From an uncultured bacterium (GTDB lineage Bacteria; UBP15; UBA6099), in assembly GCA_964409645.1 (NCBI GenBank), contig CAYPEK010000006.1, forward strand, positions 16,823 to 80,822: a DNA stretch of 64,000 bases, given 5' to 3'. Of the stretch, positions 1 through 64,000 are shown in pieces. Each line of letters begins with the position of its first letter. The first letter of the stretch is position 1. The position numbers and the translations under genes were made by a program. Below the pieces are notes generated by a model, which saw only the letters and a list, made by a program, of their open reading frames with translations, was not told where the DNA came from and did not search any database.

Positions 1-504
1 GACTACATCAGCGACAAGCGAGTAAAGATTGTTTATTTGATGCCGCTCAGCGAAGTGATTTTCGACTTCTTCGACAAGCTGAAATCATGCTCGCGCGGTT
101 ACGCGTCGCTCGACTACGAGTTCGATTCGTTCCGGGAGTCCGACCTCGTGCGGCTGGACATCCTCGTCGGCGGCAAGCAGGTGGATTCGCTGAGCATGAT
201 CGTGCACCGCGAGTCGTCGCAGTACCGCGGCCGCCGCATAGTGGAGAAGCTGCGCAAGCTGATTCCGAGACAGATGTTCGAGGTGCCGATCCAGTCGGCG
301 ATCGGCGGCCGGATCATAGCGCGCGAGACCATCCCGCCGGTGCGCAAGAACGTCACGGCGAAATGCTACGGCGGCGATATCACGCGCAAGCGCAAGCTGC
401 TCGAAAAGCAGAAGGAAGGCAAGAAGCGGATGAAAAGCGTCGGCAACGTCGAAATCCCGCAGGAAGCATTCCTCTCCGTCTTGCAGATCGAAAAAGAGAA
501 ATAA
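1..504 (+). CDS. lepA: Elongation factor 4 (LepA), C-terminal portion, truncated by the window start
   Basis: Frame-1 translation from base 1 is open to the TAA at 502-504. The C-terminus ...[40 protein letters not shown] matches the conserved LepA tail. Confidence 0.9.
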
Positions 505-508
505 GTAT

Positions 509-721
509 TTACCACAAAGGCGCTAATAGAGACGGAATTTTTTAAAGGCCTCTGACGAGGCCTTTTTAAATAATTATTACCACAAAGACACCAAGACACT
601 AAGTAAAGCGTAGGGCAAACAAAGGCCTCTGACGAGGCCATGAAAGACAATGATTCACCACCAAGGCACAAAGACACAAAGAAAGACAAAAAATTAAGTA
701 ATGGCCTCTGACGAGGCCATA
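509..721. repeat. Three tandem forward copies of a roughly 70-bp unit: an ACCACAAAGACAC(CAAGACAC) motif followed by a GGCCTCTGACGAGGCC hairpin
   Basis: The motif TTACCACAAAG(G/A)C occurs at about 511, 576 and 655. Palindromic hairpins AAAGGCCTCTGACGAGGCC occur at 542-563, 621-641 and 700-720. The first hairpin is followed by a T-run and could also terminate lepA. Confidence 0.6.
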
Positions 722-846
722 GAAAACTGTTAATAAACTCTCGCAATACCAATCAGCAAAAATAAATATTTTCGGCACCCCTTTGTCGATTGCGTTATTT
801 GTGTATAAATAGGTTGTTAGCGAATTGTCAACGAGAGGAAATACCT

Positions 847-1251
847 ATGACGTCTAGTGTGGATGGCAATGCAGTCCCGATCGAAGCAAGCAGAGCCGCA
901 ACACAAATCGTCGATGCGGCATATCGTGTTCATACTTCTCTTGGCCCCGGCCTTATGGAAAGCGTTTATGAAGCATGCATGGAACATGAGTTGACGAAGC
1001 GTGAGCTAAAAGTTAAGCGACAAGTTTCTCAGGCTGTGGTTTATGACGGTATAAATATAGATGCAGGATTAAGAATTGATTTACTTGTGAACGATTGTGT
1101 AATCGTCGAGTTGAAAGCTGTTGAAAATCTACTGCCCGTGCACAAGGCACAATTGATAACATATCTGAAACTTACCGGCTTACGGCTTGGGCTGTTAATC
1201 AATTTCAATGTCCCCGTAATTAAAGACGGCATTAAGCGAATAGCACTTTAA
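847..1251 (+). CDS. GxxExxY family protein (PD-(D/E)XK nuclease-like, PDDEXK_3)
   Basis: Translation MTSSVDGN...GLMESVYEACMEHEL...RIDLLVNDCVIVELKAVENLLPVHKAQLITYLKLTGLRLGLLINFN carries the family signature GxxExxY plus the D..(D/E)xK core. GAGAGGA lies 9 nt upstream of the ATG at 847. GC is about 45% versus about 62% for the neighbours. Confidence 0.8.
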   Translation: MTSSVDGNAVPIEASRAATQIVDAAYRVHTSLGPGLMESVYEACMEHELTKRELKVKRQVSQAVVYDGINIDAGLRIDLLVNDCVIVELKAVENLLPVHKAQLITYLKLTGLRLGLLINFNVPVIKDGIKRIAL

Positions 1252-1278
1252 CCAGCTTTTATCATTGAACTGTACTTC

Positions 1279-1490
1279 AAGGCCTCTTCAGAGGCCTATG
1301 TTCGTTCTTTTGTTTTTCTTGGTGTCTTAGTGTCTTAGTGGTAAATCTTCATCTTTCAAGGCCTCGTCTGAGGTCGGTACATATCCCTTTGTATTTCTTC
1401 GTGTCTTGGTGTCTTTGTGGTGAATTTTTGTATTTAAAGGCCTCGTCAGAGGCCGGTTATATGCCTTTGTGTCTTTGTGGTGAAATCTTT
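1279..1490. repeat. Three tandem copies of the same roughly 70-bp unit in inverted orientation (hairpin first, then the reverse-complement motif GTGTCTT(A/G)GTGTCTTTGTGGT)
   Basis: Hairpins AAGGCCTCTTCAGAGGCC (1279-1298), GGCCTCGTCTGAGGTCGG (1359-1376, imperfect) and AAAGGCCTCGTCAGAGGCC (1437-1457) are each followed by the reverse complement of the ACCACAAAGACAC motif. The last copy abuts the REC gene stop at 1491. Confidence 0.6.
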
Positions 1491-1862
1491 TCACATCGAC
1501 GCGAGGAGGTCGAGGAGTTTCTTCGGGTCCACCGGTTTGGGCATGAACATGTCGAGCGTGATCTCGTTCTCGAGCCCTTCGCCGGTTTTGAGGTCGGGCC
1601 GTCCGCTAAACGACGACAGGAAGATGACGCGCGACGCGGGCGTGACGTTTTCCTTCCGCAGTTCGCGATAGACTTCGTAGCCGTCGTGGCCGGGCAGCAG
1701 CATGTCGAGCAGGATAATGTCCGGGTGCATGTCGCGCGCTTTGCAGACGCCGTCCTCGCCGTCGCACGCCGTCTCCGTCTCGTACCCCTTTATCGTCAAC
1801 AGCACCTTCAGCGATTCCACTATCGCTTCGTCGTCGTCTATGATTAGCACCTTTTTAGCCAT
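1491..1862 (-). CDS. Single-domain response regulator (CheY-like receiver)
   Basis: MAKKVLIIDDDEAIVESLKVLL...DIILLDMLLPGHDGYEV...KP is a canonical REC domain with the acidic pocket, the phospho-acceptor Asp and a conserved Lys. The start codon is immediately adjacent to the upstream HK stop. Confidence 0.9.
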   Translation of the reverse strand: MAKKVLIIDDDEAIVESLKVLLTIKGYETETACDGEDGVCKARDMHPDIILLDMLLPGHDGYEVYRELRKENVTPASRVIFLSSFSGRPDLKTGEGLENEITLDMFMPKPVDPKKLLDLLASM

Positions 1863-2894
1863 TTATCGAGGCTCCTCCGCAAGCGGTTTCGGCGCGAACG
1901 GTATCTTCGCCGTGAATGTCGTGCCCTCGTCCTCCTTCGATCTGAACGTGATGCTCCCGCCGAGATTGACTATCAGGTTGTGAACGATCGCGAGTCCGAG
2001 GCCCGTGCCCTGTTTTATCCGCGACTTCGCGTTGTCCGCACGGAAGAACTCCTTGAATATGCGCGACTGATCCTTCTCCGGGATGCCGATTCCCTGATCG
2101 GCAACTTCGAGCCGCAGCGCATCGCCCTCCGCCGCGAGTTTCACCTTCACCGTTGTCGATTCCTTCGAGTACTTCACGGCGTTCTCCACGAGGTTCGTGA
2201 ATATGTGGTTGACTGATTTCCTGACGACACGCAACGCGGGCAGATTCTGCGCAATTTCCGTTTCGATCGTTACTTTTTTCTCGGCGGCCACCGGCGTGAG
2301 GATGGCCACAACGGCGTTCATCTCCGCCGCCGCGTCGGTCTGCTCCGCGCCCTCGTCCCGCTCGACTTTCGCCTCCGCGAGATTGAGGATGTCGTTGACC
2401 ATGTCGAGCATGTCCTCCGAGCGGTCGTAAGCCTGCTGGAGGAGATTTTTCACCGACGGGTCGTCGCCACCGATCGCGCCGGATACAATGACGCGAATCA
2501 CGCTTTGTATCGCGACGAGCGGCGACCGCATCTGGTGCGACGCCATCAGCAGGAAATTCTTCTTTATGCGCTCAACCTCTTCGAGTTTGCCGATCGTGTT
2601 TTCGAGTTGCCTGTTTCGGGATTCGAGGCAGGCGCGCATTCCGCGCTCCTCTTCGATAAGAGACTCCGCAGTGTCCGACGCCGATTCCGCGAGTGAGAGC
2701 CCCTGCCAGAGCAACAGGCAAAGCGACGCGGTGAATGCCGCCGCGAGCAATGAGAGCAATCGGTGCGCTTGTGGCCAGAGAGCAATCGCCGCAAGGTCCG
2801 CCGCGAGCAGTACGGTGAACACGACCGCCCCCGGCCGGTAGAAACGGTTGATTTTCTTACGGGCTTTTTTTATGGACGCTGTACTGTTGCTCAT
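1863..2894 (-). CDS. Sensor histidine kinase (one TM segment, HisKA plus HATPase_c)
   Basis: The track gives a 503-aa ORF. Its Arg-rich N-terminal 160 aa overlap the REC gene at 2891-3304 in another frame. The real start is ATG at 2892-2894 (MSNSTASIKK...), which overlaps the upstream TGA as ATGA. An H-box (MASHQMRSPL) and the N, G1 and G2 boxes (NLVENAVKYS, DQGIGI, GTGLGL) are present. Confidence 0.85.
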   Translation of the reverse strand: MSNSTASIKKARKKINRFYRPGAVVFTVLLAADLAAIALWPQAHRLLSLLAAAFTASLCLLLWQGLSLAESASDTAESLIEEERGMRACLESRNRQLENTIGKLEEVERIKKNFLLMASHQMRSPLVAIQSVIRVIVSGAIGGDDPSVKNLLQQAYDRSEDMLDMVNDILNLAEAKVERDEGAEQTDAAAEMNAVVAILTPVAAEKKVTIETEIAQNLPALRVVRKSVNHIFTNLVENAVKYSKESTTVKVKLAAEGDALRLEVADQGIGIPEKDQSRIFKEFFRADNAKSRIKQGTGLGLAIVHNLIVNLGGSITFRSKEDEGTTFTAKIPFAPKPLAEEPR

Positions 2895-3304
2895 GCGCCG
2901 CCTCCCGCGCCTCGTACGGAGAGGATTTTCCCGACGCGTTCGAGCAGGTCGGCCTTTCTCACGGGTTTCGATATGAAATCGTCCGCAGGCAAAAAATCGG
3001 GGTCGGCGGGCCAGAAATCGACTCCGTAAACGTCGCCGACGCTCGTCACCATGACGACCGGTATGTTCTTCGTGTCCGGGTCTTTTTTCAGAACGCGGCA
3101 GTACTCGAATCCGAGCGTGTCGCCGTAAAAAATCACGTCGAGCAGGATAAGGTCGGGTTTCTCGCGCTTTGCGGTTTCGACGCCCGACTTCGGGTCGGAT
3201 TCGCCGAGCACCTGATAGTCCTGAGTTTCGAGGATTGTTGCTACTATGCTCCTGAAATCGGGGTCGTCGTCTATGATGAGAATGCGCGGGGGAGTCTGAT
3301 TCAT
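2891..3304 (-). CDS. Response regulator receiver protein
   Basis: MNQTPPRILIIDDDPDFRSIVATIL...DLILLDVIFYGD...KP forms a REC domain. Its stop shares an ATGA overlap with the downstream HK start. Confidence 0.9.
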   Translation of the reverse strand: MNQTPPRILIIDDDPDFRSIVATILETQDYQVLGESDPKSGVETAKREKPDLILLDVIFYGDTLGFEYCRVLKKDPDTKNIPVVMVTSVGDVYGVDFWPADPDFLPADDFISKPVRKADLLERVGKILSVRGAGGGA

Positions 3305-3379
3305 AAGGCAATACCTCCGGAGCGCTCGCGTGCCGCCCCGGGCTGGGCGGCGCGCCGGCCGGCGCTCTTTCCAATACTT

Positions 3380-4876
3380 TTATTCCGACATTTCGGCTTT
3401 CCGCCTCACCGGCAGGTAAACCTTGAATGTGGAGCCCTCACCGAGTTTGGACTCCGCCGAAATCCTGCCGCCGTGCGCTTCAACTATTTCCTTAATTATC
3501 GAGAGGCCGAGCCCGGTGCCCGAAATTTTGTGCGTGGCCTCGTTTCTTACTCTGAAAAATTCCTCGAACAAGCGTGATACCGCCTCCTCGGGGATGCCGA
3601 TTCCCGTGTCGGCGCACTCGATCAGAACCTGATTCGACCCCTGCTTCCGCAGCGAGACTCTGACCGAGCCGCCCTTTTTGTTGTACTTGATCGCGTTCGA
3701 CACGAGGTTAGTCAACAGTTCTTCCATGTTGCCGCGGTCTGCGTCCACCTGCGGGAAATCCGGCTCGACGTCCAGCTTGAGCGTAACCTGCATTTCGTCC
3801 GCATTGACTTTCAGCAAAATTATCGTGTCGCGCGCGATCTCGTCCAGCGGCACCGGCTCAAAGTTGCGCCGCAGCAATCCGGAGCGCATCTTCATCACCG
3901 ACAGCAGGTCGCCGATCAGCTTCAACAGCGACGCCGCCCGCTCGCGGGACCGCTCGAGAACTTCCTTCTGCTTTTCCGGCTTGCCGTCCAGCAACCCGTC
4001 GAGTATCAGGTCGAGATACCCCTGTATAGCGCCCACCGGCGCCTTGAGCTCGTGCGCCACCATGCGCACGAAGTTGAATTTCGCCTTGTCCAACTCCTTG
4101 AGCTTCGTCACATCCCGCAGCACCGCCACCGATCCGAGCGTCTCGCCGCTCTCGTTGTACACCGGCGACAGCAGCACCGACAGCACCAGTTCGCTCTTCT
4201 TTCCGAGAGTGATTTCCTCCTCCATCTTGAAGAAACCGTGACCGTCGCTGTCCGAAACGCCCCTCAACGCGTCGCCGATCTTTTCCACCAGCTCCGCCGT
4301 CTTGTCGTTGTCCGGATCGTCCTCGTCGAGCAAGTCGCGCAGCGCAGGATTGGTCAGGACGATGCGCCCCTCGCTGTCCGTCACGATTATCCCGTCGCCG
4401 ATGCTTTCAAGGATCGTTTTCAGCCGTCCCTTCTCATACGCGATGTCCTTCAGGCTCCGCTCGCGCTCCTTGAGCAGCTTCCGCTCCACCTTGCGCAGCC
4501 GCACCGTCTCCTCCGCGCGCTGCATTATGTACAGAAGCTCGTCCGGCGTGAACGGTTTCGACAGGTAGTCGTACGCGCCGACTTTCATCGCCTCCACCGC
4601 CGACGAGATCGACGCGTAACCCGTGATGACGATCGGCACTATCTCCACGCCCTTGCGCCGGATCGCCTCGATGACCTCGATCCCGGACAGCTTCGGCATT
4701 TTCAGGTCGATTATCGCTATGTCGTATTCGCCCGCCTCGATTTTCTCAAGCCCGGCCTGCCCATCTTCGGCGGTGTCCACCACGTATCCGGCGTCTTTAA
4801 GGATTATCAGACACCCGTCCCTGATGGACTTCTCGTCGTCAACAACAATTACTTTTGTATGGGCAGCTTCCATCAA
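3380..4876 (-). CDS. Hybrid signalling protein: N-terminal receiver, PAS, then HisKA and HATPase_c
   Basis: The N-terminus VIVVDDEKSIRDGC...DIAIIDLKMP...KP is a REC domain. A central segment LKTILESIGDGIIVTDSEGRIV is PAS-like. HELKAPVGAI is the H-box, and NLVSNAIKY, DTGIGI and GTGLGLSI are the ATPase boxes. Confidence 0.9.
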   Translation of the reverse strand: MMEAAHTKVIVVDDEKSIRDGCLIILKDAGYVVDTAEDGQAGLEKIEAGEYDIAIIDLKMPKLSGIEVIEAIRRKGVEIVPIVITGYASISSAVEAMKVGAYDYLSKPFTPDELLYIMQRAEETVRLRKVERKLLKERERSLKDIAYEKGRLKTILESIGDGIIVTDSEGRIVLTNPALRDLLDEDDPDNDKTAELVEKIGDALRGVSDSDGHGFFKMEEEITLGKKSELVLSVLLSPVYNESGETLGSVAVLRDVTKLKELDKAKFNFVRMVAHELKAPVGAIQGYLDLILDGLLDGKPEKQKEVLERSRERAASLLKLIGDLLSVMKMRSGLLRRNFEPVPLDEIARDTIILLKVNADEMQVTLKLDVEPDFPQVDADRGNMEELLTNLVSNAIKYNKKGGSVRVSLRKQGSNQVLIECADTGIGIPEEAVSRLFEEFFRVRNEATHKISGTGLGLSIIKEIVEAHGGRISAESKLGEGSTFKVYLPVRRKAEMSE

Positions 4877-5109
4877 GAACTTCCTCCCGAGCTGAATACC
4901 TTAGATGCCTGCCGGTTCTGGTTCGTGCAATCCGCCGGGTAAATAAACCCGACTTCCAACAGCGTTATAAGATGATATTATAATAGCATTAACGCGCGGT
5001 GCGAATACCTTAATTAATAATTATTATATTCCATTTCCGGAAAATTAAACAATCTTTGGATTTTTTCAGAATTTCAGCCGACCGACCCGGATCGGCAAGT
5101 GGAATATAA

Positions 5110-7140
5110 TTAAACTGCGCCGACCTCGTCGGCTTCCGCTATGTGCATTACGGGCAACCGGATTGTGAATGTGCTTCCCTTGCCCACCGTACTTTTCACA
5201 ATGATCGAGCCGCCGTGCTTGTCCACGATGCCGTGGGAAAGTGAAAGCCCCAGTCCGGTGCCTTTTATGCTCCCTTTTGTCGAAAAAAACGGGTCGAATA
5301 TTCTATTCAAATCCTCTTCGTTTATTCCACAGCCATTATCTGTGACGTTAATATCGACAAAACCGTTGTCGTTCGCGATATCCACCACAATCTCGCCCTC
5401 GCCTGAAATCGCCTGTACCGCGTTTATGACGATGTTCAAAAGCACCTGCTGGAGCTGCATCTTGTCGCCGCGGATCATCGGCGGCTTTCGTTCGAGATAA
5501 GGCTTTTTCACATTTATGTTCAGGAGCAGGCTCTGCTTTTCGAGGAGCGCGAAAACACGGTTAAGAAGCTCAACGGCGTCCACCGGCTCGAATTTCGGAT
5601 TGGTCTGTCGGGAAAAATCGAGAACGCCCTTCACGATCTCGCGCGCGCGCAACGTCTCGTCGATTATGTTGCGCAGCTTCGCCTTCTGCTCGTCGTCTTT
5701 CAGCGATTTGTCCAGAATGTTGGCAAAAAGCATTATTCCGCTGAGCGGATTATTTATTTCATGCGCGATGCCCGCCGCGAGACGCCCTATCGACGCCAGC
5801 TTCTCCACCCGGAAAATCTTCTGCTGCGCTTCCTTCATCCTCTCGTTGTACTCGATGAGCTGATCGATGATGTAGGGCAGACACATTTCGTTCTCGGCGA
5901 TCCCCTGATACACCGCCTTAGCCTTTTCGCGGCAGGTGCGGTATCCGCAGGCGCCGCAGTTGAGTTCATCCTCCGGGTTGTCCTTTTTGATTTCATGAAG
6001 GATCGCCCTGATCTCCTCCTCGGTCGGCTCCTTGAGGTCCATGTGTTCGTCCCCGAAGCGCCGCGTCAGATCGACATCATCGTATTCCGCGAGAATCTTT
6101 TCGAGCTCCTCGGCAGTAATCATTTTCGCGTTCTTCCGGGCGAATTCCGCGACAATTTCCTTGCGCTCGGTCAAGTTTGTGCCCGCAGGCATGAGCGGCC
6201 CGTTGATACAGCCCTCGCAAAAAAGCAGATCGAAGAATTTTGCCTTGGTCGTCCCTTTTTCAATCGATTCGAGCACATCCGGAACCCGGTCGTGGCCCTC
6301 AGCCACAATCATCTCATCGTTCAGGATGTCGTTCTGGAGCCCGGCGGTCCTCAGTAGGCCGCCGGAAACGGGATAGATACGGCCCAGACGCGCCGCCGGG
6401 CCGTCGAATTCCACCGGCTCCATTGCCTCAGGATCGATCCCGGCTTCGTCAAAAAGCGACTTCAATTCGGCGAAAGTGAGAACGGCGTCCACATCACCCG
6501 CAAGCTCGGTTTCCTCGCGTTCGAGCTTTTTCGATACGCACGGACCGGCGAACACAACCTTCGCGCCGGGTTTGTATTTTTCCTTGACCGCGCGGGCGGC
6601 CGCAATCATGGGCGAAACCACCGGCACGAAGAACGGGACGAGCTTCGGATGATATTTTTCGATGTATTTAACGAGGGTCGGGCACGGAGTCGCGATCAGC
6701 GGCCCCTCCGGCCGGTCTTTAAGGACTTTTTTGTAAGCGCGGCTGACGAGTTCTGCGCCGAACGCCACTTCTATGACATCCGAGAAACCAAGCTTCTTCG
6801 AGGCGGCAATCACCTTTCCGGGGTCAATGTCTTTGAACGCCGCCGGGAACGACGGGGCAAGTATCAGAACCACCGGCTCCGGCCACCCGAGAAGCGCTTT
6901 GGCAACCGACGCGCCGTCCTGAATGCGCTTGGCGTTCTGCGCGCACATCCGCACGCAGTTCCCGCAGGCGATGCAACGCTCGCTCATCACCCACGCCTGC
7001 CCCTGCTTGACGCCGATCGCCTTCACCGGGCAGTTGCGAATGCACGAATAGCACTGCCGGCACTTGTTCTCGATCGTGCTGACGACTCCCCGGCTGGTGT
7101 CCGGGGTGTACAATTTGCCCATCACTTCGTCAGGCGCCAT
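5110..7140 (-). CDS. Sensor histidine kinase whose input module is two ferredoxin-type 4Fe-4S motifs plus an [FeFe]-hydrogenase large-subunit (H-domain)-like fold
   Basis: The N-terminus has CRQCYSCIRNCP and CIACGNCVRMC ferredoxin motifs. A roughly 330-aa region follows with an H-domain-like spacing of Cys motifs: ATPCPTLV (compare TSCCPxW), AGPCVSKKLE (compare MPCxxKxxE) and FCEGCINGP (compare ExMxCxxGCxxG). Next comes a Cys cluster NCGACGYRTCREK...MC. The C-terminus has HisKA (IAHEINNPLSGI) and HATPase boxes (NIVINAVQA, DNGCGI, GTGLGLS). Confidence 0.85.
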   Translation of the reverse strand: MAPDEVMGKLYTPDTSRGVVSTIENKCRQCYSCIRNCPVKAIGVKQGQAWVMSERCIACGNCVRMCAQNAKRIQDGASVAKALLGWPEPVVLILAPSFPAAFKDIDPGKVIAASKKLGFSDVIEVAFGAELVSRAYKKVLKDRPEGPLIATPCPTLVKYIEKYHPKLVPFFVPVVSPMIAAARAVKEKYKPGAKVVFAGPCVSKKLEREETELAGDVDAVLTFAELKSLFDEAGIDPEAMEPVEFDGPAARLGRIYPVSGGLLRTAGLQNDILNDEMIVAEGHDRVPDVLESIEKGTTKAKFFDLLFCEGCINGPLMPAGTNLTERKEIVAEFARKNAKMITAEELEKILAEYDDVDLTRRFGDEHMDLKEPTEEEIRAILHEIKKDNPEDELNCGACGYRTCREKAKAVYQGIAENEMCLPYIIDQLIEYNERMKEAQQKIFRVEKLASIGRLAAGIAHEINNPLSGIMLFANILDKSLKDDEQKAKLRNIIDETLRAREIVKGVLDFSRQTNPKFEPVDAVELLNRVFALLEKQSLLLNINVKKPYLERKPPMIRGDKMQLQQVLLNIVINAVQAISGEGEIVVDIANDNGFVDINVTDNGCGINEEDLNRIFDPFFSTKGSIKGTGLGLSLSHGIVDKHGGSIIVKSTVGKGSTFTIRLPVMHIAEADEVGAV

Positions 7141-7159
7141 TTGTCAACACCACTTTTTA

Positions 7160-7828
7160 TCAGGCGTTCTTTTTCGCCCGGACCGCCTCGCGTATGCGGT
7201 TCAGCCACGCGTCGAACCCGGCGCCGGAGCGCGCGGACAGTTCGAACACTTCGAGCTTCGGATTCACCTGTTTAATATGCTCACGCATCTTGTCCATGTC
7301 GTAATCGAGGACCGAGAGCAGATCGGTCTTGCTCACCACCGCCCAGTTGCACACCTGAAACATGAGCGGGTACTTGAGCGGCTTGTCTTCGCCTTCGGTG
7401 ACACTCAGCAACACAGTTTTGAAGTCTTCGCCGAGTTCGAACTCCGCCGGGCAAACGAGGTTACCGACGTTCTCGACGAACACGATGTCGAGGCCGTCGA
7501 GCGACAGGTCCTGTGCGGCCGAGTTGATCATCGACGCGTCGAGGTGGCAGTCGCCGCCGATCGGCGCGGTGTTGATCTGTACGATCTGGACTCCGTGCCG
7601 CGCGAGACGCTCCGCGTCCATCGTCGTCTGGATGTCGCCCTCGATGACCGCGATCTTGAACTCGCCCTTGAGCGCGTCGATCGTCCGGTCCAGCAGCGTG
7701 GTCTTCCCCGAGCCCGGCGAACTCATGAGGTTGATCACCAGCGTTTTGTTCGACCCGAACATGCTTCTGTTTTCGTTCGCCACACGGTCGTTTGCGGCGA
7801 GCACCTTCTGTAGAACTTTGATTTCCAT
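7160..7828 (-). CDS. hypB: Hydrogenase nickel-incorporation GTPase HypB
   Basis: P-loop SSPGSGKTTLL, the CH metal-binding motif (GGDCHLD) and G-domain motifs (ENVGNLVCP, SKTDL) are all typical of HypB. Confidence 0.92.
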   Translation of the reverse strand: MEIKVLQKVLAANDRVANENRSMFGSNKTLVINLMSSPGSGKTTLLDRTIDALKGEFKIAVIEGDIQTTMDAERLARHGVQIVQINTAPIGGDCHLDASMINSAAQDLSLDGLDIVFVENVGNLVCPAEFELGEDFKTVLLSVTEGEDKPLKYPLMFQVCNWAVVSKTDLLSVLDYDMDKMREHIKQVNPKLEVFELSARSGAGFDAWLNRIREAVRAKKNA

Positions 7829-7860
7829 GCGGGGTATATCCTTTTCCTTATTTTATTTTC

Positions 7861-8883
7861 TCAGCAAATCCTCGGCAACTGCTCTCCCGCGAGCATGTCC
7901 ACTATTCGGGAGCCGCCGACCGCCGTCTTCAGCGCGGCCTTTCCCGGATGCGACTCAGTGACGACGCCGACCCGCGCCGCGCGGGCGCCAAGCGGGTGTG
8001 CCCTCATCGCCTCCAGAATCGCCGCCGATTTTTCCTTCGCGACGACGAGCGCTATTTTTCCCTCATTCGCAACATAAAGCGGGTCGAGCCCCAGCAGCTC
8101 GCACAATCCCTGAACGCCGTCCGACACCGGAATCGACTCCTCGTCGATTTCGATGCCGACTTTCGCTCCATCCGCGATCTCGTTCAGCACCGTCGCGAGC
8201 CCGCCGCGCGTTGCGTCACGCATGAAATGCACCGACCCCTGACCACCCGCATCCACCGCCGTGCGCACAAGCTCGGTCAGAGGCGCGCAGTCCGATTCCA
8301 CCGGGACGCTGAATTTCAGTCCCTCACGACACGCCATCACCGTCACGCCGTGGTCGCCGAGTGTTCCGCTCACGATTATTTCATCGCCGGGCCTGATGCT
8401 TCCCATCCCCGGCGCGGGGTCCATTTTAAGGACGCCGACTCCGGACGTGGTTATGAAAATTCCGTCGGCCGCGCCCTTTTCGACGACCTTCGTGTCGCCC
8501 GTCACTATCTTCACGTTGGCCGCGTCCAGCGCCGACTTCATCGACGCGAGAATACGCGCGAACTCATCGGCCGGCAGCCCTTCCTCTATTATAAAACCGC
8601 AAGAGAGGTAAAGCGGTTCCGCGCCCATCACGGCAATATCGTTCACGGTGCCGCAGACGGCGAGTTTTCCGATGTCGCCGCCCGGAAAAAATCGCGGCTT
8701 GACAACATAGCCGTCCGTCGTGAAAACGAGCGGCGACCGCGAGCCGCCCGTCTGACCGAACAGCACCGCCGCATCGTCGAGCGATTCCAGCAGCGAGTTC
8801 CCGAACGCTTCAAGGATCGCCCCCGAGATCAGGTCATGCGATTGCCTGCCGCCGCTGCCGTGCGCGAGTAGTATTTTTTCCAT
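7861..8883 (-). CDS. hypE: Hydrogenase expression/formation protein HypE
   Basis: The start is re-placed at MEKILLAHGSGG. The protein has a PurM/AIR-synthase-like fold and the hallmark HypE C-terminal ...PRIC tail. Confidence 0.9.
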   Translation of the reverse strand: MEKILLAHGSGGRQSHDLISGAILEAFGNSLLESLDDAAVLFGQTGGSRSPLVFTTDGYVVKPRFFPGGDIGKLAVCGTVNDIAVMGAEPLYLSCGFIIEEGLPADEFARILASMKSALDAANVKIVTGDTKVVEKGAADGIFITTSGVGVLKMDPAPGMGSIRPGDEIIVSGTLGDHGVTVMACREGLKFSVPVESDCAPLTELVRTAVDAGGQGSVHFMRDATRGGLATVLNEIADGAKVGIEIDEESIPVSDGVQGLCELLGLDPLYVANEGKIALVVAKEKSAAILEAMRAHPLGARAARVGVVTESHPGKAALKTAVGGSRIVDMLAGEQLPRIC

Positions 8884-8884
8884 T

Positions 8885-10006
8885 CTATAGTTCGTCTCCG
8901 TACTTATAATATGCCGCGCATGTGCCCTCGGATGAAACCATGCACGCGCCAACCGGCGACTCCGGCGTGCATACTTTTCGGAAGAGCTTGCACTGCGGCG
9001 GCTCGATCATTCCCGTCAGCACCTCGGCGCACCGGCAGCCGGGGTTGCTGCGTGGCTTGCACGACTCGACCGGCCACCTCGCCTCGGCGTCGTAATCCGC
9101 GAACGCATTCCGTATCTTCAATCCGCTTCCCGGAATCACGCCTATACCGCGCCATTCCGAGTCGCACGGCTCGAATACAGTGTCCATCAACGAGAGCGCT
9201 TTCGCGTTGCCGTCCTCGCCGACCGCACGCGCGTACTGCGAACGCACTTCGGCGCGGCCGCCGAGCGCCTGCTCCGCGAGCATTATTATCCCCTGCAGCA
9301 GATCAAGCGGTTCGAAGCCGACTATCACACACGGTATGTGTTGCCTTTCAGCTATCGGCGCGTAGGCGCGCGACCCGATGATGACGCTCACGTGGCCCGG
9401 ACAGATAAAACCCTTGAGGTTGAGTTTCGGGTTTGAGGCAAGCGCTTCGAGCGCGGCCGGCACCGTTTTGTGCGCGGACACGGCGGCGAAGTTTTCGAGC
9501 CCCGTCGCGCGCGCCTGCGCGAGCGCCGCCGCCACCGTCGGAGCGGTGGTCTCGAACCCGATCCCGAAGAACACCACTTTTTTATCAGGGTGCTGTTTAG
9601 CTATCTCTATCGCATCCATCGTCGAATAGACGATCCGCACGTCTCCGCCTGCCGCGCGCGCCGCTTCGAGGCTTTCCTCCGACCCCGGCACGCGAAGCAT
9701 GTCGCCGAACGTGGTGAGCGTGAACCCCGGCGTTTTCGCGTATGCGATAGCCTTGTCGATCAGCGGATTCGGCGTCACGCACACCGGGCAGCCCGGCCCT
9801 GAGATCAGCCGTACCGCGGGCGGCAGCGCGCGCCGGATGCCGCTGCGAAACAGCGCTACCGTGTGCGTTCCGCAGACTTCCATCAGCGGTATGCTGCCCG
9901 CCGGTTGCCCGTCGAGCATTTCCCGCAGCCGCGCGAACAGACCCTTCGCCAGTTCGCCGTCGCGGAACCACTTCGAATACTTCATATCTGAGTTGTTGTT
10001 TGTCAT
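8885..10006 (-). CDS. hypD: Hydrogenase maturation factor HypD
   Basis: The conserved HypD motifs CGTH, GPGCPVC and FETTAP are present, and a Cys-rich C-terminal region (ending ...CKPRSNPGCRCAEV) is typical of HypD. Confidence 0.92.
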   Translation of the reverse strand: MTNNNSDMKYSKWFRDGELAKGLFARLREMLDGQPAGSIPLMEVCGTHTVALFRSGIRRALPPAVRLISGPGCPVCVTPNPLIDKAIAYAKTPGFTLTTFGDMLRVPGSEESLEAARAAGGDVRIVYSTMDAIEIAKQHPDKKVVFFGIGFETTAPTVAAALAQARATGLENFAAVSAHKTVPAALEALASNPKLNLKGFICPGHVSVIIGSRAYAPIAERQHIPCVIVGFEPLDLLQGIIMLAEQALGGRAEVRSQYARAVGEDGNAKALSLMDTVFEPCDSEWRGIGVIPGSGLKIRNAFADYDAEARWPVESCKPRSNPGCRCAEVLTGMIEPPQCKLFRKVCTPESPVGACMVSSEGTCAAYYKYGDEL

Positions 10007-10035
10007 ATTAAATCGTACGGCCGCCCCGGCGTCTG

Positions 10036-10293
10036 CTACGCGCCGCCCTCTGAAGCCGCCTGCTCGTCCAGCGCCTTTAACAACGCCATCTCGCGCATCA
10101 GCTCAAGCGTCTCCTCCGCCACCGCTTCGTCGATCTTCTCGATCGCGAATCCCGCGTGGACGAGAATGTAGTCGCCCACCTCGACGTCGGCGAGCAGTTG
10201 CAGACTCACATCTTTTTCGACTCCGCCGTATTCAAACGTACCGAGGTCGTCCGTCTTCTTTTCCTTAAGTCTTACCGGCACTGCAAGGCACAT
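10036..10293 (-). CDS. hypC: Hydrogenase assembly chaperone HypC
   Basis: The N-terminal MCLAVP motif (essential Cys2) is present on an 85-aa OB-fold-sized protein 29 bp upstream of hypD. Confidence 0.9.
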   Translation of the reverse strand: MCLAVPVRLKEKKTDDLGTFEYGGVEKDVSLQLLADVEVGDYILVHAGFAIEKIDEAVAEETLELMREMALLKALDEQAASEGGA

Positions 10294-10397
10294 GGTTTCG
10301 CCTCTCCATTTCTCCTTGAAACATCATATTATTGTAATGTATCTTTTAAATTATTTGTAGTGAAAATGTTAAGCGTTGTGGAACCCGCGCCGGAAAC

Positions 10398-12023
10398 TCA
10401 CTTCACCGAACAACAATCGGAGATCAGAGAACGCACGCCTGACGGGCTCAGACTATCCATGTCGTTCAGCTTGTTGAACGCCGCTTCGGCGGCTTCCTCG
10501 GTCAGCACCGCGCGGGCCTCCCTGTCGAACTTCGCCGAAACATTTCTGCGCAATTCGTCCGCCGGCCTGCCCGCCGCGCCGTAAGGAATCTCCTGCGCCG
10601 CCTCGTATTTTCTGTGCTCGGACTTCATCTCGAAAACCACTCGCGCGCCGAACGCCATCCGGAAATTCTCCGCACTCGACGCGAGGCTGTTCTCCGCGCG
10701 TTCCTCCGGCGGGCGGCCGAAGATTTTCTCTATCGTGCGTCGGCCTTCGTCGATGAACCCCATTATCTCGCGCCCCGCAGCAAGCCACACGAGCGGCGAT
10801 CCCGGCCCGATGTTTTTCACCAGCGTCCGCAGCGACCCGACCCGCATCTCGCTCATCAGATAACGGAGATCGAGCAGTTCGGAAACGCTCTCGATCAGTT
10901 TGCCGGTCAGCGAAATGTCGTGATGCACGCGGACCCGCTTCGCCATGTCCCACACGCGCTGATCGCCGATCCGCTCCGGCTCGAAATGCTCCGGCCCGAG
11001 CGCACGGTCGAGTATCCCGCACGCCAAATTGTACGGCGTCGAAAAATTCAGCGTGACCGGATGCGTCTGCTGATGCCGCACGTACCGGCGCGACATCTCG
11101 TCCATCTTCACCGTCGGCAGGCCCGCGTAAACGTCGATCTTGAATATTTCGTCCGGGTCGAATTCGTTGTTCTTCATTATGTCGAACACGCAGTCCATCG
11201 CGGAGTCGATGTATGCGCATCCCGGATAGATTTTGTACGAGAGCGTGTCGGACAGCCAGCACTCGCCGAGCCGCGTCAGCATCGGATAGAGCGGCACGAA
11301 CGAGAATGTTTCGATGAAGCCCTCCTGCTCTTCGAGGATGTCGCGCGGACCTTCCATTCCCTCGGCCGCATACTGCGCCGCGAGAAGCCCGGTGTGCATC
11401 CCGGCCGCGGTGAACAGTTTCGAGTCGCCGCCCATGAAGCCCGGCGTGAGCGGCCTCGCCGGCTGCGCAAGCGACATGCCGAGCGCATTCGCAACCTGAG
11501 TCGCGTCGAGCCCCATCAGCTTCGCCGCCGCAACCGCCGCGCCCGCGCTGTGGATGAACGCCCACATCTGCCCGTTCAGCGGTCCCGCCATTACCGAGCC
11601 GCCTATCCGCGCCTCGATCTCGTTCGCCACAGCAGCAGCAGTTATCAGTTGCTTGCCGTCAATCTCCATCCGCTCCGCGAGCGCAAGTGGCGCGAGTATC
11701 GCAGAGTGGCCCGTATGCCCCGCGAAAAGGTAGTCGTCGTAGTCGAGCAGCATGCTCAACGCCGAGTTGGCCGAGAGCGCGTCCCGGAGCGAGGCGTAGT
11801 CGCCGAACGGGATCATCTTGCTCGCGCCCGCGTCGGACAGACGGCGCACCGCCGCCGCCGACCGCCGGCCCGCCGACGTCCGCGACCCGGCGAATATCGC
11901 GCCGAGCACGCTCATCGCCTGCATCTTTATTTTCTCGACGACACGCTCGGGGATGTCCTCATACCTCAGTGCCGCGGCCCACTCCGCGATCTCCATCGTG
12001 TAATGTCGGCTCCTGCTGTTCAT
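10398..12023 (-). CDS. MmgE/PrpD family protein (2-methylcitrate dehydratase-like)
   Basis: The 541-aa translation has an MmgE/PrpD-like N-terminal region (MEIAEWAAALRYEDIPERVVEKIK...) and matching overall length. Confidence 0.8.
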   Translation of the reverse strand: MNSRSRHYTMEIAEWAAALRYEDIPERVVEKIKMQAMSVLGAIFAGSRTSAGRRSAAAVRRLSDAGASKMIPFGDYASLRDALSANSALSMLLDYDDYLFAGHTGHSAILAPLALAERMEIDGKQLITAAAVANEIEARIGGSVMAGPLNGQMWAFIHSAGAAVAAAKLMGLDATQVANALGMSLAQPARPLTPGFMGGDSKLFTAAGMHTGLLAAQYAAEGMEGPRDILEEQEGFIETFSFVPLYPMLTRLGECWLSDTLSYKIYPGCAYIDSAMDCVFDIMKNNEFDPDEIFKIDVYAGLPTVKMDEMSRRYVRHQQTHPVTLNFSTPYNLACGILDRALGPEHFEPERIGDQRVWDMAKRVRVHHDISLTGKLIESVSELLDLRYLMSEMRVGSLRTLVKNIGPGSPLVWLAAGREIMGFIDEGRRTIEKIFGRPPEERAENSLASSAENFRMAFGARVVFEMKSEHRKYEAAQEIPYGAAGRPADELRRNVSAKFDREARAVLTEEAAEAAFNKLNDMDSLSPSGVRSLISDCCSVK

Positions 12024-12355
12024 CTCGTTTCCTCCGGATTTTGCTCGTCCGAAACCGGCACGGATAATTTACCATAAAACGAATTTTGCGGAAAGCGCGC
12101 GGTTTTCTCATTGTTATGCGCCGATCTTGGAGTTAGCCTGCATTTTTCACCAGTGCAGGCAGAAATCGAAAAAAGGGATGAGATGCAAGGCGAATCAAGT
12201 GAGAACGAAGGAGCATACTATTCTGTATGTGATCGAGTTCGAGCCGATGATTCAACGCTGTAGATCGCCCTTTTTTCGATTTCTCGGATTTTTCTTGTGA
12301 AAAATCCGGGTTAGAATGTCATAATGAGAAAAAGCACACGGCGGCAGTCGAGGAA

Positions 12356-13276
12356 ATGATAAACGAAAACAACGGACATGCTTTCTCGCCGGAGTTGATG
12401 GAGAAGGTGGCGCGGCTCGAACTCCGCGCGCGCATGACCGCCGAGGGGCTGCTCACCGGCATGCACGGCAGCGCCTCACACGGCTTCAACGTCGAGTTCC
12501 TCGAACACCGCGAGTATTATCCCGGTGACGATCCGCGACACGTTGACTGGAAGGTGTTCGCGAAAAGCGGCCGCTACTACGTCAAACAGCACGAAGAGGA
12601 AAAGAATCTTCAGATTTACATAGTGATGGACGCGAGCGCCTCGATGGATTTCGGCCGCGCGGCGGACGGCGGCGGCGGCGCGAAATGGGAGCACGGGACG
12701 CTCTTCGCGGCGGCGCTCGCATACTTGTTCCTTAAGCAGGGCGACGCCGTGGGGCTGATCGTAGCCGGCGGAAGCGGGCCCGGACGCCCCATCGAGCCGC
12801 GTGTCTCCAGAGGGCAACTCTACCGCGTACTCGGCGCACTCGCGCAGACGCGGCCCGGCGGCGAAGCCCGCATTGCCGACGCGCTCCGAATGATCGGCGA
12901 GCAATCGCGCCGCCGGTGCTTCTTCATCGTCGTTTCGGACCTGCTCGAAGACCCCGCGCCCGTTCAGGACGCGCTCCGTGTCATCCGCGGACGCGGCGGC
13001 GAAGCCGTTGTGTTACACGTCCTCTCTCCCGCCGAACTCGATTTCCCGTTCACGCGGGCCTCGCGGTTCATCGACCCGGAAACAGGCCGCGACCTCACTT
13101 CCGACCCTACCGTCATCCGCGCGATGTACATGAAAAATCTCGGCGCGTTCCTCGACAACTATCGCGAGTTCTGCCTCAGGATCGGCGCCGATTTCGTTCC
13201 GGCGCCCACCGCGTCGTCCGCTGAAGAAACGCTTCTCGGCTATCTCGAACGCCGCGAGCGCGGGAAGAGGAGATGA
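12356..13276 (+). CDS. DUF58 domain protein (vWA-like; MoxR/BatA operon type)
   Basis: ARLELRARMTAEGLLTGMHGSASHGFNVEFLEHREYYPGDDPRHVDWKVFAKSGRYYVKQHEEE is the DUF58 signature. Confidence 0.8.
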   Translation: MINENNGHAFSPELMEKVARLELRARMTAEGLLTGMHGSASHGFNVEFLEHREYYPGDDPRHVDWKVFAKSGRYYVKQHEEEKNLQIYIVMDASASMDFGRAADGGGGAKWEHGTLFAAALAYLFLKQGDAVGLIVAGGSGPGRPIEPRVSRGQLYRVLGALAQTRPGGEARIADALRMIGEQSRRRCFFIVVSDLLEDPAPVQDALRVIRGRGGEAVVLHVLSPAELDFPFTRASRFIDPETGRDLTSDPTVIRAMYMKNLGAFLDNYREFCLRIGADFVPAPTASSAEETLLGYLERRERGKRR

Positions 13277-15378
13277 CGATGGGGTTCCTCCAGCCGGCTC
13301 TCCTCGCAACCCTCGCGCTCATCGCCATCCCGCTGCTTCTGCACCTTTTCGCGCGCAGGCAGGTTCAACAGGTCGTGTTTCCAGCATACATGCTACTTCT
13401 CGGCTCGAAAAAGCGCAGCCTGCGCGTGCTGACACTCCAGCAGTGGCTGGTGCTGCTCTGCCGCATGCTCGCCGTGGGGCTGCTCGCGCTTGCTTTTGCG
13501 CAACCCGTCCTTCACCGCTCGCACCTGTCTCTGCCCGGCACGCGGGACCGCGTCGCGATCCACATCATCCTCGACAACTCGCCGAGCATGAGCCGCCGGC
13601 GCGGCGGCGTGAGCCTCCTCGACCGCGCGAAATCCGCCGGCGCGGCGCTCGCCGCGCGCGCCGCGTACGACGACGAGATCACCGTCGAGCCGACATGCGG
13701 CGAAAACAGCCGCGGCGACGCCCTCTCGCCCGCCGCAGCCGCCAAATTCATCAGAAACGTTCAGCCCGGCAATTGCCTTGCCCGGCTCGACCTCAAAATA
13801 AACCGCGCGATCCGCGAGTTGCGCCAGTCGCCCTCGAGCGAGCGCCGGATCATCATCCTCTCCGACTTTCAGGCGAACGGTTTCGGACTCAAACCGCCGA
13901 AACCCGAAAAAGGCGACCCGGCGCTGATCGCGGTCAACCCGGCGTCAGGCGCGGCCTCTTTCAACGCGTGGATATCCAAGATCGACCTGCCTCTGTTCCC
14001 GCTTAGCGGCGAACAGGACTCGATCTGCTTCCGCGCCGAAACCGACGGCCCCGGCGGCGCGCCGCTCTCCGCCTCGCTCGTGATCGACGGCGAAAAACGC
14101 GGCGAACAGACGCTCGAACCCGGCGGACGCGGATGCTTCACGCTGTCGTTCGGCAAACCCGGCGCGGGCTGGGGAAAGATCGTGCTCTCCGGCGACAACA
14201 TGCCGGCCGACAACACAGGTTATTTCACTTTCGAAATCCACAAAAAAATCACGCTCGCACTCGTCGCCGCCGAAGAAGACACGCGCGACCCCGCGAAGGG
14301 CGCGTTCTACGCATACCGCGCGCTACGGACAATCGCGGGCGCGGGTCAGGGCGCGGGAGCGGTCGATATGACGATCGTGCCGCCGGGCAGCCTGACGCGG
14401 CAGTCTCTCCCACGCGCGGGCGTAGTTTTCATCCCCGACCCGTCGGGACTCTCGCGGAACGCCGTCGCCGCGCTCGGCGACTTCGCATCCGCAGGCGGCG
14501 GTGTTTTCATAACTTCCGGGCAGGATCAGCAGACCGCATCAATCATCGCAGGAACACTTTTCGGAGGCGGCATTTCCATATCTGTTCCAAAGCGAGAAAA
14601 AACGACGGCGACGGAAGGTTTTCTCTCGGTCGGCGGTGTTGACATTGCGCATCCTATTTTCGCGGGTCTCACCGGCGCTTACGGCATGTCGTTCAAGGAT
14701 ACGCGGTTCGGTCATCCGGCCGCAATTAGAATCGCGGGCGCGGATGTCGCCGCCCCTGCTTCACTCTCGGACGGGTCTGCGCTTCTTGCTGAGCGTGCAC
14801 TCGGCACCGGAAGAATCGTAATCCTTGCGTCAGGCATGGCCCCTGAATCCACCAATCTGCCTCTCAAACCTGCGTTCATTCCATTCATACTGCAAACAAT
14901 CAAATACCTCGGCGAGCCGGGCGGCCGCGGAAGTGATAATTTCACCGCCGGTTCGGTCATACGCATCCGCGCCGACGTCCCGGCGGACGTCCGCGAAATC
15001 GCGGCTCGCAACGTCGAAGGCGGCGGCAGGATCGATCTCGTCCGCATATCGGAGGGCAAAAACGGAGTGTTCGCGGCCCGCGCGGGCGCGGAATCCGCCG
15101 AAGGCGTTTACAGGTTGCTGCAAGGCGACAAACCCACGGGGATGTTCGCGGTTAACCCGGACCCGGCGGAAGGCCGCCTCGCGGCGGTACCGCCCGAGCG
15201 CTTCAAAAAAACATATAGCGGGTACACAGCGAACTTCGTACCAGCGGCCCGCTACTCGGACAACGCAAAAATCGCGTCGCTGACATTCGCACGCCGCGCC
15301 GCCGCCCTTTGGTTTCCCGCCCTGCTCGGCGCGCTCCTCTTACTCCTCACCGAAACGGTCATATCAAATAAGAAATAA
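13273..15378 (+). CDS. BatA-like membrane protein with N-terminal double-transmembrane (aerotolerance regulator N-terminal) domain and a vWA-like region
   Basis: The N-terminus has two TM helices (LQPALLATLALIAIPLLLHLFARR ... LVLLCRMLAVGLLALAFAQP) and the start overlaps the DUF58 stop. A vWA-like region with IHIILDNSPSM follows. Confidence 0.75.
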   Translation: MTMGFLQPALLATLALIAIPLLLHLFARRQVQQVVFPAYMLLLGSKKRSLRVLTLQQWLVLLCRMLAVGLLALAFAQPVLHRSHLSLPGTRDRVAIHIILDNSPSMSRRRGGVSLLDRAKSAGAALAARAAYDDEITVEPTCGENSRGDALSPAAAAKFIRNVQPGNCLARLDLKINRAIRELRQSPSSERRIIILSDFQANGFGLKPPKPEKGDPALIAVNPASGAASFNAWISKIDLPLFPLSGEQDSICFRAETDGPGGAPLSASLVIDGEKRGEQTLEPGGRGCFTLSFGKPGAGWGKIVLSGDNMPADNTGYFTFEIHKKITLALVAAEEDTRDPAKGAFYAYRALRTIAGAGQGAGAVDMTIVPPGSLTRQSLPRAGVVFIPDPSGLSRNAVAALGDFASAGGGVFITSGQDQQTASIIAGTLFGGGISISVPKREKTTATEGFLSVGGVDIAHPIFAGLTGAYGMSFKDTRFGHPAAIRIAGADVAAPASLSDGSALLAERALGTGRIVILASGMAPESTNLPLKPAFIPFILQTIKYLGEPGGRGSDNFTAGSVIRIRADVPADVREIAARNVEGGGRIDLVRISEGKNGVFAARAGAESAEGVYRLLQGDKPTGMFAVNPDPAEGRLAAVPPERFKKTYSGYTANFVPAARYSDNAKIASLTFARRAAALWFPALLGALLLLLTETVISNKK

Positions 15379-15455
15379 GTTTGATCACAGATGAACACTG
15401 ATTAACACAAATAAAGATATTTCCTCCGTCAACGCCACAAAAATTGTTACCAAAG

Positions 15456-15495
15456 CGAAAACGCGCGCCGGGTGAGACGCGCGCTTTATTTCGTT
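15456..15495. terminator. Putative bidirectional intrinsic terminator between convergent genes
   Basis: The GC stem CGCGCG...CGCGCG around a roughly 10-nt loop is followed by TTTATTTCGTTT, placed between the BatA-like gene (+) and the VOC gene (-). Confidence 0.4.
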
Positions 15496-15511
15496 TGTGA
15501 TTCCGGTTCCG

Positions 15512-15889
15512 TTATCCCGGGAAATCTTGAATAAGCTGGATCAGAACACCGTCCGGCGCTTTGATGAACGCGATCTTCCTCGTCGGCCTGATCTGGAACG
15601 GCGGGAGCAGGAACTCCGCGCCCCGCTCGCGCAGAGCTTTGGCTTCGGCCTCGATGTCGTCCGATTCGAGCGCGAAGTGGCTGAGACCGTACTCGGGCGC
15701 GGCCGAGGGCGGCCCATCCTTCGACTTCGACCTCTCAAGCTCGATCTCGACCGTGTCGTTCCCCACGAATATGCACGGCGCTCCCATCACTTCCAGTTCG
15801 TACAACTTCTTGAACCCAAGCACTTCCGTGTAATATTTCAGGGTCGCTTCCTGATCCGAACATTTGACTCCGATGTGCAGAAACTTCAT
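15512..15889 (-). CDS. VOC/glyoxalase family protein
   Basis: MKFLHIGVKCSDQEATLKYYTEVLGFKK...HFALESDDIEAEAKALRERGAEF shows the beta-alpha-beta-beta-beta glyoxalase fold pattern. Confidence 0.8.
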   Translation of the reverse strand: MKFLHIGVKCSDQEATLKYYTEVLGFKKLYELEVMGAPCIFVGNDTVEIELERSKSKDGPPSAAPEYGLSHFALESDDIEAEAKALRERGAEFLLPPFQIRPTRKIAFIKAPDGVLIQLIQDFPG

Positions 15890-15910
15890 GATTAGCGGCC
15901 GCCTTCCGTC

Positions 15911-17156
15911 AGGATTTTATCAGCGTTTTGACTTTCTCGAAGCAGATGTCCGCCACTTCAAGCGTGCGCTGTATGTCGTCTTCCGTATGCCCGTAGCAGA
16001 TGAACCAGTTATGGTGCGGATGCAGGAAAACACCGCGCCGGATGGCTTCCGTGCAGAACAACGTCCTCATCTAGAACGTGTTCGGATAGTTGAAGTTCAT
16101 GTACGGGATCGACGGCGGGCCTGAGTACGTCACGTCAACGGAGTGCTTTTTGGCAAGTTCGAGCAGCCCGTTTTTCAGCAGCAGGCCGGTTCTTTCGACA
16201 GTCCCGATCACGTCCTGCGTGCGTATGAATTCGAGACACGCGAGCGCCGCCGCGAGCGGTGCGCCGTTGTAGAAATGCGTGCCCGAGAAGAATACGTTGC
16301 ACGCCGCCTTTTTCAGTTCCGCTTTGCCGTACGCAACTGACAGCGGATGGCCATTTGCAATTCCCTTGCCGATCGTCACCAAGTCCGGCTTCGCTCCGAA
16401 ATATTCGTGCGAGCCCTCGAACTTCAGTCTGTAGCAGCACCTGATGTCGTCCATTATGAACACGATGCCTTCCTGATCGCAAACCTCGCGTACCGCATCG
16501 AAAAATCCCGGCGCCGGAAGCTCGGTGTTGCTGAACGCCTCGTGCCTCATCGGCGTCAGAATTATCCCCGCGATTTCGCCCTTGTTCTTTTCCACCGTGT
16601 TGCGCAGGCTGTCGATGTTGTTGAATTCGAAGCTGATGATGCCCGCCCGGTGCTGGTCGTTCACGCCGGTTGTTGTCGGCACACACCAGTCGTGGAACCC
16701 GTGATACGTCCCGGACGCCATCAATATTTTTTTCCTTTTAGTGTGGACTCTCGCCACACGCGTACACCACGTCGTCACATCCGACCCGTTCTTCGCGAAA
16801 ATAACCCAGTCGGCCAGCGGTGTGTGCTTCACTATGTATTCGGCCGCCTCGACCCACCGGTCCATCGGCATCGTCATCAGACCGCCGCGCGTCATCTGCT
16901 CGTTCACGGCTTCCTCGACAACCGGATGCCTGTAGCCAAGCAGATTGGCCCCGAACGCGCACATGTAATCGATGTAGTCGTTACCGTCCACATCCACAGC
17001 GTGCCCTTTGTACCCTTCGTGGAAAAAGCACGGATACTGGCCGCCCACCATAAAATTCGGGTTCCTCGGCCCGAATATTCCGTTCGGAATAATCTCCTGC
17101 GCGCGCTCGAACATCTTTAGCGATTTTGAAATGTCGTAAAGCTTTTCTTCCATCAC
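15911..17156 (-). pseudogene. Class III (GSA-aminotransferase-like) PLP aminotransferase interrupted by one in-frame TAG at 16071-16073
   Basis: The 361-aa ORF (16071-17156) stops 59 codons short of full family length. Reading in-frame through the TAG gives M RTLFCTEAIRRGVFLHPHHNWFICYGHTEDDIQRTLEVADICFEKVKTLIKS to a TGA at about 15911. This is the canonical class-III C-terminus (FxHP...F.S.AHTxxDI). The PLP-lysine region TIGKGIANG is present. Confidence 0.6.
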
Positions 17157-17333
17157 TGCCTCCCCTTCGCCGAAACACGGCGCGTAACGCCATATCGACA
17201 GTAGTTTTCCTCAGTAATCACATAATGCCCCTCAAAACACAGGCTATTATATAACATTGATTCTGAATTGTTAAACCAAAAATTCTCACTGTATCCAGCC
17301 GAAAAAAATGATTGAAATATTCGGAAGACGCGG

Positions 17334-17978
17334 TCAGGCGGTCGCTTTTTTGCAGAGTTTTGCGGCGTCGTCGCCTCCCTCGGAGATAAACCAAGAGGCG
17401 AGTTCATCAGGCGAACCGAACTCGGACATTTCGAGCGGCGACAACGCGTGGAGTATATCGGCAAGAAGAACGGCCCTATCCCTGTCGGAAGGCGCGGCCG
17501 GTCTGCCCGACACCATCGATCGCCAGAGATCGTCCTCAATCACATTCAGCATCCTGCGCCGGAATTGCCACACCATGTACGTCTTTTCCGGAAGCTGCGC
17601 GGCGATTGTTTTTATCGCTTTCGCCATCCCGACCCTGTACATCAGCGTGCGGCGCTCCTCGCGCTCGCCCTCTCCCGGCGCCGATCTGACATTTTCGTAC
17701 AACGCCGCCTCAACCCGCTGAAGGCAAACGAGAATGTAAAGAACCGGGTCCGGATACGATTCCATCGGAACAGACTGAACGATACCGCGGGCGTCGTAAG
17801 TCCCGCGCCGCTCGATATATGGCGCCCGGTCGTGGTCGTACGCAAAAACCTTTGCCGCCTCGTCCAGTTCCTCAAGCACCGGGTTTATCAGATTCTTATA
17901 TTCCTGCCGCGTGTAGGGCCGGAGTGTATCAAAGTCCCGTTCGAGCTTATCGATGGTCTGTTTCAGTCTCGATTCCAT
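17334..17978 (-). CDS. Hypothetical protein, no recognisable domain
   Basis: The 215-aa ORF starts at MESRLKQTIDKLERDFDTL. Confidence 0.5.
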   Translation of the reverse strand: MESRLKQTIDKLERDFDTLRPYTRQEYKNLINPVLEELDEAAKVFAYDHDRAPYIERRGTYDARGIVQSVPMESYPDPVLYILVCLQRVEAALYENVRSAPGEGEREERRTLMYRVGMAKAIKTIAAQLPEKTYMVWQFRRRMLNVIEDDLWRSMVSGRPAAPSDRDRAVLLADILHALSPLEMSEFGSPDELASWFISEGGDDAAKLCKKATA

Positions 17979-18170
17979 TATCCCCGCTTCCGTGCTCCGC
18001 ATGTCCGAAAAATACGCCGTCCGTCGAATTATGCAAAAAAACCGCGGAATGTCCGCGGCTTTCCTTGTCTATGATCCGCAATCGTTTTCCAGCCGGCTGC
18101 CGACGGCCGTGATGTCCGCGTCATGTACAGGCGTTGCGTAAACAACCAGTGTCCGACGCCCGGACATCGC

Positions 18171-18473
18171 TCAGCCGCTCACCGTGAACAAATCTTTTAA
18201 AGGTTTATATAAGAAATGCGCCGGATTCAGTTTGTAAATTTTCAGGCGGCCCTCCTTGTGGTAAAGGACAAGCCCGAACTCGACGAGCGAGTTCATCTGC
18301 CTGTTAACCTCCGAAACGGACGAGCCGCATGCAATTGCGAGCTCTTTCTCAAAGTAGCTTTCTTTATCGCGCTTGAACAAGGTGTAGAGAATCCGAATCT
18401 TGGTTTTGCTTCCCAATACTTCCTCTAGAAACACGCCTTGCACCTCCATCGCCGCTTCGAGGATAGCACCCAC
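18171..18473 (-). CDS. Small winged-helix transcriptional regulator (ArsR/MarR-like)
   Basis: KTKIRILYTLFKRDKESYFEKELAIACGSSVSEVNRQMNSLVEFGLV has a wHTH pattern. It sits at the edge of an AT-rich islet. Confidence 0.6.
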   Translation of the reverse strand: MGAILEAAMEVQGVFLEEVLGSKTKIRILYTLFKRDKESYFEKELAIACGSSVSEVNRQMNSLVEFGLVLYHKEGRLKIYKLNPAHFLYKPLKDLFTVSG

Positions 18474-18763
18474 AAAACAGAGCTCCCCCTATATCGCCAG
18501 CATTTTTAATTCTATCTTTATCGGCTTATTCGTCAAGTGGATATTAAATTCGCCACATGCCCACGATTCCATTTTTTTCTTTTTGTTAAAAGTGAATATC
18601 CTGTACCTGTCGAAATAAAACCACCTTTGCCTCGCATATAGGTACCAATATTCCGCTATGCGTGCGTGTTGTTTCTGCAAATGACTTTTTCATTAACGTG
18701 ATTTATTACATTTTGCCTCTTAAATTTTAAAAAAATTTATTAATTAAAATCTTTTTATCCTTC

Positions 18764-18792
18764 TTGACAAACCTGTTCAAATGGCATAATAT
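18764..18792 (+). promoter_or_regulatory. Sigma70-like promoter TTGACA-N17-TAATAT
   Basis: TTGACA lies at 18764-18769 and TAATAT at 18787-18792, a 17-nt spacer, about 20 nt upstream of the small HTH ORF in an AT-rich region. Confidence 0.45.
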
Positions 18793-18812
18793 CTCTCTAA
18801 CTATAGGCAATC

Positions 18813-19061
18813 GTGGGTACATTAATGCAAAATAAATACACCACTAAGCAAGTTGCAGACATGTTGAATATCGATAAGTCAACACTGCTTAGATGGATCC
18901 GGCAGAATAAAATCACGGACGTAGGGCACCGGGATGGTCGCAACTGGAGAGTATGGCTCCCGGAAGATGTGGAACAGGTTAAGCTCTATCATGAGAAAAT
19001 ACACCAACTGACGCTTAACCTCGACGATGAAAAAGCAAAAAGCTCGGATTCAGGCGACTGA
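18813..19061 (+). CDS. Small HTH DNA-binding protein (MerR/excisionase-type HTH_17-like)
   Basis: YTTKQVADMLNIDKSTLLRWIRQNKI is a classic excisionase/MerR-type HTH. The start could instead be the ATG at 18826 (MQNKY). Confidence 0.55.
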   Translation: MGTLMQNKYTTKQVADMLNIDKSTLLRWIRQNKITDVGHRDGRNWRVWLPEDVEQVKLYHEKIHQLTLNLDDEKAKSSDSGD

Positions 19062-19622
19062 TTGCCCAGTTCCACTCCGAAGCTTCGCTGAACTTTGAAA
19101 ATTGAATAGTAGTGGAAAGAAAATTAGCACTCAATTCAAAAAGACCTGTGCTAAGATACCATAATTCAGTATCGCTAAAGATCGCAAAGTATCACGGAGC
19201 GCCTTTAGAGATAAAAGGCAAAACGAACAGCCCAAAAGAAAAATAAAAATGACATTTAAAGGTTTTGAGGGTATAGAACATTAAAAAGAATAAAAAAAGG
19301 CTTTAAAAAGGAAATTCAACAAATATCTGTTTGAATAAAGGTAAATTTAAGCAAACAAATTTCGGCGAGAAGTCGGAGTTGACGACAAAAAAGCGACAAA
19401 AGCAGCAATTCTTGAGTGATAAACTCAAGTTCTGAACTTTGAAACATGGAATCGACAGAGAGCTTTTTTAAAGAACTGGCTCTTTTGTGGAGTGCGGCAT
19501 TCCAAAATTGGTACATCTTCGTCATATTTTCTGGGGCGAGAGTTGTACAGTTAAAAACGAAGCGTTTGAGGTAGTTTTACAAATATTAAAAAATATTGAT
19601 GAAAAAAAGTTGGAGGGGGATT

Positions 19623-20732
19623 ATGTCTGAAAATTTTAGCCCGGAAATTGACCGATTTGCTCGAATTAGAGTTATCGGTGTCGGAGGCGGCGGAAGCAAT
19701 GCTGTTGACCGGATGATCGAGATCGGTCTTCGCGGTGTTGATTTTATTATAGTCAATACCGACACGCAAGCCTTGGTATCATCCAAGGTGCGACACAAAA
19801 TTCAGGTCGGCCCGAAGACTACGAGCGGGCTCGGTGCCGGCGCGGATCCCGGTAAAGGCCTGATGGCCGCAAAAGAGAGCCGGCACGAAATCGAACAGGC
19901 TCTTGAAGGATCCGATATGGTTTTCATTACCGCCGGCATGGGCGGCGGGACGGGAACCGGCGCGGCGCCGATCATCGCGGAAGTCGCCAAGGAACTCGGC
20001 GCTCTGACTGTTGCGGTGATAACAAAACCGTTCTCGTTTGAGGGCAAACAGAGGAAGATGGTCGCCGAGGAAGGCGCTTCGGTTCTTAAAGGTAAGGTAG
20101 ATACCCTTATCACAGTGCCGAATGAAAGACTTCTCTCCGTGATCGACCCCGCGACGAGCGTGAAAGACGCCTTCAAAAAGGCGGACGACGTGCTCCGGCA
20201 GGGCGTGCAGGGCATTTCCGACATGATCTCCATTCCGGGAATGATAAATGTGGACTTCGCGGACATCTGCACGGTGATGCGCGAGACCGGCTCCGCTCTC
20301 ATAGGTATCGGCGAGGGAACCGGCGAGCACCGCGCGATGGAAGCGGCGGAGAAATCGATGAACTGCCCGCTGCTTGAGAAGCCGATCGACGGCGCTCAGG
20401 GACTGTTGATAAACATAACCGGCGGACGCGATATGACGCTCCACGAGGTCAATACCGCCGCCGAGATCATCAGCTCTAGAGCCGATGAAAACGCCAATAT
20501 CATTTTCGGCGCCGTGATCGACGAGAGCCTCGAAGGTGTGATTCGCGTGACGGTCGTCGCCACCGGATTCGACGCCACGTATGCCGCGCAGAACCCGATT
20601 ATCACCACCCACGACGAGCAACCGCAGGCTGCCCCTCAGCAGCAGCAACAGCGTGTGATTAAGGTTGCAGGGTCTTCGTATCGGGACGAGCTCGACATTC
20701 CATCGTTCCTGAGGTCTCAGCAAGGACAATAG
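19623..20732 (+). CDS. ftsZ: Cell division GTPase FtsZ
   Basis: [14 protein letters not shown] and the tubulin signature [13 protein letters not shown] are present, with a Gln-rich C-terminal linker and the conserved C-terminal peptide DIPSFLR. GGAGGGGGA sits 4 nt upstream of the ATG at 19623, and the gene stops at TAG. Confidence 0.95.
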
Positions 20733-21086
20733 TGCGCGTTTTGACGCGTTTTCAATTTTTCTCCTTCTCCTTTGCCGCCGCGTTCAACAAATGCGGCGGC
20801 CTTTGTTTTTTGTGGGTCTATCAATGAACTCGACAAAACACACCTGTTTATAACGTTTTTTAGATTTGGCCGTGATCTTTGTCCGCATAAAGCAAATTGC
20901 AACATTCGAATATTTTTTTTCGAATACAATTTGCTCGTTAAGACCATCTCATATAGATTAGTCGCTTTAAATTTTGTCAAAATATAGTGTGTTTTTTAAT
21001 TCAAAAACAAAAATTGACTCTTTTTTGTTGTTGAGCCGCTTGATTTTTTACATGGGGTAATGTTTAATGACTAATGGAACCCAGTT

Positions 21087-21428
21087 ATGAATATTAAAAT
21101 GAAAATCTGGCTTGAAAAGGATGGCCAGAACTTTATGGGGGAAGGCCGTATTGTCCTTTTGCGGGCAATCGAAGAGACCGGATCGATCAACGGCGCGTCG
21201 GAAAAGCTTAAGATTTCTTTCCGACACGCGTGGGGCCAGATCAAGAAATTAGAAAAAAGACTTGGGATCAGGCTGATCGAGCCGCAGGTCGGCGGCAAAG
21301 GCGGCGGCGGTTCGAAGCTGACCAAGGAAGCGAAAGACCTTTTGGCGGAATTCGAGGCGGTCAGCGAGGATTTACATTCTTATCTTGAAGTCAGGCAAAG
21401 CAAAACGAAACTACTCAAAAAACTTTAA
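21087..21428 (+). CDS. ModE-N-terminal-like / LysR-type wHTH regulator with a Gly-rich linker
   Basis: GRIVLLRAIEETGSINGASEKLKISFRHAWGQIKKLEKRLGIRLIE resembles ModE or the LysR HTH_1 domain, followed by GGKGGGGSKLT. Confidence 0.65.
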   Translation: MNIKMKIWLEKDGQNFMGEGRIVLLRAIEETGSINGASEKLKISFRHAWGQIKKLEKRLGIRLIEPQVGGKGGGGSKLTKEAKDLLAEFEAVSEDLHSYLEVRQSKTKLLKKL

Positions 21429-21578
21429 GTGTTTATAGAAAATACTTTCTGAACAATCTCATTATTCAATTCGACAATATCTATCTCAATTGAAATCAAT
21501 AAATCATTGTGGTAAATTTACAATTCCGGCCGCAGATGTCCGGAGGCCGGAAAATCTATCGACTTGGTGATGTGGGCT

Positions 21579-24059
21579 ATGAGAGAGTACGATTTCGAGA
21601 ATTTTGAGTCAAAGTGGAGAAAACGCTGGGAAGAATCGGGGCAACATACATGCAAGAACGACGATCCCAGACCGAAGTATTATTGTTTGGATATGTTCCC
21701 CTACCCGTCCGGGAGCGGCCTGCACGTCGGCCACTGGCGCGGGTACGTTTTGTCGGATGTATGGACGAGATACAAAACACTTCAAGGGCATAACGTTCTG
21801 CACCCGATGGGCTGGGATGCTTTCGGACTTCCCGCCGAGAATGACGCGATCAAGAAAAAGATACATCCCCGTATAAACACAGAAAAAAATATAGATAATA
21901 TCCGCCGGCAGCTTAAAGAGATCGGCGCAATGTACAACTGGGAACGCGAGTTCAGCACGACCGACCCGGAATATTTCAAATGGACGCAGTGGATTTTCGT
22001 AAATATGTTCAAGAAGGGTCTCGCGTACAAAAAGGAAATGCCGATCAATTGGTGCCCGTCGTGCAAGACCGGCGTTGCGAACGAAGAGGTCGTAAACGGC
22101 GCTTGCGAGCGGTGCGGCGCGGAAGTATCGAAGAAACACCTGAATCAGTGGATGCTGAAGATAACCGAGTACGCGGAACGGCTTCTGAACGATCTGGACA
22201 AGCTCGACTGGCCGGAACAGGTGAAGCTGCTGCAACGCAACTGGATCGGGCGGAGCGAGGGAGCGGATGTTGTTTTCAAAGCGATCAGCGCACGGGACGG
22301 TTCCGAGCAGGACTTCACGGTTTATACGACGCGGCCGGACACGCTGTTCGGGGCGACATACGTTGTGTTTGCGCCGGAGCATCCGATGGTGCAGGAAATC
22401 TGTGACCCGGCGAAGCTACAGGAGATAAAGGATTACATCGAGCAGTCGGCGAAGCAGACGGACATCGACCGGACGAACGCCAAGAAAGACAAGACGGGCG
22501 TTTTCATCGGCGCGTACGCAATCAACCCGGTGAACGGCGTGAAAGTCCCGATCTGGATTTCAGACTACGTTTTGATGGGATACGGAACGGGCGCGATTAT
22601 GGCGGTGCCGGCGCACGATGAGCGCGACTTCGAGTTCGCGACGAAGTTCAGCATCCCGATCATCGAGGTCATTTACAGCGATCAGGCGAAGCGGAACGCG
22701 GACGGGACGCTCGTCGAGGCGCATATCATCGACGGCAAGCTGATAAATTCCGGCGACTTCGACGGGATGGACTGGCAAGCTGCGAAGGAGAAGATCACGG
22801 CGATGCTTGCGGCGAAAGGCCGCGGGCGGAAAACCGTAAATTATAAGATGCGGGACTGGGTTTATTCGAGGCAGCGCTATTGGGGCGAGCCGATCCCGCT
22901 GGTCAACTGCGAGAAGTGCGGCTGGGTTGCGATCCCCGAAGAGCAACTTCCGGTGCTGCTCCCCGAGGTGGAGTCTTACGAGCCGACGGGCACGGGCGAG
23001 TCGCCTCTTGCGGCGATCACGAATTGGGTGAACACGACTTGTCCGGAGTGCGGCGGCCCGGCGAAGCGGGAGACGGACACGATGCCGCAGTGGGCGGGTT
23101 CGTCGTGGTATTTCCTGCGCTACCCGGATCCGAAGTGCGCGACGGGCATCGCGGACCCGGAGATTCTGCACAAATGGATGCCGGTTGACCTTTACGTGGG
23201 CGGCATCGAGCATGCGATTCTCCACTTGCTGTACTCGCGCTTCTTTGTAAAGTTCCTGTTCGACATCGGAGCGGTGAAATTCGACGAGCCGTTCTCGCGG
23301 CTGTTCAATCAAGGTATGATCTGCCGGTTTTCGGAGAAGACGGAGAAGGTCGAAAAGATGTCGAAGTCGAAGGGCAATGTAGTGAGCCCGGACGACATTG
23401 TGAAGGATTACGGTACGGACACGCTGCGGTTGTACGAGTTGTTCGTGGGGCCGCCGGAGATGGAATCCGAATGGAGCGACCGGAGCATCGAGGGTATTTT
23501 CCGGTTCCTGAAACGGGCGTGGAAATGGGTGTTCGAAGCAAAAGAGAAAGCAGGCGCGGCGGACGACGCGGAGATGCTGCGGCAGCGGCACATTCTGATA
23601 AAGAACTGCACGGAACGACTGGAGTCGTTCCGGTTCAACACGATAATCAGCGCGCTGATGGAGTTTGTGAATTTCGCGACTGAAGAGAAAAACGCGGGCC
23701 TTGCGGTTTCGCGCGAGACGATCGAGGCGTTCCTGATAATGATCTCGCCTCTGGCGCCTCATTTCGCGGAGGAGTTGTGGCGGGAACTGGGCGGAAACGA
23801 AACGATTTTCCGGTCGAAATGGCCGCCGTTCTCTGAAGAGCTGACGAAGGCGGGCGAATGGACGGTCGTGGTGCAGGTCAGCGGCAAGGTGCGCGGGAGA
23901 TTCGACGTTGCGACGGAAACGCCGGAAGCCGAGATCGAGAAGCTGGCCCTCGCGGATGATAAGGTTGCGAAGTGGCTCGAAGGCAAGCAGGTGATGAAGG
24001 TGATCGTTAAGATTAACCCGAAATCGAACTCGGCGCTTGTGAATGTGGTTGCTAAATAA
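21579..24059 (+). CDS. leuS: Leucyl-tRNA synthetase
   Basis: HVGH (HIGH motif: PYPSGSGLHVGHWRGY) and KMSKS (VEKMSKSKGN) are present. The CP1 editing domain and the Zn motif (CPSCKTGVANEEVVNGACERCG) are recognisable, consistent with the 827-aa length from the ATG at 21579. Confidence 0.95.
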   Translation: MREYDFENFESKWRKRWEESGQHTCKNDDPRPKYYCLDMFPYPSGSGLHVGHWRGYVLSDVWTRYKTLQGHNVLHPMGWDAFGLPAENDAIKKKIHPRINTEKNIDNIRRQLKEIGAMYNWEREFSTTDPEYFKWTQWIFVNMFKKGLAYKKEMPINWCPSCKTGVANEEVVNGACERCGAEVSKKHLNQWMLKITEYAERLLNDLDKLDWPEQVKLLQRNWIGRSEGADVVFKAISARDGSEQDFTVYTTRPDTLFGATYVVFAPEHPMVQEICDPAKLQEIKDYIEQSAKQTDIDRTNAKKDKTGVFIGAYAINPVNGVKVPIWISDYVLMGYGTGAIMAVPAHDERDFEFATKFSIPIIEVIYSDQAKRNADGTLVEAHIIDGKLINSGDFDGMDWQAAKEKITAMLAAKGRGRKTVNYKMRDWVYSRQRYWGEPIPLVNCEKCGWVAIPEEQLPVLLPEVESYEPTGTGESPLAAITNWVNTTCPECGGPAKRETDTMPQWAGSSWYFLRYPDPKCATGIADPEILHKWMPVDLYVGGIEHAILHLLYSRFFVKFLFDIGAVKFDEPFSRLFNQGMICRFSEKTEKVEKMSKSKGNVVSPDDIVKDYGTDTLRLYELFVGPPEMESEWSDRSIEGIFRFLKRAWKWVFEAKEKAGAADDAEMLRQRHILIKNCTERLESFRFNTIISALMEFVNFATEEKNAGLAVSRETIEAFLIMISPLAPHFAEELWRELGGNETIFRSKWPPFSEELTKAGEWTVVVQVSGKVRGRFDVATETPEAEIEKLALADDKVAKWLEGKQVMKVIVKINPKSNSALVNVVAK

Positions 24060-24107
24060 CAAATAAAGCCGGCGGGCCGGCCGCGGCGCAAAGGAGATTC
24101 ATCTCAG

Positions 24108-25967
24108 ATGGCGGAACAGAAGAAAAAAATCTCTCTCGGTTACGCATGGTACGCGCTGTTTGTCATGTTCATGATAAACATGTTCAACTATGTCGATCGG
24201 CTGAGCCTCGGGCCGGCGATGGAGCACCTCAAGAGATACTTCGATGTGACGGATACAAAGATGGGCCTGATCCTCGGCGCGTTCACATTTGTATATGCGA
24301 TCATATCGCTGCCAATGGGGTTCCTGTCCGACCGCGGGAAGCGGACTTTTTTCGTCGGCCTCGGCGCGTTCGTGTGGAGCATAGCGGCGACCACATCGGG
24401 CTTTTGCAAAACATTCACGGGCTTTTTCGCGGCGCGTGCGGCGGTGGGGAGCGGCGAAGGAATTTATGCGCCGACGGGATCAGCGATCATAGCCGATTAT
24501 TTTCCGAGGGACAAACGCGCAACAGCAATCTCCATATTCATGTCGGCGATGCTGCTGGGTGGTGCGTTGGCACTCGTAGTAGCGGGCATGATAATCGACA
24601 AAACGGATAAGTTTGACCTGAGCAGGACCGCGAAACTCGTTCCGTATGAAAAAGGCGCGACGGTCGAAGGCTGGACATACGAGGGACAGATACAGACGCG
24701 CGACAGACATGTGTCATACGATTTCAAGAACGGAGCGGATACTTTGTCCGTCGTTTTGTCCAAACCGGATCTGAAAAAGAAGTCGGATGCATATACGAAA
24801 CTTTTCAATGTGGATTTTCGACTGAACGGAACTGCAGAACCTCAGGATGAGCAAAAAAAAGTTGCTGAATCGATAGTCAATCAGATCAGAGATCATGAGG
24901 ATGATGATTTTTCGACAATAAAAGCTGATATTAAAGACGATAAAAAAAGCCTTCTGTGCAAACTTTTTCCCACCTTATGTACATCAACCGGCAACATTGT
25001 AATTCCAAAAGAATATGCCGACAGACTGACGTACGACAAAGAGAAAAAAGAACTGGCATTTAAAGGAATTATGACTGTTAAGGATAAGAAAATCCTTAGA
25101 AACCTGTCCGACAACCCGAAATACCAGAATGCGCTTGTAGAGATATACAACTACTCGGCGTTCTACTATCGGCGGTCGGATAACTGGAAATGGATTTTCT
25201 GGATTCTAGGGCCTCCGGGGATTCTATTCGCGATTCTGGCGTTCGCGCTCAGAGAGCCTGTAAAAGGCGGCACCGAGGACTACCTGACGGAAGAGCAGGC
25301 GCTGAAAGTGGATGCGAAGGGAAGTATTGATTACTCGCCGCTCTGGAAGACTCCGTCGCTGGTGATAATGATGCTGTCGAACGTGATATTCACGGCGGCG
25401 GTCGGCGGGCTGAACATGTGGCTGTTCCCGTTCATTGAGCGATACAAAGATATGGAGTCAGCAACTGCCGCGATGAAGATCGGGCCAATCGTAATTGTGT
25501 CGATGGTCGTGGGCGTCATCCTCAGCGGAATCGTCTCCGACAAAATGTTCAAGAAGTCTAAACGGGCTTACAACTACATTCTGTTCGTCTGCATAACGCT
25601 GTCGATCCCGTTCCTTTACATTTTCGTGATGACGTTGAACTACTACGCGCTCATTGCGTCGGTGACGCTCGGAATGTTTCTGCTTTCATGGGTGAACGGC
25701 CCGCAGAACACGCTGCTCGTGTCGGTTGTCGATCCGAAACTTCGCGCCACGATGAACGCGGTGCATATCGTACTGATACACTGCCTAGGCGATGGCCCCT
25801 CGCCCATCATCATCGGCGCTCTCTCGGACAAATTCAGCCTGAAGTTCGCGTTCATGCTGCTGCCGATCGCGCTGTTCATCGGCGGGCTCGGGTTCCTGAT
25901 CGCGGGATATTTCGTGCCTAAGGACCTGCAGAAGCTTGAAGACAGGATGAAAAAGCAGGTAGCGTAA
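24108..25967 (+). CDS. MFS transporter with a roughly 190-aa low-GC insertion in the central cytoplasmic loop
   Basis: 12-TM MFS organisation is visible, with motif A-like GFLSDRGKR. Residues about 170-360 are hydrophilic and Lys/Asp-rich, and their DNA is about 40% GC versus about 60% for the rest of the gene. Confidence 0.85.
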   Translation: MAEQKKKISLGYAWYALFVMFMINMFNYVDRLSLGPAMEHLKRYFDVTDTKMGLILGAFTFVYAIISLPMGFLSDRGKRTFFVGLGAFVWSIAATTSGFCKTFTGFFAARAAVGSGEGIYAPTGSAIIADYFPRDKRATAISIFMSAMLLGGALALVVAGMIIDKTDKFDLSRTAKLVPYEKGATVEGWTYEGQIQTRDRHVSYDFKNGADTLSVVLSKPDLKKKSDAYTKLFNVDFRLNGTAEPQDEQKKVAESIVNQIRDHEDDDFSTIKADIKDDKKSLLCKLFPTLCTSTGNIVIPKEYADRLTYDKEKKELAFKGIMTVKDKKILRNLSDNPKYQNALVEIYNYSAFYYRRSDNWKWIFWILGPPGILFAILAFALREPVKGGTEDYLTEEQALKVDAKGSIDYSPLWKTPSLVIMMLSNVIFTAAVGGLNMWLFPFIERYKDMESATAAMKIGPIVIVSMVVGVILSGIVSDKMFKKSKRAYNYILFVCITLSIPFLYIFVMTLNYYALIASVTLGMFLLSWVNGPQNTLLVSVVDPKLRATMNAVHIVLIHCLGDGPSPIIIGALSDKFSLKFAFMLLPIALFIGGLGFLIAGYFVPKDLQKLEDRMKKQVA

Positions 25968-26002
25968 TCGGTTAAACCGAACTAAAAGAAATCAAATAAA
26001 AC

Positions 26003-26030
26003 GCGCGGTCTCACGGCCGCGCTTTTTTTT
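26003..26030 (+). terminator. Rho-independent terminator of the MFS gene
   Basis: The 8-bp stem GCGCGGTC-tcac-GGCCGCGC is followed by TTTTTTTT. Confidence 0.6.
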
Positions 26031-26042
26031 GCTGACGAAGCA

Positions 26043-26285
26043 CCCTCAAACAAGTTCCTGATTATACTCAATTTTCCGCTACCGTGTGAAAAAGGGTGTC
26101 AGGCCATGAATTGGGAATTGAGATTCCGAAAGTATCGAGAGTTTTTCGCCAATCAAATATATATATGAGCCAACAATCCTTTTCCCGATGCTTCTCAATT
26201 CCCAATTCACGGCCTGACACCAAAGTACAGTCAAAGAAATCAATACCTGCGGAGAATCAGGCATAATCAGGAACAAGTTCGAGGA
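26043..26285. repeat. 243-bp nested inverted-repeat element (MITE-like or structured RNA) between convergent genes
   Basis: The inner 29-bp inverted repeat is GGTGTCAGGCC(A/G)TGAATTGGGAATTGAGA (26095-26123, with its reverse complement at 26193-26221), separated by a 69-nt loop. The outer imperfect inverted repeat is CCTCAAACAAGTTCCTGATTAT (26043-26064) against ATAATCAGGAACAAGTTCGAGG (26264-26285). Confidence 0.5.
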
Positions 26286-26318
26286 TGGCACAAAATTTAA
26301 ACCGACACTATTATCGCG

Positions 26319-27062
26319 TCAGTCCTGTTTTTTCTCCTCCGCGAGTTTGGCGAGTCTGCCGTCCCAATACCTGTTCGCTTCGCTGATGTAGAGGTCGTGA
26401 GGGACGAGCGGCCTGTCGAGCGCCGCTTTCGTTTCGTCCGAAAGAGCGCCGTTTTCAACCACCTCGCGACCGGCTTTTTCCACTATTTTCAGGTATGCAT
26501 CGATGATCGGGCCGAGCGGCGTATTCTCCATGTTTTTCATCAGGATGCCCCCTCCCCTGTAAATCTCCGCGAGCACTTTGCCGTGAATCTGCCGCGCGAT
26601 CCTGTGGAACGAGAGACTTATGACCTGAAAATGGGACTGCTCAGGATAGCCGCAAGTCGATATGACAACGAAGCGTAGTTCTTTATCTCCCTTTTTTACA
26701 TGCCGCGACTCGCCGAGTTCGTCTTTTTCGATGTGGCAGTCCGCGGTGGGCGTCAGGCGGTCTAGAAAGTTCTTCATGACGCCGCTCACATTGTCGAGAT
26801 AGACCGGCGTGGCAAATACCGCGATGTCTGATTCGAGAGCCTTGTCGAGCAGTTCTTTCATGTCGTCCTTGATCGCGCAGATGCCGGGAGTTTTCGCCCA
26901 GCAGGACATGCAGGCAATGCACGGCTTGATGTTTTTGCGCGCGAGGAAGACAGATTCGACGTCGGCGCCGGCGGTTTGCGCTCCTTTTGCAAACGCGTCA
27001 ACGACTACCTGCGTGTTTCCGCTTCCCGCGTGAGGGCTTGAGTTGAATACGGTTATTTTCAT
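26319..27062 (-). CDS. Flavodoxin-like fold / NADPH-dependent FMN reductase family protein (possible iron-sulfur flavoprotein)
   Basis: MKITVFNSSPHAGSGNTQ...FATPVYLDNVSGVMKNFLDR is a flavodoxin-like FMN-binding loop pattern, with Cys pairs CIACMSC. Confidence 0.8.
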   Translation of the reverse strand: MKITVFNSSPHAGSGNTQVVVDAFAKGAQTAGADVESVFLARKNIKPCIACMSCWAKTPGICAIKDDMKELLDKALESDIAVFATPVYLDNVSGVMKNFLDRLTPTADCHIEKDELGESRHVKKGDKELRFVVISTCGYPEQSHFQVISLSFHRIARQIHGKVLAEIYRGGGILMKNMENTPLGPIIDAYLKIVEKAGREVVENGALSDETKAALDRPLVPHDLYISEANRYWDGRLAKLAEEKKQD

Positions 27063-27312
27063 TGATCGCTCCTGTCAGATATGTTGAGAAAGATTGTACC
27101 ACAAAGTAGTCATGCCGCGCTTGCTTGTGCTGAGTAAAATCATCAGGAACTCCTTCAAACAAACTCGATGACGGCACAGAATTCGTGGATAGCCGCAAAA
27201 TGGAATGAAAAGGCATTTTATTGCATTTTCCGGATTCGTGATTATTTATATTCTATAGTTATCATTAACCGGAGAGCGCGGCGGCGGACACGCTGTGCCG
27301 CGCGGCGAGACA

Positions 27313-28742
27313 GTTTGAAAATAAGATTCGTTCACATACCGAAAAAGATATACCGGCGAGGCAAGCTCGCGGGATATTTCATAACGATCATGCCGCTGGG
27401 ACTGCTGCCGATGGCGGAGATACTGAAGCGAGACGGTCACGACGTCGAGATCGCGCACGCCGGAAACGAGGAGCAGTTCGACGCCGGATTCAGCGTGGAG
27501 AAATATGTGGAGGACGAAGGCGCGGAGCTTGTGTGCCTGCCGCTGCACTGGCACCAGCAGACGTACGAGGTGCGTGAGGCGCTGAAGAGGATCAAGGTTC
27601 GCACGCCGAAAGTGAAAACCGTTCTCGGCGGGCTGACCGCGTCGTGGTTTGCCGCCGACATAATCAATGAATGGCCGGAAGCGGATTACGTGATCCGTGG
27701 CGAGGGCGAGAAGCCGCTGAAGGAACTCGCGGAGGCGCTCGCGGAGGGAAAGAAGGATTTGAGCGGCGTTCCGAACCTCGTGTGGCGAAAGAGAGGCCGG
27801 ACGACAGAGAACAAGGAGATATACGTCGCGGGGCCGGGCGATCTCGCGGAACTGGTATTCACGGACAGGTCGCTGATACGCAACCATGAGAAATACACGG
27901 CGCACTATTACTCTAACCCGGAGAAGGAAAAAACGGGCGAGTCGTTCCACCACCCGCTGCACTATCTCTACATAGGGCGCGGATGCACGGCGGACTGCGC
28001 ATTCTGCGGAGGCGGCGTCGGAGCGCACAAGCTGATAGCGAACCGGGACGGAGCAATCTTCCGCGATCCCGACGCCGTTTACGAAGACATTAAGACAACG
28101 TACGAGAAATACGGGATAACCGATTTTTACGCGTGCTTCAATCCACCGGGAACGGACAACGGTTATTTCACGCGCCTCTTCGACAGGATCGGTCGCTCCG
28201 GGATGGACGTCTCGATGGTTTTCGAATATTACAACGGCGTGCCGGATGAGGCGTTCATTGAAGCATTCGCATCCGCGTTCAATAAGTCGGAATCACGGAT
28301 AGCGTTTTCGCCGACGTCGTTCAGCGATGAGTGGCGGCCTTGTTTTTATCCGCCGGGGATAACAGACACGGAGCTTGAGACGGCAGTGAAAAACATCTCG
28401 AAGCATGGGATTCAAACGCTCCTCTACTATGCGCTTCTGCCGAGCGAAACGGAGGGCGACATCCACGACGGATTGAGTCACGCGATGGATTTGCGAAAGA
28501 GACACGCGTCCACGATGAGGATATTCCCAATCGAGATGGAACCGGCGTCGCCGTGGTCGCTCGCGCCGAAGAAATACGGCATTTCGCTGAAACGCAAAAC
28601 GCTCGCGGACTATCTCGAACATCACGCGCGGGGCACGGACGGATTCGCGAAGTCGGACCTCGGATACTCATTCCCCGGCTTCGGGTCGAGCAAGCAGGTG
28701 TTCGACCTGCTGGCGAGATTCACCACCCGGCTGTACGAATGA
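27313..28742 (+). CDS. B12-binding domain radical SAM protein (class B radical SAM)
   Basis: The N-terminal Rossmann-like B12-binding region is IMPLGLLPMAEILKRDGHDVEI. The radical SAM cluster motif is GRGCTADCAFCGG (CxxxCxxC). The likely start is TTG at 27313 (LKIRFVHIP...), because no ATG precedes the B12 domain. Confidence 0.75.
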
Positions 28743-30535
28743 GGCGAAGTCCGAAAAAAACAAATGCGAAACAAAGCATAAAGACTTGCGGAAAAGAGAA
28801 TACAACGACAATGGCGACAGAGAATAACGTTTTTTCAAAGCGACTTGCGGCGGCGGCCATCCTGATTCCGGTAGCGGCGGCCGTGCTGGTGTTCTTCAAC
28901 TCTCTTAACGGCAATTTCGTTTACGACGACAACTCAATCGTCGTGAACCAGCCGCTTGTGAAGGACCTCTCCGCGCTGGGCATTGCGGATATTTTCACCC
29001 ACAAGGACCTCAGCCGCTCCTCGCCGCACTACCTCCCGGTCAGGCTTATCAGCTATGCGATCGATTACCGCTTATGGAAACTGAATCCGCTCGGATTCCA
29101 CCTGACGAACCTGTTTCTACATGTGCTGAATGTCATCTTCGCGACACTATTCGTTGCGTCGGCGGCAGCGGCGGCCGGGATCAAGGAAAGGAAGAACGTA
29201 TGGCTTGCGGCCGGAGCAACGGGACTCCTGTTCGCGGTGCATCCGCTGCAATCGGAAAGCGTTGCATGGGTATCTGGCCGCAAGGAACTGCTGTGCACGG
29301 GTTTTCTGCTGTGCGCGGCTCTTTGCTATCTGTCGTCGCTGAGACGTCCAGTCTCTAAGAAAACCGACTGGGCAATCCCGTCGGGTCTCGTGTTTTTCAC
29401 GTTGGGAATACTCTCGAAAGCGACGGCGGCGGCGTTTCCGCTCGCGCTTGTTGGGTTCGAAATTTTCATGCAGCCCGGAGAAGGCCGCGCGAAGACGGCT
29501 CAGAGAGCCAAACGGTTTGTGCCGTTCCTCATTGTGGATGCCGTCATCGTTTATATCGACATGAAATACTCGGCACAGGCCGGGATGATAAAAGAAGTAG
29601 CCTCAGGCTCGCTTGCGGCACACTACCTGACGTGCGCCGCCACTCCGCTGCTTTACATAGGCAAAGCGTTCTGGCCCGCGAAACTGAGCGTGGAGTACGG
29701 AACAGCACTGAGTCGTGGAGAGTTGATGCGGCTCGCACCGGCGGCGGTTTTGTTCTGGGGAGGGCTGGTGTTGTTATGGACGAAATACAGGAAGAGACAA
29801 GGCGCCGCGGCGGCGCTGGCCGCGTGGGCGGTCGCGGGGCTGCTGCCGGTTATCAATCTCGTACCCTCGACAAAACTGATAGCGGACAGGTATTTCTACC
29901 TGCCGTCGATCGGGCTGTTCGGGGCGTTGTGTATTGCTATTGCGCAAATCAAAGGAAAAGCGCCGAGGATCGCCACAGCCGTTATTCTTGTCGCCGCGGC
30001 GTGCGCTTTCGGGTTCCGCGCGGCGGAGCGGAACTTAGACTGGCGGAATGAGATGACGCTCTGGAGTTCAGCGATGCGTTTCGAGCCCGATCATCCTCTG
30101 GTGCTCCAGAATCTAGCGTACGCATATTATCTTGATAAAGATTACGTGAAGGCGGAAAAATATTACAAAGCCTCCATAAAAAGAGATCCGAAAAATGTGC
30201 CCGCATACGTCAACCTCGCCGTTCTGGAGTACGTGGCATGGAAACGCACGGACGAAACCATATCTCTTTTGCAGCAGGCGGTGCGTCTGGACCCGAAGAA
30301 CATTCCGGCAAGGATAAATCTGGCTATGGCTTACTATTCAAGCGGAGAATTTCAGGCCGCCGTGGATGAAATGATAAGCGCGATAGACAATGATCCCGGA
30401 AATATTCTTCTCGTCAGGAAGTTGTACGTTTTGACAAATACGCTGAAAAGCAAACATTTAAGATTTGTCATTCCGAAGGAAACCATAGACCGCATAAACG
30501 CACTTATAAAAGATTCACAAAAGAAGAAACGCTGA
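28739..30535 (+). CDS. TMTC-like membrane protein: multi-TM N-terminal domain (DUF1736-type, FVYDDN motif) plus C-terminal TPR repeats
   Basis: The ATG at 28739 overlaps the upstream TGA as ATGA. NGNFVYDDNSIVVNQP is the hallmark of TMTC / O-mannosyltransferase-like proteins. About 9 TM helices are followed by TPR repeats (AYAYYLDKDYVKAEKYYKASIKRDPKN...). Confidence 0.75.
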   Translation: MRRSPKKTNAKQSIKTCGKENTTTMATENNVFSKRLAAAAILIPVAAAVLVFFNSLNGNFVYDDNSIVVNQPLVKDLSALGIADIFTHKDLSRSSPHYLPVRLISYAIDYRLWKLNPLGFHLTNLFLHVLNVIFATLFVASAAAAAGIKERKNVWLAAGATGLLFAVHPLQSESVAWVSGRKELLCTGFLLCAALCYLSSLRRPVSKKTDWAIPSGLVFFTLGILSKATAAAFPLALVGFEIFMQPGEGRAKTAQRAKRFVPFLIVDAVIVYIDMKYSAQAGMIKEVASGSLAAHYLTCAATPLLYIGKAFWPAKLSVEYGTALSRGELMRLAPAAVLFWGGLVLLWTKYRKRQGAAAALAAWAVAGLLPVINLVPSTKLIADRYFYLPSIGLFGALCIAIAQIKGKAPRIATAVILVAAACAFGFRAAERNLDWRNEMTLWSSAMRFEPDHPLVLQNLAYAYYLDKDYVKAEKYYKASIKRDPKNVPAYVNLAVLEYVAWKRTDETISLLQQAVRLDPKNIPARINLAMAYYSSGEFQAAVDEMISAIDNDPGNILLVRKLYVLTNTLKSKHLRFVIPKETIDRINALIKDSQKKKR

Positions 30536-30604
30536 AGCGCGGCGGATTGAGAAAGACAGCGCCGTTTTTATAATACGAAGTGGAGAACGTCGGGTTCGGC
30601 GTAT

Positions 30605-31663
30605 ATGAAAAAAGAAAAAAGCAAATCGGGTATCAGCAGACGGCAGTTTCTCGGCGGCGCAGGCGCGGCGTTGATCGGGCTCGCCGCTCTGCCCGAAATC
30701 GGCCGCGTGTTCGGAGTTGATACAGCGGGCGCCGCTCTGTCCGAAAATTCAAAAAGCAAAACGAAACCGGGCGGACGCGGTGTTGTAGTGATCGCCCGAG
30801 ACAAAAGCATCTGGGACGGCGACAAACTTAATCGCGATAAGGTAAATAACCTAGTTTTCAAGGCGGTGCGCGCCCTCTCGGGAGCGTCCGGCGACGAAGC
30901 CGCATGGAAAACATTTTTCGACAGCGGCGATTCGGTGTCCATCAAGATGAACTGCATCGGCGGGAAATGGATGTCAACGACTCCCGCTGTGACGGAGGCG
31001 ATAATCACGGGCATCCTACTCGCGGGCGTGCAGCCGCGAAAGGTGATGGCGTGGGACCGCACTCAATGGGAAGTCCGCAACGCCGGTTACAAATACGGAA
31101 GCGACAAACGCGGCGTGCGTTTTATAGCGACGGACGACGACGATATCAGATACGAAGGTGATCTCTCCACGTGGGGCGAGGTCGGCTCGCTCGTAAGCAG
31201 AATCGCGGCGCGGCTCAGCACGGCGATGGTGAACGCGCCCGTGCTGAAGGACCACGATATGACAGGCATTTCCTGCGCGCTGAAGAATTGGTACGGGGCA
31301 ATCAACAACCCGAACAAGCTGCACGAGAATGCGTGCGATCCGTACATCGCCGACCTCAACATGCTGCCCGTGTTCCGTGACAAGACGAAGCTGATCGTCT
31401 GCGACGCGACCACCGGCCAGTACAACGGCGGACCGTCGCACAAGCCGAAATATACGTGGCGTTACTCAGGTGTGATAGCCGGGACGGACCCGGTGGCAGT
31501 GGACACGGTTGCGCATCGGATAATCGAGGATAAGCGAAAAGCGGAAGGCTTGAAATCGCTGAAAGCCGAGGGCCGCCCGCCGACATTTCTCCAAACAGCC
31601 GGCGACGGCAGGCACAAGCTCGGCGAGAACCGCTATGAAAAGATCAGGATCATCGAAGTGTGA
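30605..31663 (+). CDS. DUF362 domain protein with N-terminal twin-arginine (Tat) signal
   Basis: SRRQFLGGAGAALIGLAALP matches the (S/T)RRxFLK Tat consensus. The remainder resembles the DUF362 family (PF04015). Confidence 0.75.
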   Translation: MKKEKSKSGISRRQFLGGAGAALIGLAALPEIGRVFGVDTAGAALSENSKSKTKPGGRGVVVIARDKSIWDGDKLNRDKVNNLVFKAVRALSGASGDEAAWKTFFDSGDSVSIKMNCIGGKWMSTTPAVTEAIITGILLAGVQPRKVMAWDRTQWEVRNAGYKYGSDKRGVRFIATDDDDIRYEGDLSTWGEVGSLVSRIAARLSTAMVNAPVLKDHDMTGISCALKNWYGAINNPNKLHENACDPYIADLNMLPVFRDKTKLIVCDATTGQYNGGPSHKPKYTWRYSGVIAGTDPVAVDTVAHRIIEDKRKAEGLKSLKAEGRPPTFLQTAGDGRHKLGENRYEKIRIIEV

Positions 31664-31691
31664 AGCAGGCCCGTGCGAGTCGGACGCGGGG

Positions 31692-32822
31692 ATGACGCGG
31701 CGCGAGTTCATGGGACTCTGCGCGTGCGCCTGCGCGCTTCCCGCGGCCGCCGTGCTGCTGTCCGCCGCGGAACCCGCTTTTGCCAAACCGCAATCCACAC
31801 CGTCACGCGGCACTGAGCATGAAGTAGCCTTTTACGACAAGCTGCCGGAAAAGATGATCCGCTGCCAGATATGCCCGAAGAAATGCAGGGTCGGCGACGC
31901 CGAACGCGGCTTCTGCGGCAACAAGGAAAACCACAGCGGAAAATACGTGACGCTCGCCTACGGCAATCCGTGTTCGGTGAACAACGACCCGATCGAGAAG
32001 AAGCCGCTGTTCCACTTTCTGCCGGGGACGACTGCGTTCTCGCTCGCGGCGGCAGGCTGCAACTTCGACTGTAAATTCTGCCAGAACTGGGAGATATCGC
32101 AGTCGCGGCCGGAGCAGACACGCACTTACGACCTGTCCCCCACGCGCGTTGCCGAGGTGACTAAGCAGGCCGGAAGCAAGACGATCGCTTACACGTACAG
32201 CGAGCCGGTGGTTTTTTACGAATATATGTACGACTGCGCGGCGGCAGGCCGGAAGAGCGGGCTGCGCAGCGTGATGATCTCGAACGGTTACATCAACCCG
32301 AAGCCGATGAAGAAACTCTGCGGTGTGCTCGACGCTGTGAAGATCGACTTCAAGGCATTCACGGAGGATTTTTACGCGAAGCAATGCCTCGGCCACCTTC
32401 AGCCGGTGCTGGACACGCTTGTGTTGCTGAAAAGCGAGGATATATGGTTCGAGATGGTTGTACTCATCGTTCCGGGGCTCAACGACAAGGCGTCCGAATT
32501 TAAAGATATGGCGCAATGGATTGTGAAGAATCTCGGCAAGGACGTCCCGATTCATTTCTCGCGGTTTCACCCGATGTACAAGCTCAAAAACCTGTCGCCG
32601 ACACCGATAGAAACGCTCGAAACGGCGTACTCGGCCTGCAAGAAAGCCGGGCTGAATTACGTCTATCTCGGAAACGTGCCCGGTCACAAAGCGGAGAGCA
32701 CGTACTGCCCGAAGTGCGGCAAGCCGGTGATTCAGCGCTATGGATATGTGGTTCAGGCGATCAACATGACCGGTGGACGCTGCATGTTCTGCAAGACGCC
32801 GATCCCCGGCGTATGGTCGTGA
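31692..32822 (+). CDS. Radical SAM enzyme of the AmmeMemoRadiSam-type architecture, with an apparent N-terminal Tat signal
   Basis: TRREFMGLCACACALPAAAVLLSAAEPAFA is a Tat-like leader. An N-terminal Cys knuckle (CQICPKKCRV...GFCG) precedes DPIEKKPLFHFLPG. The radical SAM motif is GCNFDCKFCQNW, and the C-terminus has two Cys pairs, CPKCG and CMFCK. Confidence 0.8.
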   Translation: MTRREFMGLCACACALPAAAVLLSAAEPAFAKPQSTPSRGTEHEVAFYDKLPEKMIRCQICPKKCRVGDAERGFCGNKENHSGKYVTLAYGNPCSVNNDPIEKKPLFHFLPGTTAFSLAAAGCNFDCKFCQNWEISQSRPEQTRTYDLSPTRVAEVTKQAGSKTIAYTYSEPVVFYEYMYDCAAAGRKSGLRSVMISNGYINPKPMKKLCGVLDAVKIDFKAFTEDFYAKQCLGHLQPVLDTLVLLKSEDIWFEMVVLIVPGLNDKASEFKDMAQWIVKNLGKDVPIHFSRFHPMYKLKNLSPTPIETLETAYSACKKAGLNYVYLGNVPGHKAESTYCPKCGKPVIQRYGYVVQAINMTGGRCMFCKTPIPGVWS

Positions 32823-32890
32823 GCAGCCTCCACAAAGTTTGAACATCTCTGTGCTTTTCGCGGTTGCGCGCGTCTGATAAAATAAGTCTC

Positions 32891-34048
32891 ATGTCAAAAA
32901 CAAAAGTAGCTATTGCGAAATGCGGTTCGTATGTACCGGCCGAAGTCTGCGCGGCTGTGGACGCTCTTCTGGCACGGCTCGGAGGAATCGAGAAGTTTGT
33001 GAAACCGGGAATGCGAGTGTTCGTGAAGCCGAACCTGCTTCTGGCCGCATCGCCGAATAAGGCGTGTACAACACATCCGGAAGTGCTGATAGCGGTGATC
33101 AAACGGCTTCAGGCAGCGGGAGCAGAGGTATCGTTCGGCGACTTGCCGGGCGGTTTCCACGCCGGGAGCACGCGGAATGTACATCGCACATGTGAGATGA
33201 CACAGGTCGCGGAGGCAACAGGCGCGGAACTCGTGACGATAGAGAAACACGGGTTCAAAGAGATCGTGATCCCCGGCGCGAAGAAGATGAAGCGCATCCA
33301 CGCGCCGCTAAGGCTCGACGAAGCGGACATGATTGTAAATGTCTGCAAGATTAAGACGCACATGCAGACGATGATGACGGGCGCCGTTAAAAATATGTTC
33401 GGGATGACGACGACGCAGGACAGAATTGTGGCGCACAGATTTTCCGGCTACCGAGAATTTTCGGAAGCGCTGGTCGATATTTACTCCGGGCTGCCGAAAC
33501 CGTCGCTCAATATAGCGGACGCGGTGATCGGGATGGAAGGCACCGGTCCGTCGCAGGGCAAACCCGTTAAGCTCGGCTACCTGCTCGGCTCGGAGGACGC
33601 GGTCGCGCTGGACACAGTGGCGGCAGCGGCGATCGGATTCCGGCCGGAGGAGATCGCAATGATCGAGTCGGCGCGGCGGCGCGGCATCGGCACGGCGCGG
33701 ATGCACGATATCGAGATCGCCGGCGACTCGCTCGACTCGGTCAAAAAGCGGGTGCGCAGGCCGTCATCGGCGGTGTTCATGATGATGCCGGTTCTCACCA
33801 ACCCGTTCAACGAACTGACAAAGGTGCAGCCGTACATTGCCGCTAAGGAATGCAAGGCTTGCAAGAAATGCGCGGAGGTTTGTCCCGGCAATGCTATATC
33901 TTTTCCCAAACACGCGGGTGTGATAGACGAACGCCGCTGCATCCTCTGTTATTGCTGCCATGAGATATGCCCATACAGCGCGGTCGAATTGAAGAAGCCG
34001 ATACTCGTTAAGCTGGCTGAAAGGTTCATATCGCATGAAAGCCGGTAA
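32891..34048 (+). CDS. DUF362 domain protein with C-terminal 2x[4Fe-4S] ferredoxin domain (cytoplasmic; no signal)
   Basis: A DUF362-like body (VFVKPNLL..., KTHMQTMMTGAVKNMFG) is followed by CKACKKCAEVCP and CILCYCCHEICP ferredoxin motifs. The first ATG is at 32891. Confidence 0.8.
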   Translation: MSKTKVAIAKCGSYVPAEVCAAVDALLARLGGIEKFVKPGMRVFVKPNLLLAASPNKACTTHPEVLIAVIKRLQAAGAEVSFGDLPGGFHAGSTRNVHRTCEMTQVAEATGAELVTIEKHGFKEIVIPGAKKMKRIHAPLRLDEADMIVNVCKIKTHMQTMMTGAVKNMFGMTTTQDRIVAHRFSGYREFSEALVDIYSGLPKPSLNIADAVIGMEGTGPSQGKPVKLGYLLGSEDAVALDTVAAAAIGFRPEEIAMIESARRRGIGTARMHDIEIAGDSLDSVKKRVRRPSSAVFMMMPVLTNPFNELTKVQPYIAAKECKACKKCAEVCPGNAISFPKHAGVIDERRCILCYCCHEICPYSAVELKKPILVKLAERFISHESR

Positions 34049-34994
34049 TAACGTGACAAATAATAATAACGCGACAGTTTACGACTGCGTCGGGCTTGGG
34101 TTGTGCGTAGCCGACTACCAGTGTCTGCTCGATCACTATCCGGCAGCGGACGAGAAAACGGTTGCTGTAAAGCATATCCATCAGGGCGGCGCGCCGGTGG
34201 TGACGGCGCTGGTGTCGCTCGGAATATGGGGCCGCAAAACGGCGATGATCGGGATGGCGGGCGACGACGACGACGGCCGTTTCATAACGAGTGAGATGGA
34301 GAGTTACGGAGTGGATGCGTCGCGCGTGATTCTATCCAAGCACACGGAAACAAAGAAGGCGTTTGTGTGGATAGACGCGTCGAAAGGCAGCCGCGCGGTG
34401 GTGCTCTGCGGCGACCGGTCGCTGCCGCTTCCGGCGCGGGCGGCGGCGGAGAAGGCCCTGCCCCGCTGCCGTGTGTTTCACACTGACGGGCGCGAGACGG
34501 CAGTCGCGATCAAAGCGATGCGGCTCGTCAGGAAACGCGGTGGACAAACAGTGATCGACGCGGGCAGTCCGCGCGAGCGCATGGACGAACTGTTCTCGCT
34601 CTCGGATCACTTCGTGGCGTCGCACTCGTTCATGCGGAAGTTCTTCGGGGCGGGAATAAAACCTGAAAACGCGCTCGACAAAATCCTCGAACGCGGCCCG
34701 AAAGTCGCGCTGATCACTCTCGGCGAAAAAGGTTGCATCGGAGCAACCGAGGACGGCATGTTCCGCGTGCCGGGATTCAGCCGCAAGGGGTTCATCGTGG
34801 ACACGACCGGCGCGGGCGACGTGTTCCACGGCGGCTATATCCAAGGACTGCTTAGCGGCCTGCCGCCGGAGCGCTGCGCGGAGTTCGCCAACGCGGCGGC
34901 GTTCCTGTCCTGCGGCGAAATCGGCGCACGGGCGGGAATCCCTTCACTCAGGCAGATTACGGCGCTTATCAGAGAACGAAATTCCAAGAAATAA
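34035..34994 (+). CDS. PfkB-family (ribokinase-like) carbohydrate/nucleoside kinase
   Basis: The C-terminal anion-hole motif is DTTGAGDVFHGGYI, and the N-terminal GG dipeptide region GAPVVTALV is present. It overlaps the upstream gene by 14 bp. Confidence 0.85.
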   Translation: MKAGNNVTNNNNATVYDCVGLGLCVADYQCLLDHYPAADEKTVAVKHIHQGGAPVVTALVSLGIWGRKTAMIGMAGDDDDGRFITSEMESYGVDASRVILSKHTETKKAFVWIDASKGSRAVVLCGDRSLPLPARAAAEKALPRCRVFHTDGRETAVAIKAMRLVRKRGGQTVIDAGSPRERMDELFSLSDHFVASHSFMRKFFGAGIKPENALDKILERGPKVALITLGEKGCIGATEDGMFRVPGFSRKGFIVDTTGAGDVFHGGYIQGLLSGLPPERCAEFANAAAFLSCGEIGARAGIPSLRQITALIRERNSKK

Positions 34995-35108
34995 TCCTCG
35001 AACACGTAAGGCGCGTTTCGGTAACTTCATTATTATTGATGCGACGAAAATGATATAATTACCACGGCTGAGAAATAATCGGAAGCATAACGGGGCGGAG
35101 GACGGAAT

Positions 35109-37637
35109 ATGAAATTAACAAAAAAACCTGACGCAACAATCGTCGAAGGAAAACAACTGCGACTGACGATCACTCCCCTCGAAAACGGCGGCGTTTGTTA
35201 CGACATCGCCGCGCGCGAAAAAAACGGCTGGGTGACGGTTCTCGGCTCGGAACGTTCGACTGTGGCCGCGAATAAGAACACGAAAGGCTGCGGGCAGATG
35301 ATGCGAACCTCGCGGCGAATTATCGAGTTCCCGCAGGAACTCGTGTCGGCGGAGGCGAAGAACGGCATCGCGACTGTTATTCTGCGCGGAAAGGCGGACG
35401 GCCACACCGCCGAGCAGAAGATGACATTCGGCGACAATGACTCGTACATCAATGTTGTATCCACCGTTAAGCTCGGCCACCCGTCGAGGATCGCCGCCGC
35501 GGGCACGGCGCACGTTTTCATACCGGACGGGATGCTGTATTCGCAGTATGAACCGCTCGACTTCTGCTGGATACCCCATCTTCGCCGACTTCCCGAACAC
35601 ACGATCGGAGACCACGTTTTCAGGTCGCCCGCCGTGATATTCCAGTCTGGGAAAATTATGGGAGCGATCGTTCCCGACCTCGACGTGCTCGCGAAGAACC
35701 GGCCGATGCCGACCGCGCTCGACGCGAGGCTCGAAATACCGGGCATGCCCGCGCCGGCGTTCTGGTACGGTTTCTGCCGCTACAAGATCGACGGTCACGT
35801 ATTTTTCAAGCAGGACGAGCCGGGACGCAAGCCTTGCAAGGGCGATCTTGTGTACGGGTACGATCTGTTGGCAGGCGCGGACGAGCCGGAACGGCACGCG
35901 CACCGCAGGGTGGCAAAGCATCTGTGGGATCGGTACGGTGCGAAGCTGATCCGCAACGTCGAACCGCAGACGGTAACTTACGACGAATACGCGCGGCGCG
36001 CTTATGGGTTTGCGTTCGACCGCGGTAAAATATGGCGGGAGTTCGACCTCGGCGGTAAACGCGCGGGCGGCACGGTCTCGGTGACTTTCGCCGGCCCGGC
36101 GAAAACTAAGTTCATGAATCACGGCGAAATCGAGCGGATGCTGAAGATGCAGAAACTGATCCCGGGCATACACGGCGCGGCGACGGACAAACTTCTGCAA
36201 ACCGAATTCGCGAATGACGCTCTCGAATTTATCGTACATAACACCACAATAACGGCCCCTCCGCACATTCTGAATCAGTCGTGGTTCTGCAATCTACGGA
36301 CGGCATACGGGGCATTCGCCTATTCGGAGAAGCTCGGCAACGCTTCGCTCAAGGATTACGCATTGAAGATGAAAGAACTCGCACTGGGAGCACCCGGCGA
36401 CCTCGGATTTATGTACTCCGACTGCTACTGCCCGGACGACGGCGATCCGATATGGATGCAGGGAATGAAAGCGTTCGAGGCGGTCCGCGATTACCACTTG
36501 CCGGACAACGCGTGGACGGGCTGGTGGATGCTGCGCTGGTACGAAGAACTCGAAAAAGACGAGCGGCTGCTTGAACGCGCGAAAGCCGTCGGCGACGCGC
36601 TGGCGGCCTCGCAGCTCGAAAGCGGCGCGATCCCCGGCTGGGTGCGGGTGAGGCGCGGCGTGCCGACCGCGGGGGCGACGCTACGCGAGAGCGCGCAGAC
36701 GGCCGCGCCGGGGATGTTCCTCGCGAGGCTGGCGCGAGTGACCGGCGAAGCAAAATATCTGAAAGCGGCCGAGAGCGCCGCTAAGTTTCTGATCGACAAC
36801 ATATTCCCTGATAACATCTGGTGGGACTACGAAACATTCTTCTCGTGCTCTAAAAAAGATGTCGGAATGAAGGACGCCGGAACGGGACTGCACTGCATGA
36901 ACAACCTCTGCATATTCTGGACGGCGGAGATGATGCGCGAACTCGCGGACAAGACAAAGAAGAAAACATATCTCGAACATGGGCTGCGCGCGCTCGACCT
37001 GATGATCCTCTGGCAGCAGGCGTGGGACCCGCCCTATCTTTCCATCAACGGGTTCGGCGGGTTCGGCGTGATGAACACTGACGGCGAATGGAACGACGCG
37101 AGGCAGAGCATGTTCGCGGAATGCCTGACGGCGTACTACGAGCTGACGGGCGAGCGCGAGTATTTCGAGCGCGGGGTGGCGGCACTGCGGTCGTCGTTCA
37201 CAACGATGCTGATTCCGGAAAACCGTGCGGTCGCCCCCGGCAACATGAAAAGGTTTATCGCGAAGGACGAAGGCGCATCGTACGAGAATTACGGCCACCT
37301 CGGGTTTGACCGATGCGCGCCGGGATATCTGATGTTCGACTGGGGGAGCGGCGGAGCGTGCAGCGCGGCGGCGCGTCTGACCCGCAGGTTCGGCGATATA
37401 TACATCGACGCGGCGCGCGGAAACGCGTTCGGGCTCGACCTGTGCACGGCGGTGAAGTACAAGACCGGCGAAGGCTCGCTGTCGCTCGAAATCGACGCCC
37501 CGCATAACGACGGAAGAACTCTCATGCTGAAAGCCACGGGTTTGAAACAAGGAAAATACAAGCTCACGGTCAACGGCGCCGCGCGCGGCACGCATACGGC
37601 GGCAGCTTTGCGGGACGGTATAGATGTAGAGCTTTGA
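35109..37637 (+). CDS. Large hypothetical protein (842 aa), possibly an (alpha/alpha)6-toroid glycoside-hydrolase-like fold
   Basis: GGAGGA lies 7 nt upstream of the ATG. There is no signal peptide. The Trp/Tyr-rich C-terminal half (WTGWWMLRWYEELEKDERLLERAKAVGDALAASQLESGAIPGW) is reminiscent of (alpha/alpha)6 hydrolases. No catalytic motif is confidently identified. Confidence 0.55.
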   Translation: MKLTKKPDATIVEGKQLRLTITPLENGGVCYDIAAREKNGWVTVLGSERSTVAANKNTKGCGQMMRTSRRIIEFPQELVSAEAKNGIATVILRGKADGHTAEQKMTFGDNDSYINVVSTVKLGHPSRIAAAGTAHVFIPDGMLYSQYEPLDFCWIPHLRRLPEHTIGDHVFRSPAVIFQSGKIMGAIVPDLDVLAKNRPMPTALDARLEIPGMPAPAFWYGFCRYKIDGHVFFKQDEPGRKPCKGDLVYGYDLLAGADEPERHAHRRVAKHLWDRYGAKLIRNVEPQTVTYDEYARRAYGFAFDRGKIWREFDLGGKRAGGTVSVTFAGPAKTKFMNHGEIERMLKMQKLIPGIHGAATDKLLQTEFANDALEFIVHNTTITAPPHILNQSWFCNLRTAYGAFAYSEKLGNASLKDYALKMKELALGAPGDLGFMYSDCYCPDDGDPIWMQGMKAFEAVRDYHLPDNAWTGWWMLRWYEELEKDERLLERAKAVGDALAASQLESGAIPGWVRVRRGVPTAGATLRESAQTAAPGMFLARLARVTGEAKYLKAAESAAKFLIDNIFPDNIWWDYETFFSCSKKDVGMKDAGTGLHCMNNLCIFWTAEMMRELADKTKKKTYLEHGLRALDLMILWQQAWDPPYLSINGFGGFGVMNTDGEWNDARQSMFAECLTAYYELTGEREYFERGVAALRSSFTTMLIPENRAVAPGNMKRFIAKDEGASYENYGHLGFDRCAPGYLMFDWGSGGACSAAARLTRRFGDIYIDAARGNAFGLDLCTAVKYKTGEGSLSLEIDAPHNDGRTLMLKATGLKQGKYKLTVNGAARGTHTAAALRDGIDVEL

Positions 37638-37656
37638 ACTCGGCCGGAGGTGACAA

Positions 37657-38796
37657 ATGACATCTCGCGAACGCGTGAAAGCCGCGGCGAAGCGCAAGCC
37701 GGTGGATAAGATTCCGCTGATGCTCTGGCTCGAACCGCACACGACGTTGAAGCTTGCCACGGGGCCGATGCCGCCGCGCAATCCGCTGTACAGAGGCGTT
37801 TTCGACGGACTGCGCCTGCTGAGCGACAACCTGCCCTCGAAGGAACTCCGCAACGGCGCGCCGCTGCTCGCTTACGCGGTGCAGGCGGATTACCAGCGCG
37901 AGCTCGGCGCGGACATCGTCGATTTCCACTTCTGCATCTACCCGCTGATGGTGAAGAACTTTACTCTGAACAGAGACGGCTTTTCGGTGACCGACATTTA
38001 CGGCGTAACGCGCGGCATGGGTGGCATGTACCTCGAATCGACGGGCCACCCGTGCGAAACGAAGGAAGCCCTCGACCAATACGTCTTCCCCGACCTGTCG
38101 AACCCGCTGCGATACTCGCACATCGCGGCCTACCGCGCGATGCACCCGGATGCGGCGATAGCGGTGATGTGCCCCGGCGTGCAGGACTGGTCGCAGCAGT
38201 GGCACAAAATGGAGAAGCTGTATGGCGGAATGATACTCTACCCCGACACGATCGAGCGGTTCTTCCGCAAAATGGCGGAACACACGCTTCAGATAATCCG
38301 CGGCGTGCTCCGCGCGGGCGCCGACATCGTTCTCATCGGCGACGATTACGGAACACACAACAGCATGTTGATGTCTAAAAAGATGTGGGAACGGTTTACG
38401 TTTCCGTGCCTGAAAATGCAATGCGAAGAGATACACCGGCACGGAGGGATCGCGATGCTGCATTCTTGCGGATTCGTCATGCCGTTACTGGATAAGATAG
38501 TCGAGGCCGGGGTGGACATGCTGCATCCGCTTCAGCAGACGGCGGGCAACGACCTATCGGCGGCGAAGGCCGCATACGGGGACCGGCTGACGTTTGTCAC
38601 CGGCTTGGACGTGATGACGCTTTCGACGGCCGGACCGGAGGAGGTGCGGGAGTCGATACTGGCGGCGGCGCGGGCGGCGGCGCCCGGCGGCGGTTTTGTC
38701 CTTTGCACGACAAATTATCTTCAGGTTGACACACCGCTGGAAAATATAGATGTAATGTTCAATACTATTAAAGATATACAGAACGGGAGGTTTTGA
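37657..38796 (+). CDS. Uroporphyrinogen decarboxylase (URO-D) family protein, MtaA/CmuA-like
   Basis: The URO-D TIM-barrel region is GADIVLIGDDYGTHNSMLMSKKMWERF ... MLHSCG. GGAGGTGA lies upstream of the start. Confidence 0.8.
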   Translation: MTSRERVKAAAKRKPVDKIPLMLWLEPHTTLKLATGPMPPRNPLYRGVFDGLRLLSDNLPSKELRNGAPLLAYAVQADYQRELGADIVDFHFCIYPLMVKNFTLNRDGFSVTDIYGVTRGMGGMYLESTGHPCETKEALDQYVFPDLSNPLRYSHIAAYRAMHPDAAIAVMCPGVQDWSQQWHKMEKLYGGMILYPDTIERFFRKMAEHTLQIIRGVLRAGADIVLIGDDYGTHNSMLMSKKMWERFTFPCLKMQCEEIHRHGGIAMLHSCGFVMPLLDKIVEAGVDMLHPLQQTAGNDLSAAKAAYGDRLTFVTGLDVMTLSTAGPEEVRESILAAARAAAPGGGFVLCTTNYLQVDTPLENIDVMFNTIKDIQNGRF

Positions 38797-38804
38797 GAAA
38801 CGCC

Positions 38805-39941
38805 ATGCCATGCAAAAGCATACTCACAAAAGTAATGATCTTCGCATTTCTGGCAATGTTCGTCGCGGCAGCGCCCGGATGTGCCAAGGAAACCACGGAA
38901 AAAAACAAGAGTAAGACCAAGACAACGGCTAAAAAGTCGGAGCCTAAAAAGGCAACGAGCCAGACCACGGAAGCCGAAGGCGCGTTCATCTACGGCAAGC
39001 AAGCGCCTGACATCAACGTGGTGGACGCCGGCGGCAAACCGATTTCTCTCGACGACTACAAGAATAAAACGGTCGTCCTCGTGTTCTGGGCCGCCGAGTG
39101 CGACGTCTGCAAAAAGCAGATTAAGGATCTCGAAGTCGGCATCTCGAAAAAGAAGAACGACGTAGCGATACTTGCAATAACGCAGAATGTGAATCCTGAT
39201 AAAAACCGGGACGCGGCAGACGAATTGAAAAAGTCCAGCAAGACGGCGGTCGCCTTGTTCGATACAAACAACCAGACGGCAACCGTATATCAAATGTCCG
39301 GAATCCCGTATTTCGTGCTGATCGACAAGAAAGGCCGTCTGTCCGGGTCGGGAGTTTTCTCGGTTACGCAGAAGCTGCAGAGCGACACATTTGTAAACGA
39401 CGTGATCACGATCGACAAAGGCGGAAAAATCAATCAGTGCGAGTTCGCCGAGCTCGCAACGCCCGAAAAATACGCGAAAATGATCGGCAAAGAGCCGCCG
39501 AATTTCAAGCTGACGGACCTCAACGGAAACGAGGAGTCGCCCCTGTTTTATAAAGGATTCACAAACCTGCTGCTGGTGTTCTGGTCGCCATCTTGCCCGC
39601 ACTGCCGGCGCGAGCTGCCGAGGCTCGAAAATTTATACAACAAAAAAGGCAAAGACCTTAACCTGAAAATAGTAAGCGTGGTGGGTGTGCCGGACAAGAA
39701 GGACAAAACATTCGACGAAATAGTGGCCACCGCGCGGCTGATCGCCCTGCAGGATAAGATCAGTTTCCCGGTGGTTCTGGACACCGGGATGAAACAGCGA
39801 GTCGCATACAATGTCGAGGGTGTTCCCTCCCTGTTTCTGGTGGACATGAACGGAAAAATTCGCAACGCGTGGAGCGGCGAATCACCCAACGTTGGAATGA
39901 ACATAGAGTGTGCGATCGAAGAAGCCGGCAAAGGCAGGTGA
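38805..39941 (+). CDS. Lipoprotein with two tandem thioredoxin-fold (TlpA/ResA-like) domains
   Basis: The lipobox is AAAPGC, preceded by GGGAGG about 14 nt upstream. Domain 1 carries WAAECDVCKK (CxxC) and domain 2 carries WSPSCPHCRREL (CPHC). Each domain has the TlpA-like LVFW / ...PxxFLID pattern. Confidence 0.8.
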   Translation: MPCKSILTKVMIFAFLAMFVAAAPGCAKETTEKNKSKTKTTAKKSEPKKATSQTTEAEGAFIYGKQAPDINVVDAGGKPISLDDYKNKTVVLVFWAAECDVCKKQIKDLEVGISKKKNDVAILAITQNVNPDKNRDAADELKKSSKTAVALFDTNNQTATVYQMSGIPYFVLIDKKGRLSGSGVFSVTQKLQSDTFVNDVITIDKGGKINQCEFAELATPEKYAKMIGKEPPNFKLTDLNGNEESPLFYKGFTNLLLVFWSPSCPHCRRELPRLENLYNKKGKDLNLKIVSVVGVPDKKDKTFDEIVATARLIALQDKISFPVVLDTGMKQRVAYNVEGVPSLFLVDMNGKIRNAWSGESPNVGMNIECAIEEAGKGR

Positions 39942-39942
39942 C

Positions 39943-42639
39943 ATGCCGGTGAGCGCGGAGAAAAAAAGCGGCAGCGGCGAAAATACCGCTCGCGCGGCGG
40001 AGCCCAACCGGAACCTGTGGTTCTGGACAGCGGGCGTTTTTCTCGCATCGGCCGCTTTCTATATCAAATCCGTTGCGCCTGATTTTCTCTTCGACGACAA
40101 CCCTGAATTCATAGCTACATCGCGGTATCTCGGCATCGCTCACCCTCCGGGATATCCGCTTATTTCGCTTATCGGCAAGCTGTTCTCTTACACCGCCCCG
40201 GGAACCGCGGGCATGCCGGTTAACCTGCTCTCCGCTTTCGCCGGCGCGGTTGCGGTCACTCTCGGATTCCTCCTCATATACAGAGCGACCCGCTGGATCG
40301 CCCCGTCGCTGATCGGCGCGGGAATGATTCTCACATCGAGGCTGTTCTGGGAACAGGCCGGTCAGGTGGATGTTTACGCCGTCAACGGCATGTTTTTGTT
40401 CGCAACCCTTCACTTGATCTGGAGCCTTGACCGATCGCGCCGGGACGCAGCGCGAATCATCGCGCTCTCGGCGATTTTCATTCTCGCCCTCTTCAACCAC
40501 TACACGATGGTGCTCGTTTTCCCTGCTTACGCCGTGTATATCTTCTGGCTTTACAGAAGAAGTTTCGACCGGCTGTTGAAGATAATTCCGACGGTTATAC
40601 TCGCGGCGGCGGTCGCGTTTTCGGTTCTTATGTATCTGCCGCTGCGTTCAGCGTCCGGCCCGGTGATGAACTGGGACGAGCAGACGAAAGTAAGCGATTT
40701 TTTTAAGCACGTGAAGGGAGTTGACCTGCGGACGGCTACGCCGCGCGTGCCTCTTGCGGTCAAGTGGCGGTTCGTCGAGGACTATGCGGTGCGCGCGTGG
40801 CAGGACAGATCGCCCGCGCTGCTCGTGTTGCTTCCTCTCGGTTTCTGGAGCCTGTTTAAAAAAAAGTCGGCGTTCGGCCGGCGGCGCGGCGCAATCGTCG
40901 CCGCATCGTGGTTCCTGCTATTCGCGGGCTATGTGCTGTTGCCTAACTATCTCTATGGGCCGCGCGCTTCGTACGTCGTGAAATCATTCCACAGCACATC
41001 GCTCATGATGCTCGGATTCATAATGGGGTTCGGCGCATTCGAAGCGTTGTCGCTCGTGAAGCGGGCAAAGCTCCCGTGGGGCGCTCTGGCCGCGGTCGCG
41101 GCGGTGCTGATCGGCCACTCGGCCCTTGCCGGCCGCTCGACGGCGGACCACGCAAACGACCTGATGGCGACTCGGTACGGCCGCAACATGCTGCTGTCCG
41201 CTTCAAGGGACGCGATTGTTTTCTCAACACTCGAGACGGAAACGTTTCCCATGATGAACCTTCGCGCCACACATTACCTTCGGCGCGACATCACGCTGCA
41301 CGGCAGACACGGAGACCCGCTGATCGCCGCCCTCGCCATGGGCCGCAAGGAACAATCCTACCTGCGAATAAACGAAGTGGCCGATATTCAGAAATATGCG
41401 CTTATCAGCACTATATATCAACGCCCGATATTCTTCACAAAGCGTCTGGATATTCAGGACCGCCCCGACCTTGCTGTCGTAACGAACGGACTTCTCTACC
41501 AGCTCGCGTTCGGCGGCAAACCTCTCTACTGGCCGGACCCGTGGCTGCGAATCGACCAGACAGGCATCGACTACAAATATAAGGGATATGACACAATCCA
41601 GAGGAATGTCATCAGCCGTTACCTCGTCATGCATGGAGAGCATTACCTCGAAATCGGACAGTGGGATGACGCTATAAACCTGTTCGACCGCGCGGCGGAA
41701 TTTAACCCCGGCTCACGGTTCCTGCGGGCAAACCTTGGAGCAATTTTTCTGCGGATTAACGACTTTAAGCGCGCGCGCAAGGAATACGAAGAAGGACTCG
41801 CCGCGGACCCGGAAAATGTCGAGACGAGCATAGACACGGTCGCGATGTACAGCAACCTGTCGTTTATATACGGCACGTTCGGCGAGAAGGACAAGGCGCG
41901 CGAAGCGATGGAAACCGCGGTGCGCCTCGACCCGGAAAACGGATTGCTTCGTGTCAACTTAGGTAAAACGTATTGGCATCTCGAGCGGTGGGTGGACGCG
42001 ATCCGTCAGCTCGAAGCCGCGAAGAAATACGGCATTACGGATAACGCCGCAGTCTATAATATTCTCGGAATCTGCTACGAAAAGATAGGCAAATACAAGA
42101 AGGCGGAGGAGAACTACGAGCTCGCGATCACTACAAACCCCGCGCTCGTGGATGTGTACAGAGACTACGGCGTCTTCTGCGCCTACATCAAAAATGATCC
42201 GAAAAAAGCAATCGAGTTGCTGAACATTTATCTCGAACTCGCACCCGGTGTTCAGGACGAGCCCGACATCAGGGTGAACCTCGGTTTTCTGAACAAAAGT
42301 GTGGGCAACTATCAAGCGTCGGCGGCGGCATTCAGGTCCGCCTTGCTTCTCGGCGCGGACACCACGCTGAGAAAAACGGCGATCATCTACACCGCGCTCG
42401 CGGACTCACTCGACAAGATCGACCTTCCCGCCGATGCAAAAGAAGCCTACGAGAAAGGCCTAGTCGGCACGGAAGACTATCCCAAGATTCTCGTCGAATA
42501 CGCGGACTTCCTCGACAGGCGCAAAATGAACACCGCCTACGCGCTGAAACTGCTCGACCGCTACATGACAATTTCTCCCAACCCGGAGGATAGAATCCGG
42601 GTCGATCTCCTTAGAGCAAAGTTGAAAGCCAGAAAATAG
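39943..42639 (+). CDS. DUF2723-type polytopic membrane protein (GT-C-like) fused to C-terminal TPR repeats
   Basis: The N-terminal third carries hydrophobic segments predicted as TM helices and the motifs FLFDDNPEFI and HPPGYPL typical of DUF2723. The C-terminal 350 aa are TPR repeats. The gene stops at TAG. Confidence 0.75.
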   Translation: MPVSAEKKSGSGENTARAAEPNRNLWFWTAGVFLASAAFYIKSVAPDFLFDDNPEFIATSRYLGIAHPPGYPLISLIGKLFSYTAPGTAGMPVNLLSAFAGAVAVTLGFLLIYRATRWIAPSLIGAGMILTSRLFWEQAGQVDVYAVNGMFLFATLHLIWSLDRSRRDAARIIALSAIFILALFNHYTMVLVFPAYAVYIFWLYRRSFDRLLKIIPTVILAAAVAFSVLMYLPLRSASGPVMNWDEQTKVSDFFKHVKGVDLRTATPRVPLAVKWRFVEDYAVRAWQDRSPALLVLLPLGFWSLFKKKSAFGRRRGAIVAASWFLLFAGYVLLPNYLYGPRASYVVKSFHSTSLMMLGFIMGFGAFEALSLVKRAKLPWGALAAVAAVLIGHSALAGRSTADHANDLMATRYGRNMLLSASRDAIVFSTLETETFPMMNLRATHYLRRDITLHGRHGDPLIAALAMGRKEQSYLRINEVADIQKYALISTIYQRPIFFTKRLDIQDRPDLAVVTNGLLYQLAFGGKPLYWPDPWLRIDQTGIDYKYKGYDTIQRNVISRYLVMHGEHYLEIGQWDDAINLFDRAAEFNPGSRFLRANLGAIFLRINDFKRARKEYEEGLAADPENVETSIDTVAMYSNLSFIYGTFGEKDKAREAMETAVRLDPENGLLRVNLGKTYWHLERWVDAIRQLEAAKKYGITDNAAVYNILGICYEKIGKYKKAEENYELAITTNPALVDVYRDYGVFCAYIKNDPKKAIELLNIYLELAPGVQDEPDIRVNLGFLNKSVGNYQASAAAFRSALLLGADTTLRKTAIIYTALADSLDKIDLPADAKEAYEKGLVGTEDYPKILVEYADFLDRRKMNTAYALKLLDRYMTISPNPEDRIRVDLLRAKLKARK

Positions 42640-42669
42640 GAAGCGCTCCCGCGCGCAGGCGGCCGCAAA

Positions 42670-43602
42670 ATGCTGCTCTCGATCTCGATAGTCAACCATA
42701 ACAACCGCGAAATGCTGGGCGGCTGCCTCGCGAGTCTGCGGGAAAGCATTCGCGGCATGGACTGCGAGGTCATCGTCATCGACAACGCTTCCGCCGACGG
42801 CAGTGCGGACATGGTACGTGCGAAATATCCCGAGATGCTGCTTTCCGTCAACGACAAGCGGCTCGGATTCGCAGCGAACCAGAATCAGGGGCTACGGCTC
42901 GCAAAAGGCGAGTTCATAGCGCTGCTCAATAACGATACAATCGTCAAGCCGGGCGCGTTTCAGAACCTCGTGACGTTCATGCGCGACAATTCACACGCCG
43001 GACTCGTCGGCCCGAAGCTGCTCAACCCGGACGGGTCGGTTCAGGAATCCTGCTTCCGCACCCCCACACTCGGCGTCCTCTTTAACGACGCCTTTTTCAT
43101 CAGTTCGATCCTTCCAAGCAATACAACGGTGGGTGGATTCAAAAAATGGAAGCACGACGAGACACGCGAAGTACCATCGCTGAGCGGCGCATGTCTTTTC
43201 GCCCGCGCGGCGGCGATTTCGGAGGTCGGGCTTTTAGACGAGCGGTTCTTTATGTACTTTGAGGATCACGACTGGTGCCTGCGGTTCCGCCGCGCGGGAT
43301 GGAAGGTGTGCTTCACGCCGGGCGCGGAGATAATCCACTTCGGCGGCGGCAGCGCCGGACTTCTGGGACACGATCGCTTCAACGAATTCTACAGAGGAAT
43401 GAATACGTTTTACGAGAAGCATTACGGGCGCGGATCGTTGCCGGCGGTTGCGCTGCTCAACGTAACCGGCGCTGCGCTGCGTATAGCCGCGTGGGGTGCA
43501 TTATCGCCATTCAGTCCTCGCTTCAGAGAGAATTCTCACACGCGCTCGCCATATTTCAAACGCCGCATCAGTTGGTATTTGTCATCAAAAAACAAAAGCT
43601 GA
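42670..43602 (+). CDS. Family 2 glycosyltransferase (GT-A fold)
   Basis: LSISIVNHNNREML, a DNASxDGS motif (DxD region) and FMYFEDHDWCLR are present. Confidence 0.85.
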   Translation: MLLSISIVNHNNREMLGGCLASLRESIRGMDCEVIVIDNASADGSADMVRAKYPEMLLSVNDKRLGFAANQNQGLRLAKGEFIALLNNDTIVKPGAFQNLVTFMRDNSHAGLVGPKLLNPDGSVQESCFRTPTLGVLFNDAFFISSILPSNTTVGGFKKWKHDETREVPSLSGACLFARAAAISEVGLLDERFFMYFEDHDWCLRFRRAGWKVCFTPGAEIIHFGGGSAGLLGHDRFNEFYRGMNTFYEKHYGRGSLPAVALLNVTGAALRIAAWGALSPFSPRFRENSHTRSPYFKRRISWYLSSKNKS

Positions 43603-43627
43603 AAAAGCCGATATGCAGAGGGTCGAT

Positions 43628-43831
43628 TCAGCGTTCGATTCCGTGATAGCAATAATAGCAGAGAACTTTCAGCACCACCGGCCTGCCCTGCGCATCCTGA
43701 GAGTATGAAATCTTTAGGCAGTCGCGGCAGCAGAATGCGCCGCACGCTTCGCACCGGCTATGCAGTCCGATCTCGAAATCCGCCCCGCACACCGAACACG
43801 TCCCCGGCGCAATGCCTTCGGAATAACTCAT
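43628..43831 (-). CDS. Small Cys-rich (four CxxC) zinc-ribbon-like protein
   Basis: CSVCG...CEACG...CRDC...CYYC; the 67-aa ORF lies on the same strand immediately downstream of the SxtJ-like gene. Confidence 0.45.
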   Translation of the reverse strand: MSYSEGIAPGTCSVCGADFEIGLHSRCEACGAFCCRDCLKISYSQDAQGRPVVLKVLCYYCYHGIER

Positions 43832-43864
43832 ATTGATATTCCGCGGATAAATATTTTCATGATT

Positions 43865-44293
43865 TTAAAACCGCTGCTCGTATCGCTTTTTGTCGAACGA
43901 GCTCTCGGGGCGCGAGTCCCAGTATGAAGGCGCTTTCGGGTCGCGGCGGCGCTTCATCGGGTCTTTGCCGAACAGCCGCATGAGCAGCCCCATCGGGGTG
44001 AAAACGAGAAAATATACAACCGAAAGAAGGATCGTGGTACTGATGCGATTCAGTACCATCGCTGCCGCGGTCCAGCCTTTGAACACCGGCATTAGCAGCG
44101 GTGTCGCGACGAATCTTATGAGGATGAAAAACGCAGAGAGTCCGCCGAAAATGTACGCCCCCGTGTGGCGACCCCGGAGATAAAGCAAAGCCGCGAGAAT
44201 GCCGAAGAAAAACACGCCGACAACGCCGAACTGGCGCGCGACTTTTGTCCCGCTGGGGGGCGATTCCTTTTTTATTTCACCTTCGGTCAACAT
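43865..44293 (-). CDS. SxtJ-like small membrane protein
   Basis: The 142-aa protein has three hydrophobic helices and a basic C-terminus. It lies 17 bp downstream of the carbamoyltransferase, the usual partner of SxtJ-family proteins (recollection, not searched). Confidence 0.65.
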   Translation of the reverse strand: MLTEGEIKKESPPSGTKVARQFGVVGVFFFGILAALLYLRGRHTGAYIFGGLSAFFILIRFVATPLLMPVFKGWTAAAMVLNRISTTILLSVVYFLVFTPMGLLMRLFGKDPMKRRRDPKAPSYWDSRPESSFDKKRYEQRF

Positions 44294-44309
44294 AACGCCG
44301 CGCCGGCCG

Positions 44310-46127
44310 TCAGTCCGGCGCGAACTCCTTCAGCCAGTCCTCCGGAATCTGCACCGGCGGCTGTTGCTTTTTGTCGATCAAGAACCGGCCCATTATAAGG
44401 TAGTCCATGTTGGTGCGCATGAAGCAGCGGTAAGCATCTTCCGGCGAGCAGACGATCGGTTCTCCACGCACGTTGTACGACGTATTTATTATCAGCCCGC
44501 ATCCGGTCAGCTTGCGGAACTCTTCGATTGTATCATGGTAGAGTGGATTGTCGTCCCGGGAAACAGTCTGCACGCGCGCGGAGAAATCGACATGCGTGAT
44601 CGCGGGAACGGACGAGCGGATGTTGTACAGTTTATCCAGTCCCTTCCGGCCGAGTTCCTCCTGCGTGAGATCGCGCCGGATTTCGTTTTTCACGGGCGCG
44701 ACGAGGAGCATGTACGGGCTTTCGCGGTCGAGGTCGAAGTATTCCGACACGCATTCGGCGAGCACGGTCGGCGCAAACGGCCGGAACGACTCGCGGAACT
44801 TTGTCTTGAGATTCATCACGCTCTGCATTTCGCGCGAACGGGCGTCGCCGATAATGCTGCGCGAGCCGAGCGCGCGCGGGCCGAACTCCATCCGCCCCTG
44901 AAACCAGCCGATCACATTCTGCCCATCTATGAGCCGCGCGACCCGCGACGGTATTTCCGCCTGTTCGAGCTTTTCGTGCGCGATGTCTTTTTCTTTCAGG
45001 AATTTTCCGATCTCGTCGTCCGAAAACGCCGGGCCGAGATATGAGGCGTGTTGCCTGTCACGTCCCGATGCCGGGTCGCGTGGTTTGTCGAGATAGTGAT
45101 GCCACGCGGTCATTGCCGCGCCGAGCGCGCCGCCCGCGTCGCCCGCCGCCGGCTGTATCCATATATCGTCGTAAATTCCCTCCCGCAGCAGCAGCCCGTT
45201 CGCGACGCAGTTCAACGCAACGCCACCCGCGAGACAGAGATTTCTCATGCCGGTTTCTTTTCTGATGTGGCGCGCCATTTTGACGATGATCTCTTCGGTG
45301 ACAACCTGCACCGAGCGCGCGAGGTCCATGTAGATATCGGATATCGGCGTCTCCGGCTTGCGCGGCGACACGCCGAACAGCCTGTCGAATTTGCCGTTCG
45401 TCATCCTGAGCCCTGCCATGTATCCGAAATACCTGAGGTTCAGGCGGAACGAGCCGTCATCTTTGACGTCGATCAGTTCACGCTTGATTACGTCCACGTA
45501 CTTCGGTTCGCCGTAAGGCGCGAGACCCATAAGTTTGTACTCGCCGGAGTTCACCCTGAATCCGCAGAAATAAGTAAACGCCGAATAGAGAAGTCCGAGC
45601 GAGTGCGGAAATTTGATTTCGGATTTGAGACTGACGCGGTTTTCGCGACCGATGCCCCAGCTTGTCGTGGTCCATTCGCCGACGCCGTCCGTCGTCAGAA
45701 TCGCGGCCTCGTCGAACGGCGATGGAAAAAATGCCGCGGCGGCATGTGATTCGTGGTGCTCGGGGAAAATCATCGGGCCGTTGTAGTCGAGCTCCTTCGC
45801 GAGCGTTTCCTTGAGCCACAGCTTGTATTTTAGCCACTGCGGAAGCGCCATCATGAACGACGGAAGCCCGACGGGCGCATAAGAGAGATATGTTAGAAGC
45901 AGTCTCTCGAATTTTATAAACGGTTTTTCGTAGAAGGCGACGTAGTCGAGCCCGTCCGGACCGATGCCGGCCTCGCGAAGACAATAGGCAACCGCGCTCG
46001 CCGGGTAAGAAGCGTCGTGCTTCTTTCTGGTGAAGCGTTCTTCCTGTGCGGCGGCAAGGATGTCGCCATCGCGCACGAGACACGCGGCGCTGTCGTGGTA
46101 ATATGCTGAAATTCCGAGGATGTTCAT
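44310..46127 (-). CDS. Carbamoyltransferase, NodU/CmcH family
   Basis: The N-terminal Kae1/YgjD-like domain starts MNILGISAYYHDSAACLVRDGDILAAAQEERFTRKKHD. The C-terminal carbamoyltransferase domain has FGPRALGSRSI and INTSYNVRGEPIV. Confidence 0.9.
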   Translation of the reverse strand: MNILGISAYYHDSAACLVRDGDILAAAQEERFTRKKHDASYPASAVAYCLREAGIGPDGLDYVAFYEKPFIKFERLLLTYLSYAPVGLPSFMMALPQWLKYKLWLKETLAKELDYNGPMIFPEHHESHAAAAFFPSPFDEAAILTTDGVGEWTTTSWGIGRENRVSLKSEIKFPHSLGLLYSAFTYFCGFRVNSGEYKLMGLAPYGEPKYVDVIKRELIDVKDDGSFRLNLRYFGYMAGLRMTNGKFDRLFGVSPRKPETPISDIYMDLARSVQVVTEEIIVKMARHIRKETGMRNLCLAGGVALNCVANGLLLREGIYDDIWIQPAAGDAGGALGAAMTAWHHYLDKPRDPASGRDRQHASYLGPAFSDDEIGKFLKEKDIAHEKLEQAEIPSRVARLIDGQNVIGWFQGRMEFGPRALGSRSIIGDARSREMQSVMNLKTKFRESFRPFAPTVLAECVSEYFDLDRESPYMLLVAPVKNEIRRDLTQEELGRKGLDKLYNIRSSVPAITHVDFSARVQTVSRDDNPLYHDTIEEFRKLTGCGLIINTSYNVRGEPIVCSPEDAYRCFMRTNMDYLIMGRFLIDKKQQPPVQIPEDWLKEFAPD

Positions 46128-46152
46128 TCCGGAAGCGCGCCCTGCGCCCTGC

Positions 46153-46305
46153 TCAGAATATCGTATAAATGAACGGGGCGACCGACGGCGCCAAGGCCGA
46201 CACGACGATCACCGCGCCGAGAAAAACAAGTACTACGATGATCGGTATCAGCCACCAGAGTTTCCGTTCCTTTAGAAAGAGAAAGAATTCCTTAAAAAAA
46301 CTCAT
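46153..46305 (-). CDS. 50-aa DUF5989-like single-TM protein, absent from the ORF track because it is under 60 aa
   Basis: Manual translation of the minus strand gives MSFFKEFFLFLKERKLWWLIPIIVVLVFLGAVIVVSALAPSVAPFIYTIF. It starts at ATG 46303-46305, stops at TGA, and ends 26 bp upstream of the carbamoyltransferase start. Confidence 0.6.
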   Translation of the reverse strand: MSFFKEFFLFLKERKLWWLIPIIVVLVFLGAVIVVSALAPSVAPFIYTIF

Positions 46306-46442
46306 CGCTGTTTTCCGCGGCCCGGGAGGCCGGCGCCATCTCCTTATATTCCGCGCGGCACTCCACCCTGCCCGGCCGCCGGATCCTTTTGATTATTTTA
46401 GGATATAGGTGTTCGCGTGACAACAATACTCCCGGACAGCCG

Positions 46443-47567
46443 TTATTCCGGCTCGAAACGCGAGAGGCGTCTGAGCGCGTCGAGCTGTTCCGTCCGGCCG
46501 AGTTTTGCATCGAGAACCGCTTTTTTCAGCATGGAGATCGTCTTATCATAACCGGGCCGGTCCACCGGATACGGGATGCCGTCCTTTCCGCCGTGTGCGA
46601 AGCTGAACCGCACGGGATCACGGAAGCTTGCCTCGTCGCCATAGAGGATTTCGGACAGCAGCGTGAGCGCCCGCAGCGTGGCCGGGCCTACGTTGGGAGT
46701 GCCGATCAGCGACACAAAATCGCCGGGCGCGCGTTCGTACGCGCTGACAAGCGTCTTTCGGATGCGGTCCGGATGGATGTCCGCGGCAAGTATCCGGTGC
46801 CGCGCGGGCAGGTTGAGCGCCTGCACGCGTTTGAGTTCCGCGACGAGCTTTTCAGGGTTTTCGAGCGCGATGTTCGCGGTACGCGCGCGGACCGCCGCGC
46901 TCTCCTCAGCCACGAGGTTCAGGGTGAGCTGGCCGCGCGAGTCGCAGCACACCGCCGCGTGCGGCTCGCAGACGAAATCCGAGACGTCCTCGCCGAGCCA
47001 GTGATACCGCCGCGCGTAACGCGTCTCTTCGTTCATGCCCTGCTGCACCACCACCCATCCGCCGTTTGACGTGAATGCGAACATGTGCTGGTATATCTGG
47101 TAGCCGTCCTGAACGGCGGCGCTATCCACTTTGGCCGACATGCGGCTTGCATAGACGAGCTGCGCGGCGTCGGCGGAGATCGAGTCGCCGGCGGCGATAA
47201 TCTCGTCGGGCGTTTTGCGGGACGCGCCACCCTTGCCGCCGCAGAAATACAGCCCCAGCTCTCTCTGAATGTCCTTTGTGCCTTCCTTGAGCGCGCCGCA
47301 GGTCGTGGTGGTCACACCGCTCGAATGCCAGTCGAACCCGAGCACGCAGCCGAGTGCCTGAAACCAGAACGGGTCCGCGAGCCGCTTCAGAACAAACTCC
47401 GGGCCGGACTCGCACACCATCGTCTCGACGATCGCCCTCGAGAGCTTCACCATCCTGTCGAACAGCCACCTCGGCGCTTTCCCGCCGTGCAGCGGTAGAT
47501 TCGCAACACCTGTTCGCGCCATTGCGCCCCCCTCTTTCATCCGAATTATAACTCCGGGGTGTGACAT
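46443..47567 (-). CDS. DUF763 domain protein
   Basis: ARTGVANLPLHGGKAPRWLFDRMVKLSRAIVE resembles the DUF763 N-terminus. The start is ambiguous: ATGs at 47567, 47540 and 47522, with the last preceded by GAGGGGGG. Confidence 0.75.
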   Translation of the reverse strand: MSHPGVIIRMKEGGAMARTGVANLPLHGGKAPRWLFDRMVKLSRAIVETMVCESGPEFVLKRLADPFWFQALGCVLGFDWHSSGVTTTTCGALKEGTKDIQRELGLYFCGGKGGASRKTPDEIIAAGDSISADAAQLVYASRMSAKVDSAAVQDGYQIYQHMFAFTSNGGWVVVQQGMNEETRYARRYHWLGEDVSDFVCEPHAAVCCDSRGQLTLNLVAEESAAVRARTANIALENPEKLVAELKRVQALNLPARHRILAADIHPDRIRKTLVSAYERAPGDFVSLIGTPNVGPATLRALTLLSEILYGDEASFRDPVRFSFAHGGKDGIPYPVDRPGYDKTISMLKKAVLDAKLGRTEQLDALRRLSRFEPE

Positions 47568-47650
47568 CGGCGTAAATTATCAAAAAGTATGCGCGCGCGG
47601 CGCGGGCCGTGGTACAATGGACGTCAACAAGAGACAGGAGAGACGACACC

Positions 47651-48553
47651 ATGAAAAGAACGGCGGCAATTCTCTTATCAGCAATTATCGCGGCGGCATA
47701 TTTCGGGGCGTCCGCGCGCGCGGCGGAAATAAAGGTCGTCAAGAACATCGTGTTCTCGAACGCGGGCGGTGTCGAGATAAAAGGCGACATCTACATTCCG
47801 GAGGGGAAAGGCCCGTTTCCCGGCATGATATACATCCACGGCGGCGGCTTCGTCGCGGGCTCGAAGGATTTTAAGCCGCAGACTCAGATACCGACCTTCC
47901 TCGCCGAGAACGGTTTCATTTCATTCAGCGTGAACTACAGGCTGCTGCAGGAGGGCGGAGTGTTTCCGAACTGCACGTACGACGTGAAGTGCGCGCTGTG
48001 CTGGTTCAAAAAGAACGGCGCGCAGTACGGGCTCGACCCGAAGCGAGTGGGCGTGCTGGGCGAGAGCGCGGGCGCGTACCTCGCGGCGATGCTCGGCGTG
48101 ACGGCGGGGATGCCGCAGTTCGCGGGGCAGTGCCCGGCTGCGGAAGGGTGCGACGACAGCGTGACGGCGGTGGTTGCTGTGTATCCGCCGACAGATTTCG
48201 CAACGCTGAAAACGAAGTTGACCCAGATGATAAAGAATGAAATGATCCGCTACGGAAAGATAAAAGATAAGGAAGTCATGAAGAAATATATGGTGGAGCA
48301 GTCGCCGGTGACATACGCTAAGAACGCCGCGCCGACACTCCTTATCCACGGAGCAAAGGACCTGCTCGTGAACGTGGAGCAGAGCCGTGAGTTTTACGAC
48401 GTGCTGAAAGCAGCCGGGAGAGAAGTCGAGTATCTCGAATTGCCGAACGCACCGCACAGTTTCTTCAGCGAGGATTACGACAGCGGCGACGGCGCCACTG
48501 CGCGTGCCCGTGCGCTCGCGTTTCTGAACAAATGGCTGAAGAGCGAAAAATAA
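47651..48553 (+). CDS. Secreted alpha/beta hydrolase (esterase/lipase; Abhydrolase_3/BD-FAE-like)
   Basis: The signal peptide is MKRTAAILLSAIIAAAYFGASARA. The oxyanion-hole motif is HGGGF, the nucleophile elbow is GESAG and the C-terminal His box is PHSF. Confidence 0.8.
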   Translation: MKRTAAILLSAIIAAAYFGASARAAEIKVVKNIVFSNAGGVEIKGDIYIPEGKGPFPGMIYIHGGGFVAGSKDFKPQTQIPTFLAENGFISFSVNYRLLQEGGVFPNCTYDVKCALCWFKKNGAQYGLDPKRVGVLGESAGAYLAAMLGVTAGMPQFAGQCPAAEGCDDSVTAVVAVYPPTDFATLKTKLTQMIKNEMIRYGKIKDKEVMKKYMVEQSPVTYAKNAAPTLLIHGAKDLLVNVEQSREFYDVLKAAGREVEYLELPNAPHSFFSEDYDSGDGATARARALAFLNKWLKSEK

Positions 48554-48584
48554 GCATCTCCAGCCGAGCAAAAACTTAGCGAAC

Positions 48585-48617
48585 AAAAAAGGGGCGTGTC
48601 TCCCGCGCCCCTTTTTG
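48585..48617. terminator. Bidirectional intrinsic terminator between convergent genes
   Basis: AAAAAA-GGGGCG-tgtctcc-CGCGCCCC-TTTTTG has an A-run and a T-run flanking a GC stem. Confidence 0.55.
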
Positions 48618-48657
48618 ATTGCATTTAAAGACTAATGAGTTTTGATGTTCGTTCGAA

Positions 48658-49458
48658 TTACTTAACTTCCGGCGAGTACTCCTTGAGAACACCGCTCATG
48701 ACTCCGAAATTCAGTTTGACCTCAAAGCGATACGGAATGCGTTTCTCGTCCGCGCCGATGTAGAACTTTGATTCCCCGAGTGAGCTGGTGATGTAGAATA
48801 CGTCTTTCTCGCCGTGAATGGTTTTAAGCTTTTTCTTTGAGGCGACTTTGATTTCCGCCGTTGTGAGTGCGTTGTCCACGCACGCCGGAACTTTGTAAGT
48901 CTTGCCTACTTCGAGGTCGAGCTGCCGCACGTAATAAATGAGCGACAGTTCGTCCTGCGGCCGCTCTTTGTAAGTGACTTTTCCTTTTTCTTTCCTGTCC
49001 AGCTCCATTCCTTTTTTCGTGTCGAATGTGAAGTAATCTTTGTAGAACTTGTCCGTTTCGTCAGACTTCCAGTCCTTTTCGTTCGCCGTCTCGTGATACA
49101 TGACCGGCACGAGCGTGGATGCGTCCATGAAAGTTTCCATCGAGTTGTTGATGGACACAATCACAACCCACGGGCTCGACTTGATCGCCGAGAAAATGTT
49201 CACGGTCTGAACGCCGTCCTTCGCGACAAGGCCGCGCGTGGTGTTCGTCTGCGACCCTATCGCGATGCCGAACGCCTTTATGTTGTACGTGAGCACTTCG
49301 TTTAGCGGGAGCTTGTAGTTGACCGTCTGCTTTTTAGCGGACGCCACCGCCTTTGGAGCCGCCGCGCCGGCCGTAATGCCGGAACAAATCAGAGCCGCCG
49401 CAAGCGCCGCCGCTGCCACTCCGCGTACGATACTTCCCGTGAAACTGGTTTTATTCAT
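48658..49458 (-). CDS. DUF3108-like secreted/lipoprotein
   Basis: The start is re-placed at MNKTSFTGSIVRGVAAAALAAALICSG (signal peptide). The roughly 100-codon N-terminal extension in the track is Arg-rich and lacks a signal. Confidence 0.65.
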   Translation of the reverse strand: MNKTSFTGSIVRGVAAAALAAALICSGITAGAAAPKAVASAKKQTVNYKLPLNEVLTYNIKAFGIAIGSQTNTTRGLVAKDGVQTVNIFSAIKSSPWVVIVSINNSMETFMDASTLVPVMYHETANEKDWKSDETDKFYKDYFTFDTKKGMELDRKEKGKVTYKERPQDELSLIYYVRQLDLEVGKTYKVPACVDNALTTAEIKVASKKKLKTIHGEKDVFYITSSLGESKFYIGADEKRIPYRFEVKLNFGVMSGVLKEYSPEVK

Positions 49459-49575
49459 TGTTGCACCGTCCTTGTCTTTGTAATACGGGATTTTGCACAA
49501 CGGCGGGCTCGAAGTCAACAGCAAGTTGCCCCCGGGCTGTTGCACGGCGCGCGGCGGCCTAATAAAATTCTGGGA

Positions 49576-50154
49576 ATGGATACGTCTGGCGGCAGATCGG
49601 TTTATCGGGTATCGCGGACGCGGCGAGCGGCTTGTCTCGCTGCCGCCGCTCTGTTTCCCGCCGTCGCGGCCGTGATTTATCTGCACGAAGGCAGCCTCGT
49701 CGTGCCGCGCCTCGCGGCCTTCATGACCCCGGCGGCGCTGCTCCTGTATCTTTATCTTCAAAAAATCGCTCTTATCATAGACGACACAAAGATCACTTTG
49801 GTCTGGCCGATGCAGGGCAGGAAAAGCCTGAGCTGGGACGAAATCGTTCAGGTACGCAGGTCGGACGCACCGCCCGGAAAATTTTTCTTCATCGACCTCA
49901 TCGCGTCACCGGACAGATGCATTCAGTTCAATCCGTTCTTCTTCAATAAACCCGGAGACATCATACACGAATTGAACAAGCATCTGCGTTTCGAACTGCT
50001 CGGCGATCCCGCAAACGAGAAATCGCTCGCATGGGAACTCGCCGCGGACGCGGAAACGCATCACGTGCCGCTCTCAAAGAACCAGAAAAACCTTATCGCC
50101 GCGCTGCTCGTTATCCTCGCCGCAGTTGCGCTCTATATTTATCTTCACGGATGA
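49576..50154 (+). CDS. Hypothetical membrane protein (two N-terminal TM helices, one C-terminal TM helix)
   Basis: MDTSGGRSVYRVSRTRRAACLAAAALFPAVAAVIYL... There is no domain call. Confidence 0.45.
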   Translation: MDTSGGRSVYRVSRTRRAACLAAAALFPAVAAVIYLHEGSLVVPRLAAFMTPAALLLYLYLQKIALIIDDTKITLVWPMQGRKSLSWDEIVQVRRSDAPPGKFFFIDLIASPDRCIQFNPFFFNKPGDIIHELNKHLRFELLGDPANEKSLAWELAADAETHHVPLSKNQKNLIAALLVILAAVALYIYLHG

Positions 50155-50166
50155 TCGGAAGTAATC

Positions 50167-50520
50167 TTATTTATCTTCAGCCTTGAATGTGCCAACTTCT
50201 TTGCCGTCGATATCGATGATCTCGCCGGCGGTTTCGTTCGGGGTGAACGCGCCGTCCGGGTGACGCCTGCCGAAGAAATCCGGCTTCTTGTCCATGTAAT
50301 ATTTGAAATTCACCTTGCCGGGTTTACCGGTGAGCAATGCAAAACCGCCCATCAGCAGCATCAATATTCCGAGTCCGACGAAGAAAATGAACGCCACGAG
50401 CATCATTGGTATCGCCACCAACGCCGCCCCGGCCCCATGCACCTCGCCCGATTTTTCGAACGTATGCGCGAACTCGACGTTCTTCGTCAGCATGTTGTCA
50501 TTGCCTTTTCTGCGTTCCAT
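50167..50520 (-). CDS. Hypothetical small membrane protein
   Basis: The 117-aa protein has a central double-TM hairpin, ALVAIPMMLVAFIFFVGLGILMLLMGGFALL. Confidence 0.45.
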   Translation of the reverse strand: MERRKGNDNMLTKNVEFAHTFEKSGEVHGAGAALVAIPMMLVAFIFFVGLGILMLLMGGFALLTGKPGKVNFKYYMDKKPDFFGRRHPDGAFTPNETAGEIIDIDGKEVGTFKAEDK

Positions 50521-50606
50521 TCAATTTAAATAATAACTCTTGTATGGGGATATGACGAGCGTTTCGACGCTTTTGAAAAGCCGCACATTTTGCTTTAGTG
50601 TTAATG

Positions 50607-50843
50607 TTATCGTTTTTTCTTCGTTGACTTCGATTTCTTGCCGGGTGTTTTCTTACTGGCTGCTTTTCGGCATGCGCCCTGCTCGCGCAGACACATGTTG
50701 CACCGGCTGTCCGCGCACCACTGGCAGAATGTGCAGTCCGGACACGGGTGTTTCTTCGGCGCCGCGTTGCTCTTGCAGTAATCCATTTCGTATGCCCTTC
50801 CCTTCGTTTCGGCTCTATTATAGAACAGTCCCGAAGATTTCAA
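50607..50843 (-). CDS. Small Cys-rich protein with a Lys-rich basic tail (hypothetical)
   Basis: CPDCTFCQWCADSRCNMCLREQGAC is followed by KKTPGKKSKSTKKKR. It is the longest frame in a 440-bp gap. Confidence 0.35.
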   Translation of the reverse strand: MKSSGLFYNRAETKGRAYEMDYCKSNAAPKKHPCPDCTFCQWCADSRCNMCLREQGACRKAASKKTPGKKSKSTKKKR

Positions 50844-50961
50844 TGTTCCCGGCTCAGAACAGAGAACAAAAAAATGCCGGAATCAACACATAGAACGCAT
50901 TTTTCGGTATTATAGAGGCCTGTTTATTGCCGGAATAAAGCGCGGGAGGCAGAGCGGGGAG

Positions 50962-52290
50962 ATGAAAACACAATACGACGTCGTTATAGTGGGAGCGGGA
51001 GTTGCGGGTTGCGTCATGGCGCGAGATCTTGCGCGTGAGGGTTTCTCCGTGGCCGTGATTGAGAAATCCAACCGGGAGTCGATGGGCCATGACTGGTGGG
51101 ACACAGTCGAGGCGCGAGTGTTCGACGAACTGGACATCCCCGCGCCGCCGCCGGAAGAGATAAAGGGCGCGTTCAATTTCCTTCTGTTTTCTCCCATGTC
51201 GTGCGTCAACATAATGGCGAGGATGCCTTCGTCACATCTGAATCTGGACCGGAAGAGTCTCGCAAAAAGACTGATCGCGCTCGCGGAGGCGGCCGGGGCC
51301 GAGATGTTTTTCGAGACGACGGCGCTCGAACCGATCGTCAACGACGGCGTTGTGGCCGGAGCTAAATATTCGCAAGACGGAAGCAACGGAACAGTCGCAG
51401 CGAAGATAACCGCCGACGCATCCGGAATCGACGGTGTTCTGCGCAGACATCTTCCGGAAACATACGGATTTAAGAATAAGCTCGAAAAAAACGAGACGAT
51501 AATCGCATACCGAGAGATTCGTGAGGACCTGACCGGCGGCAAGGGGCGCTCCATCCTCGTGCTCGGCAAATATGACGGCGTGCAGTGGGTCAGCCGGGAC
51601 ACGCCCGGCCTTGCGGACGTGAATGTGTGCATCCTCGCGTCATATCCGGACGGCGATCCGCATAAAATCCTCGAAGAGATCGTCGCGGAGGAAGGCGGAA
51701 TGGGCGACAAGGCGGTGCGCGGCGGAAAAGGCGGAAGAATTCCGCTGAGGAACGCGTTCGACTCGTTCGTCGCGCCGGGCTTTGTGCTGATCGGCGATAG
51801 CGCGAGCATGCCGAACCCTCTCAACGGCTCGGGCATCACGTCCGGGATGCGCGCGGCTCACTACGCTGCGAAAGCCGCGCGGGCCGCGCTCGCTCAAGGC
51901 CAAAACGACATCGCCTCGCTATGGAGCTACAACGTCGATTACAAAACGACTCAGGACTACAGATTCGTTCAACTGTACGTGTTGCAGAAGTACATATTCG
52001 CGGAAGAAAGAATATACCTCGACAAGATAATGAAGAGCGGCGCGTTCGACATCGACTGGGACATGGAATACAAGCTGTCTCCGAAGCACAATCTGAAAAA
52101 GCTTCCGGGGTTTATTAAGATGCTGCGCTACCCGGGATTTTTCGGGCGGCTCGCGAAGACGCTTTACCTGTCGAACGCGGTCGGAAAACATTTTAGGAAA
52201 TATCCGAAGGAATACGACCGGGAGAAGTTCGAACGCTGGTGCGCTCGGCTCGAAAAACTGATGAGGAAAATTCCGTTTAATCAGGGATAG
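50962..52290 (+). CDS. FAD-dependent oxidoreductase, geranylgeranyl reductase family
   Basis: The N-terminal dinucleotide fold is YDVVIVGAGVAGCVMARDLAREGFSVAVIEK. The GD motif is VLIGDSASMPNPLNGSGI. Confidence 0.85.
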   Translation: MKTQYDVVIVGAGVAGCVMARDLAREGFSVAVIEKSNRESMGHDWWDTVEARVFDELDIPAPPPEEIKGAFNFLLFSPMSCVNIMARMPSSHLNLDRKSLAKRLIALAEAAGAEMFFETTALEPIVNDGVVAGAKYSQDGSNGTVAAKITADASGIDGVLRRHLPETYGFKNKLEKNETIIAYREIREDLTGGKGRSILVLGKYDGVQWVSRDTPGLADVNVCILASYPDGDPHKILEEIVAEEGGMGDKAVRGGKGGRIPLRNAFDSFVAPGFVLIGDSASMPNPLNGSGITSGMRAAHYAAKAARAALAQGQNDIASLWSYNVDYKTTQDYRFVQLYVLQKYIFAEERIYLDKIMKSGAFDIDWDMEYKLSPKHNLKKLPGFIKMLRYPGFFGRLAKTLYLSNAVGKHFRKYPKEYDREKFERWCARLEKLMRKIPFNQG

Positions 52291-52299
52291 CTCGATAAA

Positions 52300-54339
52300 T
52301 CACTGCATTGCGGAGAAAATCAGATCCTCGAAATCACTTTTGTCGAATGGTTTCTGCAGAAACGCAAACGCTCCCTTGCGCATGAAGTTCCGCACCTGAT
52401 CCTCCGCCACGGTTTCCGAACAGACGATAATTTTCACATCCGGGCTGATCATTCTAAGACTCTGGAACACATGAGCGCCGTTCATGTCGCGCATCAGCAT
52501 ATCGAGAATCACTATGTCAAACCCGCCTGGATTGCTTTTCAACAGGTGGACCCCCTCCGCGCCCGACGAAACGACGACAGGCGTGATCCCCCCCACTGTC
52601 AGAATATCCTTCATTGCCTCGACCGAGGCCGCGTCGTCGTCGATGATAAGTATTTTCGAGCCGCCCGATTCTTTCGGCACAGCTTCCGCAGCAGCCTGTT
52701 GTTTCGCCGGACCGGATGGCAGATAGATCGAAAACTTGGTTCCATCGCCGCTCTTCACATCTATGATGCCGCCGTGCATCCGGATTATTCCCTGAGTGAT
52801 TGAGAGGCCAAGCCCGGACCCTTTCCCAAGTTCCTTGGTCGTGAAAAACGGATCGAATATTTTCGATATCACATCTTCGGGAATGCCGCAGCCGGTATCG
52901 GCGATTGTGATAACGCAATACTCGCCCTCATGGAGCTCCGGCCGCGCCTCATCTTTGCCGATTGTCACCGGCGCTGTGGATACCGTCAGAGTGCCGGTTT
53001 CAGGCATCGCATCACACGCGTTGATACATACGTTAAGGAGCGCCTGATGTATCTGATTGGCGTCGGCGTTTATCGTCTGCCCGCCTTCCGCGGACACGCA
53101 AACTTCTATCCTTTTCGGAACAATATCTCGGAGCATCTGCCCAAGGTCCGACATGATTGTTTCAACCGGAATAGATCTGATAATCAGATTGTCCGTCCTT
53201 GCGAATGTGAGCAGCCGTTGGCAGATGGATCGCGCGCGAAGGGCATTGTTTATGATCCTGTCGAGACGTGCGGCGTTATTATTCCCGTCGGCCGTTGCGG
53301 CGCGGACTATTTCCGCCGACCCGAGCATCACCGCAATTATATTATTGAACTCGTGGGATATTTCACCTGCGAGTTTTCCGAGCGCGTCCATTTTCTGCGA
53401 CTGGAGAAGCTGCCTGTGAGCCTCCACAAGGTCGCGCGTCCGTTCTTTCACTAGTTCTTCGAGGTGCTCCTTGTGGCGCTTGAGTTCAAGTTCGGCATTA
53501 CGCCTGTCGGTGATGTCGTAAGCAATCGCGATCAGGTATTTGAGGTCTTCGCTTGCTTTGAAAAGCGATTTTTCCGCCACCTGCCACCTTATATTGCCTT
53601 GAGGGTCCGTGATGCATTCTTCATTCACGTTCGGCTTGCCAGTCTCGAACACCTCTGCCTCTTTTGTCTTGAATATGTCCGCTTCTTCCTTCCTGATGAA
53701 GTCATGGTCCGTCTTTCCTATCAATTCCTCTCGCGGTTTCCCGAATATGTCCGATATGACTTTGTTGATGAGTATCCATCTGTGATTCTGGTCCTTCACC
53801 GCCAGCGGATGCGGCACGGCGTCCACAACAGCGTTCAGAAAATCGCGGGTTGTCCTGAGTTCCTTTTCGCTTTTTTCGCGCTCCTCCATCTCTTTTTTAA
53901 GTTGCCGGTTGGATTCTTCGAGTTCCTTTACTTTTTCGCGGAGCCGGCTTTCGAGTTGCAGGGATTTGTCCATAAAGGACTTTTCAAGCTCTTTCAATAC
54001 CGTGACGTTTGACACTTTAATCAGTATCAAACCGTTCTTCAAAGGAAGCATTGTTGCATTCCAATATCCTTCCCGGTTCTTGTCAATTATATGAACCGGT
54101 TTATTCCCCTCGATGCATCTGAGAACGGCATTTTTTCTCGGGCCGGCCACATCCTCCGGAAAATAGTCCCACATGTTGGTTCCAATTACTGATTCCGTGT
54201 TTTTATTCACACGTTGCGCCATTGCTTCATTACAGTAAACCACCTTCCCGCCCGCCTCTATCACGCATATAAATTCAGGCAGCAGACGCAGAATCTGCTC
54301 GAAGAAACTTGTATCGTTTTGTTTTTCTTCTTCTGCCAT
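52300..54339 (-). CDS. Hybrid sensor histidine kinase: two PAS domains, coiled coil, HisKA, HATPase_c and a C-terminal receiver
   Basis: The PAS-like regions are [24 protein letters not shown] and [25 protein letters not shown]. The H-box is EISHEFNN, and the ATPase boxes are [15 protein letters not shown] and GSGLGLSI. The REC domain is [16 protein letters not shown]...DIVILDMLM...KP. Confidence 0.85.
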
Positions 54340-54656
54340 ATTTCCACCCATTCGGCTGTCTCCCGTTTATTAAAGCAAACCCGATACGCCAAACGAACGA
54401 GGACGTCTTTTCGAACAACCTATGTTCTCATTATAAGAAATCTCAAAAAGATTATATCCTTGTTAAGGCCGGGAGGCAAATCCGCCACGAGCCGCCGGCT
54501 AAGTTTATTTTGCGTTTATCGAAATGGTGCAAGTTGAGGAATCATACTTTTGCCGTGACGCGGTCCGGCAGCCGACTATACATTTCATTGTTGACGTTCA
54601 TTTTGTTAAAATAGAGATATACTTTGCCGTTCTGAAGGAGGCGGCACGAGCGGATT

Positions 54657-56780
54657 ATGTTTACTTACATAGCACTTGCCTTTCTGGTCATTTACGTCAT
54701 CTTGAGCATCTGCACCAATGCATACGTCGGGAAGGCGGAAAAAGCTATTGAGGAAGGCAATCACGACAAGGCTTTGAAAGCATATTCGAAGGCGCTTCTG
54801 TTTACTGTAAAAACCTATGACATTTTCAATCGGAAGGGGCTCGTCTATCTCGAAAAGGGAGATTACGGACAGGCAATAGACCATTTCGACAGAGCCATTA
54901 ACCTCAGACAAAATGATGCGGTGCTATACTACAATCGAGGAATCGCACACTACAGCAACGGAAATAATGAGGCCGCCGTTGAAGACTTCAAAAAATCGAT
55001 TTCGCTGAAATATAAAACAGAGAACGCGTACAACTACCTCGGCATCGCATACTGCCGAGTCAACAACTACGAGGGCGCAATCGACAGCTTTACAGCCGCC
55101 ATAGACATAAACCCGAAGAGAAGTATTTATTACATCAACCGCGGTTCCGCCCACGAATACAGAAACGACTACAGGCGCGCGATCGAGGATTACACGAGGG
55201 CGGTAGCAATCGAACCGGATAATCCTTCGACATATCTTGAAAGGTCGGACGCGTATCTCGAAAACGGAGATTACGACGAAGCGATAGACGACCTGAAAAA
55301 GGTGCGCGAGATCGATCCGAAATGCGGCGACATCGACAACAAGATAGGGATTGCGTATTACAGGAAAGGCGATTTCGAAAAAGCGTCGGAGTACTTCTCA
55401 CTCGAAATTCAGGAGGATCCCGGGACGGCGATTCTTTATCTGAATAGAGGTCTGTCATACTACGAAAAAGATGAATACGACAAGGCGATCGAAGATTATA
55501 CGCGCTCTCTGGAGTTGCGGCCCGGCAATCCCGAAGCTTACAAGCACAGGGGACACGCATACAGGAAGAAAGGCAATCCGGAATTCGCAGAGGCGGACTT
55601 CGACAAGATGGTAGAACTGGCTCAGGATGCGGCGGAGTCCTATATAGACCGCGGGCTTTTCCACAAAAAGCAGGAAAACTATACCAAGGCGCTTGAAGAT
55701 TTTAGAAAAGCAGTCTCGCTGGAACCCAGCCTGAGCGCGGGCTTCTATTTCATGGGCGAAACGCACAAGGAAATGGGTTTGTGCGAACTCGCGATCGACG
55801 ATTATACCCGAACGATCGAGCTGAGCCCGAACTACGATCAGGCATACTACGACCGCGGATTCATGCATCTGAAGGCAGGCAACGACAGACGAGCGATCGA
55901 GGATCTGGAGCAGACTGTTTCAAGCTATCAGGATTTCGGGGAGGCGTTCTTTTTTCTCGGCGTGGCCTACTCGAATGAGGGAAAATACGAGGAGGCGGTA
56001 AAAAATCTCGGAAAAGCGATCGAGTTGAATCCGGGATATACCGCCGCGTACAGATACCGGGGCTTCGCACGCTACTCACTCGGAGAGCTCGACGCAGCGA
56101 TAGAAGATTTGAACGCAGCGGTCGGAATGGCCCCCGAATACGACGAGGCACACTATAACCTCGGACTGGTGTATGCGGCTAAGGGCGATTACGACAAGGC
56201 GATTGAGTGCTACGACAGGGCGGCGGCGATAAATCCGAATCAGGCTGTGATCTACAACAGCCGAGGGCTCGCCCACGCGTGGAAAGGCGACAGCGATAAA
56301 GCGATCGAAGATTTCAATAAAAGCATCGATATCGAAGAGGACAATTTCAACTCGCACCTTTTCAGGGGCACCGCCTTCTTCGAGGGAGGGATCAGGCACC
56401 GGGCGCTTGACGACTTCAATCGTGCGGTGGAGATCGATCCGCTGCATCCGTCGGGATATAAACACCGCGGGATTTTTTATCTCAGGACGGAGAATTACGG
56501 CCGCGCGATAGAGGACTTCAGCAAAGCGCTCGAATGCCAGCCCGACTATGTCGAGGCGCTGAACCTGCGCGGAATCACATTCATCCATGCCGAGGAGTAC
56601 GACCGCGCAATAGAAGACCTTTCGAGTGTGATCGAGAAGTCGCCGGATTTCGCGTCGGCATACTACAATAGAAGTATCGCCTACGGAAAAAAAGACATGA
56701 CCGAGTACGCAATGAAGGATTACAAGAAATTCATGGAACTGGAACCGGACGGATTCCGGGGCGAGGAAAAACACTTTTAA
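54657..56780 (+). CDS. TPR repeat protein (about 18 TPR units) with one N-terminal TM anchor
   Basis: The TM anchor is MFTYIALAFLVIYVILSIC. The rest is uninterrupted 34-residue repeats of the W-LG-Y-A-F-A-P type. Confidence 0.8.
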   Translation: MFTYIALAFLVIYVILSICTNAYVGKAEKAIEEGNHDKALKAYSKALLFTVKTYDIFNRKGLVYLEKGDYGQAIDHFDRAINLRQNDAVLYYNRGIAHYSNGNNEAAVEDFKKSISLKYKTENAYNYLGIAYCRVNNYEGAIDSFTAAIDINPKRSIYYINRGSAHEYRNDYRRAIEDYTRAVAIEPDNPSTYLERSDAYLENGDYDEAIDDLKKVREIDPKCGDIDNKIGIAYYRKGDFEKASEYFSLEIQEDPGTAILYLNRGLSYYEKDEYDKAIEDYTRSLELRPGNPEAYKHRGHAYRKKGNPEFAEADFDKMVELAQDAAESYIDRGLFHKKQENYTKALEDFRKAVSLEPSLSAGFYFMGETHKEMGLCELAIDDYTRTIELSPNYDQAYYDRGFMHLKAGNDRRAIEDLEQTVSSYQDFGEAFFFLGVAYSNEGKYEEAVKNLGKAIELNPGYTAAYRYRGFARYSLGELDAAIEDLNAAVGMAPEYDEAHYNLGLVYAAKGDYDKAIECYDRAAAINPNQAVIYNSRGLAHAWKGDSDKAIEDFNKSIDIEEDNFNSHLFRGTAFFEGGIRHRALDDFNRAVEIDPLHPSGYKHRGIFYLRTENYGRAIEDFSKALECQPDYVEALNLRGITFIHAEEYDRAIEDLSSVIEKSPDFASAYYNRSIAYGKKDMTEYAMKDYKKFMELEPDGFRGEEKHF

Positions 56781-56906
56781 GGCAGCCGAAGATAGGATGG
56801 CTGTTTTATGGTAGGATGATTTAAACAAAGGCATCAAGCCGCGAGTTTCTGTTTTTGCTGAATAGAGACACAGAAGCGGCGCTGAAAGGCTGATTGGATA
56901 ACGCCT

Positions 56907-58079
56907 GTGAAAATACTCGCGACGACGGACCTGTTCGAAAGTAACGACATCGGCGGCGCCATACGTTACTACTTCGACCTGCTCGAAAGTCTCGCGGCGC
57001 GAGGGCACACAGTCGATTCACTGCTTCCGTGCGCGCGCGACGGCGAATGCCTGAGAGAGCAGTATCCGGGTGTGCGGTTTCATCTTTACAACGTCCCCGC
57101 GAAAGGCGGTCCGCGCGAGCTTTTCACTGCGGCGCTCTCGCGGAGTAATATCGAAAAGCTGCTGAACTCCGAGCGACACGACTGTATCCAGCTCCATCAG
57201 CCGAAAACAACTCTTGGACCGATGCTGCTGGGCGCGAAACCGGACGTGCCTGTCTTCTACCATTTCCATTCGCCGTGGGCGACTGAGTACGCTGTGAAAT
57301 CGGAAGGCCGCGCGGGTCTTGGGTGGTGGTCCCGACAGGTAATCGAATCAGCGTACATGAAGAAACTGACAGCTATAATCGTGTTGAGCGAGTTTATGAA
57401 AAGCCGCCTGTTCGAGGCGCATCCGGGGCTGAAAGCCCCAGTGCATATCGTCCCCGGTGGTGTCAATACGGAACGGTTCAGACCGCCGGAGAGCCGGACA
57501 TCGGCGAAAGATGAAGCCGGCTTCCCTCAGGACCGTTTTGTTCTGTTCACAGCGAGGCGGTTCACCCCGCGCACCGGGCTGGATATGCTGGTTAAAGCAC
57601 ACGCTAAACTCGCCAAAAAGCACCCTGAGCTCATGCTTGTGATGGCGGGTGGCGGCGAGCAGAAGGCGGAGATCGAGGCAATGGTGCAGTCGCTCGGAAT
57701 TTCCGACAGTGTGAGATTCGAAGGTTTCATAGACGAATCGCGCCTGCACGTTTATTATCAGGCGGCGGATTTATTTGTGCTGCCGACCCGCGCTTTGGAG
57801 GGTTTCGGCCTTGTTTCAGTCGAGGCACTCGCATGCGGAACGCCTGTGCTCGGGACGCCGATGGGCGCTATCACGGACGTGCTTAAGCCGTTCAAGCCGG
57901 CGTTGCTTACTCGGGAGGCTTCAGTGGAGGCAATCGAGGAAGGTATCGAATTCTGGCTTGAGCGAAGAGATGAACTGGAAGCGCTTGGCAAGAGCGGGCG
58001 CGAGTACGTTTTGAACAATTTCGGATGGAGCATTGTAGCCGGAAAAATTGAAGAAGTGTATCGAAAATATCTCCCCTGA
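56907..58079 (+). CDS. Family 4 glycosyltransferase (GT-B, GT4)
   Basis: GTG start. The conserved C-terminal GT4 region is EGFGLVSVEALACGTPVLGT, with ESRLHVYYQAADLFVLP. Confidence 0.85.
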   Translation: MKILATTDLFESNDIGGAIRYYFDLLESLAARGHTVDSLLPCARDGECLREQYPGVRFHLYNVPAKGGPRELFTAALSRSNIEKLLNSERHDCIQLHQPKTTLGPMLLGAKPDVPVFYHFHSPWATEYAVKSEGRAGLGWWSRQVIESAYMKKLTAIIVLSEFMKSRLFEAHPGLKAPVHIVPGGVNTERFRPPESRTSAKDEAGFPQDRFVLFTARRFTPRTGLDMLVKAHAKLAKKHPELMLVMAGGGEQKAEIEAMVQSLGISDSVRFEGFIDESRLHVYYQAADLFVLPTRALEGFGLVSVEALACGTPVLGTPMGAITDVLKPFKPALLTREASVEAIEEGIEFWLERRDELEALGKSGREYVLNNFGWSIVAGKIEEVYRKYLP

Positions 58080-58147
58080 ACGAATAGATGCATCAATGAT
58101 AAGACAGCGGCATCCGTGCGGACGGGTAGAAACAGAGGGTTGATTAG

Positions 58148-59155
58148 GTGCGTATTGGTAACAGGTTTATCATGGCGAAAGCGGCAGCGGTCGGGACGTT
58201 AATTCTGACTTTTGGGTTCATGCTCCATCCGGCAGCCGCGGCGAATAAAATGTCCGGCGCGGCGCTCGACGAAGTGCTTGCGTGGCTTTCAACGAAACCG
58301 GCGGTCGTGCCCGGGGATGCGGCGCGCAACGAGATGATGAAAAAGCTGGATGCCCCTTTTCTCGAAGATACAGCGGTCCTGAATTCCGCTGTCGGGAAGT
58401 ATTTCAAAGCGCGGATGAAAGCGTTCACCGCCGATATCGCCGCGACGGCGGCGCCCGTCGGCGGGCACGTGATTGTATGGAAACTTTACAACATGGGCAC
58501 GGTAATGAAATCCGGCGAGGCGACGATAGCGTTCGACCTGATCAGCGGCAGGGACAAGGTCAAATGGACCTCGGAAGACCTGAAGAAAACAATCGGCGCA
58601 TGCGACGCGCTGGTTATTACCCATAGTCATCTCGACCATGCCGATATGACGGTCGCCAAAAAATTCCTCGCTGCGGGGAAGACGGTCGTGACCCCACCCG
58701 GTATATGGGAAAAACTGCCGGGCATGGGCGGGATCACACTGCTCCGGGATGGCACAATCGACATCAAAGGCGTGAAACTCACGGCATTTCCGGGTTTCCA
58801 ATCAGAGACTATGAATAATGTTTATCTGATCGAGTTTCCCGGCGGCGTTAAGGTGCTCGACACAGGCGACGAGAACGGGAAGGCATATCCCACTGGCGGC
58901 GGATGGCTCGCCGGCGTCAGGCCGCCCCGAAATGTGGATTTGCTGATGTTCAACTCATGGTCGGCGATTATGAAGGAAATACTCGCCGCGTTCCCGGCGA
59001 AAATGCTCATGCCGGCGCATGAGCACGAGCTCACTCACGGACCGCAAAGCCGCTCTTCGTATGAGGAAATGATCTCGACATCGGAATCGCTCGGCGTTCC
59101 TTACGTGCTCATGGCGTGGGGCGAGCGGTTCGAAGTAAGCCCCGACCGGGATTGA
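58148..59155 (+). CDS. Secreted MBL-fold metallo-hydrolase
   Basis: The signal peptide is AKAAAVGTLILTFGFMLHPAAAA. The metal-binding motif ITHSHLDHAD (HxHxDH) is present, with downstream His/Asp ligands. The start is GTG 58148 (GAGGGT 9 nt upstream) or ATG 58172. Confidence 0.8.
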   Translation: MRIGNRFIMAKAAAVGTLILTFGFMLHPAAAANKMSGAALDEVLAWLSTKPAVVPGDAARNEMMKKLDAPFLEDTAVLNSAVGKYFKARMKAFTADIAATAAPVGGHVIVWKLYNMGTVMKSGEATIAFDLISGRDKVKWTSEDLKKTIGACDALVITHSHLDHADMTVAKKFLAAGKTVVTPPGIWEKLPGMGGITLLRDGTIDIKGVKLTAFPGFQSETMNNVYLIEFPGGVKVLDTGDENGKAYPTGGGWLAGVRPPRNVDLLMFNSWSAIMKEILAAFPAKMLMPAHEHELTHGPQSRSSYEEMISTSESLGVPYVLMAWGERFEVSPDRD

Positions 59156-59196
59156 GAAACTCCGGCCGGTTTGGGAAGCTGCTTAGCTTAAAGCAA

Positions 59197-59952
59197 TCAA
59201 TGTTTCTTTTGTTTTACCGGTTTTTTGTGACTCGTGCCGGATTTGTGGGCTTTCGGCTCAACAGGCAGTTTCGCTTCATCGAGCCATTCCACCTTCCCGC
59301 TCTCGATGTCGTACACAGCGCCGTAAACTTTCAATTTGCCTTCCTCGACAAGTTCACGAACAATCCGGCTGCGCCTGAATATATCGTTGATCGACTGCCA
59401 CACGTTTGCGCAGATGCTCGACTTGATGACATAGGCTTCGCTCGCGTTGGGCATAAGTTTCTTTGTCGCGGTTACAGGCGGTACAATGTTGTCCACGAGA
59501 CTCGGAATGCTTCCTTCGGTTTTCGCCCCTTTGACAACCGCCGTGACCGCCCCGCATTTGGAGTGCCCCATGACTATGAGAATCGGCGTGCGCAGGTGCT
59601 CGACTCCGTATTCGATCGTTCCGATTTCGTCCGTGTCCGCCACGTTGCCGGCAACGCGCACCGCAAAGATGTCGCCCACGCCCTGATCGAAAATCACTTC
59701 CGGAGGAACGCGCGAATCGGAGCATCCGAGGATTGTTACTATCGGAAACTGCCCCTTTTCGCCTGTTTCTTTCAGCCTTTCGGCATCGATGCGCGGGTGT
59801 TCGCTTTTGCCCTCGACGAACCGTGCGTTTCCCTCCTGTAGAATTTTCATCGCCTGTTCAGGAGTGATTTCCGGCCCGCTTTCCGATGCCATGGCGATAG
59901 CGGAAGAAACTATAATGCCTAACAGCAACAACACGATTCTTTTCATTCTCAT
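59197..59952 (-). CDS. Beta-class carbonic anhydrase, secreted
   Basis: The signal peptide is MKRIVLLLLGIIVSSAIAMA. The zinc ligand motifs are CSDSR and HSKCGA. Confidence 0.85.
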   Translation of the reverse strand: MRMKRIVLLLLGIIVSSAIAMASESGPEITPEQAMKILQEGNARFVEGKSEHPRIDAERLKETGEKGQFPIVTILGCSDSRVPPEVIFDQGVGDIFAVRVAGNVADTDEIGTIEYGVEHLRTPILIVMGHSKCGAVTAVVKGAKTEGSIPSLVDNIVPPVTATKKLMPNASEAYVIKSSICANVWQSINDIFRRSRIVRELVEEGKLKVYGAVYDIESGKVEWLDEAKLPVEPKAHKSGTSHKKPVKQKKH

Positions 59953-60082
59953 GTCTGCGGCCTCTTTCTGTTTTCTCGTTATGCAATCCTGTTAACTTCA
60001 GTATTATAAAATATGAGATGCCGGCCACGCAATCCGACAGAGGTATGTCCCGGCAAAGATTCCCGGTGTTAGATCAACAGGG

Positions 60083-61183
60083 TTATTCGCCGAAATCGTG
60101 AAGTTTAAAATATGAATAGTATGAAGCGAGCACTAGAAAGTCCATTCCCGAGCGTTCCACGCTCAAGCCACTCGGCGGTTCCGCTTTTTGTTCCGGACTT
60201 CTCTCCCAGCGATAGTTTACGTTGTAGCCACCGTTGTTCTCCCATTCGTTCGGCAAGTTCTTCGGGAAGGCGCGCAGCTTTTCCTCCACGAACGACGTGT
60301 CCTTGCCCGCCACGCGCGCTGCGAACCAGTCGAACATTGTGTCATCGTCGTTACGGACGACCTTGTACCACTTTTTTATCTCATCATCGAGGCCCGGCAG
60401 GCCGGGATAAAGAATCTTCGCCACGAATAAACGCTCGAAGAAAAGGTTGAGCGTAAAGTATCTCGGCGTCTGTCTCACAAGCACGGCTTTTTTGAATTGC
60501 AGGTAGAACCGTTCCCGCGCTTTGTCAAAATCCTCACCCGGCAGATAAGTATCTATTCCAAGCCCCATTTTCATACTCAGGAGTTGGAACAAAAACCGGA
60601 TGTCGTTGCAGTCCACGTATGGCCCCTTCCCCATCTGCCAGTCGTGGGCGTTGCCATACTTGATCATGTCTCTCGTTATTTCCGCTACTTCTTTCTTAAG
60701 CGGTTCCGGGCCGAGAAGCCACACCGCCGCTATGCCCATAATCATCTCGCCGTACTGGTCTATGCTCGTCGGGTCAGGGTCATCATTCGAGTGCTCGGGG
60801 AATCTTTTATATCTGCCGGGCTCCACTTCGAGCAGCGGCCAGTATGAAAGATTCGTCCGCACGAGTTCCCAGTCGCCCTGAAACGCAAATCCCGACATTG
60901 TAAGTCCAGTCCATCCCTGACTGTCTCCGTGTCCGTAATACCTGACAACACGCGTTTTTGTCTCTTCGTCCAGCACAGCCTCCACAGTGCCGCCGCGGTC
61001 AATGTGACGCTCTTTGTATTGTTCGATGTAACTGTAGTACTTTTCAACGAGGTCCGTCGGCAAAACCTTATCGACCGGAGTCTGCGCCTCAGCCGCACAT
61101 GCTTTGATTTTTACGAATGCCGCAATCAACAAAACGGCAATTAAAACGCACACCGCCTTCAACTCTTTCATGTAGTATGCCAT
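60083..61183 (-). CDS. Hypothetical secreted protein
   Basis: The signal peptide is MKELKAVCVLIAVLLIAAFVKIKACAAEA. The 366-aa Trp/Tyr-rich protein has no recognised domain. Confidence 0.5.
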   Translation of the reverse strand: MAYYMKELKAVCVLIAVLLIAAFVKIKACAAEAQTPVDKVLPTDLVEKYYSYIEQYKERHIDRGGTVEAVLDEETKTRVVRYYGHGDSQGWTGLTMSGFAFQGDWELVRTNLSYWPLLEVEPGRYKRFPEHSNDDPDPTSIDQYGEMIMGIAAVWLLGPEPLKKEVAEITRDMIKYGNAHDWQMGKGPYVDCNDIRFLFQLLSMKMGLGIDTYLPGEDFDKARERFYLQFKKAVLVRQTPRYFTLNLFFERLFVAKILYPGLPGLDDEIKKWYKVVRNDDDTMFDWFAARVAGKDTSFVEEKLRAFPKNLPNEWENNGGYNVNYRWERSPEQKAEPPSGLSVERSGMDFLVLASYYSYFKLHDFGE

Positions 61184-61265
61184 ATAGCAATTTCTCCCGT
61201 CAGCCCTTCATCATACACACCATTCGTTATCATATAGATGATTCGATTCCCTGTCCTTATATAAG

Positions 61266-63374
61266 TCAAAAACTCGATTTATCCACCGATTTGCAATAAT
61301 ACACTGCGGGCACTTCGGAGCTTGTCAGCTTGCTGCATCTGCCGGCGCTCGCGCGATACCACGATCGCGCTTCATCAATAACGTATCGGCGGCCGGAGTC
61401 CTCCGCAGGCAGGACAACATAAACGGGGCCGCTTTCCACGCCCGCGTCTTTTAGTTTCGATATGGCGAAATAGTTATTGTACTGAAAAAGCACGTTGTTA
61501 TTTTTCTGAAACATTCTGTTTCTGCGCGTATCGAAATTATCGCGTCCAGATTCTCCACCAAGAGGATTCAGGGCGTACTTCTGTTCTATAAAAAAGAAGA
61601 AATGGTCAAGTGGATATACCACAACCGGCAGATTGTTCTTGTTGTTTTCGTCCAGAATCTTCGCCACTGCGTAAATGCCTTTTTTCATCCGATCGTTCGC
61701 GCTATCTCCATATAGCCGTTTGAAATCGCCTCGTACAATTAACAAAGCCGATATTATTACGACAGATGCGACGGCAGCCACCCGGCCGAGCTTGAATCCG
61801 CCTCGCCGTTCGATCTTCAGTAGTGCTTCTTCGGCGAGATATCCGACGTAGATAAAGACAAACGGCAACACAAAAAGATAGTATCTGTCCAGCCGGTCCA
61901 AAACATTGAATGCCAGCAAAGCCGCCGCGGCGGCAATACCGGCAAACGCCGAAAGCGCCACAGCTCCGCGGAAATCCTTACGGAAATAAAACGCGCCCGC
62001 CGTCAACGGGACTGCACAAAGCAGCATGACCGGCGTCAGACCCGAAAAGAATGGGGCTACCGTTTCGCGCCGTTCCGCGCTGTGCCACATTGTCGCGTGA
62101 AGTATCACAGTCGAGAAAAACAATACTATCAAAATGATAAAAAAGGAATGAGTGTCGAAGATGCGCCTGTCCTGTGGATTGAGTTGCTTTCTAAGGAAGA
62201 AGAAGTAATGAAACAGCATAGCCGCGATTAACGCTACAATCACCGGGTTCGACATAACCGCGAGAGCTGAAACAACCGTCCACAAGAAAAGCGTTGTCCG
62301 TTGCGGCTTCCCTACTGACAGTCCGTACATCAGCAGTGACAAAACTCCGAAACAAATAAATACCGAGTATCCCCTTACGTCGGCAATCGCAAAAGTAAAG
62401 CTGCCGCAGCAAAGCATGGCAACAGGCACCAGCCATGCGATCTGCGGTCTCACACTCCATATCGAAATGCAATAGACAGCCCACATCGCCACTACCAGAA
62501 AAACGACGGGAAAACCACGGAGCACGAGAAGGTTCCCGGTGCTGATAAGCAATGGCAGAACAGCCCTGTAAGGGATTGCGGGCATGCCGGGATCGCCGGT
62601 AACATACGCCATGTACATCCCCCGAGCAGCGGAGCGCGGAAGAAAAAAGTACTCGTCGCATGTAAAATAAGCCCAGTACGAATTTTTAAAAGCTCCGATA
62701 AGCAATATCGTCGCAAATGCGCAACCGAGTGCCGCATACAACCAACGGCCCCGGCCCGGCGGCTGACCGGCGGTTTTACAACCGGTTGAAACGCCCTCTC
62801 CCGCAGCATTAAAAAAGTTCGAAACATCATAAATTAATAAGACGAGCAGCAAATAAATAATTACGGCAATCATCATGTCCGGAAGGCTTCGCAGAACGAG
62901 CGTGAGAGTCTTCAACGGCCCGTACTTCAAAGTGCGTTCGTTTTGCTTAACAGCCTCCACGATTCGCAGAAGCCCACTCTCTTCGGCGGTCGTGAGCCGC
63001 CGGGGAGATTTGTATAATACATTCGATAACTGAGTTCTCGCGAAGCAAGGAATAGACGGCGCCGCGGGTTGAAAAAAAACTTCCATCTCTGCGCCGTCCG
63101 CCGCCGCAAAACCATACTTCCACACGTGATCCCGCGATAACTCCCTACCGGTGTATTTCCAGCCGAACGGAAGTTTTTCGCCCGCCTTGTAATCCGGCAG
63201 CGTGTCTTTCGTTTTTGCGTCGTACATCTGGTAAAAAGTGAGTCTGAGGCTCGCCACGCTTACCACCACAACAACAATAGTCGCCGCCGCGAGAAGCGCG
63301 AACAACCATACCACAACACTTTTAATCAGTTTCCGCATATACCGCGATTCCGTCTCTCCATTGCTTTCTATCAT
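61266..63374 (-). CDS. Large polytopic membrane protein (12 or more TM helices), possibly a GT-C-type glycosyltransferase or lipid-carrier-dependent transferase
   Basis: The 702-aa protein has hydrophobic helices throughout the central 450 aa. Periplasmic-like loops flank it and the C-terminal tail is soluble. No signature motif is identified. Confidence 0.55.
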   Translation of the reverse strand: MIESNGETESRYMRKLIKSVVVWLFALLAAATIVVVVVSVASLRLTFYQMYDAKTKDTLPDYKAGEKLPFGWKYTGRELSRDHVWKYGFAAADGAEMEVFFQPAAPSIPCFARTQLSNVLYKSPRRLTTAEESGLLRIVEAVKQNERTLKYGPLKTLTLVLRSLPDMMIAVIIYLLLVLLIYDVSNFFNAAGEGVSTGCKTAGQPPGRGRWLYAALGCAFATILLIGAFKNSYWAYFTCDEYFFLPRSAARGMYMAYVTGDPGMPAIPYRAVLPLLISTGNLLVLRGFPVVFLVVAMWAVYCISIWSVRPQIAWLVPVAMLCCGSFTFAIADVRGYSVFICFGVLSLLMYGLSVGKPQRTTLFLWTVVSALAVMSNPVIVALIAAMLFHYFFFLRKQLNPQDRRIFDTHSFFIILIVLFFSTVILHATMWHSAERRETVAPFFSGLTPVMLLCAVPLTAGAFYFRKDFRGAVALSAFAGIAAAAALLAFNVLDRLDRYYLFVLPFVFIYVGYLAEEALLKIERRGGFKLGRVAAVASVVIISALLIVRGDFKRLYGDSANDRMKKGIYAVAKILDENNKNNLPVVVYPLDHFFFFIEQKYALNPLGGESGRDNFDTRRNRMFQKNNNVLFQYNNYFAISKLKDAGVESGPVYVVLPAEDSGRRYVIDEARSWYRASAGRCSKLTSSEVPAVYYCKSVDKSSF

Positions 63375-63509
63375 AGCATTTGAACGCGGAGGTTCAAAGA
63401 CAGCTAAAGCCGCATTTTAGGTGTTATGCTTGTCGGCACAATAACCGCCGATATATGGTATTATCCATATATGGCGCTTTGAGATATGTTTATGAATGGG
63501 AGAATGTCC

Positions 63510-64000
63510 ATGAATAAGAGCTATTCATCATTTATATGGCGGTTGGCGGCGATATGTTTAATCGCATCGTGGGTTGCCTGTGCCGGCGTGTCCGCGCAAC
63601 CGGTACAGAACACGGAAGTGAGATTCATCGACACCGACGGAAACGGCACGGACTCCCCCGGAGATGTGTTGACTTACGGTAACAGCCTCATAACGCTCAA
63701 ATTTCGATTCGTCGAACTCGCGTCGGAACGTAGAAACGCCGACGCGAAATTCAACGGATACTATCTCGACTCGGCGACTTACCACGGCGAAAAGTGTTTC
63801 CAGCATCCCGACTGGAAAACCGAGCACGACATCTATCCGACGATTCTTACTAACGACGTCGTCGGCATGTCAGCATTCCTGAAAAATACAAAGTTATACA
63901 TCGACAATCCGTTTCTGTGGATGTGGAACGCACGGGGCGACCGGTCGGCTCTGTATGCGAAGCTGGATATTCCGGGAACTCAGGAGGGTTTGAAACAATC
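63510..64000 (+). CDS. Hypothetical secreted protein, N-terminal part (runs off the window end)
   Basis: The frame is open from the ATG at 63510 (or in-frame ATGs at 63492 and 63504) to base 64000. The signal peptide is MNKSYSSFIWRLAAICLIASWVACAGVSAQP. The ORF track lacks it because no stop falls inside the window. Confidence 0.55.
   Translation, partial: MNKSYSSFIWRLAAICLIASWVACAGVSAQPVQNTEVRFIDTDGNGTDSPGDVLTYGNSLITLKFRFVELASERRNADAKFNGYYLDSATYHGEKCFQHPDWKTEHDIYPTILTNDVVGMSAFLKNTKLYIDNPFLWMWNARGDRSALYAKLDIPGTQEGLKQ

Follow-up and report, generated by a model that had tools for sequence, protein, structure and literature searches.

Can a radical SAM enzyme work outside the cytoplasm? Their catalysis depends on a [4Fe-4S] cluster that is sensitive to oxygen, on SAM and on an electron donor of low potential, each of which is considered a cytoplasmic resource. 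To our knowledge, every characterised radical SAM enzyme works in the cytoplasm. The question is raised by three genes, here A, B and C, within a 64-kb stretch of DNA (the window) from an uncultured bacterium. The genes are co-directional on the + strand, with gaps of 28 nt (A–B) and 68 nt (B–C). An earlier note on this DNA had described a co-directional trio with short gaps, and each open reading frame was found where it had been placed. We consider it fairly probable that an AmmeMemoRadiSam branch adapted to export and acting on the cell envelope has A and B as its core. Export is our inference, in the absence of localisation data.

Gene B (31692..32822, + strand) encodes a 376 aa radical SAM enzyme of the AmmeMemoRadiSam family. 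The AmmeMemoRadiSam system is computationally defined and comprises a radical SAM protein (TIGR04337), AMMECR1 (TIGR04335) and Memo (TIGR04336). Its biochemical function is unknown. The open reading frame of gene B spans 31635-32822; translation probably begins at its ATG at 31692, giving MTRREFMGLCACACALPAAAVLLSAAEPAFA followed by KPQ. A public gene call (P0001; 376 aa, 100% identical) also starts at 31692. Against TIGR04337, gene B scored 385.5-385.7 bits (cutoff 220) over model positions 3-333 of 349. All 34 aligned homologues match the same model. As in other TIGR04337 enzymes, an N-terminal CxxCPxxC...C motif, a CX3CX2C motif and a C-terminal CPxC...CxxC motif are present. The radical SAM cluster motif, C123-N-F-D-C127-K-F-C130, lies at 32058..32081 (+ strand) and is invariant in the alignment (A1). 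Residues C58, C61, C65, C75, C123, C127, C130, C339, C342, C364 and C367 are all invariant. These Cys motifs, including CX3CX2C, are conserved equally in the putatively exported and the cytoplasmic or leaderless groups, and catalytic residues are fully kept in the former. Differences from the AmmeMemoRadiSam system are the twin-arginine leader and a DUF362 partner directly upstream.

The AF2 model of gene B has a pLDDT of 89.8, with residues 16-39 low-confidence or disordered. The nearest solved fold to the radical SAM core is PFL-AE (3cb8/3c8f; TM-score 0.78-0.80 on target). Identity as a PFL activase was rejected (TIGR02493, 49.7 bits; cutoff 231.75), as was identity as a glycyl-radical activase (TIGR02494, 34.4 bits; cutoff 174.35). 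No glycyl-radical enzyme partner was found among annotations of the 64-kb window. Compared with PFL-activating enzyme, gene B has additional Cys4 modules at both termini and an export leader. The earlier assignment of gene B to the AmmeMemoRadiSam type therefore stands, since TIGR04337 is matched over cutoff and the PFL-activase models fall far under theirs. JGI labels homologues of gene B 'PFL activating enzyme'.

Both A and B begin with a twin-arginine motif followed by an uncharged stretch. The leader of gene A is MKKEKSKSGISRRQFLGGAGAALIGLAAL. Its motif, S11-R-R-Q-F-L-G17, was read from the sequence at 30635..30655 (+ strand). The predicted Tat signal peptide of gene B (31692..31784, + strand) consists of MTRREFMG, containing T-R-R-E-F-M-G, an 18-residue uncharged h-region and AFA, followed by K. 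Residues R12, R13 and F15 of gene A are nearly invariant (alignment A3). In gene B, R3 and R4 are shared by all 34 diverse homologues of alignment A1, whereas the remaining leader varies. Across many phyla, the RR pair occurs in 111/120 of the closest DUF362 homologues of gene A and in ~110/120 of the closest radical SAM homologues of gene B. When a Tat-leader heuristic was applied to every six-frame open reading frame of 120 aa or longer in the window, A and B alone passed. With the same kind of heuristic, 65/76 radical SAM orthologues pass in fetched loci, compared with 12/544 background reading frames (2.2%). The leaders of A and B exceed chance. Consistent with the earlier reading of TRREFMG as a Tat-like leader, the motif is in frame and conserved across phyla.

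Curated Tat-signal HMMs gave weaker results. Gene A scored 16.9 bits with PF10518 (cutoff 22.7) and 15.8 with TIGR01409 (cutoff 16.7); gene B did not match TIGR01409 at E <= 0.05. At this threshold, TIGR01409 detects 19/42 DUF362 homologues and 12/34 radical SAM homologues. These HMMs are short and not decisive for the window copies. The 64-kb window, the only part of the genome seen, contains no tat genes.

Gene A (30605..31663, + strand) encodes a 352 aa protein matching PF04015 (DUF362; 79.5 bits, gathering cutoff 24). The match and the leader confirm what had been proposed, a DUF362 protein with the near-consensus twin-arginine leader SRRQFLG. The predicted model has a LarA-like fold. DUF362 and LarA (DUF2088) belong to the same Pfam clan, CL0471 (PMC11770544). 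The KDH-x9-K...H motif of DUF362 parallels EPH-x9-K...H of LarA, as read from an alignment. On motif inspection only, the His-x9-Lys...His of DUF362 appears to resemble LarA cofactor-binding residues. However, only the fold agrees. Gene A gave no DUF2088 or Lar_N HMM match, and a profile comparison of DUF362 with a LarA homologue (hhalign) was not significant. LarA proteins are nickel-pincer-nucleotide racemases or epimerases. Their C-terminal domain is missing from the gene A DUF362, the region of their second catalytic His is not conserved in it and, unlike LarA, gene A bears a Tat leader. No larB, larC or larE was in view. On the basis of the model, we treat gene A as LarA-like in fold and not as a LarA superfamily member. 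A role for DUF362 as a redox or substrate-handling subunit that bears a cofactor is speculative.

Gene C (32891..34048, + strand) encodes a DUF362 protein that lacks a leader and carries a fused 2x[4Fe-4S] ferredoxin, as had been noted earlier. The HMM domains confirm this: PF04015 scored 178.4 bits (cutoff 24) and Fer4/Fer4_7 matched at aa 323-373. The reading frame opens at a TTG (32864) and the likely start is the ATG at 32891. The second DUF362 of related cassettes matches gene C over gene A (6e-17 vs 2e-9). Paralogues like gene C occur in ~13/80 loci, usually with their own RR leader and without a ferredoxin domain. That gene C is a cytoplasmic, ferredoxin-linked paralogue is speculative.

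A near-consensus promoter-like site (TTGAGA-16 nt-TATAAT; 30547..30574, + strand) lies 30 nt 5' of gene A. This was the top scorer of a consensus scan within 28000-39000, with 11/12 matches, and is a pattern match only. No + strand terminator-like site follows it before 35831. A PfkB-family sugar kinase gene (34035..34994, + strand; PF00294, 136.2 bits) overlaps the end of gene C by 14 bp. The operon runs on into the kinase, as the earlier note had said, and the kinase is probably co-transcribed. All NCBIfam equivalogs score under their cutoffs for this protein. PfkB homologues are absent from 83 related loci and from the contig of a closer relative. The kinase is outside the conserved cassette and is not conserved with the A–B pair.

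A genome scan confirmed at least 597 stretches as relatives. We analysed 80 loci, spanning ~15 phylum-level lineages. In 57/74 informative loci the DUF362 gene is directly upstream of, and co-directional with, the radical SAM gene. Synteny of A and B extends to hundreds of species of uncultured bacteria. Thus, the earlier view of the trio as a unit holds for the pair (57/74 loci) but not for gene C, whose like is found in only ~13 of 80. We also checked if the trio is a known, named system and found no named match. No description of an export-adapted A–B system was found in searchable literature. Both partners have leaders in the window and in 34 loci. A leaderless DUF362 adjoins a Tat-leader radical SAM protein in 24 loci by regular expression, or ~23 once one was corrected.

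What else accompanies the pair? Six-frame translations of the 64-kb window contain no Memo or AMMECR1 homologues (the rest of the genome was unseen). The earlier note had remarked on the lack of these partners. This is true of the window, but the same radical SAM clade has them in relatives. There, Memo and AMMECR1 form one fused protein with a Sec or lipoprotein-type signal. Partners were counted among genes within ±6-8 kb at 37 fully flanked loci. The fusion is near the pair in 13 of the 37, and also in L084-L086, where full cassettes were seen. DUF6599 is near the pair in 15/37. A spermidine-synthase-like membrane protein is near it in 23/37; this protein is polytopic, with its domain on the trans side in ~29/34 cases by a crude positive-inside count. 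A NapH-like Fer4_5 membrane ferredoxin protein occurs in 13/80 loci. The clade resembles the AmmeMemoRadiSam system in that a Memo-AMMECR1 protein adjoins the radical SAM protein in relatives. It differs in that this is a single fused protein with a Sec signal, and in the added spermidine-synthase-like protein, NapH-like protein and DUF6599.

Members of the radical SAM family are also fused to other domains. The fusion partners are DsbD_2, FMN_bind with Fer4_5, an N-terminal anchor with FMN_bind, and signal-bearing CBM or propeller domains. Where FMN_bind is part of the fusion, the motif for flavinylation by ApbE is intact. Modules of the FMN-binding (ApbE-flavinylated), NapH-like and DsbD types have been described as extracytosolic electron-transfer apparatus (Meheust et al. 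2021, PMC8238504). The main text of that paper does not mention 'radical SAM', Memo or DUF362. In the radical SAM clade studied here, these module types occur as fusions or in neighbouring genes, but none adjoins the A–B pair in the window. In a crude neighbour-joining tree, putatively exported and membrane-linked radical SAM forms cluster together. Some clade members (P0289, P0244 and P0247) have Sec-like leaders without RR before the radical SAM domain, a combination that fits poorly with Fe-S cluster loading. The FMN_bind and Fer4_5 fusions may, by analogy with NosR, place the radical SAM domain on the cytoplasmic side. Therefore, the clade may be membrane-associated rather than uniformly periplasmic. 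Our topology calls are crude.

We propose that the A and B proteins would cross the membrane via Tat after folding and gaining their cofactors in the cytoplasm. Tat 'hitchhiker' export of Fe-S complexes is known for the small and large subunits of [NiFe] hydrogenase and for DmsAB. A and B would probably travel as a complex, because ~23 lineages keep the leader on the radical SAM protein only, as for a hitchhiker; the complex has not been demonstrated. The likeness is that folded, cofactor-loaded proteins would be exported. The difference is that in the window, and in the 34 loci, both partners bear leaders. Export of heterodimers by Tat is stated elsewhere (PMC10924467). Once outside, the radical SAM protein would partner a Sec-exported Memo-AMMECR1, whose gene, if this genome has one, lies beyond the window, and together with membrane partners they would act on an envelope substrate. 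Electrons would cross the membrane via NapH-like, FMN-binding or DsbD-like modules, which are separate genes in some relatives and fused to the radical SAM protein in others. Speculatively, SAM would be exported already bound and regenerated, or would be available outside. We know of no SAM source outside the cytoplasm. Export, substrate, SAM source and electron source are all inferred and have not been demonstrated.

More tentatively, and somewhat short of an even chance in our estimation, the entire system could work outside the cytoplasm. This would include the radical SAM enzyme, the LarA-fold DUF362, Memo-AMMECR1 and the outward-facing SAM-fold (spermidine-synthase-like) membrane protein. 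The enzyme would cross Tat as a holo-enzyme, perhaps SAM-bound, and be re-reduced by transmembrane conduits of the NapH, FMN or DsbD type. The target of its periplasmic radical chemistry would then be a molecule of the envelope, for instance a lipid or cell-wall component. No description of periplasmic radical SAM catalysis was found in searchable literature.

Could the leaders mislead? Gene B might start downstream, leaving the RR motif untranslated or a chance match. Several in-frame ATGs exist (M1 of the long reading frame at 31635, M20, M26 and M74) and the Shine-Dalgarno-like sequence ahead of 31692 is weak. Even so, we think this most improbable. More than 100 homologues of 54-75% identity, from many phyla, preserve the leader in frame as protein sequence, and the adjoining gene A has the same feature. 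The next Met past the leader would delete E44 and L51, conserved residues retained by leaderless homologues; a start at M55, the next ATG, would lose the E-x-x-[FY]Y-x-K-L segment that these homologues keep. A true start beyond the leader had been raised as a possible refutation, and no plausible start lies 3' of the RR motif. Alternatively, the RR segments could be membrane tethers or NarG-like, chaperone-binding remnants, with the enzymes staying at the cytoplasmic face. The window copies do score under curated Tat HMM cutoffs. Furthermore, P0266 has positive charges past its transmembrane segment, seemingly leaving the radical SAM domain on the cytoplasmic side, and NosR-like fusions have an odd transmembrane count past FMN_bind. 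The common theme could be membrane association, not export. However, the leaders combine an invariant RR with an uncharged h-region of 12-20 residues and often an AxA site, features that known remnant signals of the NarG type have lost. The leader forms an extra segment ahead of the position at which leaderless homologues begin. Its Ala/Gly-rich h-region is typical of Tat signals and poor as a stable transmembrane anchor, and partner proteins have ordinary Sec signals. A remnant or proofreading leader, as the earlier note had also suggested, is unlikely because the RR motif, h-region and partner export signals are all kept. We give a non-exporting leader only a slim chance.

A less remote, though still unlikely, explanation accepts export but not chemistry outside. 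The radical SAM enzyme would act inside, with DUF362, or else a bound cofactor or substrate, as its target, before the pair is exported; it would be inactive outside, its export being a by-product of complex formation or quality control. No SAM or low-potential electrons would be needed beyond the membrane. Tight A–B synteny, and a leader on one partner in ~23 loci, fit a pre-export complex. The nearest fold to the radical SAM core, PFL-activating enzyme, acts on a protein, and known radical SAM maturases work in the cytoplasm on substrates exported later. The HXS system, with an effector described as periplasmic, is an example (PMC13128918). Yet a cytoplasmic maturase leaves unexplained the Sec export, in this clade, of the Memo-AMMECR1 partners, which many cytoplasmic relatives have fused to the radical SAM enzyme. 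Nor does it explain fusion or linkage of the enzyme to transmembrane electron-delivery modules. Finally, TIGR04337 enzymes are common without any DUF362, so DUF362 is not a general substrate of these enzymes. We favour export of A and B as the core of an envelope-acting branch.

The recurrence of the leader-bearing A–B pair suggests radical SAM chemistry outside the cytoplasm. A broad, coherent radical SAM clade with conserved Tat leaders, partners that are exported too and built-in links to transmembrane electron conduits challenges the cytoplasm-only assumption. Concrete questions follow: where SAM originates, and by what route the cluster is reduced outside the cell. For DUF362, a large family whose function is unknown, the pairing supplies a specific partner and a testable hypothesis of a LarA-like fold. 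Conservation of Memo and AMMECR1 extends from archaea to humans, in whom the genes are linked to disease, but what the proteins do biochemically is unresolved. With an extracytoplasmic version, the list of their candidate substrates shrinks to envelope molecules. If true, an extracytoplasmic radical SAM system would indicate the long-sought substrate class of Memo and AMMECR1.

Genes A, B and C are co-directional and closely spaced. Gene A (30605-31663, + strand) encodes a DUF362 protein of 352 amino acids (PF04015, 79.5 bits) with the N-terminus MKKEKSKSGISRRQFLGGAGAALIGLAAL. The open reading frame (ORF) of gene B, on the same strand, opens at 31635 and overlaps the 3' end of gene A. From its ATG at 31692, gene B encodes a radical SAM (rSAM) protein of 376 amino acids that begins MTRREFMGLCACACALPAAAVLLSAAEPAFA and continues KPQ. 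The public copy of this protein (P0001, 376 amino acids, 100% identical) begins at the same ATG. Gene C (+ strand, likely ATG 32891, stop 34048) encodes a DUF362 protein (178.4 bits) that lacks a leader and ends in a 2x[4Fe-4S] ferredoxin. Gaps of 28 nt and 68 nt separate A from B and B from C, respectively. All three ORFs lie exactly where the earlier note had placed them. The 14 bp overlap that it described between gene C and a PfkB kinase gene (34035-34994, + strand) was also borne out. A near-consensus promoter-like site, identified by pattern match only, is found 5' of gene A (30547-30574, + strand). On the + strand, no terminator-like site was detected downstream of the genes before position 35831. 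Hence, co-transcription of A, B, C and the PfkB gene is plausible.

The remainder of the window is ordinary chromosome of an anaerobe-like bacterium and encodes FtsZ, LeuRS, HypB/E/D and a hydrogenase-like sensor kinase. The latter (5110-7140, - strand, 676 amino acids) has a 2x[4Fe-4S] region, Fe_hyd_lg_C (179 bits), a putative Fe-S domain, HisKA and HATPase_c. Thus, an [FeFe]-hydrogenase-like domain is fused directly to a histidine kinase. It is flanked by two further hybrid kinases (1863-4876). The cluster at 7160-10006 (- strand) encodes HypB-like (cobW), HypE-like (AIRS) and HypD proteins for [NiFe]-hydrogenase maturation, implying that the genome encodes a NiFe hydrogenase at another site. 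Two genes upstream of A-B-C is a B12-binding radical SAM protein (27168-28742, + strand; TIGR04190, 164 bits, cutoff 500). The first residues of its long ORF are oddly rich in Arg, and translation therefore probably begins further in. Polytopic membrane proteins with C-terminal TPR repeats are encoded at 28553-30535 and 39910-42639 (both + strand); the second matches a TMEM260-like protein O-mannosyltransferase. In a relative with 69% identity, the DUF362-rSAM pair likewise follows a TPR protein. A link between these proteins and envelope modification is conceivable. Three further genes are co-directional with A-B-C (35109-39941). These encode an 842 amino acid protein with no family match above threshold and only sub-threshold GH76/GH47-like matches (35109-37637, + strand), a URO-D/MtaA-like protein (37657-38796, + strand; URO-D, 87.5 bits) and a double AhpC-TSA/thioredoxin-like protein (38793-39941, + strand). 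Finally, a DUF763 protein (46443-47567, - strand, 436.8 bits) adjoins a NodU/CmcH-like carbamoyltransferase (44310-46127).

AMMECR1 (TIGR04335), Memo (TIGR04336) and an rSAM enzyme (TIGR04337) form the AmmeMemoRadiSam triad, a known computational association. The earlier note described gene B as an rSAM enzyme with the AmmeMemoRadiSam-type Cys architecture, and membership of this family holds: TIGR04337 scored 385.5 bits (cutoff 220), with nearly the whole model covered. The rival family weighed in the earlier note, the PFL/glycyl-radical activases, was ruled out, every such HMM falling far below its own cutoff. The TIGR04337 match starts at residue 47 of the 376 amino acid protein. Therefore, apart from the ~45 preceding residues, which are added at the N-terminus, the enzyme is canonical. 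The predicted structure is confident (pLDDT 89.8) and shows the leader as a short helix with a disordered stretch (residues 16-39) after it. The core of this model is closest to PFL-activating enzyme, which was the sole match in a sequence search of the PDB with gene B (E = 2e-4). That search found no solved structure of a close relative. The family to which gene B belongs has a name but has not been characterised.

Genes A and B were both said to begin with twin-arginine (RR, Tat-type) leaders, and comparison with homologues agrees. Approximately 110 of the 120 closest rSAM homologues (54-75% identity) begin with [ST]-R-R-x-F-[LIVM]-K-type leaders. Their labels include KSB1, Latescibacteria, Desulfobacterota, Omnitrophota, Schekmanbacteria, Caldithrix and others; the exceptions lacking RR look N-terminally truncated. 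Similarly, RR is present in 111 of the 120 closest DUF362 homologues of gene A. R3 and R4 are invariant in an alignment of 34 rSAM sequences, with the h-region free to vary in sequence and length. When all six-frame ORFs of at least 120 amino acids in the window were screened with a Tat-leader heuristic, only genes A and B passed. A stricter heuristic, demanding the RR motif and at least 12 uncharged residues, was passed by 65 of 76 rSAM orthologues versus 12 of 544 background ORFs from the same loci (the best 80 of at least 597). The short and insensitive TIGR01409 model matched 12 of 34 rSAM and 19 of 42 DUF362 homologues at E <= 0.05. In the window, gene A fell just short of the 16.7-bit cutoff, at 15.8 bits, and gene B was not detected, which decides neither way for these two copies. 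No tat genes were found within the 64-kb window, where only part of the genome is in view. Judged from sequence alone, the putative leaders of genes A and B are conserved, not accidental.

With one genome scanned per species, at least 597 stretches were confirmed as relatives, of which the best 80 loci were analysed. These derive from Zixibacteria, KSB1, Aminicenantes, Acidobacteriota, Planctomycetota (including Scalindua), Latescibacterota, Poribacteria, Thermodesulfobacteriota and others. Partner genes were found by clustering neighbouring ORFs, followed by HMM annotation. Upstream sequence is long enough in 74 of the best 80 loci, and in 57 of these 74 an A-type DUF362 gene, resembling gene A, is immediately upstream and co-directional. 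Hence, of the trio proposed as a unit in the earlier note, the A-B pair stands. Gene C does not, and was rejected as a conserved cassette member: a C-type DUF362 recurs, as a weak echo, in only ~13 of these 80 loci. Such paralogues usually carry their own RR leader and have no ferredoxin domain. Gene C itself is a generic DUF362-ferredoxin fusion, the Npun_F2552 family scoring only 153.7 against a cutoff of 500. PfkB was likewise ruled out, being non-syntenic with the pair in related loci, where the 842 amino acid protein and the URO-D-like gene also showed no synteny.

Other genes do recur beside the pair. Among the 37 fully flanked loci of the best 80, 23 encode a polytopic membrane protein of ~711 amino acids with a central spermidine-synthase domain (PF01564), 15 encode DUF6599 and 13 encode a Memo-AMMECR1 fusion of ~510 amino acids (TIGR04336 plus TIGR04335). 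A NapH-like Fer4_5 membrane ferredoxin occurs in 13 of all 80. The full cassette, in Acidobacteriota-like contigs, runs in the order NapH-like, DUF6599, DUF362, rSAM, Memo-AMMECR1, the spermidine-synthase membrane protein (reverse strand) and a second DUF362, which is nearer gene C than gene A (6e-17 vs 2e-9). As noted previously for AMMECR1 and MEMO1, the window holds no partners: phmmer searches of its six-frame translations found no homologues of Memo, AMMECR1, the spermidine-synthase membrane protein, NapH-like or DUF6599.

The distribution of leaders bears on how the pair might be exported. Both DUF362 and rSAM have leaders in 34 of the best 80 loci (of at least 597). In a further 24 of these 80, identified by regular expression and mostly from Aminicenantes and Zixibacteria, a leaderless DUF362 (~298 amino acids) adjoins an rSAM with a textbook leader. 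One of the 24 is a long-ORF miscall, so the real count is ~23. A leader on only one partner is reminiscent of Tat hitchhiker complexes. By inference, it points to an association of A with B that predates export.

The recurring partners also have exported or membrane character. Memo-AMMECR1 fusions have a Sec or lipoprotein-type signal, with an RR-less hydrophobic core 30-45 residues before the Memo domain. Export of an Fe-S enzyme by Tat, and of proteins without cytoplasmically assembled clusters by Sec, is expected if the whole set is extracytoplasmic. The spermidine-synthase membrane proteins have 12-14 predicted transmembrane segments (loci L006-L082 of the best 80 of at least 597, e.g. L056:9132-11267). 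By crude hydropathy and positive-inside counts, the spermidine-synthase-like domain is opposite the K/R-rich loops in ~29 of 34 proteins. With low confidence, this second SAM-fold domain would sit outside the cytoplasm.

An exhaustive phmmer search of the rSAM family yielded 7,802 cluster representatives at E <= 1e-3. These fall into three groups: leaderless enzymes (~335-350 amino acids, with 10-20 residues ahead of the first Cys motif), leader-bearing enzymes (~375-395 amino acids) and fusions. C-terminal rSAM-AMMECR1-Memo fusions (~1,000 amino acids) confirm the functional triad. N-terminal to the rSAM domain we found DsbD_2; FMN_bind plus Fer4_5 (NosR/NapH-like); DsbD_2, FMN_bind and Fer4_5 together; or an N-terminal anchor plus FMN_bind. 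The FMN_bind domains retain the ApbE flavinylation motif D-x-[IV]-[ST]-G-A-T. No DUF362-rSAM fusions, which would have tied the two proteins together functionally, were seen among the long family members scanned. A published survey (PMC8238504), whose main text does not contain the term 'radical SAM', lists FMN-binding, NapH-like and DsbD modules among the apparatus that delivers electrons to extracytosolic redox enzymes. Three further proteins (P0289, P0244 and P0247) have RR-less, Sec-like signals, with Memo plus AMMECR1, CBM_11 or beta-propeller domains between signal and rSAM domain. We know of no way of loading Fe-S clusters following Sec export.

A-type DUF362 proteins share invariant K114, N116, K215-D-H217, K227-N228, N235-P-x-K238-x-H240, G276-P277, D295 and D300. 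No Cys is invariant, so an Fe-S cluster of their own is unlikely. The KDH217-DMTGISCAL-K227...H240 stretch resembles EPH-FMAGYSGGR-K...H of LarA, in which we take the residues to be catalytic His174, cofactor-tethering Lys184 and Ni-binding His200. Profile comparison of DUF362 with a LarA homologue was not significant. Hence, this motif-level equivalence is a lead, not a result. Searching the PDB with the gene A sequence and its profile returned nothing meaningful. At one of the best 80 loci (L003:9796-13235, of at least 597; 3.17-Mb contig), a bona fide LarA homologue, matching a lactate racemase of solved structure at E = 3e-103, lies within ~600 bp after the pair, as do an Fe-alcohol dehydrogenase and a YdjC-like gene. 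This co-location of a LarA enzyme with a relative of the DUF362 fold is suggestive.

The sequences show that gene B belongs to its family, that the leaders and the A-B pair are conserved and that the recurring partners are of exported or membrane type; export itself is inferred, and other readings must be weighed. A mis-called start for gene B, which would place the RR motif outside the protein, is scarcely credible. We looked for a better-aligning start past the RR and ruled it out: the leader is conserved in frame, and a later start deletes conserved residues. It is conceivable, though we think it unlikely, that the rSAM enzyme works before export and that export is incidental. The rSAM domain of NosR-like fusions may be inside the cytoplasm. 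The exported group conserves every one of the eleven Cys ligands, the Y-x-x-P motif and the Q-N that follows the cluster motif as strongly as the cytoplasmic group. This argues against a scaffold that has degenerated or been repurposed. Less likely still, the leaders may tether both enzymes to the membrane without export. In a neighbour-joining tree of catalytic cores, Tat, signal-anchored and membrane-fusion forms cluster apart from leaderless forms; this tree has no support values and is indicative only.

We found no description, in the searchable literature, of a Tat leader on an rSAM enzyme of this kind, of its obligate-looking DUF362 partner, of an exported Memo-AMMECR1 fusion or of a connection between the rSAM enzyme and modules for extracytosolic electron transfer; this literature did not include Burroughs et al. 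2019 (J Biol Chem 294:10211), the likeliest paper to overlap. In the scheme that we favour, A and B would fold and take up cofactors in the cytoplasm and, once loaded, would be exported by Tat, probably together. The exported rSAM enzyme and Memo-AMMECR1 would act on an envelope-located substrate, with electrons delivered via transmembrane NapH, FMN or DsbD-type modules. More speculatively, SAM may be carried out enzyme-bound and regenerated, as in aminomutase-type rSAM enzymes, or be present outside. Equally speculative roles are those of DUF362 as a cofactor-bearing redox or substrate-handling subunit, and of gene C as a cytoplasmic, ferredoxin-coupled paralogue of the A-type protein. Overall, with export and activity both inferred, we consider it reasonably probable that the A-B pair is exported via Tat and that its rSAM enzyme acts on the envelope with Memo-AMMECR1.

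Follow-up and report, generated by a model that had tools for sequence, protein, structure and literature searches.

A carbamoyltransferase/SxtJ/DUF5989 operon of an uncultured bacterium and its probable product, a membrane-tethered O-carbamoyltransferase complex

A carbamoyltransferase gene flanked by genes for two very small membrane proteins raises the question of whether these proteins belong to the enzyme, and on what acceptor such an enzyme would act. The window analysed here, a 64,000-nucleotide stretch of DNA from an uncultured bacterium, carries such a locus on its minus strand, where a first-pass annotation had described four ORFs beside GT2 and DUF2723-TPR genes. All four ORFs (50, 605, 142 and 67 aa) were found in place on that strand, and both neighbours were recovered by Pfam, giving the following features (basis of assignment in parentheses):

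46395..46423, minus strand: promoter-like site TTGTCA-17-TAAAAT, 10/12 match, ~90 nt upstream of the DUF5989 start
46153..46305, minus strand: DUF5989 micro-protein, 50 aa (Pfam PF19451, full length)
44310..46127, minus strand: class III (TobZ/GdmN/NovN-type) O-carbamoyltransferase (CT), 605 aa (Pfam and PDB matches)
43865..44293, minus strand: SxtJ-family small membrane protein, 142 aa (Pfam PF19588)
43628..43831, minus strand: zinc-ribbon/treble-clef-like ORF with four CxxC motifs plus C34, 67 aa (sequence)
42670-43602, plus strand: GT2 neighbour (Pfam)
39910-42639, plus strand: TMEM260-like/DUF2723 plus TPR neighbour (Pfam)

The four co-directional minus-strand genes span 46305-43628 in the order DUF5989, CT, SxtJ, Zn-ribbon ORF, separated by 25, 16 and 33 intervening bases, respectively; the spacings of 26 bp and 17 bp reported earlier for the first two junctions come from subtracting coordinates and so exceed the real gaps by one base each, and the coordinates themselves are correct. 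The TTGTCA-17-TAAAAT site is a possible, if weak, candidate for the operon's own promoter, as the region scanned contains four promoter-like sites and shuffled versions of it 1.9 +/- 1.4. A terminator scan gave nothing convincing 3' of the Zn-ribbon ORF, and Rfam gave zero matches over the whole window. Purifying selection was detected on all four genes, and the locus is a real, ordinary member of a known and named module, sxtI/sxtJ/sxtK.

By homology, the 605-aa protein is a class III O-carbamoyltransferase built of a Kae1-like and a YrdC-like domain, with Pfam matches to Carbam_trans_N (328 bits, cutoff 24) and Carbam_trans_C (236 bits, cutoff 27), and PDB matches over residues 3-599 led by 7xb6 (3.5e-91) and followed by NovN, GdmN and TobZ (5e-74). 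The earlier label of NodU/CmcH family is apt in the broad sense of relatedness, but not for NodU proper, since the NCBIfam equivalog NF041651 scored 136.9 bits against a cutoff of 1000. Within the Kae1-like N-domain, H11, H124, H128, D147 and D330 are invariant and align with their counterparts in 7xb6 and NovN, and the YrdC-like C-domain carries an invariant GPRALGSRS at 416-424; the GPRALGxRS motif is cited in the literature as the SxtI catalytic site, and the class III mechanism and GdmN-derived residue roles have been described (PMC9633730). The YrdC-like domain is predicted to convert carbamoyl phosphate and ATP to carbamoyl-AMP, and the Kae1-like domain, using an Fe site at H124/H128/D147/D330 and H11 as general base, would pass the carbamoyl group to an acceptor hydroxyl. 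The AlphaFold2 (AF2) model of CT has a pTM of 0.85, with a tail (588-605; pLDDT 47-63) that is invariant, acidic and flexible, including D597, W598, E601 and D605. Using crude regular expressions, the tail motif was found in 51 of 74 loci with SxtJ and 3 of 7 without, several of the contigs lacking SxtJ being short; it showed no clean co-variation with the presence of SxtJ or with the SxtJ tail motif. Greater hydrophobicity of the acceptor-binding hairpin (68-105) than in soluble carbamoyltransferases was considered and was not borne out (mean hydropathy 0.16-0.44 versus 0.21 in 7xb6).

The 50-aa ORF matches DUF5989 over its full length at 68.3 bits (cutoff 27), above the Pfam gathering threshold and in agreement with the family named for it at first reading, and 815 homologues were found. 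Its product begins with a basic, amphipathic segment (KERK-WW), followed by a single TM helix and, at the C-terminus, the invariant sequence APFIYTIF, the invariant residues being R14, K15, W18, L19, P21, G30, A43-Y47 and F50, and its dN/dS against relatives with CT 77-80% identical is 0.11-0.22. The first-pass annotation had flagged this gene as missing from its ORF track, and public gene callers behave likewise: it is uncalled in the public annotation of two related loci (L081 and L086) and replaced by a wrong-strand 47-aa ORF in a third (L084), and the exact 50-aa protein is recorded from JGI, ENA and Logan, not NCBI. The case illustrates clearly how standard annotation can drop a functional gene of 50 residues or call it on the wrong strand. 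No paper found by literature search names DUF5989; we infer that it is the SxtK family from size (165 bp), position after sxtJ and the suomilide cluster table, not from sequence.

For the 142-aa ORF, the SxtJ assignment likewise passes the Pfam gathering threshold (28.8 bits, cutoff 24.4), covering positions 3-99 of the 99-position model. Hydrophobic segments lie at 22-39, 46-63 and 88-105, with a basic amphipathic helix at 64-87, and a profile of 87 sequences shows a kink motif, T99-P100-x-G102, and a conserved basic tail, R106...S123-Y124-W125...R128...Y138-x-x-R/Q-F142. The dN/dS, against relatives with CT 77-80% identical, is 0.19. A family profile matched 17,480 cluster representatives (clusters at 50% identity); SxtJ, like SxtK, has been labelled 'unknown' ever since the description of the saxitoxin cluster.

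Recurrence of the trio was assessed in 80 genomes from ~20 phyla, including CPR bacteria, with CT 57-68% identical. SxtJ adjoins CT, directly downstream, in 74 of the 80 loci and DUF5989 does so in 55, both always co-directional, and look-ups seeded from DUF5989 or SxtJ recovered the full trio in five of five cases. The statement in the first-pass annotation that the trio recurs across phyla is borne out by these counts, with both Pfam models matched and synteny kept, and the literature, as also stated there, assigns it no substrate. The commonest gene order is CT-J-K (48/80 loci), which is the sxtI-J-K order; the present operon has the order K-CT-J, which no locus outside this lineage showed. 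In about a dozen amply flanked loci SxtJ occurs without DUF5989, which is therefore not strictly required in cis, and no small hydrophobic ORF that might be a divergent DUF5989 analogue was found beside the module in these loci. More than 100 CT homologues from many phyla are at least 66% identical, and identities of 57-80% over ~20 phyla are unusually tight for a tailoring enzyme and suggest one conserved acceptor.

These data bear on the most sceptical account of the locus, that the 50-aa and 67-aa ORFs are chance ORFs and only CT is real. The 50-aa ORF is indeed left out of several public gene calls, and GC-rich DNA such as this yields many overlapping spurious ORFs; against this stand the full-length DUF5989 match, the homologues, the low dN/dS and a position kept in 55/80 loci, which together refute the account for the 50-aa gene, and, for the Zn-ribbon ORF, 71% identity in L084 and a pN of 0.17 against a saturated pS of 0.85. 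Its probability is in our estimation close to nil. The four CxxC motifs noted earlier for the 67-aa ORF are present 3' of SxtJ (C12/15, C27/30, C35/38 and C58/61), in a pattern that resembles a cross-brace in its Cys spacing only, FYVE (PF01363) scoring 21.5 bits, under the cutoff of 27.8. Inclusion of this ORF in the module did not hold, however: it is confined to the nearest lineage (L084/L085), where it keeps its position, and is absent from all 80 cross-phylum loci, and its product would be a lineage-specific accessory encoded by the fourth gene of the operon.

Whether the three conserved proteins form one physical unit was addressed through fusions and charge. CT and SxtJ are fused in frame in two loci from two phyla (L042 and L056), and SxtJ and DUF5989 in one (P0370). 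Frameshift artefacts were rejected for L042 and L056, the other frames being full of stops and encoding no displaced tail, and a third candidate CT-SxtJ fusion (L079) was discarded, its J-containing segment lying in another frame and its CT ending normally at 604 aa. The last 13 residues of CT have a net charge of -2.9, compared to +3.4 for the SxtJ tail, +2.5 for its amphipathic helix and +2.6 for the DUF5989 N-terminus. The acidic CT tail is missing in stand-alone 7xb6 and TobZ, and a linker takes its place in the CT-SxtJ fusions. Since CT is fused to SxtJ and its acidic tail faces basic segments of SxtJ and DUF5989, the docking elements would all lie on the cytoplasmic face, and an N-in/C-in topology of SxtJ gives +7.5 inside versus +0.95 outside.

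We consider it probable that the locus encodes a membrane-tethered SxtI/SxtJ/SxtK-type O-carbamoyltransferase complex, with docking of the enzyme and a membrane-associated acceptor. Judging by fusions, synteny and charge, SxtJ and DUF5989 would be obligate small membrane subunits and not independent genes, SxtJ with both termini cytoplasmic and DUF5989 N-in, C-out; the acidic CT tail may dock on the basic amphipathic helix and tail of SxtJ and on the N-terminal helix of DUF5989, which would position the CT active site against the cytoplasmic membrane, on its inner side. The 'SxtI/J/K complex' of reviews is an assumption, and the fusion and charge evidence, which is new, gives the phrase 'hypothesised to work in conjunction' a concrete form, a tethering architecture open to test. 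Against the complex, the AF2 model of SxtJ (pLDDT 75), which has a continuous helix at 64-107 and hence three crossings with the C-terminus outside, conflicts with the topology drawn from fusions and charge. The description of SxtJ as a three-helix protein is accordingly right as to its three hydrophobic segments, but the fusions and charge bias favour two cytoplasmic termini, which is impossible with three full crossings. Furthermore, there are only two CT-J fusions and one J-K fusion, and in MAGs an apparent fusion can arise from misassembly.

The same conserved features could be explained, in a reading we regard as unlikely, by a product-handling device (minimal exporter, flippase helper or self-protection), in which SxtJ and DUF5989 are co-inherited with CT through a shared action on one molecule and do not serve as anchors. 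This would account for conserved transmembrane residues (P21/G30 in DUF5989, T99-P100-x-G102 in SxtJ) and for the invariant APFIYTIF on the non-cytoplasmic side, out of reach of CT, and it fits with product export by saxitoxin clusters and with extracytoplasmic GDSL partners, which imply a membrane-crossing substrate. Four helices in total are very small for a transporter, however, and saxitoxin clusters already contain dedicated MATE exporters; a Foldseek search of the SxtJ model against the PDB gave no match below E = 1.5 and no transporter-like structure, and in-frame CT-J fusions with complementary charged tails are more typical of subunits.

For the acceptor of the proposed tethered complex, gene neighbourhoods were compared across the 80 loci. 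The commonest neighbour class, beside the trio in 25/80 loci, comprises extracytoplasmic, TM-anchored GDSL/SGNH proteins, followed by glycosyltransferases (GT2, GT4, GT9) with sugar-nucleotide and heptose-pathway genes; apart from GDSL/SGNH, no class occurs in more than about 8 loci, and contexts are very heterogeneous. Together these two classes weakly favour an envelope glycoconjugate as acceptor. The first-pass annotation had argued for a glycan or lipid-linked acceptor from the local neighbours, and this argument survives only in its statistical form, through the rank of glycan enzymes among neighbour classes: the GT2 and DUF2723-TPR genes lie on the opposite strand, convergent on the operon and in a separate transcription unit, and in the closest relatives (CT 77-80% identical) they are replaced by GH31, GFO_IDH_MocA and rSAM genes. 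Assignment of the neighbouring GT2 as a polyprenyl-phosphate glycosyltransferase was also tried and rejected, with only generic GT-A matches. A search of the window for a GDSL/SGNH partner found none, giving only TPR matches at 55-56 kb.

The acceptor may, with less confidence than the tethering, be associated with the membrane or destined for export; in loci outside toxin clusters the likeliest candidate would be a glycoconjugate, either lipid-linked or part of the envelope, that receives its carbamoyl group on a primary hydroxyl before it is exported. Binding of the acceptor to a membrane need not be a general trait of the module, however, since in saxitoxin biosynthesis a soluble alkaloid is carbamoylated. 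Two other acceptors were weighed against the envelope glycoconjugate. A soluble cytoplasmic precursor (e.g., NDP-heptose or NDP-hexose), with the tether merely channelling product to membrane glycosyltransferases, would suit two loci (L091/L092) in which the trio lies within an NDP-heptose-like pathway (SIS, GHMP kinase, HAD phosphatase, nucleotidyltransferase, UDP-sugar dehydrogenase and epimerase), the recurrence of sugar-nucleotide enzymes among neighbours, and the existence of 7-O-carbamoyl-heptose in the Pseudomonas LPS core. We hold it to be distinctly unlikely, as such contexts form a minority of loci, the putative LPS-core enzyme WapO is, to our knowledge, described without such partners, and a soluble acceptor would leave the two dedicated and highly conserved membrane subunits unexplained.

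Tailoring of a secondary metabolite, in which the acceptor would be a small soluble compound produced by the radical-SAM, DUF362 and other genes nearby, is in our judgement very unlikely. The only described sxtI/J/K(/L) contexts are cyanobacterial natural-product clusters, two radical-SAM enzymes, DUF362/ferredoxin proteins, a PfkB kinase and a URO-D-like protein lie within 17 kb, and B12-radical-SAM genes recur near the trio in 4/80 loci and in L084. Yet Pfam searches of every large ORF at 21-58 kb gave none of the saxitoxin core genes (sxtA-type PKS-like enzyme, amidinotransferase, others), and sxt core genes, NRPS and PKS are all absent from the window; the radical-SAM block, which has GT2 as its last gene, runs on the opposite strand and converges on the operon, and neighbouring genes are not kept even at 77-80% CT identity. 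The 57-80% identity of CT over ~20 phyla, including CPR, favours one conserved acceptor over diverse products.

An envelope acceptor can also be put in a bolder form, which we offer tentatively and consider more doubtful than the tethered complex itself: the trio, often with an extracytoplasmic SGNH protein, may be an ancient, horizontally mobile machine that carbamoylates one conserved lipid-linked glycan or lipid in ~20 phyla, with the SGNH protein editing or relaying the carbamoyl groups and the saxitoxin/suomilide step recruited wholesale from this machine. If true, this would mean a widespread, unrecognised carbamoyl modification of bacterial envelopes and a new class of micro-protein-dependent enzyme tethering.

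Among known systems, the closest is sxtI/sxtJ/sxtK of the saxitoxin and suomilide clusters, with similar sizes (612/134/54 aa there versus 605/142/50 aa here), the same SxtI and SxtJ families, and adjacent, co-directional genes, often with the GDSL/SGNH gene sxtL next door; the present operon differs in its K-CT-J order, its extra Zn-ribbon gene and the lack of a GDSL partner in the window. TobZ (3VEN), GdmN (7VYJ), NovN (9S2T) and 7XB6 share with CT the Kae1-like and YrdC-like domains, a 2His+2Asp iron site, a His general base and GPRALGxRS, and a carbamoyl-AMP mechanism is therefore expected for CT. These are soluble stand-alone tailoring enzymes, about one third identical to CT; TobZ and 7XB6 stop short of the acidic tail, at about query residue 586-587, and GdmN and NovN have a dimerisation domain instead. 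Unlike the CT proposed here, none of them is known to depend on membrane partners. A precedent for action on an envelope glycan within this carbamoyltransferase superfamily is WapO (PA5005), a putative 7-O-carbamoyl-heptose transferase of the Pseudomonas LPS core, a glycan assembled on the cytoplasmic side of the inner membrane; heptose-pathway and GT9 genes are present in some trio loci as well. We know of no SxtJ or DUF5989 partners described for WapO. For the tether itself, the comparison is with DPM1 and DPM2/DPM3, and with Alg13/Alg14, as a mechanistic analogy only, these being eukaryotic and of unrelated fold and chemistry: a catalytic subunit without membrane spans is brought by one or two very small membrane proteins, via a short C-terminal interaction, to the side of a membrane that faces the cytoplasm, where it gains access to a lipid-linked substrate.

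Four co-directional ORFs form a minus-strand operon in the window, separated in gene order by 25, 16 and 33 nt:

46305-46153, minus strand: DUF5989 micro-protein, 50 aa (Pfam DUF5989, 68.3 bits, cutoff 27, full length)
46127-44310, minus strand: carbamoyltransferase (CT), 605 aa (Pfam Carbam_trans_N, 328 bits, and Carbam_trans_C, 236 bits)
44293-43865, minus strand: SxtJ-like protein, 142 aa (Pfam SxtJ, 28.8 bits, cutoff 24.4)
43831-43628, minus strand: zinc-ribbon ORF, 67 aa (four CxxC pairs; FYVE match below Pfam threshold)

The first-pass annotation had described these ORFs, including the 50-aa gene missing from the ORF track; all four were present, and both small proteins scored above their Pfam cutoffs when its proposed check with SxtJ and DUF5989 HMMs was run. 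Against relatives with CT 77-80% identical, dN/dS was 0.11-0.22 for the 50-aa gene, 0.09-0.14 for CT and 0.19 for SxtJ, and the zinc-ribbon ORF gave pN 0.17 and pS 0.85 (saturated); all four are therefore true coding genes, and a chance-ORF explanation for the small ORFs was excluded. A sigma-70-like site (TTGTCA-17-TAAAAT) ~90 nt 5' of the 50-aa gene is a tentative candidate for the operon's own promoter, and the ends of the 67-aa ORF and of a GT2 gene converging on it lie 25 nt apart. Immediately beyond the 5' end of the operon, likewise on the minus strand, lies a gene for a DUF763 protein (437 bits, 46443-47567), adjoined by a BD-FAE/alpha-beta-hydrolase esterase gene (47609-48553, plus strand); both were found in the same-organism contig L081 and were missing from the nearest relatives (L084-L087). 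An Rfam search of the whole 64 kb returned no family (tRNA, rRNA, riboswitch) at gathering score, and GC varied from 0.44 to 0.62 by segment and was low at 18-20 kb.

CT residues 3-599 aligned with solved class III carbamoyltransferases (7XB6, 3.5e-91; NovN; GdmN; TobZ, 5e-74). H11, H124, H128, D147, D330 and GPRALGSRS (416-424) were invariant in 71 family members, and their GdmN counterparts are the general base (H11), iron ligands (H124/H128/D147/D330) and adenylation site (PMC9633730). Class III enzymes form carbamoyl-AMP from carbamoyl phosphate and ATP, then transfer the carbamoyl group to a hydroxyl (PMC9633730). By homology, CT is predicted to be an ATP- and carbamoyl-phosphate-dependent O-carbamoyltransferase. 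In its AF2 model (pTM 0.85), pLDDT falls from 63 to 47 along the C-terminal tail (591-605), a region short of which TobZ and 7XB6 stop; despite the low pLDDT, W598 and D605 do not vary in this tail, and D597 and F602 hardly do.

The DUF5989 gene was overlooked elsewhere. In L081, the ENA record of the window's contig, nothing was called between DUF763 and CT (4279-4595), and the JGI copy (L082) has the 50-aa gene. For relative L084, a wrong-strand 47-aa ORF (7790-7933, minus) was called in place of an intact DUF5989 gene (7794-7949, plus), and relative L086 encodes an intact DUF5989 (about 7800-7955) with no gene called. The exact 50-aa protein is recorded in JGI, ENA and Logan and absent from NCBI, where the same contig's CT is present. 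The micro-protein is thus regularly missed, and such wrong-strand or absent calls are a systematic annotation gap for the family.

Homologues of CT number in the thousands; the top 120 were all at least 66% identical and spanned Verrucomicrobiota, KSB1, LCP-89, CPR and other lineages. A pattern scan restricted to one genome per species yielded 80 loci from ~20 phyla (CT 57-68% identical), in which the small genes were found with HMMs built from small-protein matches. SxtJ was present in 74 of these and DUF5989 in 55, always on the CT strand, bearing out the earlier claim that the trio recurs across phyla; SxtJ without DUF5989 occurred in ~12 loci with ample flanks. The prevailing order was CT-SxtJ-DUF5989 (48 loci), followed by CT-SxtJ (18), CT on its own (7, of which several lie on short contigs) and five further arrangements (7 together); the window's order, DUF5989-CT-SxtJ, was confined to its own lineage (L084-L087). 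All five reverse look-ups (three seeded with DUF5989, two with SxtJ) recovered the full trio, one being a flavobacterial CT-DUF5989-SxtJ locus whose divergent SxtJ was missed by Pfam and the gene table. An exhaustive profile search returned 17,480 SxtJ-family cluster representatives.

Several variants were recorded. A Planctomycetales MAG has two tandem DUF5989 copies after SxtJ (L035, 8225-8583), and in L090 (4775-6602) the CT beside an intact DUF5989 is split into at least seven frame-shifted pieces, which points to a pseudogene or to errors in a long-read assembly. CTs of the same subfamily in L055 and L077 (Rhodothermales), L072 and L078 (Trichodesmium) have no SxtJ or DUF5989 nearby and carry variant C-terminal tails, with eight residues of the 484-505 insertion missing in L055 and L077; they may be a partner-independent sub-lineage.

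In saxitoxin clusters, sxtI (1839 bp), sxtJ (405 bp) and sxtK (165 bp) are adjacent, the latter two being of 'unknown' function and only hypothesised to act together with SxtI; in the Nostoc suomilide cluster, an SGNH/GDSL hydrolase gene lies after genes resembling sxtI, sxtJ and sxtK. A literature search for 'DUF5989' found no mention. Judged from sequence, with DUF5989 equated to SxtK by size and position, the window module is a pan-bacterial SxtI/J/K trio. A natural-product tailoring step is a less likely role for the window module; evidently, toxin clusters took over the same module for a soluble alkaloid.

CT and SxtJ are a single protein of 734 or 739 aa in two phyla (L042, Aegiribacteria; L056, Pyrinomonadaceae), with a linker in place of the conserved CT tail; these are not simple frameshift artefacts, since the other frames contain stops throughout. 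L079 was rejected as a further candidate: its SxtJ segment lies in a different reading frame, and the CT stops as usual at 604 aa. SxtJ and DUF5989 are fused in P0370, from the profile search, with a 4-residue junction. The SxtJ profile (87 sequences) has hydrophobic segments at 22-39, 46-63 and 88-105, the third with a near-invariant T99-P100-x-G102, a basic amphipathic helix (64-87), and a conserved tail that runs from R106 to the very C-terminus. In DUF5989, two motifs are invariant, a juxtamembrane RK..WL.P and a terminal APFIY..F. Net charge was -2.9 +/- 1.4 for the last 13 CT residues; +3.4, +2.5, +1.7 and +0.95 for the SxtJ tail, amphipathic helix, N-terminus and loop 1; and +2.6 and 0 for the DUF5989 N- and C-termini. 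The CT fusions place the SxtJ N-terminus in the cytoplasm, and the DUF5989 fusion requires the SxtJ C-terminus and the basic N-terminus of DUF5989 to share one side of the membrane. This N-in/C-in arrangement gives +7.5 inside versus +0.95 outside, and a three-crossing topology gives no charge bias. The third segment may be kinked or re-entrant, against the continuous helix (64-107) of the AF2 model (pLDDT 75, only 16 sequences), for which Foldseek found no analogue in the PDB.

We infer that the acidic, flexible CT tail docks onto the basic segments that SxtJ and DUF5989 expose to the cytoplasm. The two would be dedicated membrane-tethering subunits that keep the acceptor site of the Kae1-like domain at the inner leaflet; less probably, they could be an export or handling device. 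The acceptor may be a membrane-associated or exported molecule.

Clustering of all ORFs in the 80 loci gave no further universal partner; the commonest were GDSL/SGNH-like proteins with an N-terminal membrane anchor, in some cases also with TPR repeats (three BLAST clusters, 25 distinct loci), paralleling sxtL of saxitoxin clusters. Among 203 nearest neighbours, Pfam assigned Lipase_GDSL_2 (18), GT2 (11), GT4 (5), GT9 (3) and sugar epimerases/dehydratases (4), besides 100-150 other families. A glycoconjugate, either lipid-linked or of the envelope, is the acceptor weakly favoured by the recurrent SGNH partner outside the cytoplasm and by the glycan-pathway neighbours, and WapO, a putative heptose carbamoyltransferase of Pseudomonas LPS core, offers a conceptual precedent. 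A glycan or lipid-linked acceptor had been proposed from the window's GT2 and DUF2723-TPR genes; glycan-pathway neighbours do recur over the 80 loci, but the window's own (a generic GT-A GT2 and a TMEM260-like/TPR gene) belong to a long plus-strand run (27168-43602) convergent on the operon and are replaced in the nearest relatives by GH31, GFO_IDH_MocA and radical-SAM genes. No GDSL partner was found in the window. The zinc-ribbon ORF, listed after SxtJ in the first-pass annotation, does not belong to the conserved module: it directly follows SxtJ only in L084/L085 (71% identity) and in none of the 80 loci.

The plus-strand run encodes, in order, a B12-binding radical SAM protein, a 660-aa TPR protein, DUF362, a second radical SAM protein, DUF362 with a 4Fe-4S ferredoxin domain, a PfkB sugar kinase, an 842-aa protein with weak GH76/GH47-like matches, URO-D-like, double AhpC/thioredoxin, TMEM260-like GT-C with TPR, and GT2 proteins, and possibly makes up a so far uncharacterised pathway for glycans or for protein O-glycosylation. 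In a groundwater lineage (L091, 621-14159; L092), CT-SxtJ-DUF5989 lies inside a nucleotide-sugar cluster resembling the NDP-heptose pathway (SIS isomerase, GHMP kinase, HAD phosphatase, two nucleotidyltransferases, UDP-sugar dehydrogenase, epimerase), which may hint at heptose as the acceptor; a nucleotide sugar is itself a possible acceptor. In a Flagellimonas-like flavobacterium (L088/L089, 1-14150), CT-DUF5989-SxtJ, with start/stop overlaps, a divergent GDSL gene and an SxtJ too divergent for Pfam's precomputed matches, is flanked by a SusC/SusD pair on one side and, on the other, by the GH10/GH115/SASA genes of a polysaccharide utilisation locus of xylan type.

The module's wide distribution and close conservation, its natural fusions, complementary charged tails and recurrent SGNH partner open the long-standing SxtJ/SxtK question to experiment, and concern the family rather than the window. 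The module is already known and named, and the window locus, which shows every testable defining feature of SxtI/J/K-type modules and class III CTs, is another member. Its CT, first labelled NodU/CmcH-family, keeps the Carbam_trans_N/C domains but differs from NodU, scoring far under the NCBIfam equivalog cutoff (137 versus 1000 bits); the zinc-ribbon ORF is not a FYVE domain, and the locus is not a saxitoxin cluster. Compared with described cyanobacterial sxt cases, it lacks a GDSL neighbour, has the DUF5989-CT-SxtJ order and carries an extra, lineage-specific zinc-ribbon gene.
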